From Dermatophilaceae bacterium (GTDB taxonomy: Bacteria; Actinomycetota; Actinomycetes; Actinomycetales; Dermatophilaceae): 57,446 nucleotides of DNA. Under the pieces are notes generated by a model that searched no databases, was not told the DNA's origin, and worked only from the letters and a program-made list of their open reading frames with translations. How positions within the stretch are numbered: the first letter of the stretch is position 1; each line of letters opens with the position of its first letter. This document shows, one piece after another, positions 1 to 57,446 of the stretch. The translations under genes and the position numbers were made by a program. The stretch covers positions 1 to 57,446 of the forward strand of contig DATCNE010000172.1 of assembly GCA_036565395.1 (NCBI GenBank). The letters are read 5' to 3'.

Positions 1-1267
1 GCAGCCGCTCGCACTCGTCATCGTCGAACGTCTCGCGGGTCGTCTTGTCCTTGACCAGCTCGATCCCGTAGAAGTAGCCCTCGCCGCGGACATCGCCGAC
101 CAGTGGGAGGTCGAGCAGCTTGTCCAGGGTGGCGCGGAACCGCGGGGCGTTGTCATTGACGTGCTGGTTGAGGCCTTCGCGCTCGAAGATGTCCAGGTTG
201 GCCATCGCAACAGCTGCGGAGACCGGGTGACCGCCGAAGGTGTAGCCGTGCGGGAACATCGTGTGGCCCTTCTTGAAGGGCTCGAACAGCCGGTCGCTGG
301 CGATCATCGCGCCGATGGGGGAGTAGCCCGAGGTCATGCCCTTGGCGACCGTGATGATGTCCGGCTGGTAGCCGAAGTCGGTGCTGGCAAACATGCTGCC
401 GATGCGGCCGAAGGAGCAGATGACCTCGTCGGAGACCAGCAGCACGTCGTACTCGTCGCAGATCTCGCGGACCCGTTCGAAGTACCCGGGCGGCGGCGGG
501 AAACAGCCGCCGGAGTTCTGCACAGGCTCCAGGAAGACGGCAGCTACGGTGTCGGGGCCCTCGAACTCGATCGCTTCGGCGATGCGGTCGGCGGCATAGC
601 GGCCGAACGCCTTGGGGTCCTGCCGCAGGTGCTCCGGCGCGCGATACAGGTTGGTGTTGGGGACCTTGACGGCACCGGGCACCAGCGGCTCGAACGGTTC
701 CTTGGCGAACGGGATGCTGGTGATGGACAGTGCTCCGTGGGGGGTGCCGTGGTAGGCGATGTTGCGGCTGATCACCTTGTACTTGCCCGGTTTGCCGGTG
801 AGCTTGAAGAACTGTTTGGCCAGCTTCCAGGCGGACTCGACCGCCTCGCCACCACCGGTGGTGAAGAAGACCCGGTTGAGGTCACCGGGCGCGTCGGCCG
901 CCAGCCGTTCTGCCAGCTCGATGGCGCGCGGGTGTGCATAGGACCACAGGGGGAAGAAAGCCAGCTCGCGTGCCTGTTTGGCGGCCGCCTCGGCCAGCTC
1001 CTCGCGGCCGTGCCCGACCTGGACGACGAAGAGCCCAGCCAGGGCATCGAGGTACTTGCGGCCCTTGTCATCCCAGATGTAGGCGCCCTCGCCCCTGACG
1101 ATGATCGGGACCGAGGCGCCTCCGCCGCCTGACTCCTTCGGTTCATAGCTGGACTGACGCGTGAAGTGCATCCACAGGTGATCGCGGGCAGCTTCGGCGT
1201 ATGCCGTGCCTGCGGGTGTGGTGCCGGCCGGACGGGTGGCGTTGTTGCTTGTCTCGGTGGTGGTCAT
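1..1267 (-). CDS. class-III PLP-dependent aminotransferase (putrescine/GABA/omega-amino acid type); 3' end runs off the window
   Basis: Absent from the ORF track because there is no stop inside the window. My own minus-strand translation from ATG 1267..1265 reads [128 protein letters not shown] (PLP-lysine context). The 161..1132 + ORF is its antisense shadow. The start overlaps the stop of the upstream regulator gene (ATGA). Confidence 0.85.
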   Translation of the reverse strand, partial: MTTTETSNNATRPAGTTPAGTAYAEAARDHLWMHFTRQSSYEPKESGGGGASVPIIVRGEGAYIWDDKGRKYLDALAGLFVVQVGHGREELAEAAAKQARELAFFPLWSYAHPRAIELAERLAADAPGDLNRVFFTTGGGEAVESAWKLAKQFFKLTGKPGKYKVISRNIAYHGTPHGALSITSIPFAKEPFEPLVPGAVKVPNTNLYRAPEHLRQDPKAFGRYAADRIAEAIEFEGPDTVAAVFLEPVQNSGGCFPPPPGYFERVREICDEYDVLLVSDEVICSFGRIGSMFASTDFGYQPDIITVAKGMTSGYSPIGAMIASDRLFEPFKKGHTMFPHGYTFGGHPVSAAVAMANLDIFEREGLNQHVNDNAPRFRATLDKLLDLPLVGDVRGEGYFYGIELVKDKTTRETFDDDECERL

Positions 1268-1806
1268 CGCGTTCCCCAGTTGTAGTGCTGCTTGTTGAGT
1301 TTCAGATAGACGAACGTCTCGGTGGATACCACACCCGGCAGGGTGCGGATCCGCCGCGACAAGAGGTTGAGCAGCTCGTCGTCGTCCTCGCAGACGACTT
1401 CGATGATCAGGTCAAAGCTGCCTGCGGTGGAGACGACATACCACACCTCGGACATCTCGGTCAGGCGTTCGGCGACGAGCTGCATGTCTCCCTCGACGCG
1501 GATGCCAACCATGGCCTGGCGAGTGAAACCGATCTGTAAGGGGTCCGTGACCGCCACGATCTGCATGACGTCGCTGTCGAGCAGGCGCTTTACCCGCTGC
1601 CGGACGGCAGCCTCGGACAGTCCCACGCTCTTGGCGATGGACGCGTAGGAACGGCGGCCGTCGGTCTGCAGGTGCTCGATGATCGCCTTCGAGACGTCGT
1701 CGAGGGCACCGCTGGGGGGCTTGCGGTCGACCGGCCGGCGATTGCTGATCGCCGATTTGCGTGGGCTCACGAGGTGATGGTGTCTGGTCCGGGACCCGTT
1801 TGGCAA
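1264..1806 (-). CDS. Lrp/AsnC family transcriptional regulator
   Basis: N-terminal [44 protein letters not shown] followed by an AsnC-type ligand domain ([44 protein letters not shown]). The true start may be GTG 1770 rather than TTG 1806. Confidence 0.9.
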
Positions 1807-1915
1807 GCCCTTACACGACTGAAACCGTTGCGAAGATCCCGATTGAACAACGGATTCAGCATATATTTGGCCGCAACTCTGTTGAAAAGGCCCATCTTGT
1901 GGTTAGAGTTCCCTG

Positions 1916-1946
1916 ACCGGAACCCGTACGCAACCGGAACCCGTAC
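1916..1946 (+). promoter_or_regulatory. perfect 14-bp direct repeat ACCGGAACCCGTAC x2 (17-bp period) in the leader of the aldehyde dehydrogenase/pot operon
   Basis: Copies lie at 1916..1929 and 1933..1946, ending 4 nt before the SD CAGGAG (1951) of the GTG 1963 start. They sit in the A/T-richer divergent region shared with the Lrp-like gene. Confidence 0.35.
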
Positions 1947-1962
1947 CCGTCAGGAGTCTCTT

Positions 1963-3411
1963 GTGAGTGCACGTCCTCGCATCCTTCGCAACTTCGTCAA
2001 CGGCGACTATGTCGAGCCCGAGAGCGACGCGACCTCCGACATCGTCAGCCCGGTGACCGCTCAGGTGGTCGCCACGGCGCCGGTGTCCTCGGCTGCCGAC
2101 GTCGACCGGGCCTACGCCGCCGCCGCAGCAGCCTTCGAGGTGTGGGGCGAGACAACCCCCGCCGAGCGTCAGATGGCGATGCTGAAGTTCGCGGATGCGG
2201 TCGAGGCCCGCACCGATGAGTTCGTGCACCTCGAGGCGGAGAACACGGGCAAGCCATACGCGTTGACGGCCAGCGAGGAGCTGCCGCCGATGGTCGACGA
2301 GATCCGCTTCTTCGCCGGTGCCGCCCGGATCCTGGAGGGGCGCTCGGCGGGCGAGTACATGAGGGGTCACACCTCGTGGATCCGCCGTGAGCCGATCGGT
2401 GTCATCGGTCAGGTCACACCATGGAACTACCCGATGATGATGGCGATCTGGAAGATCGCTCCCGCCCTGGCCGCCGGCAACACGGTGGTGCTCAAACCGA
2501 GCGACACCACGCCGGAGACGACGCTGCTCCTGGCGGAGATCGCCTCCGAGTTCCTTCCGGCGGGGACGTTCAACGTCATCACCGGCGACCGCGACACCGG
2601 ACGCGCCCTCGTGCAGCACAAGACTCCGGCCATGGTCTCGATCACCGGCTCGGTTCGCGCGGGTATGCAGGTCGCCGAGAGCGCCTCCCACGATGTCAAG
2701 CGGGTGCACCTCGAGCTGGGGGGCAAGGCACCCGTCGTCGTCTTCGATGACGCGGACCTGGAGGCGGCTGTCGAAAGCATCGGGATGGCCGGGTACTTCA
2801 ATGCCGGACAGGACTGTACGTCGGCCACCCGCGTCATCGCCGGCCCGCGCATCCACGACGACTTCGTCGCCGCCCTGGCGCAGTACGCGCAGTCCAGCGC
2901 CAAGGTCGGTCTGCCCGACGACGAGGATGCGACGTTCGGTCCGGTCAACAACGTCAACCAGCTCGCGAACGTCGAGGGGTTCCTGTCCAGACTGCCGGAC
3001 CACGCCAGCATCGTTACCGGCGGCAGCCGGGTCAGCGGTCTCGGCGACGGCTACTTCTTCGCGCCGACGGTGTTGTCCGGGCTGCGGCAGGACGACGAGG
3101 TGATCCAGCGCGAGATCTTCGGGCCCGTGATCACCGTGCAGAAGTTCTCCGACGAGGCCGAGGCGCTCTCCTGGGCCAACGGGGTCGAGTACGGGCTGGC
3201 CAGCAGTGTCTGGACCAAGGACTTTGGCCGGGCCATGCGGATGTCGCGAAAGCTGGACTTCGGCGTGGTGTGGATCAACGCCCACATTCCCTTCGTGGCC
3301 GAGATGCCTCACGGAGGTTTCAAGCACAGCGGCTATGGCAAAGACCTTTCCATGTACGGCTTTGAGGACTACACACGGATCAAGCACGTCATGGCCAACA
3401 TCGACGCATAG
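1963..3411 (+). CDS. NAD-dependent aldehyde dehydrogenase, gamma-aminobutyraldehyde/betaine-aldehyde dehydrogenase-like
   Basis: ALDH motifs [30 protein letters not shown], catalytic-Glu context [10 protein letters not shown] and Cys context [12 protein letters not shown]. Start chosen at GTG 1963, in frame with track ORF 1672 and 6 nt after CAGGAG. Confidence 0.9.
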
Positions 3412-3460
3412 ATCACGGTTCACCCCAGTTTCAGCTCACCCAGCAATCCAAGGAGCGTTC

Positions 3461-4681
3461 ATGAGTGATCAGGTCCCGTCGGCATTCCAGGCGGCATTGG
3501 CCCGAGGTCTGGTTTCACGGCGTACGGCAATGGCCGGCGTGGCTGGTCTGGCCGGTGTCGCCGGGTTGGCAGCCTGTGGCTCGGCAGGCAAGACCCCTAC
3601 GCCCGGTGCCACCACCAAGGCGAGGGTCAAGGCAGCCACCGACACCTCGGACACGGACAAGCTGGTCAACTGGTCGAACTGGCCGGCCTACATGGACGTC
3701 AACGAAAAGACCAAGAGCCACCCGTCCCTGGACGCGTTCACCAAGAAGACCGGGATCAAGGTCAACTACACCGAGGACTACAACGACAACGAAGAGTTCT
3801 ACGCCAAGGTGCGCCCTCTGCTCGAAGCGGGCGCCGATACCGGCCGCGACATGTGGGTCAGCACCGACTGGATGGTGGCCAGGCTGATCCGGCTGGACTT
3901 CGTCCAGAAGTTCGATCTGGCGAACATCCCCAACCACGGCAATGTCGACGACTCGCTGCTCAACGTCGGCTTCGACAAGGGCCGGCTGTATTCCCTGCCA
4001 TGGCAGAGCGGGTTCACCGGGATCGCCTGGAACCCCAAGTCGACCGGCGGCAAGAAGATCGAGACCATCGACCAGCTGCTCACTGACCCCATGCTGAAGG
4101 GCAAGGTCACCCTGCTCAGCGAGATGCACGACACGATCGGCCTCGTCCTGCTCGCACTGGGCAAGGACCCCGCCAGCTTTACCGATGCGGACTTCGACGC
4201 CGCATGCGCCGAGATCCAGAAGGCCAAGGACGCCGGGCAGATCAAGGGATTCACCGGCAACGACTACACCAAGCCGTTGGCGTCCGGTGACACTGCGGCC
4301 TGTATCGCGTGGGCGGGCGACGTCGTCCAGCTCAAGGCGGACAACCCCAGCCTCGGCTATGCCTTGCCGGCGCAGGGCTTCATGCTCTGGTCGGACAACT
4401 TCGTGATCCCCAACCTGGCCAAGCACAAGAAGAATGCCGAGATGGTGATCAACTACTACTACGACCCTGCCGTCATGGCCGAGGTCGTCGACTACGTCAA
4501 CTACATCTCCCCCGTGAAGGGCACGAAGGATGTGCTGTTGAAGATCGACCCCTCCGTCGCCACGAACCCCCTGATCATCCCTTCCCAGGATGTTCTGTCC
4601 CGCTCCCATGTCTTCCGCGGGCTGACCGCGGCCGAGGAGACCAAGTACAACCGCAAGTTCCAGACGATCGTGACGGGTTGA
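3461..4681 (+). CDS. potD: spermidine/putrescine ABC transporter substrate-binding lipoprotein (PotD/PotF family)
   Basis: ATG 3461 follows AAGGAG. Tat-like SRRTAMAG plus lipobox LAACGS. Periplasmic binding-protein body, with pot-type ATPase and permeases directly downstream. Confidence 0.85.
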   Translation: MSDQVPSAFQAALARGLVSRRTAMAGVAGLAGVAGLAACGSAGKTPTPGATTKARVKAATDTSDTDKLVNWSNWPAYMDVNEKTKSHPSLDAFTKKTGIKVNYTEDYNDNEEFYAKVRPLLEAGADTGRDMWVSTDWMVARLIRLDFVQKFDLANIPNHGNVDDSLLNVGFDKGRLYSLPWQSGFTGIAWNPKSTGGKKIETIDQLLTDPMLKGKVTLLSEMHDTIGLVLLALGKDPASFTDADFDAACAEIQKAKDAGQIKGFTGNDYTKPLASGDTAACIAWAGDVVQLKADNPSLGYALPAQGFMLWSDNFVIPNLAKHKKNAEMVINYYYDPAVMAEVVDYVNYISPVKGTKDVLLKIDPSVATNPLIIPSQDVLSRSHVFRGLTAAEETKYNRKFQTIVTG

Positions 4682-4689
4682 GTGGGTCG

Positions 4690-5835
4690 GTGGCTGAGAA
4701 GACCTCTGGCGACCTGCGACTGACGGGGGTCACCAAGACGTATGACACGTTCACCGCGGTCGACCAGCTTGACCTGGTGATTCCACGCGGGTCGTTCTTT
4801 GCCCTGCTCGGTCCCTCGGGGTGCGGCAAGACGACAACGCTGCGAATGGTGGCCGGGCTGGACCAACCGACCATCGGCCAGATCTGGATCGGTGACAAGG
4901 ACATCACCGAGACCAAGGCCTATCAACGCAACGTCAACACCGTGTTTCAGAGCTACGCGCTGTTTCCCCACCTGAGCATCATCGACAACGTGGCCTTCGG
5001 GTTGCGCCGCCGCAAGGTCTCGGATCACAAGGCCAAGGCCATGGAGGCACTCGAGCTCGTCCAGCTGGCACACATCGCGAAGAAGAAGCCCGGTCAGCTG
5101 TCCGGTGGCATGCAGCAACGTGTGGCGCTGGCCCGGGCGATCGTCAACCGGCCCGACGTCCTGCTGCTCGACGAACCGCTCGGCGCCCTCGACCTGAAGC
5201 TGCGTCGTCAGATGCAGATCGAGCTCAAGATGATCCAGTCCGAGGTCGGGCTCACGTTCGTCCACGTGACGCACGACCAGGAAGAGGCCATGACGATGGC
5301 CGACACCATTGCGGTCATGAACGCCGGACGGCTCGAGCAGGTCGGTGACCCAGCAACCCTCTACGAGCACCCCAAGTCGACCTTCGTGGCCAACTTCCTC
5401 GGGCAGTCGAACCTGCTGGAGGCCACCGTCAAGAGTCGCGATGGCAGCATCGCCGAGCTCGATGTCCACGGCGTGAGCCTGCGGCTGCCAGTGGATCGTC
5501 TGGTGAACGGCGCGTCGGCGGTGTGGCTCGGAGTTCGGCCGGAGAAGCTGCGGCTGGTTGCGAACGGGCCCGCGCATGACGGGACCGGCGACAGCAACCG
5601 ACTCACGGGCGTCGTCACTGACGCCTCGTTCACCGGGCTGGCCACCAACTATCTGGTCCGGCTGCCGTGGGGTCAGGAGCTCATGGTGGTGCAGCAGAAC
5701 GACGGTACGTCGCGAGTCGCCGCAGGGACACAGGTCACCCTCGGTTGGGCTCCCGAGCACGGCTTCGCCCTGGACGCGAAACAGGACGCGCACGCCGGTG
5801 CACAGGACCAGGCCGATGACAGCGGAGCCGCATAG
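4690..5835 (+). CDS. potA: spermidine/putrescine ABC transporter ATP-binding protein
   Basis: Walker A GPSGCGKTT, Q-loop, signature LSGGMQQRVALARA, Walker B LLLDEPLGALD, and a C-terminal TOBE-like domain. The start is ambiguous (GTG 4690 or TTG 4678). Confidence 0.9.
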   Translation: MAEKTSGDLRLTGVTKTYDTFTAVDQLDLVIPRGSFFALLGPSGCGKTTTLRMVAGLDQPTIGQIWIGDKDITETKAYQRNVNTVFQSYALFPHLSIIDNVAFGLRRRKVSDHKAKAMEALELVQLAHIAKKKPGQLSGGMQQRVALARAIVNRPDVLLLDEPLGALDLKLRRQMQIELKMIQSEVGLTFVHVTHDQEEAMTMADTIAVMNAGRLEQVGDPATLYEHPKSTFVANFLGQSNLLEATVKSRDGSIAELDVHGVSLRLPVDRLVNGASAVWLGVRPEKLRLVANGPAHDGTGDSNRLTGVVTDASFTGLATNYLVRLPWGQELMVVQQNDGTSRVAAGTQVTLGWAPEHGFALDAKQDAHAGAQDQADDSGAA

Positions 5836-6752
5836 TGTCCGAGTCGGGGGGTGACGCTGCCGTCACGGCGGTGCAACGCCCGCGGCGGGTGAGACCTAGC
5901 TACACGCCATACCTGCTGCTTCTGCCCGGGTTGGCTTGGCTCGTCGTGTTCTTCGTCGTGCCCACGCTCTCACTGGCCTCCCAGTCACTGCAGACCGGGA
6001 ACGTCGAGACCGGGTACTCGTTGACGTGGCACTTCCAGACCTACGTCGACGCACTGTCACAGTTCTGGCCGCACTTCGCGCGGTCAATCTTCTTCGCGGG
6101 TACAGCCACGGTCTTGACCTTGTTGCTCGCCTATCCGCTGGCGTATTTCATCGCCCAGAAGGTTGGCAGGTGGAAGAACTTCCTCCTGGTGCTGGTGATC
6201 GCGCCCTTCTTCACCAGCTTCCTGATCCGAACCCTGGCCTGGCAGACCATTCTGACCGACAACGGACCGGTGGTGGCGTTCGCCCGTTCGACCCACCTCA
6301 CCGACCTGCTGCAGTGGGTGCATCTGACGAACAACGACTCGCTGATGAACTCTCGGTTTGCGGTGATCTGTGGTCTGACCTACAACTTCCTGCCGTTCAT
6401 GATCCTGCCGCTCTACGCCAATCTCGAGCGCCTCGACCACAGCCTGATCGAGGCAGCTGGGGATCTCTACGCCACGCCGATCAAGACGTTCTGGAAGGTC
6501 ACCTGGCCGCTGTCCCTGCCGGGCGTCGTTGGTGGCACGCTGCTGACCTTCATCCCTGCGGCAGGTGACTTCATCAACTCCCGGCTGCTTGGCAACACCC
6601 AGACCGTCATGATCGGCCAGGTCATCGACTCGGAGTTCTTGCGGGTTCAGGACTACTCCACAGCCGCCGCAGTGTCCTTCGTGCTGATGTTCATCATCGT
6701 GGTCATCGTTGCCGTGTACGTCCGGCGTGCGGGCACCGAGGAGCTGGTCTGA
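5835..6752 (+). CDS. potB: polyamine ABC transporter permease
   Basis: Multi-TM protein with the EAA-type loop LIEAAGDLYATPIKTFWKVTWP. Its GTG start overlaps the potA stop. Confidence 0.85.
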   Translation: MSESGGDAAVTAVQRPRRVRPSYTPYLLLLPGLAWLVVFFVVPTLSLASQSLQTGNVETGYSLTWHFQTYVDALSQFWPHFARSIFFAGTATVLTLLLAYPLAYFIAQKVGRWKNFLLVLVIAPFFTSFLIRTLAWQTILTDNGPVVAFARSTHLTDLLQWVHLTNNDSLMNSRFAVICGLTYNFLPFMILPLYANLERLDHSLIEAAGDLYATPIKTFWKVTWPLSLPGVVGGTLLTFIPAAGDFINSRLLGNTQTVMIGQVIDSEFLRVQDYSTAAAVSFVLMFIIVVIVAVYVRRAGTEELV

Positions 6753-7546
6753 TGCGATGGATCCGCGGGCACCTCGTCGCCATCGCCGGGCTGCTGGTCC
6801 TGTCCTACATGTTGTTGCCCAACATCATCGTCATCGTGTTCTCGTTCAACAAGCCAAAAGGGAACTACAACTATGAATGGCAGAGATTCTCGGTCGACGC
6901 CTGGACCAACCCCTGTGGCACCCCAGGCATCTGTGATGCGCTGGGGCTGAGCCTGCGCGTCGGCTTCATCGCCACCCTGGTCTCAACCATCCTCGGGACC
7001 ATGGTGGCGTTCGCGATCGGTCGGTATCGCTTCCGAGGCCGCTCCAGCACGAACCTGCTCATCTTCCTGCCCATGGCCACACCTGAGGTCGTGATGGGCT
7101 CCAGCCTGTTGACCCTGTTCATCGCGATGGGTATCGCGCCCGGCACGGTCACCATCCTGATCGCGCACATCCTGTTCTGCCTGTCCTTCGTCGTGGTCAC
7201 TGTGAAGGCGCGAATCGCCTCCCTCGACCCCCGTCTCGAGCAGGCTGCGGCGGATCTTTTCGCCAACCCGTTCCAGGCCTTCGTCAGGGTGACGCTGCCG
7301 CTGGTGGCTCCTGGTATCGCGGCTGGGGCCCTGCTGGCGTTCTCCCTCTCATTCGACGACTACATCATCACCAACTTCAACGCCAGCCCTAGCTCGGTGA
7401 CCTTCCCGATGTTTGTCTGGGGCGCGGCCCAGCGAGGTACACCGGTGCAGATCAACGTCATTGGCACGGTGATGTTCCTGGCAGCCCTTCTCCTGGTCGC
7501 AACCGGCCAGCTGATCAGCAACCGACGCGCCAAGGCGGCTGCCTGA
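6752..7546 (+). CDS. potC: polyamine ABC transporter permease
   Basis: Multi-TM protein with the EAA-type loop LEQAAADLFANPFQAFVRVTLP. ATGA overlap with potB. Confidence 0.85.
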   Translation: MRWIRGHLVAIAGLLVLSYMLLPNIIVIVFSFNKPKGNYNYEWQRFSVDAWTNPCGTPGICDALGLSLRVGFIATLVSTILGTMVAFAIGRYRFRGRSSTNLLIFLPMATPEVVMGSSLLTLFIAMGIAPGTVTILIAHILFCLSFVVVTVKARIASLDPRLEQAAADLFANPFQAFVRVTLPLVAPGIAAGALLAFSLSFDDYIITNFNASPSSVTFPMFVWGAAQRGTPVQINVIGTVMFLAALLLVATGQLISNRRAKAAA

Positions 7547-7576
7547 CGTGCTGCCTTCGCGCCCCACGACGAGCTG

Positions 7577-9004
7577 ATGCCGTCAGGCGAGAGTCACCTG
7601 CTGGCGACGCGCGAGGCCGAAACGGCCCTCGAGCATGCGTCATCCACCCCCTTGTGGTGGGACGACAGCAGCCGGCCCGAGCGCCGGGCTGCACTTGAGG
7701 GCGATCGCGACGTCGATCTCGCGGTTGTCGGCGGGGGATTCACCGGCCTGTGGGCGGCGCTTCTCGCCTTGGAGGAAGATCCCCAACGCGAGGTCGTGGT
7801 GCTCGAGGCGCAGCGACTTGGCTGGGCCGCGACGGGGCGCAATGGTGGATTCTGCGCGGCCAGCCTGACCCACGGGGTGGGCAACGGTCTGGCGCGCTGG
7901 CCCGGCGAGATGCCGCTGTTGCAGCGCTTGGGCGCGGCCAACCTCGACGCGATCGAGGCGACGATCCGCGCGCGTGGCATCGACTGCGACTTCGAACGCA
8001 CCGGGGAGCTCGACGTGGCGGTCGAGCCGTGGCAGCTGGAGGACCTGGGCAGCCTTCACAGGACGATGCGCGATCTGGGCGAGGATGTCGAGCTGCTGAC
8101 TGCTGCTCAGGCCCGAGCGCTCGTCGACTCACCGACATACCTGGGGGGCCTCCTGGATCGACGCGGTGTCGCCATGGTCAACCCGGCGCGCCTGGCGTGG
8201 GGTCTGGCCGATGCCGTCGAGAGCTCCGGCGGCAGGATCCACGAGTCGACACGGGTGCAGCGGCTGCGCTCCTCGGGGGACCGGGTCGCCCTTACCACCG
8301 GGACCGGCACGGTTCGCGCCCGCCAGGTGGTCCTGGCCACAAACGTCTTCCCCTCGCCACTTCGACGAGCTCGCCCGTATGTCGTCCCGGTGTGGGATCA
8401 CATCATTGCCACAGAGCCGCTGAGCCAGAGCCAGCGCGACTCCCTGGGCTGGCAAGGTCGACAAGGCGTTGGGGACGCAGGCAACCAGTTCCACTACTAC
8501 CGCCTGACCGGCGACAACCGGCTCGTCTTCGGCGGCTATGACGCGCTCTACTACTACGGCTCCGACCTGTCAGAACGACGCCAGCGGCGACCCGAGACCG
8601 AGCAGCTGCTGTATCACCACATGCTCGCGACCTTCCCCGGCCTGCGAGGGATACGAATCATGCACACGTGGGGTGGCGCCATCGACACGTCAACCCGGTT
8701 CAGCGCCTCGTGGCAGCGGGCGTTCGGGGGCAAGGTCGTCTCGGTCCTGGGATACACCGGTCTGGGCGTCGGCGCGTCACGATTCGGCGCGCAGGTCTGT
8801 CTGGATCTGTTGGCTGGCAGGGACAACGAGCGCACCCGGCTGGAGATGGTGCGACGGCCACCGTTGCCCTGGCCACCGGAACCGTTGCGCTGGTTGGGGA
8901 TCCAGCTGACAAGACGCAGCATCGCGCGAGCCGACGAACATGGTGGGCAGCGCGACATCTGGCTACGGTTGCTGGACAGGCTGGGTCTGGGCTTCGACTC
9001 CTGA
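7577..9004 (+). CDS. FAD-dependent oxidoreductase (DAO family, gamma-glutamylputrescine-oxidase-like)
   Basis: Dinucleotide-binding motif DLAVVGGGFTGLWAAL near the N-terminus. 475 aa, located inside the polyamine cluster. Confidence 0.75.
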   Translation: MPSGESHLLATREAETALEHASSTPLWWDDSSRPERRAALEGDRDVDLAVVGGGFTGLWAALLALEEDPQREVVVLEAQRLGWAATGRNGGFCAASLTHGVGNGLARWPGEMPLLQRLGAANLDAIEATIRARGIDCDFERTGELDVAVEPWQLEDLGSLHRTMRDLGEDVELLTAAQARALVDSPTYLGGLLDRRGVAMVNPARLAWGLADAVESSGGRIHESTRVQRLRSSGDRVALTTGTGTVRARQVVLATNVFPSPLRRARPYVVPVWDHIIATEPLSQSQRDSLGWQGRQGVGDAGNQFHYYRLTGDNRLVFGGYDALYYYGSDLSERRQRRPETEQLLYHHMLATFPGLRGIRIMHTWGGAIDTSTRFSASWQRAFGGKVVSVLGYTGLGVGASRFGAQVCLDLLAGRDNERTRLEMVRRPPLPWPPEPLRWLGIQLTRRSIARADEHGGQRDIWLRLLDRLGLGFDS

Positions 9005-9057
9005 GCCGGGCCCTTGGTCGCCATGAAACGACGTCAGCTGGAATGAGGATCACTGCC

Positions 9058-10071
9058 ATGACTCGCTACGGCCCGCAGTTCGGACCTGACATCACGTTCC
9101 TGGGCGTGCCGCGTTGTGACCTCGACGAGCCCGGGACGTATGCCGACGCGGACGTCGTGATCCTCGGGGCGCCCTTCGATGGTGGCACCTCGAACCGCCC
9201 GGGCGCGCGGTTCGGCCCGATGGCAATCCGGATGACGGACTACCTGCCGCACGACGCCTCACGCCCGAGCCTCGCGCTTCGCACGGACGGCCTGGTTGAC
9301 CTCACCGTGGTCGATGCCGGAGATGTCGAGATGTACTCCGGCGACATCGAGAAGGCCCTCCCGGCGCTCGAGTCAGCCGTCGAGAAGGTGACCCGCGCGG
9401 GCGCCATACCGATCGTGCTCGGCGGCGACCACTCCATCGCGTTTCCGGACGCCAAGGGCGTGGCCAACGTGCTTGGGCACGGGCGGGTCTCGATGCTTCA
9501 CTTTGACGCGCACGCCGACACCGGTGACATCGAGTTCGGCTCCCTGTGGGGACACGGTCAGCCGATGCGCCGGTTGATCGAGTCGGGCGCCCTGCGCGGT
9601 GACCGGTTCCTCCAGATCGGTTTGCGGGGCTATTGGCCGCCACCCGAGACGCTGGACTGGATGGCCGTCCAGGGGATGCGCTCGTACGAGATGACCGAGA
9701 TCGGTCGCCGGGGTCTGCAGGACTGCCTGACCGAGGCTTTCGTGATCGCTATGGACGAGTGCGATGGCGTGTTCCTCTCGGTCGACATCGACGTCTGTGA
9801 CCCTGGCCACGCACCCGGCACCGGCACCCCCGAACCTGGCGGACTGACTGCACGCGAGCTGCTGGACTCGGTGCGACGGATCTGTCTCGAGCTGCCTGTG
9901 GTCGGCGTCGACATTGTCGAGGTAAGCCCACCCTTTGATCATGCGGACATCACCGCAGCCCTGGCCAATCGCGTTGTGCTGGAGGCTCTCTCGGCGATCG
10001 CACGACGACGCCAGGACGCTCGCGATGGAACCGTGTGGGATCCCACTCAGCCGCTGCTCGAGGGTCGCTGA
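9058..10071 (+). CDS. agmatinase/guanidinobutyrase (ureohydrolase family)
   Basis: Arginase-fold metal motifs GGDHSIAFP, LHFDAHADTGD and SVDIDVCDPGHAPGTGTPEPGG. ATG 9058 lies 7 nt after GAGGA; ATG 9043 is an alternative. Confidence 0.88.
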   Translation: MTRYGPQFGPDITFLGVPRCDLDEPGTYADADVVILGAPFDGGTSNRPGARFGPMAIRMTDYLPHDASRPSLALRTDGLVDLTVVDAGDVEMYSGDIEKALPALESAVEKVTRAGAIPIVLGGDHSIAFPDAKGVANVLGHGRVSMLHFDAHADTGDIEFGSLWGHGQPMRRLIESGALRGDRFLQIGLRGYWPPPETLDWMAVQGMRSYEMTEIGRRGLQDCLTEAFVIAMDECDGVFLSVDIDVCDPGHAPGTGTPEPGGLTARELLDSVRRICLELPVVGVDIVEVSPPFDHADITAALANRVVLEALSAIARRRQDARDGTVWDPTQPLLEGR

Positions 10072-10145
10072 TCCCAGTACGGTCCTGACTCCCCAACGCG
10101 CTTGAGTTGATCGCGCGGCACACCTTGCCGGGGCCTCCGTCGACA

Positions 10146-10154
10146 TGCTGCAAT
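10146..10154 (+). promoter_or_regulatory. conserved upstream box TGCTGCAAT, 6 nt before the ATG of ATPase paralog 1 (possible extended -10 for a leaderless mRNA, or a shared operator)
   Basis: The same box recurs before paralogs 2 and 3. There is no Shine-Dalgarno between box and ATG. TTGCCG at 10125..10130 lies 18 nt upstream as a possible -35. Confidence 0.4.
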
Positions 10155-10160
10155 CGGCCT

Positions 10161-11159
10161 ATGACCACTGAACGGCTACAGACGGTGAACAGCGTTCTGG
10201 ACGAAACCGATAACCGGCTGGAAGCGGGTCAAGCCGCCGGAGCAAAGGTATGGCTGTCGGGATTCCCTGTGTTGGACAAGACGCTGGCCGGTGGGTTCCG
10301 CTCGGGTGAGCTGGTCCTCGTGGGCGGAGGCCAGGGACTGGGCAAGACCACCTTCGCACTACAGGTCATGCGCAACCTGGTGGCGACCGGTCACACCGCG
10401 GTCTACTTCTCCTTCGATCATGACAACACCACGCTGATCGAGCGGCTGATCGCCATGGAGGCGGCCGAGATCGCCGGGTTGTCGGGGGTTTCGCTGAAGC
10501 GGGTCCGTGAGGCGTTCGAGACGCGACAACGTAATGAGCCAAAGCTTGAGACGCGCCTCGCTGGCACGGAGGCCGGGGTTGAAGCGGTTCAGGAGCTCCG
10601 TGAATACGGCCGGCGGTTGCACCTGCATCGCTCCAAGTCATCCGACACCGATGTCGAGGCCATGAAGAAGGTCATCGAGGGGATCCGTGAGGACACGGGG
10701 CAGGCGCCGTTCGTGGTCGTCGACTCCCTGCAGAAGGTCCATCTCGCCGGGTCCGGGCTGCTCTCGGATGACGATCGGGCCACCCTTGTCGTCGAGGAGC
10801 TCAAAGACCTGACGCTGGAGGCTGGTGTGCCGATTCTTGCCATCGTCGCTGCCGGCCCGATCTCCGGCAAGCGGATGAGGGTCAAGGACCTGCGCGGGTC
10901 GTCGACCGTTGCCGTCCCCGCCGACGTCGTGCTCATCCTCAACGACAAGTTCGATGTGGTGGCCCGGCATCACCTCGTGTACAACCTGGCCAGCGCCGAG
11001 CGGTTCAAGAGCTGGGTCATCCTGAGCATCGAGAAGAACCGCAATGGCATCGACAAGGTGGACCTCGAGTTCGAGAAGCAGTTTGCGCAGGGCAGGTTCG
11101 ATCCCAACGGTGGGCGGGTTGAAGAAGAGCTGTTGGACGACCGAATCTTCGTCGAGTAG
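10161..11159 (+). CDS. stand-alone DnaB-C-terminal-domain-like (RecA-fold) ATPase, paralog 1
   Basis: GFPVLDKTLAGGFRSGELVLVGGGQGLGKTTFALQ (Walker A), FVVVDSLQKV (Walker B), KDLRGSSTVAVPADVVLILN (DnaB-like Arg-finger region) and SIEKNRNGIDKVDLEF. Start set at ATG 10161 by homology with the paralogs, not at track start 10107. Confidence 0.8.
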   Translation: MTTERLQTVNSVLDETDNRLEAGQAAGAKVWLSGFPVLDKTLAGGFRSGELVLVGGGQGLGKTTFALQVMRNLVATGHTAVYFSFDHDNTTLIERLIAMEAAEIAGLSGVSLKRVREAFETRQRNEPKLETRLAGTEAGVEAVQELREYGRRLHLHRSKSSDTDVEAMKKVIEGIREDTGQAPFVVVDSLQKVHLAGSGLLSDDDRATLVVEELKDLTLEAGVPILAIVAAGPISGKRMRVKDLRGSSTVAVPADVVLILNDKFDVVARHHLVYNLASAERFKSWVILSIEKNRNGIDKVDLEFEKQFAQGRFDPNGGRVEEELLDDRIFVE

Positions 11160-11277
11160 CCGCACCGACCACAGACGTTGGCCACTGGGCGCCGATACGT
11201 GGGCACTGGGTCCGGGGGTGCAGCATCAGCCGTTCGGTCAGACCTCGCTCAATCGCTCACGTCACCGCCCCTCTCCG

Positions 11278-11286
11278 TGCTGCAAT
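11278..11286 (+). promoter_or_regulatory. conserved upstream box TGCTGCAAT, 5 nt before the ATG of ATPase paralog 2
   Basis: Identical 9-mer to the one at 10146. No SD. Confidence 0.4.
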
Positions 11287-11291
11287 AGACC

Positions 11292-12329
11292 ATGACAGCG
11301 CTGCAATCAACGACGACGGCAACGGTGACGGGGCGGCTGCAGTCCCTGCACAGTTTCCTGGAGGAGACCAACGACCGGCTGAAGGCGGGTCAGGTCGCAG
11401 GAGCCAAGGTGTGGCCGTCCGGCTTCGGTGCCCTGGACAAGGCGCTCAAGGGTGGGTTCCGCTCGGGTGAGCTCGTGCTTCTGGGCGGGCCGCAGGGCCT
11501 GGGCAAGACCACGTTCGGGCTCCAGGTGATTCGCAACCTCATCGCCGCCAACCACAGTGCCGTCTACTTCTCGTTCGAGCATGACAACCACACTCTGCTC
11601 GAGCGGCTGATTGCCATGGAGGCGGCCGAGATTGCTGGCCGCACCGCGGTCCCGCTGCATCGGGTCCGCCAGGCGTTCGAGGCGCGACACAGCTCGGAGC
11701 AGACGTTGGAGGGACGACTCGAAGGCACCCTGGGTGGGGTCGAGGCGGTCCAGGCGCTCCAGAGTTATGCCCGGCGGCTGCACCTGCACCGTTCCAACGG
11801 GTCCGACACCGACGTCGAAGCCATGCGACGGGTCATCGAGACCATTCGTGATGAAACGGGGGAAGAGCCGTTCGTGGTTGTGGACTACCTCCAGAAGGTC
11901 CATGTCCCCCAGTCCGCTGGCATGTCCGAGGACGAGCGGGTCACGATGGTTGTCGAAGCGCTCAAGGATCTGGCACTGGAGCTGCGTCTGCCTGTGGTGG
12001 CCATCGTCGCGGCCGACAAGAGCGGTCTGGCCAGCGGCAAACGCATGAGAGTGCAAGACCTACGCGGTTCATCGGCCCTTGCCTACGAGCCCGACATCGT
12101 GCTCATCATCAACGACAAGTACGACGTGGTCGCCCGGCATCACCTGATCTATGACGTGGCCAACGCTGATCGCTTCCGGGGCTGGGTGGTCATGTCCATC
12201 GAGAAGAACCGCAATGGCGTGGACAAGGTGGATCTCGAGTTCCGGAAGCGCTTCGACCAGGGCAGGTTCGACACCGGTGGCGGATATGTCGCCGAACAGC
12301 TCATCGACGAGCGGATCTTCGTCGAATAG
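11292..12329 (+). CDS. stand-alone DnaB-C-terminal-domain-like (RecA-fold) ATPase, paralog 2
   Basis: GGPQGLGKTTFGLQ, FSFEHDNHTL, FVVVDYLQKV, QDLRGSSALAYEPDIVLIIN and SIEKNRNGVDKVDLEF. Collinear with paralog 1 over the full length. Confidence 0.8.
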   Translation: MTALQSTTTATVTGRLQSLHSFLEETNDRLKAGQVAGAKVWPSGFGALDKALKGGFRSGELVLLGGPQGLGKTTFGLQVIRNLIAANHSAVYFSFEHDNHTLLERLIAMEAAEIAGRTAVPLHRVRQAFEARHSSEQTLEGRLEGTLGGVEAVQALQSYARRLHLHRSNGSDTDVEAMRRVIETIRDETGEEPFVVVDYLQKVHVPQSAGMSEDERVTMVVEALKDLALELRLPVVAIVAADKSGLASGKRMRVQDLRGSSALAYEPDIVLIINDKYDVVARHHLIYDVANADRFRGWVVMSIEKNRNGVDKVDLEFRKRFDQGRFDTGGGYVAEQLIDERIFVE

Positions 12330-12349
12330 CAGTCGACCAGCAGACTTCG

Positions 12350-12358
12350 TGTTGAAAT
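12350..12358 (+). promoter_or_regulatory. conserved upstream box TGTTGAAAT, 5 nt before the ATG of ATPase paralog 3
   Basis: Variant of the TGCTGCAAT box in the same position relative to ATGAC. No SD. Confidence 0.35.
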
Positions 12359-12363
12359 GAGCC

Positions 12364-13434
12364 ATGACCTCGCTGGAACCAAGCATCATGCCTGAAGCAA
12401 CCACCCAGACTGAGCGGCTCAAGACGTTGCGCGCCGTTCTTGAGGCGACCAACGAAGTGCTAAGCGCGGATGAACCAGCCGGAGCCAGGGTCTGGCCGTC
12501 AGGCTTCGTCCACTTGGACTCCATGCTGACCGGTGGGTTTCGTGCGGGTGAGCTGGTGCTTCTGGGCGGAGGGCCAGGTCTGGGCAAGACCACGTTTGCG
12601 CTGCAGGTGGCGCGCAACCTCGTCGTATCCGGCCACAGCGTCGTCTTCTTCTCGTTCGAGCATGACTACCACTCTTTGTTGGAGCGGCTGATTGTCATGG
12701 AGGCCGCTGAGATCGCGGGTCCGGTTGCGGTTCAGTTGCCTACCGTCCGTCAGGCGTTCCGCATGTCACAGGGTCCGGATCGGATGATGATGGAGGGACG
12801 GCTGTACGGCACTGAGGGAGGCGTCGAGGCGGTCGAGGCGCTGGAAGGCTACTGCGATCGGCTGTACCTGCACCGTTCCAGCGGAGCCCAAACCGACGTC
12901 GAGGTCATGAGATCGACCATCGAGGCGATCCGCGAGCGTACGGGAAGGACACCGTTCGTGGTGGTCGACTACCTCCAGAAGGTCAAGGCCGCCGCACCTC
13001 CGGGGGATCGGCGCCGGTCCGTCCAGTTGTCTGAGGAAGACCGGATCACCGTGGTCGTTGAGGGGCTCAAGGACATGTCGTTGGACCTGTCCGTCGCTGT
13101 TCTCGCCCTTGTCGCGGTCGACAAGTCTGGCCTGGCAGCCGCCTCGAGGACGCGAGTCCGGGATCTGCGCGGATCCTCAGCCCTCGCACATGAAGCCGAC
13201 ATCGTGCTCATCCTCAACCACAAGTTCGATGTGGTTGCCCGGCATCACCTGATGTTCAACACGGCCAACGCCGAGCAGTTCCACCACTGGGTGGTCATGA
13301 GCATCGAGAAGAACCGCAATGGCGTGGACAACGTGGACCTTGAGTTCCGGAAGCGCTTCGAGAACAGCAGGTTCGACACCGACGGTGGACGGGTCGAGGA
13401 GGAGCTGGTCGACGACCGAATCTTCCGCGAGTAG
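12364..13434 (+). CDS. stand-alone DnaB-C-terminal-domain-like (RecA-fold) ATPase, paralog 3
   Basis: GGGPGLGKTTFALQ, FSFEHDYHSL, FVVVDYLQKV, RDLRGSSALAHEADIVLILN and SIEKNRNGVDNVDLEF. Carries an ~11-aa insertion (PPGDRRRSVQLS) after Walker B. Confidence 0.8.
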   Translation: MTSLEPSIMPEATTQTERLKTLRAVLEATNEVLSADEPAGARVWPSGFVHLDSMLTGGFRAGELVLLGGGPGLGKTTFALQVARNLVVSGHSVVFFSFEHDYHSLLERLIVMEAAEIAGPVAVQLPTVRQAFRMSQGPDRMMMEGRLYGTEGGVEAVEALEGYCDRLYLHRSSGAQTDVEVMRSTIEAIRERTGRTPFVVVDYLQKVKAAAPPGDRRRSVQLSEEDRITVVVEGLKDMSLDLSVAVLALVAVDKSGLAAASRTRVRDLRGSSALAHEADIVLILNHKFDVVARHHLMFNTANAEQFHHWVVMSIEKNRNGVDNVDLEFRKRFENSRFDTDGGRVEEELVDDRIFRE

Positions 13435-13470
13435 GCCCTGATCTGGTGACGTGGCCCTGACAGAAGGACA

Positions 13471-14706
13471 TTGACGGACAATGGGGGAGTGACCTCACCG
13501 CGCAGCATCGTCATCCTGGGATCGACCGGTTCGATCGGCACCCAGGCTCTCGAGGTCGTGGCCGCCAACCCTGCGCGCTTCCGTGTCACCGCGATCAGCG
13601 CCGGCGGCGGCAACCTCGACCTGCTGGCCCGCCAAGCGGTCGCGCTGGATGTCCAGGCGGTCGGCGTGGCGCGAGGGGAGCACGACATCATCGCGGCGGC
13701 CATTCACCAGATGGCGAGTGAGGCTGGACGTCAGGGGTTCATGCCGCAGATTCTTGTCGGGGAGCAGGCCAGCACCGACCTGGCGGCGAGTGGAGCAGAC
13801 GTGGTGCTGAACGGCATCACCGGCTCGATCGGTTTGCGTCCAACCTTGGCTGCCCTCACGTCGGGCGCCACCCTGGCCCTGGCCAACAAGGAGTCCCTGA
13901 TCGTCGGTGGCTCGCTGGTCAAGGCAGCGGCCGCGCCCGGTCAGATCGTCCCCGTCGACAGTGAGCACAGCGCCATCGCCCAGTGCCTGCGCGGTGGCAC
14001 GGCTGACGAGGTGCGCAAGCTTGTGATCACGGCCAGCGGCGGACCTTTCCGGGGGAGGAGCCGCGTTGAGCTCGAGTCGGTCACTCCCGAGCAGGCTCTT
14101 GCCCATCCGACCTGGGCCATGGGACCGGTCATCACCACCAACTCGGCAACGCTGGTCAACAAGGGCCTGGAGGTCATCGAGGCTCACCTGCTCTTCGACA
14201 TACCGTTCGAGCGCATCGAGGTCGTCGTCCACCCGCAGTCCCTGGTCCACTCGATGGTGGAGTTCGTCGACGGCTCCACCATTGCCCAGGTCTCCCCCCC
14301 GAGCATGCTGATCCCCATCGCCCTGGGGATGGCCTGGCCTGACCGGGTTCCTGACGCGGGTCCGTCGGTCGACTGGACGAAGGCAGCCACGTGGGAGTTC
14401 TTCCCGCTGGACGAAGGGGCCTTTCCCGCTGTCTCCCTGGCTCGGAAGGTGGGAGCGGCTGGCTCCTGCTTCCCCGCCGTCTTCAACGCAGCCAACGAAG
14501 AGTGCGTTGCCGCGTTCTTGCACGGAAACATTCGCTTCGTCGACATCGTCGACACGGTCGAGCGGGTGGTGGACGAGTGGAGCGACCACCCTGAGAACAA
14601 TTCGGCGCTGCTGGACGTTGATACCGTATTGAGCGCCGAGACATGGGCGCGACGACGAGCCCGTGCGGTCCTGGGCCTTACCGGAAGTGAGACGCTGGTT
14701 CTGTGA
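13471..14706 (+). CDS. dxr: 1-deoxy-D-xylulose 5-phosphate reductoisomerase
   Basis: [37 protein letters not shown] and [19 protein letters not shown]. The start may be GTG 13489 instead of TTG 13471. Confidence 0.95.
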
Positions 14707-16049
14707 TGTACCTCCTCGGCGTGCTGTTCGTTGCCCTCGGTATCAGTGTCTCCATCGCCTTGCACGAGGTCGGCCACCTCCTGCCCGCCAAGCGGTTCGG
14801 CGTCAAGATCACCCAGTACATGGTCGGCTTCGGCCCGACCGTCTGGTCGCGCCAACGCGGCGAGACCGAGTACGGCCTCAAGGCGATCCCGCTCGGTGGC
14901 TACATCCGCATGATCGGCATGTTCCCACCCAAACCCGGCGCGGATCCGTCGATGTTGCGCGGCTCGAGCACCGGCCGCTTCTCCCAGCTGATGGACCAGG
15001 CCCGCGACGAGTCCATGGAGCAGGTCAAACCGGGCGACGAGAACCGTGTCTTCTACAAGCTTTCGACGCCCAAGAAGCTCGTGGTGATGCTCGGTGGCCC
15101 GACCATGAACCTGGTCATCGCCGTGGTCCTGCTGGGCGGCATCTTCACCCTGTACGGCATTGGCCAGATCACCGCCCGCGTCAGCGCCGTGTCTCAGTGC
15201 GTCCAGACCGTCCAGGCCAACGGCTCCGCCCCCGCAACCTGCTCGCCGTCCGACCCTCAGGCTCCAGCCAACGTGGCGGGCATCCGCCCCGGCGACAGGA
15301 TCATCGCCCTGGCCGGCCAGCCGGTCAGCAACTGGGACGACGTTCGCGCCCTGGTTCGGCCCAACGGCGGCCGGCAGATCAGCGTCGTCGTCGACCGCGA
15401 CGGCAAGACCCTCCACCTGACTGCCACGCCGATCCTCAACAACGTGCCGCGGGTCGACGCGGCCGGCAACCTCGTCGTCGGCCCTGACGGCAAGGCCCTT
15501 ATGGATCGCGTCGGTTTCATGGGCTTCTCGCCCAGCGCAGAAATCGTCAGGCAACCCATCACCGCCGTCCCCGCAGTCATTGGCGACCAGATCATCCGCA
15601 CCGCCGGCGTGGTGTTCAGGATCCCGCAGAAGATGGCCGGCATCGCCAAGGCAGCGTTCGGCGGCGGGGTGCGCGACCCGAACGGCCCGATGTCCGTAGT
15701 CGGTGTCGGGCGAGTGGCCGGTGAGGTCGCCAACGGTCAGCTTCCCGGGGTGGCCGATTCTGGCGCCTCCAAGTTTGTCATCCTGATCAGCTTGATCGGG
15801 TCCCTCAACATTGCGCTGTTCGTCTTCAACCTCATCCCGCTGCTGCCTCTGGACGGCGGGCATGCGGCCGGTGCCCTGTGGGAAGGCCTCAAGCGGCAGG
15901 TGGCCAGGCTTCGCGGCCGGCCCAACCCGGGCTATGTCGACGTCGCGAAGGCTCTGCCTGTGGCCTATGCCGTGTCGATCGCGCTCATCGGTATGTCCGT
16001 CCTGCTGATCTATGCCGACCTGGTCAACCCGATCAAGATCGGCGGCTGA
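14706..16049 (+). CDS. site-2 (M50 family) zinc metalloprotease with PDZ domain, RseP/Rip1-like
   Basis: HEVGHLL zinc motif in TM1, a central PDZ-like region, and NLIPLLPLDGGH. The start overlaps the dxr stop (GTG 14703 or ATG 14706). Confidence 0.9.
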   Translation: MYLLGVLFVALGISVSIALHEVGHLLPAKRFGVKITQYMVGFGPTVWSRQRGETEYGLKAIPLGGYIRMIGMFPPKPGADPSMLRGSSTGRFSQLMDQARDESMEQVKPGDENRVFYKLSTPKKLVVMLGGPTMNLVIAVVLLGGIFTLYGIGQITARVSAVSQCVQTVQANGSAPATCSPSDPQAPANVAGIRPGDRIIALAGQPVSNWDDVRALVRPNGGRQISVVVDRDGKTLHLTATPILNNVPRVDAAGNLVVGPDGKALMDRVGFMGFSPSAEIVRQPITAVPAVIGDQIIRTAGVVFRIPQKMAGIAKAAFGGGVRDPNGPMSVVGVGRVAGEVANGQLPGVADSGASKFVILISLIGSLNIALFVFNLIPLLPLDGGHAAGALWEGLKRQVARLRGRPNPGYVDVAKALPVAYAVSIALIGMSVLLIYADLVNPIKIGG

Positions 16050-16103
16050 CCGCTCCGCTCGACCGAACGCCGCTCGTCGCGGCACGTGAGGAATACTGTC
16101 GCC

Positions 16104-17267
16104 ATGTCGGTTTCTCTTGGTATGCCGCTGCTGCCGCCCCCGGTGGTATCCCCGCGGCGCAAGTCCCGCAAGATCAAGGTCGGCAAGGTTGAGGTTGGTG
16201 GCGACGCCCCCATCTCGGTGCAGTCGATGTGCACGACCCCCACCACTGACGTCAACGCGACGTTGCAGCAGATCGCTGAGCTGACCGCGACCGGGTGCGA
16301 CATCGTGCGGGTGGCCTGCCCCACCCAGGATGATGCCGACGCCCTGGCCGAGATCGCCAAGAAGAGCCAGATCCCGGTCATCGCCGACATCCACTTCCAG
16401 CCCAAGTACGTCTTCGCCGCGATCGACGCCGGCTGCGCTGCGGTCCGGGTGAACCCGGGCAACATCCGCAGGTTCGACGACCAGGTCAAGCAGATTGCCC
16501 AGGCGGCCAAGGACGCCGGCGTCTCCATCCGGATCGGCGTCAACGCTGGCTCGCTGGACCCCCGCATCATGGCCAAGTACGGCAAGGCCACCCCCGAGGC
16601 TCTGGTCGAGTCGGCCATCTGGGAGGCGAGCCTGTTCGAGGAGCACGACTTCCACGACTTCAAGATCTCGGTCAAGCACAGCGATCCCGTGGTGATGATC
16701 CGGGCCTACGAGCAGCTGGCCGCCCGTGGCGACTGGCCACTGCACCTCGGCGTGACCGAGGCCGGCCCTGCCTTCCAGGGGACGATCAAGTCCTCCGTGG
16801 CCTTCGGAGCGTTGCTGGCGAAGGGAATTGGCGACACCATCCGCGTCTCTCTGTCGGCCCCACCGGTCGAGGAGATCAAGGTCGGCAACCAGATCCTGCA
16901 GTCCCTGAACCTGCGCCCGCGCAAGCTGGAGATCGTCTCGTGCCCTTCGTGCGGTCGGGCTCAGGTCGACGTCTACACCCTGGCCGACCAGGTGGCGGCG
17001 GGCCTGGAGGGTCTCGAGGTGCCCCTGCGCGTTGCCGTCATGGGCTGCGTCGTGAACGGTCCAGGAGAGGCTCGCGAGGCCGATCTCGGTGTCGCGTCGG
17101 GCAATGGCAAGGGCCAGATCTTCGTCAAGGGCGAGATTATCAAGACGGTGCCTGAGTCCCAGATCGTCGAGACCCTGATCGAGGAGGCCATGCGGCTTGC
17201 CGAGGAGATGGGCGAGCCGGTGGACGGCGAAGGAAAGTCCACGGGTCCCGTCGTCACCGTGGGCTGA
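16104..17267 (+). CDS. ispG: 4-hydroxy-3-methylbut-2-en-1-yl diphosphate synthase
   Basis: [22 protein letters not shown], and Fe-S cysteines in SCPSCGR and GCVVNGPGE. Conserved position after dxr and the M50 protease. Confidence 0.95.
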
Positions 17268-17282
17268 AGCCGAGATTCGGCT

Positions 17283-18167
17283 GTGACGGTCGACAGAGCT
17301 GCCGGGGCAAGGCAGGCTGGTGGCGTGCTCCGTACCCAGAGTCCCGTACGAGCCCTGACCAGGGCTGACCGCGATCAGGCGCTGGAAGTCTGCGCGCGCG
17401 ATACCCGCACGAATGTCTTTGTGGCCGCCCGCATCCTCGAAGGCGCGCTCGTGACTTCTCCCGGTGCCCTGTTGGGCTACGCCGACGGCTCCGGCCTGCA
17501 GGCCATCTGTTGGGCCTCGGCGAACCTCGTCCCCGTCGGGTGCGACGTCCACGCCCTCGAGGCGTTCGCCACCAAGCTCGACCGCTGGCGGCGCCACTGC
17601 TCATCGGTGTTCGGACCCGCTGAGATGGTGCTGCCCCTGTGGGCGGAGCTGAGGCACAGCTGGGGTAGGCCCCGCGAGGTTCGCAAGCACCAGCCGGTGA
17701 TGGCCACCGCCGGCCTCGTTCCGCCAGATGTGCCCCACGACCCCGAGGTCCGTCGGGCTCGATTCGACGAGGTGGACCTGGTGATGCCTGCGGCGGCGGC
17801 CATGTTCACCGAGGAGATCGGCTACCCGCCGTACTGGGGCTCGGGCCAGATCTACCGCCAGAGCGTCGCAGCACTGATCAGGGCGGGTCACACCTTCGTC
17901 CGGGTGGTCGACGGTGAGGTCATGTTCAAGGCCGATGTCGGTTCGGTGGCTCTGGGTGTCGCTCAGATCCAGGGGGTGTGGGTGGCTCCGCGCTGGCGTG
18001 GCCAAGGACTCGCGGCGCCCGCCATGGCCTCGGTCGTCGAGCAGGTGCGCGCCGAGATAGCTCCGGTGGTCACGCTCTATGTCAACGACTTCAACCTTGC
18101 GGCGCGTGCCACCTATGCGCGGGTCGGATTCACCGAGATCGGAAGCTTCGCCACAGTGTTGCTGTGA
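17283..18167 (+). CDS. GNAT-family N-acetyltransferase (two-domain, DUF4081-type)
   Basis: C-terminal acetyl-CoA motif VAPRWRGQGLAAPAM. Actinobacterial synteny places a GNAT gene downstream of ispG. Confidence 0.75.
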   Translation: MTVDRAAGARQAGGVLRTQSPVRALTRADRDQALEVCARDTRTNVFVAARILEGALVTSPGALLGYADGSGLQAICWASANLVPVGCDVHALEAFATKLDRWRRHCSSVFGPAEMVLPLWAELRHSWGRPREVRKHQPVMATAGLVPPDVPHDPEVRRARFDEVDLVMPAAAAMFTEEIGYPPYWGSGQIYRQSVAALIRAGHTFVRVVDGEVMFKADVGSVALGVAQIQGVWVAPRWRGQGLAAPAMASVVEQVRAEIAPVVTLYVNDFNLAARATYARVGFTEIGSFATVLL

Positions 18168-18248
18168 GCACCCCGGCCTCCTGCCGATATCCTCACGGGG
18201 TCCGGAGCACCAATGTCTGGACTTCGATGACCTGACCAAGGAGCTCCC

Positions 18249-20030
18249 GTGTCAACGCCGGCCATGCGTATGTCGACCCTGTTCCTGCGAACCCTGCGCG
18301 AGGATCCGGCCGACGCGGAGCTGCCGAGCCACCGGCTACTGGTCCGGGCCGGCTACATTCGCCGCGTCGCCCCCGGTATCTACACCTGGCTGCCCCTCGG
18401 CCTGAAGGTGCTGCGTAACGTCGAGCGCATCGTGCGCGAGGAGATGGACGCCATCGGCGCCCAAGAGCTGAGCTTCCCGGCGTTGCTGCCCAAGGAGCCC
18501 TTCGAGGCGACCGGCCGCTGGACCGAGTACGGCGAGAACATCTTCCGGCTCAAGGACCGCAAGGGCGCGGACTACCTGCTCGGCCCCACACACGAAGAGA
18601 TGTTCACGCTGACGGTCAAGGACCTCTACGGCTCCTACAAGGACCTGCCCCTGTCGATCTACCAGATCCAGCTCAAGTACCGCGACGAGGCACGTCCGCG
18701 CGCCGGTCTGCTGCGCGGTCGCGAGTTCGTCATGAAGGACTCCTACTCGTTCGACGTGGATGACGCCGGTCTGCAGGCCTCGTATGACGCACACCGCGGG
18801 GCCTACATCAAGATGTTCGACCGTCTGGGTTTCGACTACGTCATCGTCAAGGCGACCTCCGGGGCGATGGGCGGGTCGGCGTCAGAGGAGTTCCTCGCGA
18901 CGGCCGAGAACGGTGAAGACACTTATGTCCGCTGCACCTCATGCGACTACGCGGCGAACGTCGAGGCTGTTCAGGTGCCCGTGCCGCAGGCCATCTCGTA
19001 TGCCGGGACGCCGGCCGCCCACGCAGAGGACACGCCCGACACCCCCACCATCGCGACCCTCGTGGACCATCTCAACGCCACCTTCCCCCGTGCAGACCGC
19101 GCCTGGCAGGCCGGCGACACGCTCAAGAACGTGCTCGTGATGCTGGTGCACCCCGACGGACGCCGCGAGCCGCTGGCCATCGGCGTGCCCGGTGACCGCG
19201 AGATCGACGAGAAGCGACTGGGCGCCCAGGTCGAGCCGGCCGAGATCCAGGCGTTCGATGACGGCGACTTCGCGAGGAATCCCGCGCTGGTCAAGGGTTA
19301 CATCGGCCCGGAGGTGCTGGGCGAGCAGGGCAAGTCCGGGATCACCTTCCTGCTGGACCCCCGAGTCGTCGACGGCACGCGTTGGGTCACGGGTGCCAAC
19401 GTCCAGGGGCAGCACGTGATCGACCTGGTGGCCGGACGCGACTTCACGGCTGACGGCACTATCGAGGCGGCCGAGGTGCGTGATGGTGACGAGTGCCCCA
19501 GCTGTGGTCAGGCACTGGAGACCGCCCGCGGTATCGAGATGGGGCACATCTTCCAGCTTGGGCGCAAGTACGCCGACGCTCTTGATCTCAAGGTCCTTGA
19601 CCAGAACGGCAAGCTGGTGACGGTGACCATGGGCTCCTACGGCGTGGGCGTCAGTCGCGCAGTTGCCGCCGTGGCGGAGGGCTGCCATGACGAGATGGGC
19701 TTGGTGTGGCCTCGCGAGATCGCTCCCGCCGATGTTCATGTCGTGGCGACAGGCAAGGCCGAAGAGGTCTTTGCCAAGGCGGCGGAGCTCACCGATGCCC
19801 TTGCCGCACAGGGCGTCTCGGTCCTCTACGACGACCGCCGCAAGGTCTCGCCCGGCGTGAAGTTCAAGGACGCCGAGCTGATCGGCGTGCCGACCATCGT
19901 GATCGTCGGCAAGGGCCTTGAGGCTGGCACGATCGAGATCAAGGACCGTGCGACCGGTGCGCGACGTGAGGTTCCTGTCGACCAGATCGTCGATGCGGTC
20001 GTGTCCGAGGTGCGCGGCTCCGCGAGCTGA
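18249..20030 (+). CDS. proS: proline--tRNA ligase (bacterial type with editing insertion)
   Basis: [37 protein letters not shown] plus class-II aaRS motifs. 593 aa. GTG 18249 lies 6 nt after AAGGAG. Confidence 0.95.
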
Positions 20031-20485
20031 TGGGTTGTTCCGTGCCACGGCTTCGAGCGGTCATCTTCGCCTGGGGTGGCACGCACATGGACGATCTGTT
20101 GCGGGAGAGGGGAATCCGCGTCGGTATCTTGTCCAACACGATCTGGCCGGGGGACTACCACCGTGGCGTGTTCGAACGGGACGGGGTCCTCGACCTGATT
20201 GACGCAGACGTCTATTCCAGCGAGATCGCCTGGACCAAGCCGCACCCGAGAGCGTTCCAGGCATCCGCTGAGGCGCTCGGGGTAGAGCCGTCGGAGGCTG
20301 CCTACGTGGGGGATCGGCCCTTCGAGGACGTTCACGGGAGCCAGTCGGCAGGGATGCGCGCCATCAGGGTGCCGCACTCGGAGAGCCCCGTGGCACAACA
20401 GGTTTCAGTGGACGTGACTCCCGATGGAGTCGCTCATGAGCTGCTCGACGTCCTCGACATCGTGGACGGTTGGCAGTCGAGGTGA
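20030..20485 (+). CDS. HAD-superfamily hydrolase-like protein, apparently decayed (cap region missing, motif I nucleophile lost)
   Basis: Motifs II-IV are present (ILSNT, WTKPHP, YVGDRPFEDVHG). Motif I reads VIFAWGGT and only ~10 residues separate it from motif II. 151 aa. Confidence 0.6.
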   Translation: MGCSVPRLRAVIFAWGGTHMDDLLRERGIRVGILSNTIWPGDYHRGVFERDGVLDLIDADVYSSEIAWTKPHPRAFQASAEALGVEPSEAAYVGDRPFEDVHGSQSAGMRAIRVPHSESPVAQQVSVDVTPDGVAHELLDVLDIVDGWQSR

Positions 20486-21264
20486 GCGACCCTTCGACCA
20501 CGACGCTCGTGTTGATGGTCCTGGCCGCAGTCTGCGCTGGGTGGATCGACGCGGTTGTCGGCGGTGGCGGGCTGATCCAGCTCCCGGCGTTGATGCTCGG
20601 CTTCCCGCTGGCGGCTCCGGTTCAGCTCCTGGCGACCAACAAGCTCAGCTCGATCTGTGGCACATCGGTGAGTGCGGCGACCTACTACCGCCGAGTCAGG
20701 CCGGACCTGAAGACCGCGATCCCGTTGGCACTGTTGGCGTTCTGCGGTTCACTGATCGGCGCCTCGCTCGTGTCGCACATCTCGCGAGCAGCCTTCAACC
20801 CGATCATCCTTGTGGTGCTGATCGGGGTGGGCACCTACACGTTGTTCACCCCGACACTCGGCCGCGCGACCGACCTGCGTTTCTCGGGCCGCCGACATGT
20901 GTTGGCCGCCACCGGGGTCGGCTTCCTGATTGGCATGTATGACGGAGCGCTCGGCCCCGGAACAGGCTCGTTCCTCGTGTTCGCCCTCGTCGGGTTGCTC
21001 GGCTATGCGTTCGTGGAGGCCAGCGCCAAGGCCAAGATCGCCAACGTTGCCACCAACCTGGCGGCACTGGTGGTCTTCATCCCGGCCGGAGCGGTGATGT
21101 GGAAGGTCGGCCTGCTCATGGGCCTGGGCAACCTCGCTGGCGGCTACATCGGGGCACGCACCGCGGTGGCAAAGGGTTCCGGGTTCATCCGTATCGTCCT
21201 CGTCGTCGTGGTCGGTGCGTTCATCGTCAAGATCGGTCTCGACGTCGTCGAGCAGTTCTCCTGA
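20482..21264 (+). CDS. TSUP family (TauE/SafE-like) anion exporter membrane protein
   Basis: About 8 TM segments with internal duplication, and the typical GGGGLIQLPALM N-terminal motif. GTG 20482 overlaps the HAD stop (GTGA); the track start is TTG 20470. Confidence 0.75.
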   Translation: MSDPSTTTLVLMVLAAVCAGWIDAVVGGGGLIQLPALMLGFPLAAPVQLLATNKLSSICGTSVSAATYYRRVRPDLKTAIPLALLAFCGSLIGASLVSHISRAAFNPIILVVLIGVGTYTLFTPTLGRATDLRFSGRRHVLAATGVGFLIGMYDGALGPGTGSFLVFALVGLLGYAFVEASAKAKIANVATNLAALVVFIPAGAVMWKVGLLMGLGNLAGGYIGARTAVAKGSGFIRIVLVVVVGAFIVKIGLDVVEQFS

Positions 21265-21269
21265 CCCGG

Positions 21270-23261
21270 CTACGTCAGGGCCGCCGCCAGCTCCGCAGCC
21301 GTGGTCACCGGGCGGTCACAGACAAAGCCACGGCAGACGTATGCCGCGGCACCGCCGGCCACCAGCGGCCGGTCGGCGAGGAGCGGAATCCCCGGCGAAT
21401 CAGGCTGTCCCTGAGCGATGACCAGTCCGGGGGAGGTGCTGCCACGCGCTATGCGGACCAGTTCTCGCGCATGCGGTCCGTCGCCGACGACGGCCACCTG
21501 AAGGGGGCCTGCGGCCATCGCTTCGGCCACGGCAAGGGTCCAGCCCGCAAAACGTGGGTCCTGAGCGGCAAGACGTGAGGCGGCGGTGACTGCGGCGTCG
21601 GCTGCTTCCCTGTGCCGGGTCGATCCGGTGAGCGCCGAGAAGGTCAGTAGCGCGCCCGCGAGTGCGGCGTGGCCGGACGGCTCGGCGTTGTCCGCTGCGC
21701 TGCGTGGTCTGGCGAAGAGCTCCTCGGCGTCGTCCGCGGTGTCGAAGAAACCGCCCTGACCATCGGCGAAGTGGGCCAGCGCCGTATCAAGGAGACTGCC
21801 TGCCGCGGTGAGCCACCGTGGCTCCCCGGTGGCTTGGTGCAGAGTGAGCAGGCCTTCGGCCAGGTTGCCGTGGTCATCGGCGACCCCCATCGCGGTTCCG
21901 ACCACGCCTGCGCGCGATGCCCGGCGCAGCCTGCCGTCAACCAGGTGGGCGTCCACGAGAAACTGCGCACACCCGCGGGCAGCCTCCACGTATCGTGAAT
22001 CCTCAAGCAGCACACCGGCTTCGCTCAGCGCAGCGATGGTCAGACCGTTCCAGCTCGTGACGACTTTGTCGTCACGAGCCGGCTGTGGCCGCAGATCGCG
22101 AGCGGCCCGCAAACGGTCGCGGACGATTTCCCACCAAGGCGCGTCAGCCGGATCCGTACGAAGCTGCAACGTGGACATTCCGTGTTCGAAAGTCCCTGTC
22201 TCGGTGACCTCGAGCAGCTGGGCGACCCGGCGACCGTCCTCCTCACCCAGCACGTCCACGAGCTGTTGCTCGGTCCAGGCGTAGGTCAGCCCCTCGACCC
22301 CGTCGGTGTCGGCATCGAGAGCTGACGCGAAGCCACCCTCGGCAGTCCCGAGATCGCGCAGCAGGAAGTCCGCCGTCTGACGCGCAATCCGTTCTGCCAG
22401 AGACACCTCTGCTGGGGAGCGCGATCGTGTCGCCCGCCACAGGTGAAGATAGACGCGCAACAGCTGGGCGTTGTCGTAGAGCATCTTCTCGAAGTGAGGC
22501 ACCACCCAGCCTGCGTCCACGGAGTAGCGCGCAAAGCCACCGGCCAGCTGGTCGTACATCCCGCCACGGGCCATCGCCTCACAGCTGCCGTCGGCCATCA
22601 GCAATGCGCGTTCTGAACCGGTGCGTGCCCAATGGCGCAACAAGAACTCCAGAACCATTGACGGCGGAAATTTCGGCGCCCGACCGAATCCGCCATGCTG
22701 CCAGTCATATCCGTCGGACAGCACCTCTTCGGCCTGCTGGAGCTCAACTGCCCCCAGCGGTGCACCCGCCCCGACTGTCGTGCCGGCGCGCAGAGCCTCG
22801 ACGATGTGTGAACCGCTGGCGACAACCTCCTCGCGTCGATCGCGCCACGCGTCGGAGACACCTGAGAGCAGCTGCAGGAATGAGGCCTTGGGGAAGTACG
22901 TGCCGCAGAAGAAGGGCTCTCCGGCCGGCGTGAGGAAGCAGGTCATGGGCCAGCCGCCATGACCGGTCATCGCGGTGGTCGCTGACATGTAGATCGCGTC
23001 GAGGTCAGGGCGTTCCTCGCGGTCGACCTTGATGGCCACGAAGTTGGCGTTGATGGCCCCAGCAACCTCGTCATCCTCGAACGACTCGTGCGCCATCACG
23101 TGACACCAGTGACAGGCTGCATACCCGATCGACAGCAGGATGGGTTTGCTGAGACGCTCCGCCTCAGCGAGAGCATCCGGCCCCCACTGCCACCAGTCGA
23201 CCGGATTGTCCTTGTGCTGCAACAGATACGGGCTCGTGGAGTCCGCGAGTCGGTTCGCCAT
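21270..23261 (-). CDS. thioredoxin-domain (DUF255/YyaL-like) protein with C-terminal alpha/alpha-barrel domain
   Basis: N-terminus [47 protein letters not shown]. About 660 aa. ATG 23261 follows GAGGAAGG; the track start is GTG 23270. Confidence 0.85.
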
Positions 23262-23297
23262 CAGGGTCACCCTTCCTCACTGGTCACAGTGATGTCG
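23097..23297. repeat. direct repeat copy A (5' end plus leader of the thioredoxin-domain gene)
   Basis: Ungapped alignment with 36229..36429 at an offset of 13132 nt. 167/174 identical over 23097..23270, then about two-thirds identity for ~27 more nt. Confidence 0.9.
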
Positions 23298-23663
23298 AAT
23301 GCTGACATCGTGACGCCTTTCTGGCTGATCCAGCAAACGTGCCGTCTCGTGACGGTATGTCCGGGCAGCAGTCAGCGGCGGTCGATTGCGCCACCGGGAC
23401 AGCTCCGGACCTTCCTCTCCATGAACCCAACAAAGACTGAAACCCAACCATTACGCGACGACCCGCGCCACACGTTCCTGAAGCCGCAGGAGGTCACGAG
23501 AAACCTGAGTTTGGGAAAGTCGTGTAGACCGAGCTCAGCGTTACCGGCCGGGGCGGACCCGGGACGCTGCGAGGCGTGAACCTGTCGTGACACCCAAACG
23601 ACAAGGCAGCCTTGACCTACGATGGCTGACTTGAGCGGTCCAGCGTCCTTGTTGAGGGGAACT

Positions 23664-24458
23664 GTGAAGAGATTCGGGAGTGTTGGACTGGCCGTAGGAG
23701 CAGTGCTGCTCGCTGTGCTGAGCGCATGCTCGTCGAGCACTTCTTCCAGCTCGTCAAATGGTTCGTCACCGTTTGCTTCGACGTATCCACCTCCGAAGGC
23801 TGGCACGACGTTTGACAAGGCGCTCAGCCCGGTGGTCGCTGCTCTGCCGTTCGTCAATCAGGACGGCCAGACGGTGACCTTGGACTCTCTCAAAGGCAAG
23901 ACCGTTGTCTTGACGGACTTCTTGACCCTGTGTCAAGAGGTCTGTCCGCTGACCACTGGGAACTATGAGCAGATCGCCGAGAAGGTGAAGATGGCGGAGG
24001 CCTCCAGCAAGATCACACTGCTTGAAGTCACCGTTGACCCGGCCAGGGATACCGCCGCCCGGTTGAAGGTCTACAGCAACAACCTTGGCGCTCCCGTGAA
24101 CTGGCAGTTCTGGACCGGTACTCCGGCAGATATCGCATCGCTGTGGAAAGAGATGGGGGTGTTCTACGAGAAGGTTCCCGAGGATCCGGGTGTCCATCCC
24201 GTCGACTGGTGGACCGGTAATGGTCTTACCTACGACGTAGACCATCAGGATGTGGTGTTCGTGCTGGGAACGGACGGGCACGAAAGATGGCTGATCCAGG
24301 GCAACCCGAACCTGCAAGGCGGGTCCGTTCCTGCGTCCTTGGCGGACTTCCTCAATGCGAGCGGTCAGGCGAACCTGGCCTCACCCGGGGTCCAGTCCTG
24401 GACTTCTCGTGACGTGACCGCCGCCCTCACCTACGTCACGGGACAGCAGATCGGCTGA
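23664..24458 (+). CDS. SCO1/SenC-family copper chaperone lipoprotein
   Basis: Signal/lipobox VLLAVLSACSS and thioredoxin-fold CxxxC motif TDFLTLCQEVCPLTTG. GTG 23664 follows GAGGGGA. Confidence 0.85.
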   Translation: MKRFGSVGLAVGAVLLAVLSACSSSTSSSSSNGSSPFASTYPPPKAGTTFDKALSPVVAALPFVNQDGQTVTLDSLKGKTVVLTDFLTLCQEVCPLTTGNYEQIAEKVKMAEASSKITLLEVTVDPARDTAARLKVYSNNLGAPVNWQFWTGTPADIASLWKEMGVFYEKVPEDPGVHPVDWWTGNGLTYDVDHQDVVFVLGTDGHERWLIQGNPNLQGGSVPASLADFLNASGQANLASPGVQSWTSRDVTAALTYVTGQQIG

Positions 24459-24511
24459 CGTCCGGTCCGGGCCGGTTGCGCCATGGTGGTGAGGCTCGTC
24501 TGAGCCGGCGT

Positions 24512-25090
24512 TCAGTTCTCGTGCAGCAGCTCGCTGACCAGGGTTTCGATCTCCGCACCTGTCACTGGCCCGATCACCCGCGCCGCCATCCGGCTGTGCC
24601 GATCCAGGATGAGGGTGCTGGGGATCCCCTTCTGGGGCAACAGGGGGAGCCGCCTGAGGAGAGCTCCGTCGGAATCCACCAGCTGTGGGTATGTCACACC
24701 CGCCGTGGTGACGAACTGGATCGCGGAGGTGGCGGTGTCCGTCTCGTCGATACCGACGAAGCGGACCTTCTGCCCCGCCAGCTTACGATCCAGGCCAGCA
24801 AGCACAGGGGACTCATCCCTGCATGGTGCGCACCACGACGCCCAGATGTTGAGGACGACAACGTTGCCTGCGAGGCCCTCCAGCGTGAAGTGCGTGCCCT
24901 CGAGCGTCGTACCGCTCAGGGTGGGGGCCAGGCGTCGATCACCTATAGCGATGCGGCTGACGCCGGGGGACTCGGACGTTCGATTGACGTCACCGGTCGA
25001 GGACGTGACGGCGCCGGCACAGGATGCCGAGAGTAGAGCTGCGACGGCAACCGCGGCCATTCGAACGCGAGAGCCTGATTGGTGAGGCAC
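24512..25090 (-). CDS. TlpA/ResA-like membrane-anchored thiol:disulfide oxidoreductase
   Basis: [16 protein letters not shown] (WCxxC) with an N-terminal anchor/lipobox LLSASCAG. Confidence 0.85.
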
Positions 25091-25250
25091 GCCGCTTCAC
25101 GGGCCTTTCTTGATACTGGATGGCCAGATGTGCCTTGCGTCTTCGTCAGCTGGGAATCCCGGTCGTTGGTTCAGGTTCATTGAGGAACAAGACGGACCAG
25201 TGTGCAAAGACCGCGCGCTCTGCGACAATCCTCGCAGGGATGGGAGTCAA

Positions 25251-26186
25251 ATGGTTGATATCGTGAATCGCGGTGTTGAAATTGGTCGCAATTCACCACA
25301 ATTCGTGTCAGTGGTGAAGGCCTACGTGGCCCTGACCAAGCCCCGGATCATCGAGCTTCTTCTGGTCACGACCGTGCCGGCCATGATGTTGGCGGCTCGG
25401 GGACTGCCCTCTGTTGGTCTGTTGACCGCCACCCTGCTTGGAGGCACGTTGGCCGCAGGAAGCGCCAACGCGCTGAACTGCTACTACGACCGCGACATCG
25501 ACGCCATCATGATGCGCACGAAGGATCGGCCGCTCAACCATTCCTTGATCAGTCCTCGGAGCGCCTTCGTCTTCGGTTTTGTCCTCGGTGGTCTGTCCTT
25601 GGTGCTCCTATGGCTGACGACCAACGATCTGAGCGCTGCCCTCGCGTTAGCGGCGATCGCCTTCTATGTGTTGGTCTACACAAGGCTGCTCAAACGCCGC
25701 ACATCACAGAACATCGTGTGGGGAGGCGCCGCGGGGTGCATGCCGGTGTTGATCGGCTGGACCGCGGTGACCGGCCGGCTGGCCTGGGCCCCAGTGGTGC
25801 TGTTCCTCGTCGTGTTCTTGTGGACGCCACCGCACTTCTGGGCGCTGGCGATGCAGTTCAAAGGGGATTATGCGGCGGCGCGCATCCCGATGCTGCCCGT
25901 CGTGGCGACGGAAGATGTGGTCACCGCCAGGATCGTCGTGTACTCCTGGGCGATGGTGGCCACCTCGCTGCTGCTATGGCCGGTGGCTCGAACCGGTCCG
26001 TTGTACGCGCTTGCCGCGGCGGTCTTGGGCGCGGTGTTCCTGAAGGAGGCGTACGCACTGCGGCGCAGGGTTCGACAAGGGCGATCGGCTCAGTCGGGTC
26101 GGCTCTTCCACCTGTCGATCACGTATCTGAGTCTTCTCTTTCTGGCGGTTGCCGCCGAGAATCTGGTGCCTTCCGTCTGGCGTTGA
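25251..26186 (+). CDS. ctaB: protoheme IX farnesyltransferase (heme O synthase)
   Basis: UbiA-family motifs [12 protein letters not shown] and [10 protein letters not shown]. About 9 TM segments. ATG 25251 is in frame with track ORF 25110. Confidence 0.9.
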
Positions 26187-26580
26187 CGGCCCTGTCGGGT
26201 GGGCCGCCGGGCGGGTCCGCGGCCTGGAGCTTGGCGAGGTGTTCCTGCCACGCAACCAGACCGGGGTCGGGTTGCGTGGCAGCCTGAGGGTCGCCTTTCA
26301 GGACGTGGCGGGGTGGGCTGTCGTGCAGCTGACGCCACCAGATGTAGGTGCCCAAGATTGCGAACAAGGGCCATTCGAAGGCGTAGACCCAAGCAACCTG
26401 CCGGCCGGCGAGGGCGCGGGTCAGCTCGAACCATCCGGCAAACAAGCACCCAGGCACCCCGATGACAAAGGGGATGTGCAGCCGCGCCATGGAGGACCAG
26501 CGCCCTGCTTCGTGGCCCGTGGTCGAAGATCCTTCGGCGAGGGGCACTCGCTCACCCGGGTCGGGGGCGGTATCAGGCAC
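26119..26580 (-). CDS. hypothetical small two-TM membrane protein
   Basis: Two hydrophobic helices ([16 protein letters not shown] and [18 protein letters not shown]). Its start overlaps the ctaG-like stop and its 3' end overlaps ctaB convergently by 68 nt. No recognisable family. Confidence 0.45.
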
Positions 26581-27442
26581 GGGACCCTCCTTGCAGCTCC
26601 GCGGCGTGGACGGCGTCGAGGCGTCGTCCCTTGCGTGCCTCGCTGAGCAACCACTCGTGAGCGGCCAGTGCTATCCATCCGGCATCGATGGCCATGCTGC
26701 CGGCCCACATGAGCGCACCACCCAGCTGCTGGTCGGCGAGAGGTCCGGGGCCGAAAGGTCGATGTACCTGTGCGTAGAAGGGGTACATCACGAAGGGGGA
26801 GGCATAGATGAAGAAGCCGGTCATGGTCTCGGGCACCATCATCAAGGACAGCGACACCATCCGAAGCGCCGGTGACAGTCGGCGGGGTGCGAGGTTCCCT
26901 GGCAGCAGCGGATAGAAGTAGAGCAGCCCGGCGCCCAGGTAGAGCGGGTGCTCCACGAACCGGTGCATGTTGGGGTGCTCGAGCGTGAACTCGTAGAACG
27001 GGGTGAAATGCGTCCCGACAATGACCAGGGCAAGCAGCAGCCACGTTGTCACCGGGTTGGCCAGGGCGTAGGCAAGCCGGCTTCTCAACACGGGAACCAC
27101 CCAGTACCGGCGACGTTGTGGCGAGCTCACCCGAAGAACCAGCAGCACCGGGGCTCCGAGCACCAACAGGGGCGCGCAGACCATGACCAGAACGATGTGC
27201 TGAACCATGTGGGCCCAGAAGAAGGTGTCATCGAAGGCGCCGATGGGGCCGAGGAGGCTCACCCAGAGCAGGGCTATTCCGGACTGAAAACAGGCACTCT
27301 TGCGACCGGACCATGGTGTCTCAGGGTGGCGTGCGCTTACGGTCCGCGCACCCCAGGCGTACAGCACCGCCGCCATGCCCAAGCCGGCAGCAAGGGCAGG
27401 ATCGAAAGTCCACGTGCCGAGGAAGCTCAACCAGTGCCCCAC
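26573..27442 (-). CDS. ctaG: cytochrome c oxidase assembly factor, Bacillus-type CtaG (Caa3_CtaG family) membrane protein
   Basis: FDPALAAGLGMAAVLYAWG and HMVQHIVLVMVCAPLLVLGAP with about 7 TM segments. Start set at GTG 27442 because 27443..27559 is A/T-rich and looks noncoding; the track start is 27559. Confidence 0.75.
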   Translation of the reverse strand: MGHWLSFLGTWTFDPALAAGLGMAAVLYAWGARTVSARHPETPWSGRKSACFQSGIALLWVSLLGPIGAFDDTFFWAHMVQHIVLVMVCAPLLVLGAPVLLVLRVSSPQRRRYWVVPVLRSRLAYALANPVTTWLLLALVIVGTHFTPFYEFTLEHPNMHRFVEHPLYLGAGLLYFYPLLPGNLAPRRLSPALRMVSLSLMMVPETMTGFFIYASPFVMYPFYAQVHRPFGPGPLADQQLGGALMWAGSMAIDAGWIALAAHEWLLSEARKGRRLDAVHAAELQGGSRA

Positions 27443-27657
27443 GCTGACAAATGTTAGCAGCGCGCGACGTGGGCAATAAGAAAAATAGTTGATTCGGGAT
27501 GAAGGGGATATTTCGGTCGATGCCTCGGAGAGACATTCACGTTTCACTTCCGAAGACACGTTCCGATACTGCCCTGCTTGACGCCACGTGTGACTTAGGT
27601 CACCCTGAGCCTACCGACCATCGCGCGTCGGGATACTTAGGGGCCGGAGGGCGGCGA

Positions 27658-28350
27658 ATGGGCACGACACGCGTTTATCTGAAGGCGTCGGCGGCCGTTG
27701 CGTTGGGCGTCCTCGTGGTTGTCCTGGCCGGCACCGCGCTTGCTCGTGCCGGCACCACGCCCGGGTTGCTCAAGGCCACCGTCAAGGGGACGGCACAGAC
27801 GCCGGTGGGCGTGCTGCCGCATGCGTTCATGGAGCTTGCCACCTACCCGGACAGCATGGCCGGAGAGCACGGTCCCGATGGAGGCAGCAAGCCCGACTGG
27901 GTCAGCTATGGCCCAACCACCAACTTCAGTGCGCCTGCCCATTCCTTGGTGACCGTCACCATCAAGCAGTATGACGGCGGCGAGAAGATCACGAATCCCT
28001 GGTTCGCCAAGGTGCACGGCACGGTCGACGGGACCATGACGGTCGACGGGAAGACCGCGACGGAAGCGAACCCGGATGCCATCGGGCACACCTTCACCAT
28101 TCACGCTCTGCCGACGAACCAGGACCCGTTGTTCGTCAGCGTCCCGTTGCCCGCGGTGCCGGAGGACGTCAAGCCCGCCTCGGGTTCGGACTACCCGCCC
28201 CCGATCGTCGTGACCTTCTCGTTCGTAACCGGGGGCCCGGGCGAGTACGTGTGGAACTGCGAATACCCGTGTGGGGACGGTACCTACGCCAAGTTCGGCG
28301 GGCCCATGTCGACCCGGGGCTACATGGCCGGGACCTTCACCGTCACTTGA
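27658..28350 (+). CDS. secreted/anchored cupredoxin-like protein with a partial CuA-like Cys loop
   Basis: ATG 27658 follows GGAGGGCGG. N-terminal signal anchor, then HTFTIH...VWNCEYPCGDGTYAKFGGPMSTRGYMAGTFTV at the C-terminus. Sits immediately upstream of coxB. Confidence 0.55.
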   Translation: MGTTRVYLKASAAVALGVLVVVLAGTALARAGTTPGLLKATVKGTAQTPVGVLPHAFMELATYPDSMAGEHGPDGGSKPDWVSYGPTTNFSAPAHSLVTVTIKQYDGGEKITNPWFAKVHGTVDGTMTVDGKTATEANPDAIGHTFTIHALPTNQDPLFVSVPLPAVPEDVKPASGSDYPPPIVVTFSFVTGGPGEYVWNCEYPCGDGTYAKFGGPMSTRGYMAGTFTVT

Positions 28351-28363
28351 GCCGCAACCCTAG

Positions 28364-29167
28364 ATGGTACGCACCGAAAGGCATCCCCACATGGCCCAGA
28401 CCGAGTCGGTGACAGCCCAGATACGCACGTGGTGGCAGCGGGTCGAGATCAAGCGGATTGTCTGGATCTGGCTGGGCATCACGGTGGTTCTGGTGATTTT
28501 CGCCCTCATGGTGCCCGCACGTGTGATGGGTCCCGCCGCTTCACCGAGCATGCGTGCAGTCGAGAGCACCATGACCATCTTCTCGGTTGCGGCGGCTCCG
28601 GTGATGGCTCTCGTGCTGGCGGTCGCGGTCTACAGCCTGATCGTCTGGCGCTCACGGGGCTCGGAGCCGCCCATTGGCGACGGCCCGCCTATCAGGGGCA
28701 ACGGGCTGGCGACGGCAACGTGGATTGTGGCCTCCTCCCTCCTGACCATGTTTGTGCTGATCTGGGGTTTGGGCGAGATGCAGAGCCTCTCGGCCGAGGC
28801 TTCGGGGCCCAACGCGATGGTCGTGAACGTCACCGGCCAGCAATGGGTGTGGACCTTCAGCTATCCGCAGAACGGCAACGTCGAGTCGGACCAGCTGTAT
28901 CTGCCGGTAAACCGTCCGGTGGTCTTCCACGTCACGAGCAAGGACGTCGTCCACTCCTTCTGGGTCGTTGAGCTGGGGATCAAGGTCGACGCCAACCCCG
29001 GTGAGATGACCAAGTCCGGAGTGATCCCGGACAAGAGGGGCACCTACGTCGTGCGCTGCGCCGAGCTGTGTGGGCTGCTGCACGCGCACATGGAGACCCA
29101 GGCTCACGTTGTGAACAGCGCCGATTTCTCGGCGTGGATCACCGCCCAGGGAGGTCGGGCGTCGTGA
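28364..29167 (+). CDS. ctaC: heme-copper oxidase subunit II (CuA; no cytochrome c domain)
   Basis: VVFHVTSKDVVHSFWV and CuA loop RCAELCGLLHAHM. Confidence 0.9.
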   Translation: MVRTERHPHMAQTESVTAQIRTWWQRVEIKRIVWIWLGITVVLVIFALMVPARVMGPAASPSMRAVESTMTIFSVAAAPVMALVLAVAVYSLIVWRSRGSEPPIGDGPPIRGNGLATATWIVASSLLTMFVLIWGLGEMQSLSAEASGPNAMVVNVTGQQWVWTFSYPQNGNVESDQLYLPVNRPVVFHVTSKDVVHSFWVVELGIKVDANPGEMTKSGVIPDKRGTYVVRCAELCGLLHAHMETQAHVVNSADFSAWITAQGGRAS

Positions 29168-29195
29168 GGACGATCGGGCCACGAAGGGAAGCACG

Positions 29196-31145
29196 ATGAG
29201 CGCCATACATGCGGAGCGCGTGACAGGCCTTCCGGCAGCGGGGGGCGGCCTGATGCGCCGCCTGAACATCGTCACCGCGCTCGGAGGTGGCTTGGCGCTC
29301 GCCCTCGTGGGGTGGTCCATCTCGCGCCACTTCATGTTGGAGAACGACTTCGGCCCCGACCAGGTCACGGTCATCACGATGGTCTGCTGGGCGATCGGCT
29401 TCATGGTGGGCATCGGCGCGTTCAACGGGCCGATCGGCTGGCTGCGTGGCCACGACCTGACCCCCGAGGACGAGCTCTTCCTCGCGGGAAAGGACCAGGG
29501 GATACGTCGTTACTTCCGGTTCACCACCGACCACAAGGTCATCGGCATCCAGTACCTGGTACTGACCATGGTCCTGTTAGGCCTCGGCGGCACCATGGCC
29601 ATGCTCATCCGCACCAACCTGATCAGCCCGAACTCAAACTTTCTCAACCCGCAGGAGTACAACGCGATCGTCGGCCTGCACGGCCTGATCATGATCATCG
29701 CGACGATCATCATGGTGACCGGCCCATTCGGGAACTTCATCATGCCGTTGATGATCGGCGCCCGGGACATGGCATTCCCGCGCCTGAACGCCCTGAGCCT
29801 CTGGTTGATCGTCGCCGCTGTTCCGGTCTTCTTGTCAGGCGCATTCCTGGGAGGGATCCCGACCGGCTGGGTCGGCTATGCCCCACTGGCCGACCAGGCG
29901 CCGCCCGGAATGGACGCGTACATGATGACGATCATCATCTTCGCGATCTCCAGCGCCATGGCCGGGGCGAACATCGTCACGACCGTGTTGACCATGCGGG
30001 CTCGTGGTATGACCTGGAACCGGACACCGATCTTCGTCTACGGGTTGGTCGCCAGCGTCGGCCTTGCCATCCCCGCGTTCCCCATGTTCATGGCGTCGCA
30101 GGTCATGCTGGGTCTTGACCGCACCATGGGCGGGCAGTTCTACGTCGCCTCCGGTGGTGGGAGCCCCTGGCTCTACGAAAACCTGTTCTGGCTGATGGGC
30201 CACCCCGAGGTCTACGTCATCTTGATCCCGGCCATAGCCGCCCTGATGGAGCTGACCGCGGTGTTCTCCCGCAAGCCGTTGTTCAGCTTCAACGCCGCGG
30301 TGCTCGGCATTGTCGGGATCTCCATCCTCAGCGTCATGGTGTGGGCGCACCACATGTACGCCTCCGGCTGGGCACCGAACCTCAACGGGGCCTTCATGCT
30401 GACCACGGAGATGATCTCCATACCGACCGGCATGCTCTTCCTTGTCATCCTGGGCACGATCTGGCGCGGACGGATCTGGACCCGACTGCCCATGATGGCG
30501 ACCTACGCGATGCTGTGGAACTTCATCATCGGCGGCATAACCGGCCTGTACCTGTCCGATGTCCCGCTGGACTACGCCCTTCACGGGTCCATGTTCGTCA
30601 CGGCCCACTTCCACTACACCCTCATGGGTGCCGGGTTGACCGGTGCGATTGGCGCCTTGGCGTTCTGGTTCCCGAAGATGACCGGCCGGATGCTCAAAGA
30701 GCGATTTGGTTTCATCTCGTTCTGGCTGGTGCAGATCGGCTTCAACGTCACTTTTCTGGGGATGTTTGCGGTGGGCCTTGCGGGCCAGCCGCGCCGGGTC
30801 TATACCTACGCCAACCTGCTGACGACGGGCAACTTCGTCTCCACCATCGGCGCCTACGTCATCGGGATCGGAATGCTCTTCCTGCTGTACGCCGTGATCA
30901 GCTCCTGGCGGCACGGTGTGCTGGCGCCGTCCAACCCGTGGGGCAGCAAGACGTTGGAGTGGACGGTGCCCAACCCCATCCCGCTGGAGAACTTCGAGGT
31001 GCTGCCGGTTGTGACGTCCGATGCCTACGGCTACGGCGAGGAACAGTTCGCACCCATCCAGGAGCCGGAACGGCAGCCTGAGCTCGAACCGGTGAGCGTC
31101 GGCAGCAGTGCTGACGAGGAGAGCGCCGAAGGAGCGAGGCTATGA
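29196..31145 (+). CDS. ctaD: heme-copper oxidase subunit I, atypical (N-terminal 2-TM extension; variant K-pathway and Mg-site residues)
   Basis: FTTDHKVIGIQY, LHGLIMI, RDMAFPRLN, GHPEVYVILIP, WAHHMY, AHFHYTL and GQPRRV. 649 aa. Confidence 0.9.
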   Translation: MSAIHAERVTGLPAAGGGLMRRLNIVTALGGGLALALVGWSISRHFMLENDFGPDQVTVITMVCWAIGFMVGIGAFNGPIGWLRGHDLTPEDELFLAGKDQGIRRYFRFTTDHKVIGIQYLVLTMVLLGLGGTMAMLIRTNLISPNSNFLNPQEYNAIVGLHGLIMIIATIIMVTGPFGNFIMPLMIGARDMAFPRLNALSLWLIVAAVPVFLSGAFLGGIPTGWVGYAPLADQAPPGMDAYMMTIIIFAISSAMAGANIVTTVLTMRARGMTWNRTPIFVYGLVASVGLAIPAFPMFMASQVMLGLDRTMGGQFYVASGGGSPWLYENLFWLMGHPEVYVILIPAIAALMELTAVFSRKPLFSFNAAVLGIVGISILSVMVWAHHMYASGWAPNLNGAFMLTTEMISIPTGMLFLVILGTIWRGRIWTRLPMMATYAMLWNFIIGGITGLYLSDVPLDYALHGSMFVTAHFHYTLMGAGLTGAIGALAFWFPKMTGRMLKERFGFISFWLVQIGFNVTFLGMFAVGLAGQPRRVYTYANLLTTGNFVSTIGAYVIGIGMLFLLYAVISSWRHGVLAPSNPWGSKTLEWTVPNPIPLENFEVLPVVTSDAYGYGEEQFAPIQEPERQPELEPVSVGSSADEESAEGARL

Positions 31146-31762
31146 GCGCCACGACAGCTCCAGGCACGCCGATTCATCGCGAGGACGTCGACACGGTCGG
31201 CCGGCGTTGGCGGATGGGGGTCGGGTTCATCATCGTTGCGGACGCGTCCTTTGTCGCCGCGATGCTGTTCAGCTACCGCTACCTGCGGGGCCTCAACACC
31301 GAGGGCGCGTGGGTGCCGCACGGTTCTGCGACCGCACCCATCTGGAGCTCGTGGCTGCTGGCAGCCGGGCTCGTCCTCAGCGCGGTGGTCTTCCGCTGGG
31401 GAGAGAGAGGTATCCGCGGCGGAGACAGTGCTCCGCTCGTCCGGGCGAGCGCAGTGGGCGTGGTCCTGCTCGTTGCCGTCGCGGTCGGACAGGTGGTTCA
31501 GATCGCCAGCTTCACCTTCGCGATCGCCGCGAGCGCCTACGCGTCCACGATGTATCTCCTGACGGGGGCCAACCTCTTCCACGTGGTTCTGACTCTGTTC
31601 CTGGGTGTGTCGATGTGGAACCGGGGTCGGCTGGGCAGGTACACGGCCACTGAGAACTGGCAGGTCGGGATCGTCTCGCTCTGGTGGGCCTGGATCGCGC
31701 TCGCCGCAGTACTCAGCGCCCTCACCACGTCCTTCATCGCCAGCCCCACCATCGGCGGCTGA
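31142..31762 (+). CDS. ctaE: heme-copper oxidase subunit III
   Basis: 206 aa, 5 TM, with a subunit-III-like helix pattern (LFHVVLTLFLGVSMW). ATGA overlap with subunit I. Confidence 0.75.
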   Translation: MSATTAPGTPIHREDVDTVGRRWRMGVGFIIVADASFVAAMLFSYRYLRGLNTEGAWVPHGSATAPIWSSWLLAAGLVLSAVVFRWGERGIRGGDSAPLVRASAVGVVLLVAVAVGQVVQIASFTFAIAASAYASTMYLLTGANLFHVVLTLFLGVSMWNRGRLGRYTATENWQVGIVSLWWAWIALAAVLSALTTSFIASPTIGG

Positions 31763-31799
31763 CACCTCGGGGTTTCGTCCGCGCGTTAGCCAGCGGTGA

Positions 31800-32987
31800 T
31801 CAGTTCTGCGACACCATCTGGTTCCCGACGGTTGTGACCCAGCCGGGCAGCGCGACGTGAGAGAACGACGTACCGTCGCCGCGCACTGCCCACAGGATGG
31901 CCCCCTTCGCCGTGGTCCCGGTTGCGAAACCTGCCCCGCTGCCGGTGGGGGCCAGGTCGGTGACTCCAAGAGGGGCCGCACCGTGGTCCGTCCACGTCAC
32001 GCCGGCGTTCGCGGAGGAGTAGACGTGGTCACCGCTCGCTGCGCCGCCGAGCATCCACACGTCCTGGCCGTGGCAACCCCACGCGGGTGAACCGTGCGGA
32101 ACCGTCAAGGGAGCGCCGGTTGCCCAGGTGGCTCCGCCGTCCACGCTGGCGGCGATGGACATGGTCCCTCGCGCTCGCACCACCGGCAGCACCCATGCCT
32201 GGTCGCCTCCGCAGGGTGTCAACGCCGCGACGGCGTCCGGGGCCAGCCCGGCCACGGTGGCCCACCTCCGGCCGAAGTCGTTGGTCGTGAACGCCACCGG
32301 CGATCCGGCAGGTCCGTGACCGGTCAGCCAGCCGCGACCGCCCGCACCCCACCTGAGGCCGTCGAGATGAAGGTGCCCGCCAGGCACCAGCCGGGAGGCG
32401 TCGGTCAGCACGCTCCAGCCATGCTCCCCCTTCTCAACAACGGTTCCGCCGGCCGCGTGCAATACGGCCGTGACACCCCGCGGACCCAGTGCGACCGACT
32501 GCCGGCCGACGGTGAGAGCGCCGGGCAGCTGATCGGGACTCCAGGTCGTGCCGGAGTTCGGGCTGCGCAGGAGGGGCGAGACGACGAGCTGGTCGAACGG
32601 CAGCGCGCCCACCACGAGCTCGCGGGAGCTCGCGGCCGTGGTCAGCCCCCCACCCGTGGGCACAGCGATAGGGGTGATGTTGGTGACGTGCCGCCAACCA
32701 TCCCCGGTGCGCAGCAGCAGGAACGCGGCCCCGCTGGGCCACACGGCATCGCCGGAGCGGCTGTCCTGCATCAGCAGCCATGGTGACGCGGCGCGCAACG
32801 GCGACCCGGTGGAGGTGGCAAGCCGCTGGGCTCGGTCAGTGGCGGACGAGGGGGACACCGGTGCGGACGGGGACGGCGTGCAGGCCGACAACAACAGAAG
32901 CAGGCTGGCGAGCGCGAGTGTGCGTGCCCGATACTGTCCGCGGTGACCTCGGGGACGGTGAGGGCAGTCCACCCAGGCCGGGGTCAT
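31800..32987 (-). CDS. BNR/Asp-box repeat beta-propeller lipoprotein (Ycf48/sialidase-fold-like)
   Basis: Lipobox LLLLSACT and repeated SxxxGxTW-type boxes (NSGTTWSP, DGGATWAT, NAGVTWTD, NDFGRRWAT). ATGA overlap with the upstream gene. Confidence 0.65.
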   Translation of the reverse strand: MTPAWVDCPHRPRGHRGQYRARTLALASLLLLLSACTPSPSAPVSPSSATDRAQRLATSTGSPLRAASPWLLMQDSRSGDAVWPSGAAFLLLRTGDGWRHVTNITPIAVPTGGGLTTAASSRELVVGALPFDQLVVSPLLRSPNSGTTWSPDQLPGALTVGRQSVALGPRGVTAVLHAAGGTVVEKGEHGWSVLTDASRLVPGGHLHLDGLRWGAGGRGWLTGHGPAGSPVAFTTNDFGRRWATVAGLAPDAVAALTPCGGDQAWVLPVVRARGTMSIAASVDGGATWATGAPLTVPHGSPAWGCHGQDVWMLGGAASGDHVYSSANAGVTWTDHGAAPLGVTDLAPTGSGAGFATGTTAKGAILWAVRGDGTSFSHVALPGWVTTVGNQMVSQN

Positions 32988-34726
32988 GCCAGCAGCCTCC
33001 GGATCTCTTGCTCGATCAGAGTTGAGTAGCCCTGGGACAGTTCCGGGTTCGCTCCGTCGCCGAGGTACGCCGCCGTCGTCCCGTCGGGTGAGATGAAGTA
33101 GATGCCCTCACCATGGGCGATCATGCCGACCGCTGGGACCTGCACGACGATGCCGTATGCCGCGAGCACGTCCCCCAGCTGCGCGGCCGGTCCGACCAGG
33201 AAATGCCAGTTGGGCAGGTCACCCAGGTCATGGGATCTGGTGAAGGCCTGGACATCCTCGACCCGGTCGAAGACCGGGTTGGTGTCGATCGCCACGATCT
33301 GCACCTTCTGAGCCAGCGGACCCAGGGCGCGTTCTGCAGCCGCGATCTGGTTGGCGATGATCGGGCAGTCGTCACTGCAGACAGGGTCGAGGAAGGTCAC
33401 CAGCGTGAGGGTTCCGCGCAGCCCTGACATCGACACCGTGGTTCCCGTCTGGTCCGTCAGCGTGAACCCCGGAGCCGGCCGGTGGGGTAGGGCGATGACG
33501 CCGCCACTGCTGTCGGCGGTGACCGCTGCCGTGTCGGGGGGGCCGAGTAGCGTGCCCAGCAGGAGTACCGGCACCACCAGTACCGCGCCAACCCCGACCG
33601 TGGTGAGAGCTGTGGTGAGGCCGGCTCGCGCTGGCAGGCTGAGCGCGACGGCCGGGTGCGCTGTGCCCTGCTCGCGCACCGCCGCGCGTGACGGCCACCG
33701 TGGCCAGCCTGCCGCGAGCACAACGGCCAGCGGCAGAGCAGTGTTGGGGTCGGTTGCCAGCCCACCCAACACCCCGAAGTCCTGGGCCAGCCACCAGGTG
33801 GCGAGGCACATGGTGATCCCGGCAGCGACGTAGGTGGACGCTGACGAGACGAGCAAACCGATGCCGACCATGACGAGAATGATCACGATCGTGGCATTGA
33901 TCGCGACAGGGTGGCTCTGAGCCAGATGCGACGCACCGGTGATCGGCGCGAGAAAGAAGTTCGGCTGGCTGACGTGGGCGCCCATCTCGAACGGCGCGGA
34001 GAGCCCTCGGCCTGACCAGTTGTCCTCCCACGGCAGGGCCTGCAGCATGGCTGCGGCGAGCATCCAGACCCCTACCGCTCGCCGGGCCAGCCTCTGGGCG
34101 TTGCCGCTGTTCCATCGATCCCACCGGAGCAGCAGCAGGGCGGCAGCCAGGGCGTAGACCAGGGCGGCACCAGGCGCACCGCTGAGCCACGACGCGTTCG
34201 TTTCCAGCAGACCACCGAGGAACTCACCGCCGACCCACACCACGGCGCTCCAGAGCATGCTGGCCCACAGTGCTGATCTGGCGATCAGCCCCTGACCCCC
34301 GAGCAGTAGGAGCAGCCCGAGACCGAGCTGGATGTACACCGTGACCGCATCGGCCGCCACCGGGTGGTGCGTCCAGGTTTGGGCGAACGGTTGGACGAGA
34401 TCGACGAGCCAGCCAGGGCCAGAGCTGATTCCCGGCGCCAACGTGTGGGGGACAAAGCCAGCCGGCATGAATCGTTGTGCCTGCAGCAGCCCGTCCACCA
34501 GCCACAACAGACCGAGACCGATCCGCAGGAACCGCCGGGCTGGTGGCTCGACCTCCCGAACCGTTCGTGAAGGCATCAGCGGTGGTATCCCCTGCGCTGC
34601 CCGGCGCCGTTGCCACCACCACGCCACGCCACCGGTCAGCAGCCCGGCGCCGACCAACCACAGCAGGATGCGCAGGAGTATTGCAGCCAGCTCAGGGAAC
34701 ATGTCCGTGAGCACGTCGCCCGACAT
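32984..34726 (-). CDS. fusion of a polytopic membrane domain (~400 aa, unknown family) with a C-terminal SCO1/SenC thioredoxin-like domain
   Basis: About 10 hydrophobic helices, then FTLTDQTGTTVSMSGLRGTLTLVTFLDPVCSDDCPII (CxxxCP). Confidence 0.7.
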   Translation of the reverse strand: MSGDVLTDMFPELAAILLRILLWLVGAGLLTGGVAWWWQRRRAAQGIPPLMPSRTVREVEPPARRFLRIGLGLLWLVDGLLQAQRFMPAGFVPHTLAPGISSGPGWLVDLVQPFAQTWTHHPVAADAVTVYIQLGLGLLLLLGGQGLIARSALWASMLWSAVVWVGGEFLGGLLETNASWLSGAPGAALVYALAAALLLLRWDRWNSGNAQRLARRAVGVWMLAAAMLQALPWEDNWSGRGLSAPFEMGAHVSQPNFFLAPITGASHLAQSHPVAINATIVIILVMVGIGLLVSSASTYVAAGITMCLATWWLAQDFGVLGGLATDPNTALPLAVVLAAGWPRWPSRAAVREQGTAHPAVALSLPARAGLTTALTTVGVGAVLVVPVLLLGTLLGPPDTAAVTADSSGGVIALPHRPAPGFTLTDQTGTTVSMSGLRGTLTLVTFLDPVCSDDCPIIANQIAAAERALGPLAQKVQIVAIDTNPVFDRVEDVQAFTRSHDLGDLPNWHFLVGPAAQLGDVLAAYGIVVQVPAVGMIAHGEGIYFISPDGTTAAYLGDGANPELSQGYSTLIEQEIRRLLA

Positions 34727-34958
34727 CAGCGCCCGCAGTGACGCCGGACGTGGCGCCGGCTCGGCCTCCGAGTGACGACTACATCGTGCACCGGTCGCCT
34801 CCGTCTCAGCCGATTGCTTGGCCCGTTCGGCACCACGCCTGCCACGTGGCGCTGGGAATGGTGCGCAATACTAACGCGCCACACGTGACCCAAGGGCCCG
34901 TTTCTCCTACTGTCTCTAGCATCGGATCTTGTTGGTCTGGCCGCTCGAAGGAGGCTGG

Positions 34959-35732
34959 GTGCCCGTTTCCGTCTCATCCTGGGACCTGGTGATGTCCGGC
35001 CCACTGGTGCTGGCGGCGCCCGTAGCCGTAGCTGCCGGCGCGCTCTCCTTCTTCTCCCCATGCTGCTTGCCGCTCTTGCCGGGCTACCTGTCGTTCTTGA
35101 CCGGCAGCCTCGGGGCGGGTGTCGTGCGCTCGGGGCCGGTCGGGAGGAGCCGCAGCACCATGGTCGGGGCAACTCTGTTCGTGCTCGGTTTCGCCGCAGT
35201 GTTCACCAGCTATGGAGCCGCATTCGGTGGGCTGGGCGCTTTGCTACAGTCGCATCAGCAGACACTGACACGGGTCCTCGGGGGCTTCACGATCGTCCTG
35301 GGTCTGCTGTTCGCCGGGGCGCTGGCGAGGTTTTCGTGGGCCAACCGCAGCCTGAAGCTGCGTTTCCGCCCGCCGACGGGTGTGGCCGGCGCGCCGCTGG
35401 TGGGCATCCTGTTCGGACTGGGTTGGACCCCCTGCCTCGGTCCGACCCTGGCTGCGGTCCTGACCTTGGCTACGACGACCGGTGGCGCGTGGCGCGGCGC
35501 CGCCTTGGCATTCGTGTATAGCCTGGGCCTCGGCATCCCGTTCCTGGCGGCCGCCGCATCGGCGGATCGAGCAATGGCCGCCTTCGACTGGCCGCGCCGA
35601 CACGCCGCGGCCATCATGCGACTCGGCGGGCTGATGCTCGTGCTCGTCGGCGTGTTACAGGTCTCGGGTGCATGGGGCGCGATGGTCGCCCATATGCAGG
35701 GCCTGATCAGCGGGTTCCAGCTCCTGCTCTGA
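34959..35732 (+). CDS. ccdA: cytochrome c biogenesis protein CcdA (DsbD-family thiol-reductant transporter)
   Basis: [16 protein letters not shown] and [13 protein letters not shown] 34959 lies 4 nt after GAAGGAGG; the track start is TTG 34929. Confidence 0.85.
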
Positions 35733-36228
35733 GGACATAGCAAACCGGCGCATGGCCCGTGGGACGAGCCGCATGGCTGTGAGAGACCGCGACGAGCGGA
35801 CTCGGTGTTGACCGTATCGAGCCGTTGACTATTGGGGAGGAGGCTTGCTATGAGATCACGTCGCTGTCCGCAGTATCTGCTTCAATGTCGACATAGTTCA
35901 AGAAAGATGGAGTGAAGGCGTGACAGATGTCCCTGCGACCCTTGTTGAGAAGCGGTTATGTGCGTCGCGCAAACCCGCGGGCGCAAGTTCACATGGGCCT
36001 TGCACTAACACGCGCATTTGCTTTCGCCGCGGCAATCGTGAGGCCCAGTTCCCAAGTGACACGGTTCGTCTCTGCATTCAGCGCCAGCAAACAAGACCGG
36101 TCACCAAGCGTGGACGACTCGCCGCAGCGAAGGAACATCCGGCACAATGCGGTACGACCCCTAACTCTCTGACCTGCACGGATGCACTTAGCGGTCCGTG
36201 ATATCCGATTTCTGCGCCTATGGAAAGG

Positions 36229-36396
36229 CACGTGGCACCAGTGACAGGCTGCATACCCGATCGACAGCAGGATGGGTTTGCTGAGATGCTCCGCCTCCGC
36301 GAGAGCATCCGGCCCCCACTGCCACCAGTCGACCGGATTGTCCTTGTGCTGCAACAGGTACGGGCTCGTGGAGTCCGCGAGTCGGTTCACCATCAC
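36229..36396 (-). pseudogene. 5' fragment (~56 codons) of a thioredoxin-domain (DUF255) gene, paralogous to 21270..23261
   Basis: [55 protein letters not shown] differs from the intact gene at only 2 residues. It then diverges into unrelated, basic, A/T-richer sequence right after a CACGTG hexamer. Confidence 0.85.
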
Positions 36397-36429
36397 GGTC
36401 GCCTCTCCTGATCGGTTTCAGTGGTGTCG
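36229..36429. repeat. direct repeat copy B
   Basis: See copy A (23097..23297). Same orientation, 13132 nt apart. Confidence 0.9.
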
Positions 36430-36540
36430 CACCATCCCACAAAAGGCCGTGGTTGGCTTCGCTCCCGATCGATATAGTCGCGCAATGACCTTGTTCACTG
36501 CGAGAGGTTTCGAGATGGTTGTGGATCTTGCCTCGACGCA

Positions 36541-39117
36541 GTGCCTGGCCTCGCCGAGGTGAGACTTCCCCAGCGGGGACGAGCTCGCTGGGTGGCTACA
36601 GCGGCCGCGGTGCTGCTGGTTGCCGCGGGCGTGGCTGTGGCAGCTGTGGCGACGTCTGGTCCCACGATTCGTACCAAGTCGCAGTTCGTCGCCGGCACGC
36701 CCGAGGCCGGTGCGACGGTCGGGCTGGACACGACCGTCTACCTTCCGGCCACGACGCCTGCACCGGCAGTCCTCCTGGCTCACGGATTTGGCGGGTCGAA
36801 GACGGATCTGGACTCCGAGGCGCGCTCGCTCGCCGAGCACGGCTACGTCGTGCTGGCTTACACCGCAAGGGGTTTCGGTCGATCGGGTGGGTTGATCCAT
36901 ATGGACGCGCCGTCCCATGAAGTTGCGGACGCGGGCATGCTGATCTCCTATCTTGCGACGTTGCCGCAGGTGGTCAAGGACGCACCCGGGGATCCGCGCG
37001 TTGGGGTGGCCGGTTCGTCCTACGGCGGCGGACTGGCGCTGTTGTTGGGCGCCAACGACAAACGCGTTGACGCTGTCGGAGCGGACATCACCTGGAACGA
37101 TCTGTCGCAGGCGTTGTTCCCGAACGCTGCCGGCGGCCAGCCAGGGGTGTTCAAGAAGCTGTGGGCGGGGGAGCTGTTCGCCTCCGCCTCGGGGCGGAAG
37201 GGCGGGGCCTGCGGGCGATTCGCGCCGGAGCTGTGCGCGGCGTACCAGCAGGCCGCCAGCACAGGGGAGCCCGACGCGTCGATCCTGTCGCTGCTGGAGG
37301 CTTCGAGCCCGGCGGGTGTGCTGAGCCGGATCACCGCGCCGACCCTGCTCAGCCAGGGGGAGCAGGACTCGCTCTTTCCCCTCGAGCAGGCGGGTGCCAA
37401 TGCCAGGGGAATCGCCGCCAACGACACACCCGTGAAGGTGATCTGGCGTTCCGGTGGACATGACGGCGGGACGTCGACGTCGGATCTGGTGCAGTACCTG
37501 CAGGGCTGGTTCGACCCGGTGTTGCTCCACCGCGGACGGGCAGACGCCGCCTTCGACATCACGGTGCCCGGGTCGGGGATCTCAGCAGCCAACGGACGGA
37601 CCGTGTCACAGAGCATGCAGGTCGATCGCGGCTATTCGAGCGGTCGATTCCAGCGGGTCGGGGTCTTTGGCCCTGCCCAGACGATCTACGCCCCCGCCGG
37701 GGGAAGCCCGGCCGCGGTCACCTCGGTCCCGGGCCTGGGCGGCCTGCTCAGTACCGCGGCCACGCCGACCGGTTCCCCGAACCTGACGGCGATACCCGGC
37801 CAGGTTGCGATGTTCGCGTCACAACCACTTCCGGCCAGCCTGCTGGTGGCGGGGTCGTCCACAGCCACGCTGCGCGTGACGGCGCATGATGCCACCGACG
37901 CGACCTTGTTCGCGTCCGTACATCACGTTGCCACCGACGGGACCGACACGTTGCCCGCGGGTCTGGTGGCTCCGATCCGGCTCACCGGACTCACACCGGG
38001 GGCGGCCCGGACCGTGACGGTCAGGCTGCCCGGTGTGGTGCGGAACCTGCCCGCGGGGGACCGACTGGTCCTGGTGGTCGCGACCACCGATCTGGCATAC
38101 CAGCTGCCGAGCCAGCCGCGAAGCTACACGATCGCCGTGGCCGGCAGCACGGTCGATGTGGCCATCATCGACGGTCGGATCATCCGTGCCGGTCAGCCGT
38201 GGATCTGGCTGCTGACGGGCCTGGCGGCTATGGCGATCCTGATCCTGGGTGCTCTGGTCGCTGCGGTCCGGCGCGGGCGCCGACGCAGGCGGACCGTGCT
38301 CGTTGACCTGTCGAGCGTGCCGGTGGCGATGGAGGGCCTGGTCAAGGAGTACGGCGATGGATACCGAGCCGTGGACGACGTCAGCTTCCGCGTTGAACGA
38401 GGACAGGTCGTCGGGCTGCTGGGTCCCAATGGTGCCGGCAAGACGACCACGTTGCGGGTGCTGATGGGCCTTATCCGGCCGACGTCCGGCACGGTGCGCG
38501 TGTTCGGTGAGCTGGTCGAGGCGGGCGCTCCGGTGCTGTCGCGGATCGGCGCGTTCATCGAGGGACCGGGGCTGCTCCCGCACCTGTCCGGACGGGAGAA
38601 TCTGCGACTGTTCTGGGCCGCGACGGGTCGACCGTCTCAGGACGCGGAGTTCGACACGGCGTTGGAGATCGCCGGACTCGGCGAGTCGGTCGATCGTCGG
38701 GTCAAGACGTTCAGCCATGGGATGCGGCAGCGCCTGGCGATCGCCCAGGCGATGCTCGGGCTTCCCGAGGTGTTGGTGCTGGACGAGCCCACCAACGGCC
38801 TGGACCCGCTGCAGATCGCCGAAATGCGTGAAGTGCTCCGCCGGTATGCCGCGACCGGCCGTACCGTCGTGATCTCCAGCCACCTGTTGGCCGAGGTGGA
38901 GCAGACCTGCAGCCATGTCGTGGTGATGCACAACGGCAAGCTCGTCGCGGTGGGGTCGGTGGCCGAGATAGCCGGTGCGGGCGGGGTACAGCTCGCTGTG
39001 AAGAACTCCCAGCAGGCGCAGGAGATCCTGGCGGCCGCGGGCGTTGACTCGCAGACGGTGCCGGCACGTCGATCCCTGGAGGACATCTTCATCCAGATGG
39101 TTGGTGCAGACGAATGA
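36541..39117 (+). CDS. fusion protein: N-terminal signal anchor, extracytoplasmic alpha/beta serine hydrolase (CocE/NonD / X-Pro dipeptidyl-peptidase S15-like) with C-terminal beta-sandwich, TM helix, then ABC transporter ATP-binding domain
   Basis: LLAHGFGGSK, nucleophile elbow VAGSSYGGG, GEQDSLFP and SGGHDGG. TM PWIWLLTGLAAMAILILGALVAAV followed by RRGRRRRR. Then GPNGAGKTTT, FSHGMRQRLAIAQA and VLVLDEPTNGLD. Confidence 0.8.
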   Translation: MPGLAEVRLPQRGRARWVATAAAVLLVAAGVAVAAVATSGPTIRTKSQFVAGTPEAGATVGLDTTVYLPATTPAPAVLLAHGFGGSKTDLDSEARSLAEHGYVVLAYTARGFGRSGGLIHMDAPSHEVADAGMLISYLATLPQVVKDAPGDPRVGVAGSSYGGGLALLLGANDKRVDAVGADITWNDLSQALFPNAAGGQPGVFKKLWAGELFASASGRKGGACGRFAPELCAAYQQAASTGEPDASILSLLEASSPAGVLSRITAPTLLSQGEQDSLFPLEQAGANARGIAANDTPVKVIWRSGGHDGGTSTSDLVQYLQGWFDPVLLHRGRADAAFDITVPGSGISAANGRTVSQSMQVDRGYSSGRFQRVGVFGPAQTIYAPAGGSPAAVTSVPGLGGLLSTAATPTGSPNLTAIPGQVAMFASQPLPASLLVAGSSTATLRVTAHDATDATLFASVHHVATDGTDTLPAGLVAPIRLTGLTPGAARTVTVRLPGVVRNLPAGDRLVLVVATTDLAYQLPSQPRSYTIAVAGSTVDVAIIDGRIIRAGQPWIWLLTGLAAMAILILGALVAAVRRGRRRRRTVLVDLSSVPVAMEGLVKEYGDGYRAVDDVSFRVERGQVVGLLGPNGAGKTTTLRVLMGLIRPTSGTVRVFGELVEAGAPVLSRIGAFIEGPGLLPHLSGRENLRLFWAATGRPSQDAEFDTALEIAGLGESVDRRVKTFSHGMRQRLAIAQAMLGLPEVLVLDEPTNGLDPLQIAEMREVLRRYAATGRTVVISSHLLAEVEQTCSHVVVMHNGKLVAVGSVAEIAGAGGVQLAVKNSQQAQEILAAAGVDSQTVPARRSLEDIFIQMVGADE

Positions 39118-40079
39118 CTGACCACCCGGCAAACGCCCCCAGACCCCTGGGCCACCCGGCACCAACTCGTCGCGGTGTCCACGACAAGCTGAACCAGCTG
39201 GCCGAGGTGCATGACAACGGCTTTCGGCCCGAGCGGACACTGCGCCTGAGGGTGGAGTTCGTCCGGCAGCTGCGCAGGCGGCGCACCCAGCTGACCGTGA
39301 TCGTCCTGTTGGCGTTGCCGGTGATCATTGCCTTGGCTTTTCAGGTCAGCTCAAGCACCGGTTCGTCGGGCGCCGCTCGGGAGGGCTCCTCGGGCGGCTC
39401 GCGCTCCGCGCCGGCGCTGGTGACCTTGGCGACCACGGGCGCAACCAACTTCACGCTCTTCACCGAGTTCGCGTCGGCCGGGTTCCTGCTCGTGGTCATC
39501 GTGGCTCTGTTCTGCGGCGACACCGTGGCCAGCGAGGCCAGCTGGTCGTCCCTGCGTTACCTGCTGGCGATCCCGGTGCCCAGAGCGCGGCTCCTGCGGC
39601 AGAAGCTGACTGTCGCGCTGTCCCTCAGCTTCGGGGCAAACCTGCTCCTCCCCGCGTGGGCCTATCTCATCGGCGGTGCGTTCTTTGGCTGGGCGCCCGG
39701 GCAGTCACCGCTGGGCGGGACATTCACCACGGGAGTCGGTCTGCAAAGGCTGCTCATCGTCGTCTGCTACGTGAGCGCTCAGTCGCTCCTGGTGGCAGCT
39801 CTCGCCTTCTTGCTCAGTGTGCTCACCGATGCCCCGCTGGGCGCGGTCGGCGGCGCCACGATGCTCGTCGTCGTGTCCAACATTCTCGACTCGATCACAG
39901 CGCTCGACCCCTACCGACAGTTCCTCCCCACTCACTTCCAGTACTCGTGGTTGGACGCGCTCGGACAGAGCATCGTCTGGGACGACATGATGCGAGGCAC
40001 CGGTCTGGTGCTCACCTACTCGGCGGTGTTCTTCGCACTGGCCTGGTGGCGGTTCCAGGAGAAGGACATCCTCAGCTGA
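39114..40079 (+). CDS. ABC-2 type transporter permease
   Basis: ATGA overlap with the ATPase fusion. About 6 TM segments after a ~60-aa cytoplasmic N-terminus. Confidence 0.7.
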   Translation: MTDHPANAPRPLGHPAPTRRGVHDKLNQLAEVHDNGFRPERTLRLRVEFVRQLRRRRTQLTVIVLLALPVIIALAFQVSSSTGSSGAAREGSSGGSRSAPALVTLATTGATNFTLFTEFASAGFLLVVIVALFCGDTVASEASWSSLRYLLAIPVPRARLLRQKLTVALSLSFGANLLLPAWAYLIGGAFFGWAPGQSPLGGTFTTGVGLQRLLIVVCYVSAQSLLVAALAFLLSVLTDAPLGAVGGATMLVVVSNILDSITALDPYRQFLPTHFQYSWLDALGQSIVWDDMMRGTGLVLTYSAVFFALAWWRFQEKDILS

Positions 40080-40158
40080 ACCTCGTTCTGCCTCTGGCCG
40101 GAGGCCCGACGTGGCTCCCTGGTCATTCGCAGCGCGGGCGCTCTGGCAGTCTGGCTCC

Positions 40159-41070
40159 ATGAAGAGGATCGCCTTTCCTCAGGTCGGTGGTGAGCCGGGA
40201 GGCGTGTCTCCGGGTTTGACGAAGTTCGCATGGCTGTCGATCGCTGCGGCTGTGACGACGATTGCGCTGAAGTCCGAGGCGTACCTGCTGACCGGGTCAG
40301 TGGGCCTCCTGTCGGACGCAGCCGAGTCCTTGGTGAACCTGGTCGCGGCCGTCGTCGCCCTGATCGCGCTGCATGTCGCCGCTCGGCCAGCTGACGACAA
40401 CCACAACTTCGGCCACGGCAAGGCGGAGTACTTCTCGGCCGGGATCGAAGGGCTGATGATCTTCGTCGCAGCCGCTTTCATCCTGGTCACCTCGGTGCAG
40501 CGCTTCTTGCATCCGGCAGAGCTTGAGAGTGTCGGGCTCGGGCTGGCGATCTCGACCGTCGCCTCCATGGTGAACGGGGCCGTGGGCGTGCTCCTGCTGA
40601 AGGTTGGCGCGGCGCACCGCTCGGTCACACTGACCGCGGACGGCAAGCATCTGTTGACCGATGTCTGGACGTCGGTCGGCGTCATCGTCGGTGTGCTCCT
40701 GGTGGCACTGACCGGTTGGCAACGACTCGACCCGGTTGTGGCGGCGATCGTGGGGATCAACATCCTCGTGACCGGGTTCCGGCTGGTGTCCCAGTCCGTG
40801 ACGTCCCTGCTCGGTGCAGCCATGCCAGCCGCCGACCTCGCCAAGGTCAACACGGTGCTCGAACGACTGCGAACGGCGGAGGTCGAATTCACCAACCTGC
40901 GCACCCGTGAGTCCGGGCGGCACCGCTTCGTCTCGCTGACCGTCCTCGTTCCTGGCGACTGGACGGTCGAGCGGGGTCATACCCTGGCCGACGACGTCGA
41001 GGTAGCGATCGCGAAGGACCTGGCCGACACCGACGTCCAGACGCACCTCGAGCCACGACCACCGCCCTGA
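40159..41070 (+). CDS. cation diffusion facilitator (CDF) family metal exporter
   Basis: LSDAAESLVNLV and DDNHNFGHGKAEYFSAGIEG. 6 TM plus a C-terminal cytoplasmic domain. ATG 40159 is in frame with track ORF 40111. Confidence 0.85.
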   Translation: MKRIAFPQVGGEPGGVSPGLTKFAWLSIAAAVTTIALKSEAYLLTGSVGLLSDAAESLVNLVAAVVALIALHVAARPADDNHNFGHGKAEYFSAGIEGLMIFVAAAFILVTSVQRFLHPAELESVGLGLAISTVASMVNGAVGVLLLKVGAAHRSVTLTADGKHLLTDVWTSVGVIVGVLLVALTGWQRLDPVVAAIVGINILVTGFRLVSQSVTSLLGAAMPAADLAKVNTVLERLRTAEVEFTNLRTRESGRHRFVSLTVLVPGDWTVERGHTLADDVEVAIAKDLADTDVQTHLEPRPPP

Positions 41071-41127
41071 GCCAAGGCAGGCCTGACCCCCGGCGGCACT
41101 GACCCGGGGCGAACGTAGGCGACGTGC

Positions 41128-41181
41128 ACCGGAGATGCGCTCAGAGCCGGAGATGCGCACCGAGCCGGAGACGCGCACCGA
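41128..41181. repeat. imperfect 18-bp tandem repeat x3 (ACCGGAGATGCGCTCAGA / GCCGGAGATGCGCACCGA / GCCGGAGACGCGCACCGA)
   Basis: Read directly. Lies in the convergent intergenic gap between the CDF gene and the APH-like gene and abuts the APH stop codon. Confidence 0.9.
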
Positions 41182-42090
41182 TCAGTCCGGTTGCATCGCC
41201 TTGATGATCGCGATCGCCTTCGTGAGCTCGCCGGCGTCATCCTCCGTGGCAGCCCACAGCGCCATCTGCACCTCGCGCGCGATCGACCAGGATCGTGCTC
41301 GTTCCTCGTCGAGGCCGGCAGCCTCACAGATGATCGACAGGCGACGGCGAAGGTGCCGCCGCAGGTCGCCACATGAGACCGCTTCGTCCCATCGGTTCCA
41401 CAACGCGGGCGTGACGGCGAAAGCCGGGTCCGCTGCCAGAGGCTTGGGATCGATCGCCAGCCACGGTTGGCGATCGGCTGCCAGGACGTTCCCGTAGTGC
41501 AGGTCGGTATGGACCATGCACGAGTCGATCGCTTCGTCGGTCATGAGGTCCGACAGCACGGCGCGTGCTTGCTCGACGAACCGGCGCGGGATGACCCGGG
41601 GAGCAGAGTCGAGCCGTTCCACCAAGCGCGCGGCTTCCGCCGACAGACGTGAAAGCTGAGGAAGCGCAGGGTGATCCAGCTGGCGAAGCAGGCCGCCGAT
41701 CACCCGGCACGCCTCATCGATCGGCACGTCCTGCAGGTCGAGGCCGCTGTCCAGGCGCTCGAGCAGCATGGTCCAGCGGCCGGGGTTGGCTGCCAAGAGC
41801 CGAACGGCGCCTCGTCCTCCCCAGTGCTGCAGCGCCAGGTGCTCATGCTCGGCGTCGGCATGTGGCCACGTGACTTTCAGGACGCCGGTGGAGTCGTCGC
41901 GGAGTCGGACAGGGAGCACCAGGGCGCACACCCCATGCATCGGGTCACCGTCGAGGGTCAGATCCCACTCTGCGAGCGACGCCTCGACGAGCCCGGGTAG
42001 CTGCAGCAACCATGCGTCACCGCTGATGTGCGGCTCAGGCGCACGTCCGGTCACCCCGGCTGAGAACGATTCCGGTATGAGGTTGCTCAT
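41182..42090 (-). CDS. aminoglycoside phosphotransferase (APH(6)/streptomycin-kinase-like) family kinase
   Basis: VHTDLHYGNVLAADRQPWLAIDPKP (Brenner/catalytic loop), preceded by the LLERL region. ATG 42090 forms an ATGA overlap with the upstream gene's stop. Confidence 0.8.
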   Translation of the reverse strand: MSNLIPESFSAGVTGRAPEPHISGDAWLLQLPGLVEASLAEWDLTLDGDPMHGVCALVLPVRLRDDSTGVLKVTWPHADAEHEHLALQHWGGRGAVRLLAANPGRWTMLLERLDSGLDLQDVPIDEACRVIGGLLRQLDHPALPQLSRLSAEAARLVERLDSAPRVIPRRFVEQARAVLSDLMTDEAIDSCMVHTDLHYGNVLAADRQPWLAIDPKPLAADPAFAVTPALWNRWDEAVSCGDLRRHLRRRLSIICEAAGLDEERARSWSIAREVQMALWAATEDDAGELTKAIAIIKAMQPD

Positions 42091-43106
42091 GTCTCGCTGA
42101 GCCCTGGGAACGCTGTGAGTGGTACCCGCCAGGTGACCGCTCGGACGCACACATCCGTGAGCAGCTGAACCGTCCCGGTCAGGCCCTCGGCGTCGCCGGT
42201 GACGGCCGGCAGCTGGCTTGCGATCGAAGCACGCAGCGCCGTCATCAGGTTTGTTGCCAGCCTCAGTGCCGCGGCAGGGGTCGACACCGGGAACGGGAGG
42301 GCATAACCCAGGGGAATCGGTGGGGCTGCGGGGCCTGCCAGCAGCTGGAGCTCGGCGGAGCGTGTCCGGAGCGCGCCCAAGGTCTGGCCGGCAGCCCTGC
42401 GATGGCTCACGTCGGTTTGGGTAACGACCACCTCGAAGCCATAGACAGCAGACCGGATCGCCTCAAGCAGCACAGCAGCCAGCTCACCGGTCGGTGCGGT
42501 GAGTGGCCCGGCAGCGGGCAGACGACCACCCAGCAGCCGCACCGCCGCCGCCCGCTGAGCCGTCATGGACCCGAACAGCGCTATCCGCTCCGTGGAGATC
42601 CCGGCGAGGTCCGACAGGGCCTGAGCAGACAGCGCTTCGCCCTCCGCGGCGATGAGCTCGCCGACCCCCGACGCTGCCTGCGCAGGGGCCGTGGCCGCAC
42701 CGCCTGCCGCACCGCCTGCCGTACCGCTTGCCGTCGCTGTTGCCGTCGGCGGGGGTGTGGTCGTTGGAGTGCCAGCGATCTCGGCCGGCGGTACTCCGCC
42801 CGAGCGGAGTACTGACTCGAAGACGTCGGCCTGCAACCCATGCACCGTCGCGAGCAGCTCGGTCGTCGGACTGGCCGCGCCACCGAGCCCCGCGGCCAGG
42901 TCACGCAACCGCACGGCGTCCCGGTGCGCCGTCAGGAGGGCCTGCTCGTCGCGCATCGGCTGGCGGGCTGGCGGAGTCGGTGTGCGTGGTGCGTCGCCCT
43001 CCAGCCGCACCCGACATCCGGACAGTGCCGTCATCGACCCCACGGTCAGAGCCACCAAGAGCGACCTGCGGGACCAGAGGCGCGGCATACGGTCGTTCGC
43101 GGGCAT
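42087..43106 (-). CDS. DUF4439 (ferritin-like) domain lipoprotein, Ala/Thr/Pro-rich
   Basis: Tat-like SRRSLL plus lipobox LSGC, and a central low-complexity TTTPPPTATATASGTAGGAAGGA. C-terminal AVYGFEVVV...PIPLGYALPFPV pattern. Usual position upstream of and divergent from rimP. Confidence 0.65.
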   Translation of the reverse strand: MPANDRMPRLWSRRSLLVALTVGSMTALSGCRVRLEGDAPRTPTPPARQPMRDEQALLTAHRDAVRLRDLAAGLGGAASPTTELLATVHGLQADVFESVLRSGGVPPAEIAGTPTTTPPPTATATASGTAGGAAGGAATAPAQAASGVGELIAAEGEALSAQALSDLAGISTERIALFGSMTAQRAAAVRLLGGRLPAAGPLTAPTGELAAVLLEAIRSAVYGFEVVVTQTDVSHRRAAGQTLGALRTRSAELQLLAGPAAPPIPLGYALPFPVSTPAAALRLATNLMTALRASIASQLPAVTGDAEGLTGTVQLLTDVCVRAVTWRVPLTAFPGLSET

Positions 43107-43203
43107 GGGCTCGATGATGGCACGACCGCGTGCGGTGGCTGTGAGCACCGCGTTCGCGCCGATAGACTGACCTCGACGACCACCGTGCGCACAGGCGCGC
43201 CGG

Positions 43204-43818
43204 GTGGCGGCATTCGAGAAGAGCAGGAAGCGGAGGCGGCAGTTGAGCATTCAGGAACGCATTCGCAAGGTCCTGCTTGATCTTCTGGGCACAGCTGAGC
43301 TCCCGGGGCCGCTTGGCGAACTCGGACTCATGGTCGAGGACATGGCCGTGACGCCCGCCGGCAAGCGGCGACTGGTCCGTATCTGGCTTGACCGTGACCT
43401 CTCCGGTCTCGACCCTTCCGATGAGTCCAGCGTGGTCGAGCCGCTCTCGCTCGACGAGGTCGCCGAAGCCACCCGAGCCATCGGCATCGCGCTGGACGCC
43501 TCGGACGCGACGGGCGACGCGCCCTACGTCCTCGAGGTCGGGTCGCCCGGTGTCGACCGCCCGCTCGTTGAACCGCGTCACTTCCGGCGCAACGTCACCC
43601 GGCTCGTCGAGATCTGGCGCGTCAACGGCGCCGCGGACGAGCCGATCGTTGGCCGTCTGGTCGCCGCCGGGCCCTTCGAGGCGACGCTGCTGGTGGCGGC
43701 GACCAAGAAAGAACCAGAGACCGAGCTGCGCATCCCGTATGCCGACGTCGCGCGTGCCCAGGTGCAGGTCGAGTTCGCTCGCGCCAACCCGGATCGCACC
43801 ACCAATGAGGAGAGCTGA
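43204..43818 (+). CDS. rimP: ribosome maturation factor RimP
   Basis: [25 protein letters not shown] and [14 protein letters not shown], immediately upstream of nusA with a TGATG overlap. The true start may be TTG 43243. Confidence 0.85.
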
Positions 43819-44879
43819 TGGATATCGACCTGGCGGCGTTGCGCGGCCTTGAGCGTGAACGGGACATCTCTCTCGACATCATCATCCCGGCGATCGAGCA
43901 GGCGATGCTCGTGGCCTACCACCGCACCGAGGGCGCAAGGCGCCTTGCCCGCGTGGAGCTGGATCGCAAGACCGGGCACGTGATCGTGTGGGCCCGCGAC
44001 GAGGGCGCCCTCGACCCTGAGACGGAAGAGCGCTCGGAGCCCGGGCCCGAGTTCGACGACACACCGGCCGGCTTCGGGCGGATCGCGGCGTCGACGGCGC
44101 GTCAGGTGATCGTGCAGCGACTGCGTGACCTCGAAGACGAAGCGATCATGGGCGACTTCCATGGCCGCGAGGGCGACATCATCACGGGGGTCATCCAGCA
44201 GAGCAGCGATCCGCGTTACGTCATGGTCGACCTCGGGGCTATCGAGGGGTCGCTGCCCCTGGCCGAGCAGGTGCCGGGGGAGAAGTACATCCACGGTCAG
44301 CGTCTGCGCTGTTACGTGGTCAGCGTCAAGCGTGGTCAGCGTGGACCCCAGATCAGCCTGTCGCGCACCCACCCCAACCTGGTTCGCAAGCTGTTCGCCC
44401 TCGAGATCCCCGAGGTTGCCGACGGCACGGTCGAGATCGCCGCACTGGCGCGTGAGGCGGGGCACCGGACCAAGGTCGCCGTGCACTCAAAGATCCCCGG
44501 TGTCAATGCAAAGGGCGCCTGCATCGGCCCGATGGGTGCTCGGGTACGCGCGATCATGGCCGAGCTGCACGGCGAGAAGATCGACATCGTGGACTTCTCC
44601 GATGACCCTCGCGCCTTCGTTGCGGCCGCCCTTTCGCCGTCGCGGGTCAACTCGGTCGAGATCGTCGACCTGGAGATGCGTTCGGCCCGGGTGACCGTCC
44701 CCGACTACCAGCTGTCGCTGGCCATCGGCAAGGAAGGTCAGAATGCGCGCCTGGCCGCCAAGCTCACCGGCTGGCGCATAGACATCCGTTCTGACACCGC
44801 GCCCGTGGACGACGAGCATGCCCCTGTGGACGATGAGGATGCCCCTGAGGCCGATGCTGGCACGGACCGTGAGCACTAG
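43818..44879 (+). CDS. nusA: transcription termination/antitermination factor NusA
   Basis: N-terminal RNAP-binding domain, S1 ([10 protein letters not shown]) and two KH domains ([37 protein letters not shown]). Confidence 0.95.
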
Positions 44880-44887
44880 GCAGTAGA

Positions 44888-45313
44888 GTGGTGGAGACCG
44901 ATCGGTTGCGACGTATCCGTCAGCGGCCAACCCAACGTGTGACACGTACGTGCGTGGGTTGCCGTCGTCGCGATGATCGATCAGCATTACTGCGAGTTGT
45001 CGCGGAGTGGGATGACACGGGTGAGCACATTGCCAGAGTCGTTGCCGATCCGCTGCTCCGGCTGCCAGGGCGTGGCGCTTGGCTGCACCCAACACCGGAG
45101 TGTCTCGATCTCGCCTTACGGCGCAAAGCATTCGGGCGGGCCCTGCATGTCAAGGCCCAGCTCGAGCTGGCGGACGTGAGTGCGTACATCGAGGCCCGCG
45201 CGCAGTCCGTCGTCACAACTGACGGCTCCACCCCGGAGCTGCCAGTTCAGCAGGTTTCCGAACGCGAAAGCGGGTTTGACGCTGATGAGCACCCGATGAG
45301 TACTCACCGATGA
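44888..45313 (+). CDS. ylxR: YlxR/DUF448 family RNA-binding protein
   Basis: RTCVGCRRRDDRSALLRVV and GRGAWLHP motifs between nusA and infB. The N-terminal extent is uncertain. Confidence 0.8.
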   Translation: MVETDRLRRIRQRPTQRVTRTCVGCRRRDDRSALLRVVAEWDDTGEHIARVVADPLLRLPGRGAWLHPTPECLDLALRRKAFGRALHVKAQLELADVSAYIEARAQSVVTTDGSTPELPVQQVSERESGFDADEHPMSTHR

Positions 45314-45379
45314 GCAACACCCAGCACTAACGACGGTCCGCGCTTCATCTCTTGCCCGGGCCAAAGATGAAGGAGAAAC

Positions 45380-48286
<2,907 letters not shown>

Positions 48287-48301
48287 CCAGTCTCACCATC
48301 G

Positions 48302-48333
48302 CGGCCACGCGGGTCCCCATACCCGCGTGGCCG
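48302..48333 (+). terminator. perfect 13-bp GC-rich stem-loop (CGGCCACGCGGGT-ccccat-ACCCGCGTGGCCG) 16 nt after the infB stop; no U-tract
   Basis: Inverted repeat read directly. It could be an I-shaped or partial terminator, or an mRNA-stabilising or processing hairpin between infB and rbfA. Confidence 0.45.
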
Positions 48334-48439
48334 GTTGGGCGAGAGGCTCAGCCGTACTCCGCGGGGAGAAGGCCTGCTCGCCGCACCAATTCGTAGGCTG
48401 TCACTTCGGAGCCTGTAACTTTGTAGGAGCGTAAGAACC

Positions 48440-48967
48440 ATGGCCGATCCGGCACGCGCGAAGAAGATTGCCGACCGCATCAAGGTGCTGGTTGCCGAGA
48501 CGCTGGAGTACCGCGTCAAGGACGAGCGGCTCGGCTTCATCACGATCACCGACGTCCGCGTGACCGGTGACCTGCAGAATGCCTCCGTGTTCTACACGGT
48601 CTTCGGCGGTGAGGCCGAACGCGCCGAAACCGCTCTGGCGCTGGAGTCGGCCAAGGGCAAGCTCCGCTCGGCGGTGGGCAAAGGCATCGGCATCCGGCTC
48701 ACTCCGACCCTGGAGTTCATCCCGGACGCGCTGCCTGATGGCGCGGCCCACCTTGAGGATCTGCTCCTCACCGCCAAGCAGCAGGACGCTGCCGTGGCGG
48801 CGGCCAGGGCTGGCGCGACGTATGCCGGTGACGCCGACCCGTACAAGAAGCCGGTCGACGACAACCCGGACGAGGCTGAGGCTGAGGATGGGGCTGACGC
48901 TGACGCTGACGCTGACGCTGTCGAGCAGAGCGACCACGGCGGCAAAGATGACGCCGCCGGCGCATGA
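48440..48967 (+). CDS. rbfA: ribosome-binding factor A with acidic repeat tail
   Basis: [43 protein letters not shown]-terminal [17 protein letters not shown] encoded by GCTGAG/GCTGAC hexanucleotide repeats. Confidence 0.92.
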
Positions 48968-49878
48968 CCACCCCTGACGGGCTGCTCATCGTCGACAAAC
49001 CGGCCGGCTGGACGAGTCACGACGTCGTCGCGCGCTGTCGACGTCTGTGTGGCACCCGAAAGGTCGGGCATGCCGGGACTCTGGACCCGATGGCAACCGG
49101 AGTCCTCGTGCTGGGCATCAATCGCGCCACCAAGCTTCTGACATTCCTCGTCGGCACCGACAAGACCTACACCGCGACGATCCGGCTCGGTCAGTCCACC
49201 ATCACCGATGACGCAGACGGTGAGGTCGCGACCTCCCACGATGTCTCGGGGCTCACCGCCGAGGCGGTTCAGCACGGGGTGGTCGCACTCACCGGCCAGA
49301 TCGCCCAGGTGCCCAGTGCCGTCAGCGCGATCAAGGTGGACGGCCAACGATCGTATGCACGGGTGCGTGCGGGACAGGACGTCGTCCTGCCCGCACGTAC
49401 GGTCACCGTCAGTAGGTTCGACATCCTCGATCAACGGCCGAAAACCGTGCACGGCCATCAGGTCTGGGACCTCGATGTCATCGTCGACGTCTCGTCCGGG
49501 ACGTACGTCCGAGCCCTGGCTCGCGACCTCGGCGCCGCCCTGGGTGTGGGAGGGCACCTCACCGCACTGCGCCGCACCCGTGTCGGTCGGTTCGGGCTGG
49601 ACGTCGCACAGTCGCTCACGGAGCTCGAGATGGCCAGCGAGGTGGACGACATACCGGTGATCACGCTGGCGGACGCGGCGCGGACCTCCTTTGCCGTCCG
49701 CGAGCTGACCGCAGCGGAAGCGACCGCCGTCGGCTACGGACAGCGCATCGCGTCGCTCTCCGGGGGCCACGACGAGCTGGTTGCCGCCTTCGCACCGGAG
49801 GGGCACCTGGTGGCCATGCTTGACGAGAGCGGCTCACTGGCCAAGGCCCGCGTCGTGTTCGCGCCCTCGGGTTCGTAG
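48964..49878 (+). CDS. truB: tRNA pseudouridine(55) synthase
   Basis: [17 protein letters not shown] and [23 protein letters not shown] overlap with rbfA. Confidence 0.95.
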
Positions 49879-49879
49879 A

Positions 49880-50857
49880 GTGTCCCTCGTGCTGCGATGG
49901 ACCGACCTCTCCCAGATCCCCCAGGGCTACGGCCCGAGCGTGGTGACGCTGGGCAACTTCGACGGCGTGCACAAGGGTCATCAGGCCGTGTTGGCCACCG
50001 TCGTCCAGAAGGCCCGCGACCGTGGCCCAGATGGCACTCACGCCGTTGCGGTGACGTTCCAGCCACACCCCGTCGCTGTCCTTCACCCTGAGCGCGCGCC
50101 GCAGATCATCACGTCCCCCGAGCAGCGCCTCGAGCTGCTCTCGCGCACCGGGCTCGATGCGGTGCTGGTCATGGAGTTCACCCGCGAGCTCGCCCTGTGG
50201 ACCCCCGAGCGTTTCATCGTCGACGTGTTCGTCAAGGCGCTCGGCGCCAGCCTGGTCGTGGTGGGCGAGGACACCCGATTCGGCGTTCGCAACTCCGGCG
50301 ACGTCCGGACGCTGCGCCAGCTCGGCGCCAAGCACGGCTTCGAGGTTCTCACCCTCACCGACATCGGCGAGGGCGGCCGCTGGTCATCCAGCCGCGTGCG
50401 CGCTCTGGTGACCGCTGGCGACGTGTCAGGGGCGACCGAGATCCTTGGACGCCCACATCGGGTCGCCGGTGAGGTCGTGCATGGCGACCACCGCGGACGC
50501 GAGCTCGGCTACCCCACAGCGAACCTGACTCAGAGCTCGGCGGGACTGACCCCGGCCGACGGCGTCTACGCCGGGTGGCTGGTCCGACCGTCGCTGCCCG
50601 ACCGCCACCCAGATCACAAGCTGCCTGCCGCGATCTCGATCGGGACCAACCCGACCTTCGGGGGCACGCAACGCCGTGTCGAGGCCTACGTCCTGGATCG
50701 CAGCGACCTCGATCTCTACGGTGAGACCGTGTGCGTCGAGTTCGTCGAACGGCTCCGTCCGACCGAGAAGTTCGACTCCATTGAGGCCCTGTTGGCAAAG
50801 ATTGCCGACGACGTCGAGCGCTGTCGGACGGTGCTGTCCTCCATCGCAGCCACCTGA
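49880..50857 (+). CDS. ribF: bifunctional riboflavin kinase / FMN adenylyltransferase
   Basis: VVTLGNFDGVHKGHQ and ELGYPTANL. GTG 49880 is in frame with track ORF 49781, 2 nt after the truB stop. Confidence 0.92.
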   Translation: MSLVLRWTDLSQIPQGYGPSVVTLGNFDGVHKGHQAVLATVVQKARDRGPDGTHAVAVTFQPHPVAVLHPERAPQIITSPEQRLELLSRTGLDAVLVMEFTRELALWTPERFIVDVFVKALGASLVVVGEDTRFGVRNSGDVRTLRQLGAKHGFEVLTLTDIGEGGRWSSSRVRALVTAGDVSGATEILGRPHRVAGEVVHGDHRGRELGYPTANLTQSSAGLTPADGVYAGWLVRPSLPDRHPDHKLPAAISIGTNPTFGGTQRRVEAYVLDRSDLDLYGETVCVEFVERLRPTEKFDSIEALLAKIADDVERCRTVLSSIAAT

Positions 50858-50884
50858 CCCGAACACTGACCTGTCCGTGCCCGC

Positions 50885-52012
50885 ATGACGTCGACGCAGA
50901 CCCGGCCCGCCACCCTGATCTGGTCCCGCTCGGACTGGGGTCTGCTCATCGGTGGCCTCGGGCTCTCCCTCATCGGAGCGCTGTTGGTCTGGTCTGCCAC
51001 GCGCCACCAGTCCGGTTCCACGTACCTCGCACGTCACCTGATCAACACCGGCATCGGCCTTGGCCTGGCGGCAGCGGTCACCCGGGTGGACTTCCGGGGG
51101 CTGCGGGCCTATGCCCCCTGGCTCTATCTCGCATCGGTCGCCGGGTTGGTCCTTGTCCTCACGCCGCTCGGCTCCACGATCAACGGCTCGCACTCGTGGG
51201 TCCGACTGCCGGGCGGGTTCTCCATACAGCCCTCGGAGCTCGCCAAGGTGGCGCTCTGCGTGGGCCTGGCGGTCATCCTCGCCGAGCGGGGTGAACGCGA
51301 CCAGCCACCCTCGCATCGTGACGTCGCGCTCGCGTGGGTCGTGGCCGGCATACCGATCGGCCTGGTCATGCTGCAGCCCGACCTCGGCTCCGCCCTCGTC
51401 CTGGGCGCGCTCGCCGTCGGTGTGATCGCGGTGTCCGGCGCCCCGAAACGCTGGGTGTTCGGGGTTCTGGCCGTGCTGGCGATGGGCATCACCGTGGCCC
51501 TCACCACGCCGGTGCTGAGCCCCTATCAGCGCGACCGGCTGGTCGCCTTCGCCAACCCCTCCGCCGACCCGCAGGGGATCGGCTACCAGACCCGCCAGGT
51601 CCGTATCGCGATCGGTTCCGGCGGGTGGCAGGGCGAGGGTCTGTTTCAGGGCCGTCAGACTCAGGGCGGTTTCATCCCGTTCCAGCAGACCGACTTCGTG
51701 TTCTCGGTGGCAGGGGAGGAGCTCGGCTTCCTGGGTAGTGCGGGGCTGTTGCTGGTCCTCGGCTTCCTGGTCGTGCGCACGCTGATGATCGCGGCCCGGG
51801 CCAAAGACTCCTTCGGCCGACTGGTCGCGATCGGCGTCGCCTGCTGGTTCACCTTCCAGGTCTTCGAGAACGTGGGGATGAACCTGGGCATCATGCCGGT
51901 GACCGGGCTGCCGCTGCCCTTCGTGTCATACGGTGGCTCGAGCATGTTTGCGGGCTGGCTGGCTCTCGGCCTGGTCAACAACGCCCACTTGTCGTCAATT
52001 CGCCGACCGTGA
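50885..52012 (+). CDS. SEDS-family (FtsW/RodA/SpoVE) peptidoglycan polymerase-like membrane protein
   Basis: QPSELAKVAL, LQPDLGSALV, QTDFVFSVAGEELGFLG and LPLPFVSYGGSSM. Confidence 0.88.
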   Translation: MTSTQTRPATLIWSRSDWGLLIGGLGLSLIGALLVWSATRHQSGSTYLARHLINTGIGLGLAAAVTRVDFRGLRAYAPWLYLASVAGLVLVLTPLGSTINGSHSWVRLPGGFSIQPSELAKVALCVGLAVILAERGERDQPPSHRDVALAWVVAGIPIGLVMLQPDLGSALVLGALAVGVIAVSGAPKRWVFGVLAVLAMGITVALTTPVLSPYQRDRLVAFANPSADPQGIGYQTRQVRIAIGSGGWQGEGLFQGRQTQGGFIPFQQTDFVFSVAGEELGFLGSAGLLLVLGFLVVRTLMIAARAKDSFGRLVAIGVACWFTFQVFENVGMNLGIMPVTGLPLPFVSYGGSSMFAGWLALGLVNNAHLSSIRRP

Positions 52013-52076
52013 GCCTGCCCTGAGCACTAGTGTCGTGATTCACGACTGCGTAGGACCACCACACCCAGGAGAGACC

Positions 52077-53912
52077 ATGGCTTTCTCGGCCAGCGACGAG
52101 CAGAACGACCTCTCCCTCATCGAGAATCGGGCCCGTTCGGTGGCCCATCTGTTCGTCGACCGGGTGGCGAAGTCCCCTGAGGATGAGGCCTTCCGGTTCC
52201 CGCAGGCAGAGGCCTGGGAGTCGGTCACCTGGACGCAGACCGATGCCCGGGTACGCCGGCTGGCTGCCGGTCTGCTGGCCTTGGGCATCGAGTCGGAGCA
52301 GCGAGTGGCGCTGGCGTCGAGCACCCGGTACGAGTGGGTCATTGCCGACCTGGCCGTCATGTTGGCCGGCGCCGCAACGACCACGATCTATCCCACGACC
52401 TCCGCCGTCGACGTGACCTACATCGTCAGCGACTCCCAGAGCCGTCTCGTGTTCGCCGAGGATGACACCCAGATCGTCAAGCTGCGCGCCAACCGCGCTC
52501 AGCTGCCCGAGGTGGTCAAGGTCATCACCTTCGACGGAACGGCCGATGGCGACTGGGTCATCTCCCTGGCCGATCTGGAGCAGCTGGGCGCCGACCACCT
52601 GGCCCGGGTGCCGTCCGCCGTGGATGACCGGATCGACGCCATCAAGCCGCAGCATCTCGCCACGCTCATCTACACCTCGGGAACGACCGGGCTGCCCAAA
52701 GGAGTTCGGCTCTCCCACGACTGCTGGACCTACGAGGTGGCGGCGGTCGACGCGGTCGGCATTCTCTCGCAGGACGACCTGCAGTACCTCTGGCTGCCGT
52801 TGGCCCACGTGCTCGGCAAGATCCTGCTCACCATCCCGCTGCAGATCGGCATCCCCACCGCGCTCGACGGGCGGGTGGACAAGATCGTGGACAACCTGGC
52901 CGTCATCTCCCCGACCTTCATGGGAGCGGCACCGCGCATCTTCGAAAAGGCCTACAACCGGATCACGACCATGATGGCCGGCGAGGGCGGGGCGAAGGCC
53001 AAGCTCTTCGAGTGGGCCATCGGCGTCGGCCATCGGGTTGCCGCCCTGCGCGCTGACGGGGCCAAACCCTCTGGCCTGTTGGCCGTCGAGTACGCGCTCG
53101 CGGACAAGCTGGTCCTGCACAAGGTCCGTGCCCGGTTCGGCGGCAAGATCAGGTTCTTCATCTCCGGGTCGGCAGCACTCAACCGCGAGGTGGCCGAATG
53201 GTTCGACGCCGCAGGCATGCTCATCCTTGAGGGCTACGGCCTGACCGAGTCCAGCGCCGCGTCCTTCGTCAACCGGCCGCACGCCTACGCCTTCGGGAGC
53301 GTCGGCTGGCCGTTGCCCGGCACCGACGTCCGCATTGCCGAGGACGGGGAGATCCTGCTCAAGGGTCCGGGCATCATGGCGGGCTATCACAACTTGCCCG
53401 AGGACTCTGCTTTGTCCGTCGACGTCGACGGATGGTTGCACACGGGTGACATCGGCAACCTGGACGAGCGCGGGTTCCTGCGCATCACCGACCGCAAGAA
53501 AGACATGTTCAAGACCTCCGGCGGCAAGTACATCGCCCCGTCCGTGATCGAGACGATGTTCAAGAGCGTGTGTCCCTATGCCAGTCAGCTGATCATCCAC
53601 GGCGACGGGCGCAACTTCGTGTCCGCACTCATCACTCTTGACGCCGACGCCATCGTCGGATGGGCGGCCGAGAACGACATGGCCGACAAGTCGTATGCCG
53701 AGATCGTCACCTCGCCCGCGGCGCGCGAGATGGTTCAGGGCTACGTCGACGAGCTCAACGCCAAGCTGAACCGTTGGGAGACCATCAAGAAGTTCCTCAT
53801 CCTGCCGCGGGACCTCTCGATCGACGACGGCGATCTGACCCCGAGCATGAAGCTCAAACGCAAGATCGTGGCCGACAAGTTCAAGGGTGAGCTGGACGCG
53901 CTCTACTCTTGA
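52077..53912 (+). CDS. AMP-dependent long-chain acyl-CoA ligase (FadD-like)
   Basis: LIYTSGTTGLPKGVRLSH, GYGLTESS, TGDIG and KKDMFKTSGGKYIAP. ATG 52077 follows AGGAGAG. Confidence 0.88.
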   Translation: MAFSASDEQNDLSLIENRARSVAHLFVDRVAKSPEDEAFRFPQAEAWESVTWTQTDARVRRLAAGLLALGIESEQRVALASSTRYEWVIADLAVMLAGAATTTIYPTTSAVDVTYIVSDSQSRLVFAEDDTQIVKLRANRAQLPEVVKVITFDGTADGDWVISLADLEQLGADHLARVPSAVDDRIDAIKPQHLATLIYTSGTTGLPKGVRLSHDCWTYEVAAVDAVGILSQDDLQYLWLPLAHVLGKILLTIPLQIGIPTALDGRVDKIVDNLAVISPTFMGAAPRIFEKAYNRITTMMAGEGGAKAKLFEWAIGVGHRVAALRADGAKPSGLLAVEYALADKLVLHKVRARFGGKIRFFISGSAALNREVAEWFDAAGMLILEGYGLTESSAASFVNRPHAYAFGSVGWPLPGTDVRIAEDGEILLKGPGIMAGYHNLPEDSALSVDVDGWLHTGDIGNLDERGFLRITDRKKDMFKTSGGKYIAPSVIETMFKSVCPYASQLIIHGDGRNFVSALITLDADAIVGWAAENDMADKSYAEIVTSPAAREMVQGYVDELNAKLNRWETIKKFLILPRDLSIDDGDLTPSMKLKRKIVADKFKGELDALYS

Positions 53913-53916
53913 ACGC

Positions 53917-55932
53917 ATGCCAGAGAGCCTGCGCACCACCGATTGCCTCGGCGTCTCCCTCTTTCATCGCCTGGAGCCGCTGCTGGAACAGGTGAGCAAA
54001 CCGATCCAGTACGTCGGCGGCGAGCTCAACTCCACGGTCAAGGACTGGGACTGCGGCGGGTTCGGTCCGGGTGGCGAGGAGCTGACGGCGCGGTGGGCCT
54101 TGATGTACCCCGATGCCTACGAGATCGGTCTGCCCAACCAGGGCGTCATGATCCTGTACGAGGTCATCAACGAGTGCCCGGACGCCCTGGCCGAGCGCAC
54201 GTACTCCGTGTGGCCGGACATGGAGGCGCTGCTGCGCACCGAGGGCATCTCCCAGTTCACGGTTGACGGGCACCGCGCGCTGCGTGACTTCGACCTGTTC
54301 GGTGTCTCGTTCTCCACCGAGCTCGGCTACACCAACATGCTCACGGCCCTGGACCTGGCCGGCATACCGCTGCACGCTCACGATCGGGGGGACGACGACC
54401 CGATCGTCATCGCCGGCGGACACGCGGCGTTCAACCCCGAGCCGGTGTCCGACTTCATCGACGCGGCGATCGTGGGCGACGGCGAGCAGGCAGTCCTTCA
54501 GGTGACCGAGCTGCTCACGACCTGGAAGGCCCAGGGGCGTCCGGGCGGCCGCCACGAGCTGCTGTTGCGCCTCGCCCGCACGGGTGGCGTCTACGTGCCC
54601 GCCTTCTACGACGTCGACTACCTCCCCGACGGCCGGATCAAGCGGGTGGCCCCCGCGACCGCTGAGCGGGGTATTCCGTGGCGCGTCGCCAAGCACACTG
54701 TCATGGATCTGGATGCCTGGCCCTACCCGAAGCAGCCGCTCGTGCCGTTGGCCGAGAGCGTGCACGAGCGGATGTCGGTCGAGATCTTCCGTGGCTGCAC
54801 CCGTGGCTGCCGCTTCTGTCAGGCCGGGATGATCACTCGTCCTGTCCGCGAGAGATCCATCACCGGTATCGGTGAGATGGTCGAAAGAGGTTTGGCAGCA
54901 ACCGGATTCGAAGAGGTCGGGCTCCTCTCGCTGTCCAGCGCCGACCATTCCGAGATCGCCGAGATCGCCAAGGGCCTGGCCGACCGTTACGAGGGCACCC
55001 AGACCGGCCTGTCGCTGCCGTCCACACGCGTCGACGCCTTCAACATCGACTTGGCCAACGAGCTGAACCGGGGTGGTCGCCGCTCGGGCCTCACGTTCGC
55101 GCCCGAGGGCGGTTCCGAGCGCATTCGCAGGGTGATCAACAAGACGGTCAGCGAGGACGACCTGATCAACACCGTCGCCGCCGCCTTCTCGTCCGGCTGG
55201 CGCAACGTGAAGCTGTACTTCATGTGCGGCCTGCCGACCGAGACCGACGAGGACGTGCTGCAGATCGCCGACCTGGCCAAGCGGGTCATCGAGACTGGGC
55301 GACGGGTCAGCGGCCAGCGCGACATCCGCTGCACCGTGTCGATCGGGGGGTTCGTGCCCAAGCCGCACACGCCGTTCCAGTGGTGCGCCCAGCTCGGTGC
55401 CGAGGAGACGGACGCGCGACTGCAGAAGCTGCGCGACGTGATCCGGGCGGACAAGCGTTATGCGTCGGCCATCGGATTCCGTTACCACGATGGCAAGCCC
55501 GGCATCGTCGAAGGGCTGTTGTGTCGCGGTGACCGTCGCGTCGGCAAGGTCATCGAGGCGGCATGGCGTGACGGCGCCCGGTTCGACGGCTGGAGCGAAC
55601 ACTTCAGCTACGAACGCTGGATGCGCGCTGCCGCAACGGGTCTGGCGGACGAGCCGGTCGACGTTGACTGGTACACGACGCGTGAGCGCGAGCAGAACGA
55701 GGTTCTGCCCTGGGACCACATCGACTCCGGCCTCGACAAGGACTGGCTGTGGCAGGACTGGCAGGACGCCCTCAGTGACGTCGAGGTCGAGGACTGCCGA
55801 TGGACCCCGTGCTTCGACTGTGGCGTCTGCCCGCAGATGGACACCGCGGTCGAGGTCGGGCCAACGGGCAAGCGGCTCCTGCCCCTCACCGTGGTTAACG
55901 CCGGTAAGGACCAGCTGCTCGAGACCCGCTGA
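53917..55932 (+). CDS. TIGR03960-like B12-binding-domain radical SAM protein
   Basis: KPIQYVGGELNS N-terminal motif and radical SAM cluster motif CTRGCRFCQAG. About 670 aa. Confidence 0.85.
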   Translation: MPESLRTTDCLGVSLFHRLEPLLEQVSKPIQYVGGELNSTVKDWDCGGFGPGGEELTARWALMYPDAYEIGLPNQGVMILYEVINECPDALAERTYSVWPDMEALLRTEGISQFTVDGHRALRDFDLFGVSFSTELGYTNMLTALDLAGIPLHAHDRGDDDPIVIAGGHAAFNPEPVSDFIDAAIVGDGEQAVLQVTELLTTWKAQGRPGGRHELLLRLARTGGVYVPAFYDVDYLPDGRIKRVAPATAERGIPWRVAKHTVMDLDAWPYPKQPLVPLAESVHERMSVEIFRGCTRGCRFCQAGMITRPVRERSITGIGEMVERGLAATGFEEVGLLSLSSADHSEIAEIAKGLADRYEGTQTGLSLPSTRVDAFNIDLANELNRGGRRSGLTFAPEGGSERIRRVINKTVSEDDLINTVAAAFSSGWRNVKLYFMCGLPTETDEDVLQIADLAKRVIETGRRVSGQRDIRCTVSIGGFVPKPHTPFQWCAQLGAEETDARLQKLRDVIRADKRYASAIGFRYHDGKPGIVEGLLCRGDRRVGKVIEAAWRDGARFDGWSEHFSYERWMRAAATGLADEPVDVDWYTTREREQNEVLPWDHIDSGLDKDWLWQDWQDALSDVEVEDCRWTPCFDCGVCPQMDTAVEVGPTGKRLLPLTVVNAGKDQLLETR

Positions 55933-55983
55933 CCGGCGAGAATTACGCTTTTCTGCGTATTCCTTGGTACATAATTTGCGCCC

Positions 55984-56039
55984 TATGGTGGAGAGACATC
56001 TACGTCATACGGTGGCGCAGCATCTACGTCATACGGTGG
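55984..56039 (+). promoter_or_regulatory. phased direct repeats: 19-bp CATCTACGTCATACGGTGG x2 (55997..56015, 56021..56039) plus a third TATGGTGG core at 55984; cores spaced exactly 24 bp
   Basis: Read directly. Lies in the A/T-richer 195-nt gap upstream of the GH114-like gene (ATG 56128). Confidence 0.45.
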
Positions 56040-56127
56040 ATCACCGGGGTGTCAGAGGTTGTGGCGCCCCCTTTCCCTTGCGCAGTTCGCCGCCTCCGCC
56101 CAACCCTTCACGAAGGAGTCCTCGACA

Positions 56128-57381
56128 ATGAACGGCCGTCACAAACGTTCCTTGACCATGAATTGTCCTTACAGATGTGTTGTAGCGTTCTCGGCGACCT
56201 TGGTCGCGGTTGGTGCCCTGGCGGGCGTGGCGCCTGTGATCGCGTCAAGCGGGCTTCCAGCCGCGGCCGCGACGGTGACCACGTCCGGTGGTTTCACGTC
56301 ACTTGACCCATATCGATTGTTGGACACCCGTACTGGGGCGGGCGCGGTCGCGCCGGGCGGCACGCTGCACGTTCAAGTCGCCGGGCTTGGAGGGGTACCG
56401 ACCTCCGGGGTGTCGTCGGTGCAGTTGAATGTGACGCTCACCCAGCCGACCAGATCCGGGTACCTGACCGTGTACGCCGACGAGACTGCCCGACCGGGAA
56501 CGTCCACCCTGAGCTTCGTCAAGGCCCAGACGGTGACAAAACTGATCAGCACGCCGGTCGGCGTGAACGGCAAGGTCGCAATGTACAACGGCTCGCGCGG
56601 CACCGTCCAGATTGTCGCCGACGTCTCTGGATACACCCTCTCCGACAGCCCTGTCCCCGTCCCTGTCCCCGTCCCTAGCCCTAGCCAATGGGTGCCGGCG
56701 GTCGGCGGTGCCTGGCAGATCCAGTACACGGGCACGCTGGACACCAGTGTCAACGTCCCGACGTACGACCTCGACGGCTTCGACACCACAGCCAGCACGG
56801 TCACCACCCTGCGCGCCGCTGGCCATCACGCCATCTGCTACATCAGCGCCGGGAGCTGGGAGGACTGGCGCCCCGATGCCGCCAGCTACCCCAGCAGCGT
56901 CCTCGGCAGTAGTAACGGCTGGCCTGGTGAGCGCTGGGTCGACATCCGACAGATCAGTGCCCTCAAACCCATCATGGACAGCCGCCTGGACATGTGCCGC
57001 AGCAAGGGCTTCGAAGCTGTTGACCCCGACAACGTCGACGGCTACACCAACAACAGCGGCTTCCCCCTGACCGCCGCCGATCAGTTGGCATTCAACCGCT
57101 GGATGGCCGCCGAGGCCCACACCTACGGACTGTCAGTTGGGCTGAAGAACGACCTTGACCAGGTCCCCGACCTCGTCGGTAGCTACGATTTCGCCGTCAA
57201 CGAGCAGTGCAACCAGTACAAGGAGTGCGCCGCCCTAAACCCCTTCATCAGCGCTGGCAAGGCGGTCCTGCAAATCGAGTACATAGGGGACCCCAGCCAG
57301 ATATGCCCAGTCTCGCTGAGTTCCGGATTCTTGACCCTGTTCAAGAATCTGAGCCTCGACGCTTGGCGGCAGGCATGCTGA
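56128..57381 (+). CDS. secreted two-domain protein: N-terminal beta-sandwich-like domain of unknown function, (Pro-Val)n linker, C-terminal GH114 endo-alpha-1,4-polygalactosaminidase-like domain
   Basis: ATG 56128 follows GAAGGAG, with a signal peptide. C-terminal domain has YDLDGFD, AICYISAGSWEDWRPD, WPGERWVDIR, GFEAVDPDNVDGY and GLSVGLKND. Confidence 0.8.
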   Translation: MNGRHKRSLTMNCPYRCVVAFSATLVAVGALAGVAPVIASSGLPAAAATVTTSGGFTSLDPYRLLDTRTGAGAVAPGGTLHVQVAGLGGVPTSGVSSVQLNVTLTQPTRSGYLTVYADETARPGTSTLSFVKAQTVTKLISTPVGVNGKVAMYNGSRGTVQIVADVSGYTLSDSPVPVPVPVPSPSQWVPAVGGAWQIQYTGTLDTSVNVPTYDLDGFDTTASTVTTLRAAGHHAICYISAGSWEDWRPDAASYPSSVLGSSNGWPGERWVDIRQISALKPIMDSRLDMCRSKGFEAVDPDNVDGYTNNSGFPLTAADQLAFNRWMAAEAHTYGLSVGLKNDLDQVPDLVGSYDFAVNEQCNQYKECAALNPFISAGKAVLQIEYIGDPSQICPVSLSSGFLTLFKNLSLDAWRQAC

Positions 57382-57446
57382 CCTGAGCACGCACCAACGC
57401 GCCGTGACAAGCGCACCCGCTGATGGCGGCGATCGGGCTTCGACCC

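What the first reader, a model, noticed from the sequence alone, without database searches (positions are those of the whole stretch)
23097..36429. 13.1-kb segment bracketed by ~200-bp direct repeats that duplicate the 5' end of the thioredoxin-domain gene
The first ~58 codons plus ~30 nt of leader of the DUF255/thioredoxin-domain gene (copy A, 23097..23297) recur in the same orientation at 36229..36429 (copy B). The offset is exactly 13132 nt. There are 7 mismatches in 174 coding nt, only 2 amino-acid changes, and identity decays in the leader.

Copy B is a dead stub. Homology stops abruptly after CHWCHV at a CACGTG hexamer and runs into ~490 nt of A/T-richer noncoding DNA.

The stub still faces the divergent hydrolase-ABC gene. 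This fits copy B being the displaced native 5' end and copy A being a replacement 5' end brought in with the intervening DNA, as happens when an integrative element targets the 5' end of a gene and carries a repair copy of it. Everything between the repeats is a functionally coherent oxidase-assembly module.

No integrase or transposase is visible. If this was an island, the mobility genes have been lost, or the structure arose by another duplication or rearrangement route.
Basis: partly seen in the sequence, partly recalled or inferred. Interest (0 to 1): 0.65.

Follow-up and report, generated by a model that had tools for sequence, protein, structure and literature searches.

The report
Gene cassette inserted into thioredoxin-domain gene
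A 13.1-kb block of cytochrome-oxidase genes was inserted into the start of a conserved thioredoxin-domain gene and brought a spare gene start with it; it belongs to a previously undescribed family of such cassettes, none carrying a mobility enzyme, that stack up at exactly the same codon in many soil actinobacteria.

Summary
Windows 23097-23297 and 36229-36429 form a direct repeat (186 of 201 nt identical, offset 13132).

A relative (L057, 122-kb contig) has the empty site. There the hydrolase-ABC gene, the same intergenic flank and a copy-B-type leader run straight into an intact DUF255 gene, with no oxidase genes and no stub. Copy B is therefore the displaced native 5' end. Copy A came in with the cargo.

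The structure is not a one-off. At least 20 protein clusters from other assemblies are DUF255 N-termini cut at the same place, at or within one codon of CHWCHV (CACGTG). Two contigs carry two stubs in tandem with a complete cassette between them (L048, L041).

In the window's lineage each stub is followed by a conserved 377-nt noncoding "tail" (window 35852-36228). The tail has a sharp distal end and modest covariation support for a fold.

Cargo differs between cassettes: oxidase module, sugar catabolism, a protease-containing set, regulators. None of three complete cassettes, nor the 57-kb window, encodes a recombinase.

The mobility mechanism is unresolved. It could be a recombinase acting in trans or plain homologous recombination. 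The closest known kinds are cis-mobilizable islands with tandem accretion and elements such as SXT that replace a gene's 5' end.

The parts
21270..23270 (-). Intact DUF255/YyaL thioredoxin-domain gene (666 aa from the GTG; the ATG at 23261 is the likelier start)
   Evidence: PF03190 positions 2-162 of 163, E 1.8e-69. Sequence read.
23097..23297 (-). Copy A: imported leader (36 nt) plus the first 55 codons, ending at CACGTG. This copy keeps the gene whole.
   Evidence: The A-type leader is also found in L014, L046 and the inner stub of L048.
23298..23496 (-). A-type upstream (promoter-side) end of the cassette. It is shared with other cassettes, with ragged limits: L046 to 23349, L014 to 23373, L048 to 23463, L052 covering 23409-23496.
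23622..24458 (+). Cargo: Sco1/SenC copper chaperone
   Evidence: PF02630.
24512..25090 (-). Cargo: ResA/TlpA-like thiol-disulfide oxidoreductase
   Evidence: NCBIfam hits, all below the curated cut-offs. GC3 of 0.78 favours this strand.
25110..26186 (+). Cargo: heme o synthase CtaB
   Evidence: NF003349, 431 bits against a cut-off of 246.
26573..27559 (-). Cargo: CtaG assembly factor
   Evidence: PF09678.
28364..31762 (+). Cargo: CoxB (28364-29167), CtaD (29196-31145) and CtaE (31142-31762). This is a non-canonical heme-copper oxidase.
   Evidence: CtaD scores 425 bits against a cut-off of 880 for the actinobacterial aa3 model.
32984..34726 (-). Cargo: 580-aa protein with a C-terminal Sco/AhpC-type domain
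34929..35732 (+). Cargo: CcdA/DsbD-type membrane thiol transporter, the last cargo gene
   Evidence: PF02683. L001 also carries it.
35733..35851 (.). Spacer between the cargo and the tail, not conserved in other cassettes
   Evidence: Homology of other tails to the window stops at 35852.
35852..36228 (-). Conserved noncoding 'tail', read on the minus strand from CACGTG to ...GTGATCTC. It is the family-specific cassette end.
   Evidence: Homologues at 68-95% identity in 14 contigs from two searches. The first 158 nt have no indels, no codon periodicity and stops in every frame in at least one member. Helix 11-26/132-149 shows compensatory changes. No Rfam match.
36229..36429 (-). Copy B: displaced native leader plus the first 55 codons (stub). 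The ORF 35989..36396 reads on into the tail.
   Evidence: Contiguous with the native flank, as in the empty site L057 and in L040.
36430..39117 (+). Native neighbour: 111-nt intergenic flank and the divergent hydrolase-ABC fusion gene (36541-39117)

Best explanation
The segment is an inserted cargo cassette.

Ancestral state (shown). The DUF255 gene sat head-to-head with the hydrolase-ABC gene.

The insertion (shown). A 13,132-bp piece entered the gene directly after ...TGG TGC CAC GTG, the CxxC codons, about codon 55-58. Read in the gene's direction, the piece consists of a 377-nt noncoding tail, a 119-nt spacer, 12 kb of accessory heme-copper-oxidase and assembly genes, and finally its own upstream region, leader and first 55 codons of a DUF255 gene.

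Result (shown). The native start, copy B, was left behind as a stub still joined to its own leader. The imported start, copy A, is now fused to the body of the gene, which stays intact.

Family (shown). The cassette belongs to a family that uses this same point in DUF255 genes of many Actinomycetota. Repeated entry at the intact copy builds arrays of the form stub-tail-cargo-stub-tail-cargo-...-intact gene.

Mobility (inferred). The cassettes are non-autonomous. They carry no recombinase, so they move either by a site-specific recombinase encoded elsewhere in the genome, with the conserved tail as part of its site, or by the host's homologous recombination. I lean slightly to the first. The confidence given below is for the insertion and family claim, not for the enzyme.
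For: 1. Empty site. L057-L061 show hydrolase-ABC, 215 nt, then an intact DUF255 gene, with a B-type leader. Homology to the window ends exactly at 36229.

2. Same cut point elsewhere. At least 20 protein clusters are DUF255 N-termini cut at or within one codon of CHWCHV: P0001-P0007, P0014, P0022, P0024-P0026, P0028, P0041, P0044, P0062, P0086, P0104, P0108 and P0117. The DNA junctions are listed.

3. Tandem arrays. L048 reads tail-stub-(A-type upstream)-10 kb cargo-tail-stub. L041 (a Nocardioides MAG) has two stubs 7,009 nt apart.

4. The imported end travels with different cargo. The A-type leader and upstream are found on L014, L046 and L048. The B-type leader is found only next to the hydrolase-ABC flank, in the window, L040 and L057.

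5. Conserved tail. It has a sharp distal end. It stays conserved even where the stub has decayed, as in L047.

6. Variable cargo, no recombinase. The cargoes are the oxidase module (window), a sugar-catabolism module (L048), a protease and regulators (L041), and NrtR, YibE/F and a phosphoesterase. The rest of the window has no recombinase either.

7. Close relatives differ at this locus. L014 (96% identical hydrolase-ABC protein) lacks the oxidase genes, while L001 (95%) has them.
Against: - No recombinase, excised circle or attP-type molecule was found. No joint skipping the island appears among the joints listed for the soil runs, although 3 joints were not shown.
- Nothing similar was found in plasmid, phage or IMG/VR collections.
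- The sequence right after the junction in the tail (CCTTTCC or ACTTTC) does not resemble the native sequence after the junction (ATGGCGCAC). Paired core sites of a tyrosine recombinase would be expected to resemble each other. This is my reading.
- Tails of the Nocardioides-type cassettes are not detectably related to the window-type tail, apart from a GGTCAG motif about 45-55 nt in.
- L001, L014 and L018 lack a stub, and all three break within 9 nt of the start of copy B's leader. The model explains this only by secondary deletions.
- Most supporting contigs are short metagenome assemblies.
Confidence: 0.85

Rival explanations
1. The insertion is the same, but it spreads by homologous recombination alone.

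Route 1. A donor fragment of the form stub-tail-cargo-upstream-5' end-gene body recombines with a naive gene. One crossover falls in the first 165-200 nt and the other in the gene body or beyond.

Route 2. A circle excised by recombination between the repeats re-enters by a single (Campbell-type) crossover.

In both routes the cut point after CACGTG is inherited from the first such structure rather than re-made each time.
For: - No recombinase in any of three complete cassettes.
- The repeat is long (201 nt) and includes the leader. This is exactly what insertion-duplication with a 5' fragment produces.
- Copies A and B and the L014 copy are equidistant, at 4-5 differences in 165 nt, with mixed variants.
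- Against L057, the DUF255-TauE segment (23299-20100) is 86.3% identical, while both flanks are 92.6-93.8% identical. The change coincides with an indel near 20090-20100. This fits import of the gene body along with the cassette.
- The limits of the A-type upstream are ragged.
Against: - It does not explain why a 377-nt noncoding tail is conserved with a sharp end, has 158 nt free of indels, and outlasts a decayed stub.
- The same cut point occurs in lineages whose 5' ends are only about 70-75% identical at the DNA level, and the two stubs within L041 are 78% identical. That is poor substrate for homologous recombination.
- The 86% segment may only reflect faster-evolving genes.
Confidence: 0.38
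2. A once-autonomous integrative element (ICE, IME or prophage) targeted the 5' end of this gene, and its integrase and transfer genes were later deleted in this genome only.
For: The island has att-like direct repeats, an empty site in a relative and a repaired target gene. This is the classical look of a decayed island.
Against: - Every other complete or partial cassette examined also lacks mobility genes: L041 (two cassettes), L042-L044, L048, L051 and L052.
- No autonomous relative turned up in phage, plasmid or IMG/VR collections.
- The only hint of mobility is an AlpA/Xis-like 76-aa fragment at the end of L042. I judged this by eye and did not test it.
Confidence: 0.1
3. A local duplication or rearrangement, or an assembly artefact, with no mobility involved.
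For: The window is a metagenome-type contig, and repeats can mislead assemblers.
Against: - The junctions are reproduced with 0 differences in independent runs.
- The same architecture appears in many unrelated assemblies and lineages.
- The empty site exists.
Confidence: 0.02

Closest known systems
CIMEs (cis-mobilizable elements) and tandem accretion of genomic islands, such as ICESt1/ICESt3-related islands
   Same: Islands that keep attL/attR-type repeats but have no integration or transfer genes. A new element enters the att site next to the intact end of the target gene, which builds tandem arrays (definition in PMC5704250).
   Different: - CIMEs are decayed relatives of known ICEs or IMEs with a cognate integrase. 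No autonomous relative or integrase is known here.
- Here the target is the 5' part of a protein gene, not a 3' end or a tRNA gene.
- Here the repeat is 201 nt.
- Here a 377-nt conserved noncoding end is present.
SXT/R391 elements in prfC (from my own knowledge: Hochhut and Waldor 1999)
   Same: They integrate into the 5' end of a conserved protein-coding gene and supply a new promoter and 5' coding sequence, so the gene stays functional.
   Different: SXT encodes its own tyrosine integrase and conjugation machinery and shares only a short core with its target. The cassettes here carry neither.
ssrA-specific islands of Dehalococcoides, and tycheposons of Prochlorococcus (the latter from my own knowledge)
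   Same: Arrays of cargo islands at one single-copy gene, each leaving a partial copy of the target end. The abstract of PMC3146451, listed, places the vinyl chloride reductase island at the single-copy ssrA gene; the tandem-array detail is from my own knowledge.
   Different: Those islands carry integrases and duplicate only about 20 bp or a tRNA/tmRNA 3' end.
Integron gene cassettes
   Same: Stacks of exchangeable cargo units at one fixed point. Each unit is bounded by a conserved foldable noncoding element, and the units carry no recombinase.
   Different: - There is no IntI or attI platform here.
- Units here are multi-gene operons of 7-13 kb with their own promoters.
- Entry here is at the end of the array next to the intact gene and duplicates 200 nt of a gene.
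- The tail has no attC-like features that I could show.

Membership tests
Site-specific integrative genomic island (ICE, IME or prophage type) | Direct repeats at both ends derived from the target (attL/attR) | tested here: met
   201-nt repeat.
Site-specific integrative genomic island (ICE, IME or prophage type) | Empty target site in relatives | tested here: met
   L057-L061.
Site-specific integrative genomic island (ICE, IME or prophage type) | Integrase or recombinase encoded in the element | tested here: not met
   Pfam and NCBIfam scans of all cargo ORFs and of the whole window. None either in the complete cassettes of L048 and L041.
Site-specific integrative genomic island (ICE, IME or prophage type) | Excised circular form, or an attP junction on a free molecule | tested here: inconclusive
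   No joint skipping the island among the joints listed for four soil runs, with 3 joints not shown. Contigs show presence, not absence. The 5' end-to-tail junction seen in L046 and L048 could come from an array or from a circle.
CIME (cis-mobilizable element) | Retains att repeats and lacks integration and transfer genes | tested here: met
CIME (cis-mobilizable element) | Related autonomous element with a cognate integrase using the same site | tested here: not met
   None among about 15 cassettes or cassette ends. None in phage, plasmid or IMG/VR collections. Complete genomes were not surveyed.
CIME (cis-mobilizable element) | Tandem accretion at the same site | tested here: met
   L048 and L041.
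Integron cassette | IntI integrase with attI and Pc next to the array, and attC hairpins at cassette ends | tested here: not met
   No integrase in the window. The tail fold has only modest support and no Rfam match.
IMEX (elements using host XerCD at dif) | dif-like site at the junction | not tested
   Judged by eye only: the junction ...TGGTGCCACGTG|ATGGCGCAC does not look like an actinobacterial dif site. No model was run.
Known structured RNA or tRNA-type target | Match to an Rfam family, or a tRNA or tmRNA gene at the junction | tested here: not met
   Rfam at E up to 10 gave only one chance-level hit. ARAGORN found no gene in the window.

The most novel reading that the evidence does not exclude
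A chromosomal cassette platform in Actinomycetota that needs no cassette-borne recombinase. Multi-gene metabolic modules would be captured, stacked and exchanged at the CxxC codons of the DUF255 gene. A roughly 380-nt structured noncoding element, folding on the gene's sense strand as RNA or single-stranded DNA, would act as the recognition or processing module for machinery that is still unknown.
Probability: 0.25. Interest if true: 0.85.

Novelty: new variant of a known kind. Interest (0 to 1): 0.68.

Why it matters
1. It shows how an accessory respiratory oxidase module, and in relatives sugar-catabolism and regulatory modules, is traded among closely related soil and permafrost actinobacteria. 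The trading happens inside an otherwise rigid core region, dxr-ispG-proS ... rimP-nusA-infB.

2. It defines a new, easily searchable landmark for genomic islands in Actinomycetota: a DUF255 N-terminus ending at CHWCHV. The stubs also seem to break metagenome assemblies, because several contigs end just past one.

3. Every cassette seen lacks a recombinase yet shares a conserved noncoding end. The family therefore offers a concrete system for asking how integrase-less islands move.

Tried and rejected
- Rfam scan of 35600-36600 at E up to 10 gave nothing real.
- ARAGORN found no tRNA or tmRNA gene in the window.
- The tail was compared with plasmid and phage collections and found no match.
- The tail motif was searched in IMG/VR with 0 hits. 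A search with the DUF255 N-terminus profile in IMG/VR found only an intact Bacteroidota-like gene at a contig end.
- A plasmid tblastn for stubs found only intact genes.
- A covariance model of the first 158 nt of the tail did not detect the Nocardioides-type tails, so a single tail family across orders is not shown.
- Single-sequence folding energies of the tail are no better than shuffles, with z about 0. I do not claim a stable RNA on energy grounds.
- Conserved repeated 7- or 8-mers, as in a clt/TraB-type transfer site, were looked for and not found.
- Coding potential of the tail was rejected: no periodicity, and stops in every frame in at least one member.
- Metatranscriptome runs cover only the 5' coding part, contributed by other organisms' intact genes. 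There is no evidence for or against tail transcription.
- Exact-sequence look-ups of the window's CcdA and Sco1 proteins failed, probably because the start codons were called differently.
- Laying L046 on the soil runs showed several leader and upstream variants but no clean second array form.
- One metagenome hit, L054, is an AT-rich chance match and was dropped.
- G+C and GC3 of the cargo do not differ from the flanks: 65.4% against 66.5% and 68.0%. Composition says nothing about origin.


Full report
**1. The observation**

The window holds one long two-copy direct repeat. It spans 23097-23297 and 36229-36429, is 201 nt long and 93% identical, and the spacing is 13132.

There are 15 mismatches. 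Five fall in the 165 coding nt counted from the ATG at 23261, and seven in 174 nt counted from the GTG at 23270. Eight lie in the leader. The longest identical run is 59 nt.

The gene lies on the minus strand. ORF 21270..23270 (666 aa) matches PF03190 (DUF255) over its full length. The stub ORF 35989..36396 matches only profile positions 2-55. In both copies homology ends right after TGGTG(C/T)CACGTG.

Between the repeats lie these genes:
- Sco1
- a ResA/TlpA-like oxidoreductase
- heme o synthase
- CtaG
- CoxB, CtaD and CtaE
- a second Sco-domain protein
- CcdA/DsbD

CtaD scores 425 bits against a cut-off of 880 for the actinobacterial aa3 model. The oxidase is therefore an accessory one, not the housekeeping enzyme.

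Logan contigs of independent soil runs cross both inner junctions with 0 differences. The structure is real.

**2. The empty site**

The window is a core chromosomal stretch: dxr, rseP, ispG, proS ... rimP, nusA, infB, ribF. It comes from a Dermatophilaceae/Phycicoccus-like organism.

A DUF255 protein 88% identical to the window's (P0128) is encoded on eight contigs, of which five places are shown (L057-L061). In these the same neighbourhood is kept, but the DUF255 gene lies 215 nt from the divergent hydrolase-ABC gene. There are no oxidase genes and no stub.

In those loci the intergenic DNA equals the window's flank 36430-36540 plus a leader of the copy-B type, and it runs straight into ...CACGTGATGGCGCACGAG. 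The L057 alignment to the window goes through the hydrolase-ABC gene and ends exactly at 36229.

L040, a roughly 90% relative, also has the flank, the B-type leader and a stub. Copy B is therefore the displaced native 5' end. The insertion point is directly after CACGTG.

**3. It is a family**

Searching with the stub protein returned many short ORFs that are DUF255 N-termini cut at or within one codon of CHWCHV and then continue into unrelated sequence. At least 20 protein clusters from different samples show this. The DNA junctions are listed.

Stubs lie next to different neighbours in different contigs.

Two contigs hold two stubs in the same orientation with a complete cassette between them:
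- L041, a Nocardioides MAG. The stubs are 7,009 nt apart and 78% identical.
- L048. Its order is tail, stub, A-type upstream, 10 kb of cargo, tail, stub.

In L048 and L046 the stub carries the window's copy-A-type leader and upstream DNA. L046 is 99% identical to copy A over 253 nt. An imported 5' end was therefore itself displaced by a later insertion. This is the expected signature of repeated entry at the intact copy.

**4. The conserved ends**

After the stub, the window's lineage has a conserved noncoding tail, window 35852-36228 read on the minus strand. Homologues at 68-95% identity were found in 14 contigs from two searches. Their similarity to the window stops sharply at ...GTGATCTC.

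Properties of the tail:
- The first 158 nt have no indel in 12 sequences.
- Variable sites show no codon periodicity (29/27/25), and every frame has a stop in at least one member.
- In L047 the stub has decayed but the tail has not.
- RNAalifold proposes a closing helix, 11-26 with 132-149. It shows compensatory changes, such as GCG to ATT paired with CGC to AAT in L037.
- 93% of cells pair, against 35-49% when the partners are slid. The covariation score is above all 500 shuffles.
- Many G-U pairs point to the gene's sense strand.

This structural evidence is only moderate. Single-sequence energies are ordinary, the structure was derived from the same sequences, and there is no Rfam match.

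Nocardioides-type cassettes have a different tail of about 150 nt, with GATTCCGGGGCTTCGTGTATCAC and, in three of the four tails examined, a repeated CGTGTATCAC. Only a GGTCAG motif about 45-55 nt in is common to both types.

The other cassette end, upstream of copy A, is shared with other cassettes over varying lengths: to 23349, 23373, 23463 and 23496.

**5. Cargo and the missing enzyme**

Cargo differs between cassettes:
- the oxidase module (window; L001 also carries at least its ccdA end, the rest lying beyond that contig)
- an FGGY kinase, LacI, sugar ABC transporter, two dehydrogenases and a TIM-barrel enzyme (L048)
- an S8 protease with regulators, and TetR, a monooxygenase and a dehydrogenase (L041)
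- NrtR-NUDIX, YibE/F and a phosphoesterase

None of the three complete cassettes encodes a recombinase or transposase. Neither do any of the partial ones, nor the whole 57-kb window.

The tail has no match in plasmids or phages, and its conserved motif none in IMG/VR. No plasmid carries a stub.

I found no paper that treats DUF255 as an island target: the one paper containing all three search terms is a genome description of an E. coli outbreak strain, and a second search returned none.

**6. Mechanism**

Shown:
- an insertion after CACGTG that displaced the native start and supplied a new one
- a family-wide fixed target point
- tandem arrays
- conserved ends with variable cargo

Inferred: how the cassettes move. 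Two routes fit the data.

(a) A site-specific recombinase encoded elsewhere, with the tail as part of its site. In favour:
- the same cut point in lineages whose 5' ends are only 70-78% identical
- the selective conservation and sharp end of the tail

(b) Host homologous recombination, either as a double crossover (donor stub with recipient 5' end, and gene body with gene body) or as Campbell-type entry of a circle. In favour:
- the total absence of recombinases
- the long repeat
- mixed variants among copies A, B and L014
- lower identity to L057 across DUF255-TauE (86.3% for 23299-20100) than in either flank (92.6-93.8%), with the change coinciding with an indel near 20090-20100; this would fit import of the gene body along with the cassette, but could also reflect faster-evolving genes

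I put roughly 0.45 on (a), 0.38 on (b), and the rest on other routes.

**7. What remains unexplained**

Three close relatives lack a stub, yet all break within 9 nt of the start of copy B's leader.
- L001 joins the ccdA stop plus 8 nt directly to ...GCGACACCAC. It lacks window 35741-36420.
- L014 has 4.8 kb of other DNA, including a cell-wall-binding protein gene, between the flank and the A-type upstream.
- L018 has an unrelated ORF's 3' end there, which looked to me like an S58-type peptidase but gave no Pfam hit.

These are seen.

My inference is that these are secondary deletions or replacements. Their endpoints would be limited by the need to keep the hydrolase-ABC promoter while removing the useless stub transcription unit. 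This is not shown.

**8. Comparison with known systems**

The closest kinds are:
- cis-mobilizable islands with tandem accretion (definition in PMC5704250)
- elements such as SXT that integrate into the 5' end of prfC and supply a new start (my own knowledge)
- arrays of islands at ssrA or tRNA genes; the PMC3146451 abstract listed places the vinyl chloride island at ssrA

This family differs in four ways:
- its target is the CxxC codons of DUF255
- the duplication is 201 nt and includes a promoter and leader
- a long conserved noncoding end is present
- no autonomous, integrase-bearing relative is known

I therefore call it a new variant of a known kind. There is a modest chance that the mechanism is something new.

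Noticed in passing
window 10107-13434: Three tandem paralogous genes of about 350 aa with DnaB_C/KaiC-like ATPase domains, spaced about 1.1 kb apart and 63-78% identical at the DNA level. L057 has at least two copies in the stretch fetched.
   Followed up: partly
window 36421-36429; L001 186|187; L014 8680|8681; L018 390|391: Three relatives (hydrolase-ABC protein 94-96% identical) have different DNA to the left of almost the same point, the start of the native leader of the stub, and none has a stub. This is a recurrent breakpoint with no demonstrated cause.
   Followed up: partly
window 20030-20485 and 20100-23299, compared with L057 9963-13523: The DUF255-TauE segment is 86% identical to L057 while both flanks are about 93% identical. 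L057 has a 244-aa HAD hydrolase gene where the window has a 151-aa ORF, and about 290 nt of L057 have no counterpart in the window. This may mark the end of a recombination tract.
   Followed up: partly
L057 4185-6275, compared with window 40080-40111: L057 has two extra genes, an S15-type hydrolase and an acyltransferase_3, between the ABC-2 permease and the cation-efflux gene. L047 lacks the whole hydrolase-ABC, ABC-2 and CDF block next to its stub. The block beside the target gene is therefore itself variable.
   Followed up: no
L042 6577-6807 (minus strand, cut by the contig end): A 76-aa fragment at the far end of a Nocardioides-type cassette looks like an AlpA/excisionase-type DNA-binding protein. 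I judged this by eye. It is the only hint of a mobility gene in any cassette.
   Followed up: no
L042 1218-2824 and L043 from about 6190 to its end: The first cargo genes of this cassette are an HTH_3 protein followed by a 282-aa protein with no Pfam hit. By eye the pair resembles an AbiEi/AbiEii-type toxin-antitoxin pair.
   Followed up: no
window 36100-36118 (minus strand): A weak terminator-like hairpin followed by the invariant TTGTTTGCTGG lies inside the tail. It might stop transcription coming from the stranded native promoter.
   Followed up: no
window 45923-46351: Proline- and glycine-rich short tandem repeats lie in the N-terminal part of the infB gene.
   Followed up: no
L045/L052 and P0003: Some stubs are decaying. 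The CxxC motif has changed to CPWCH, and L052 has a 1-nt deletion within the CxxC motif. This fits non-functional remnants.
   Followed up: partly
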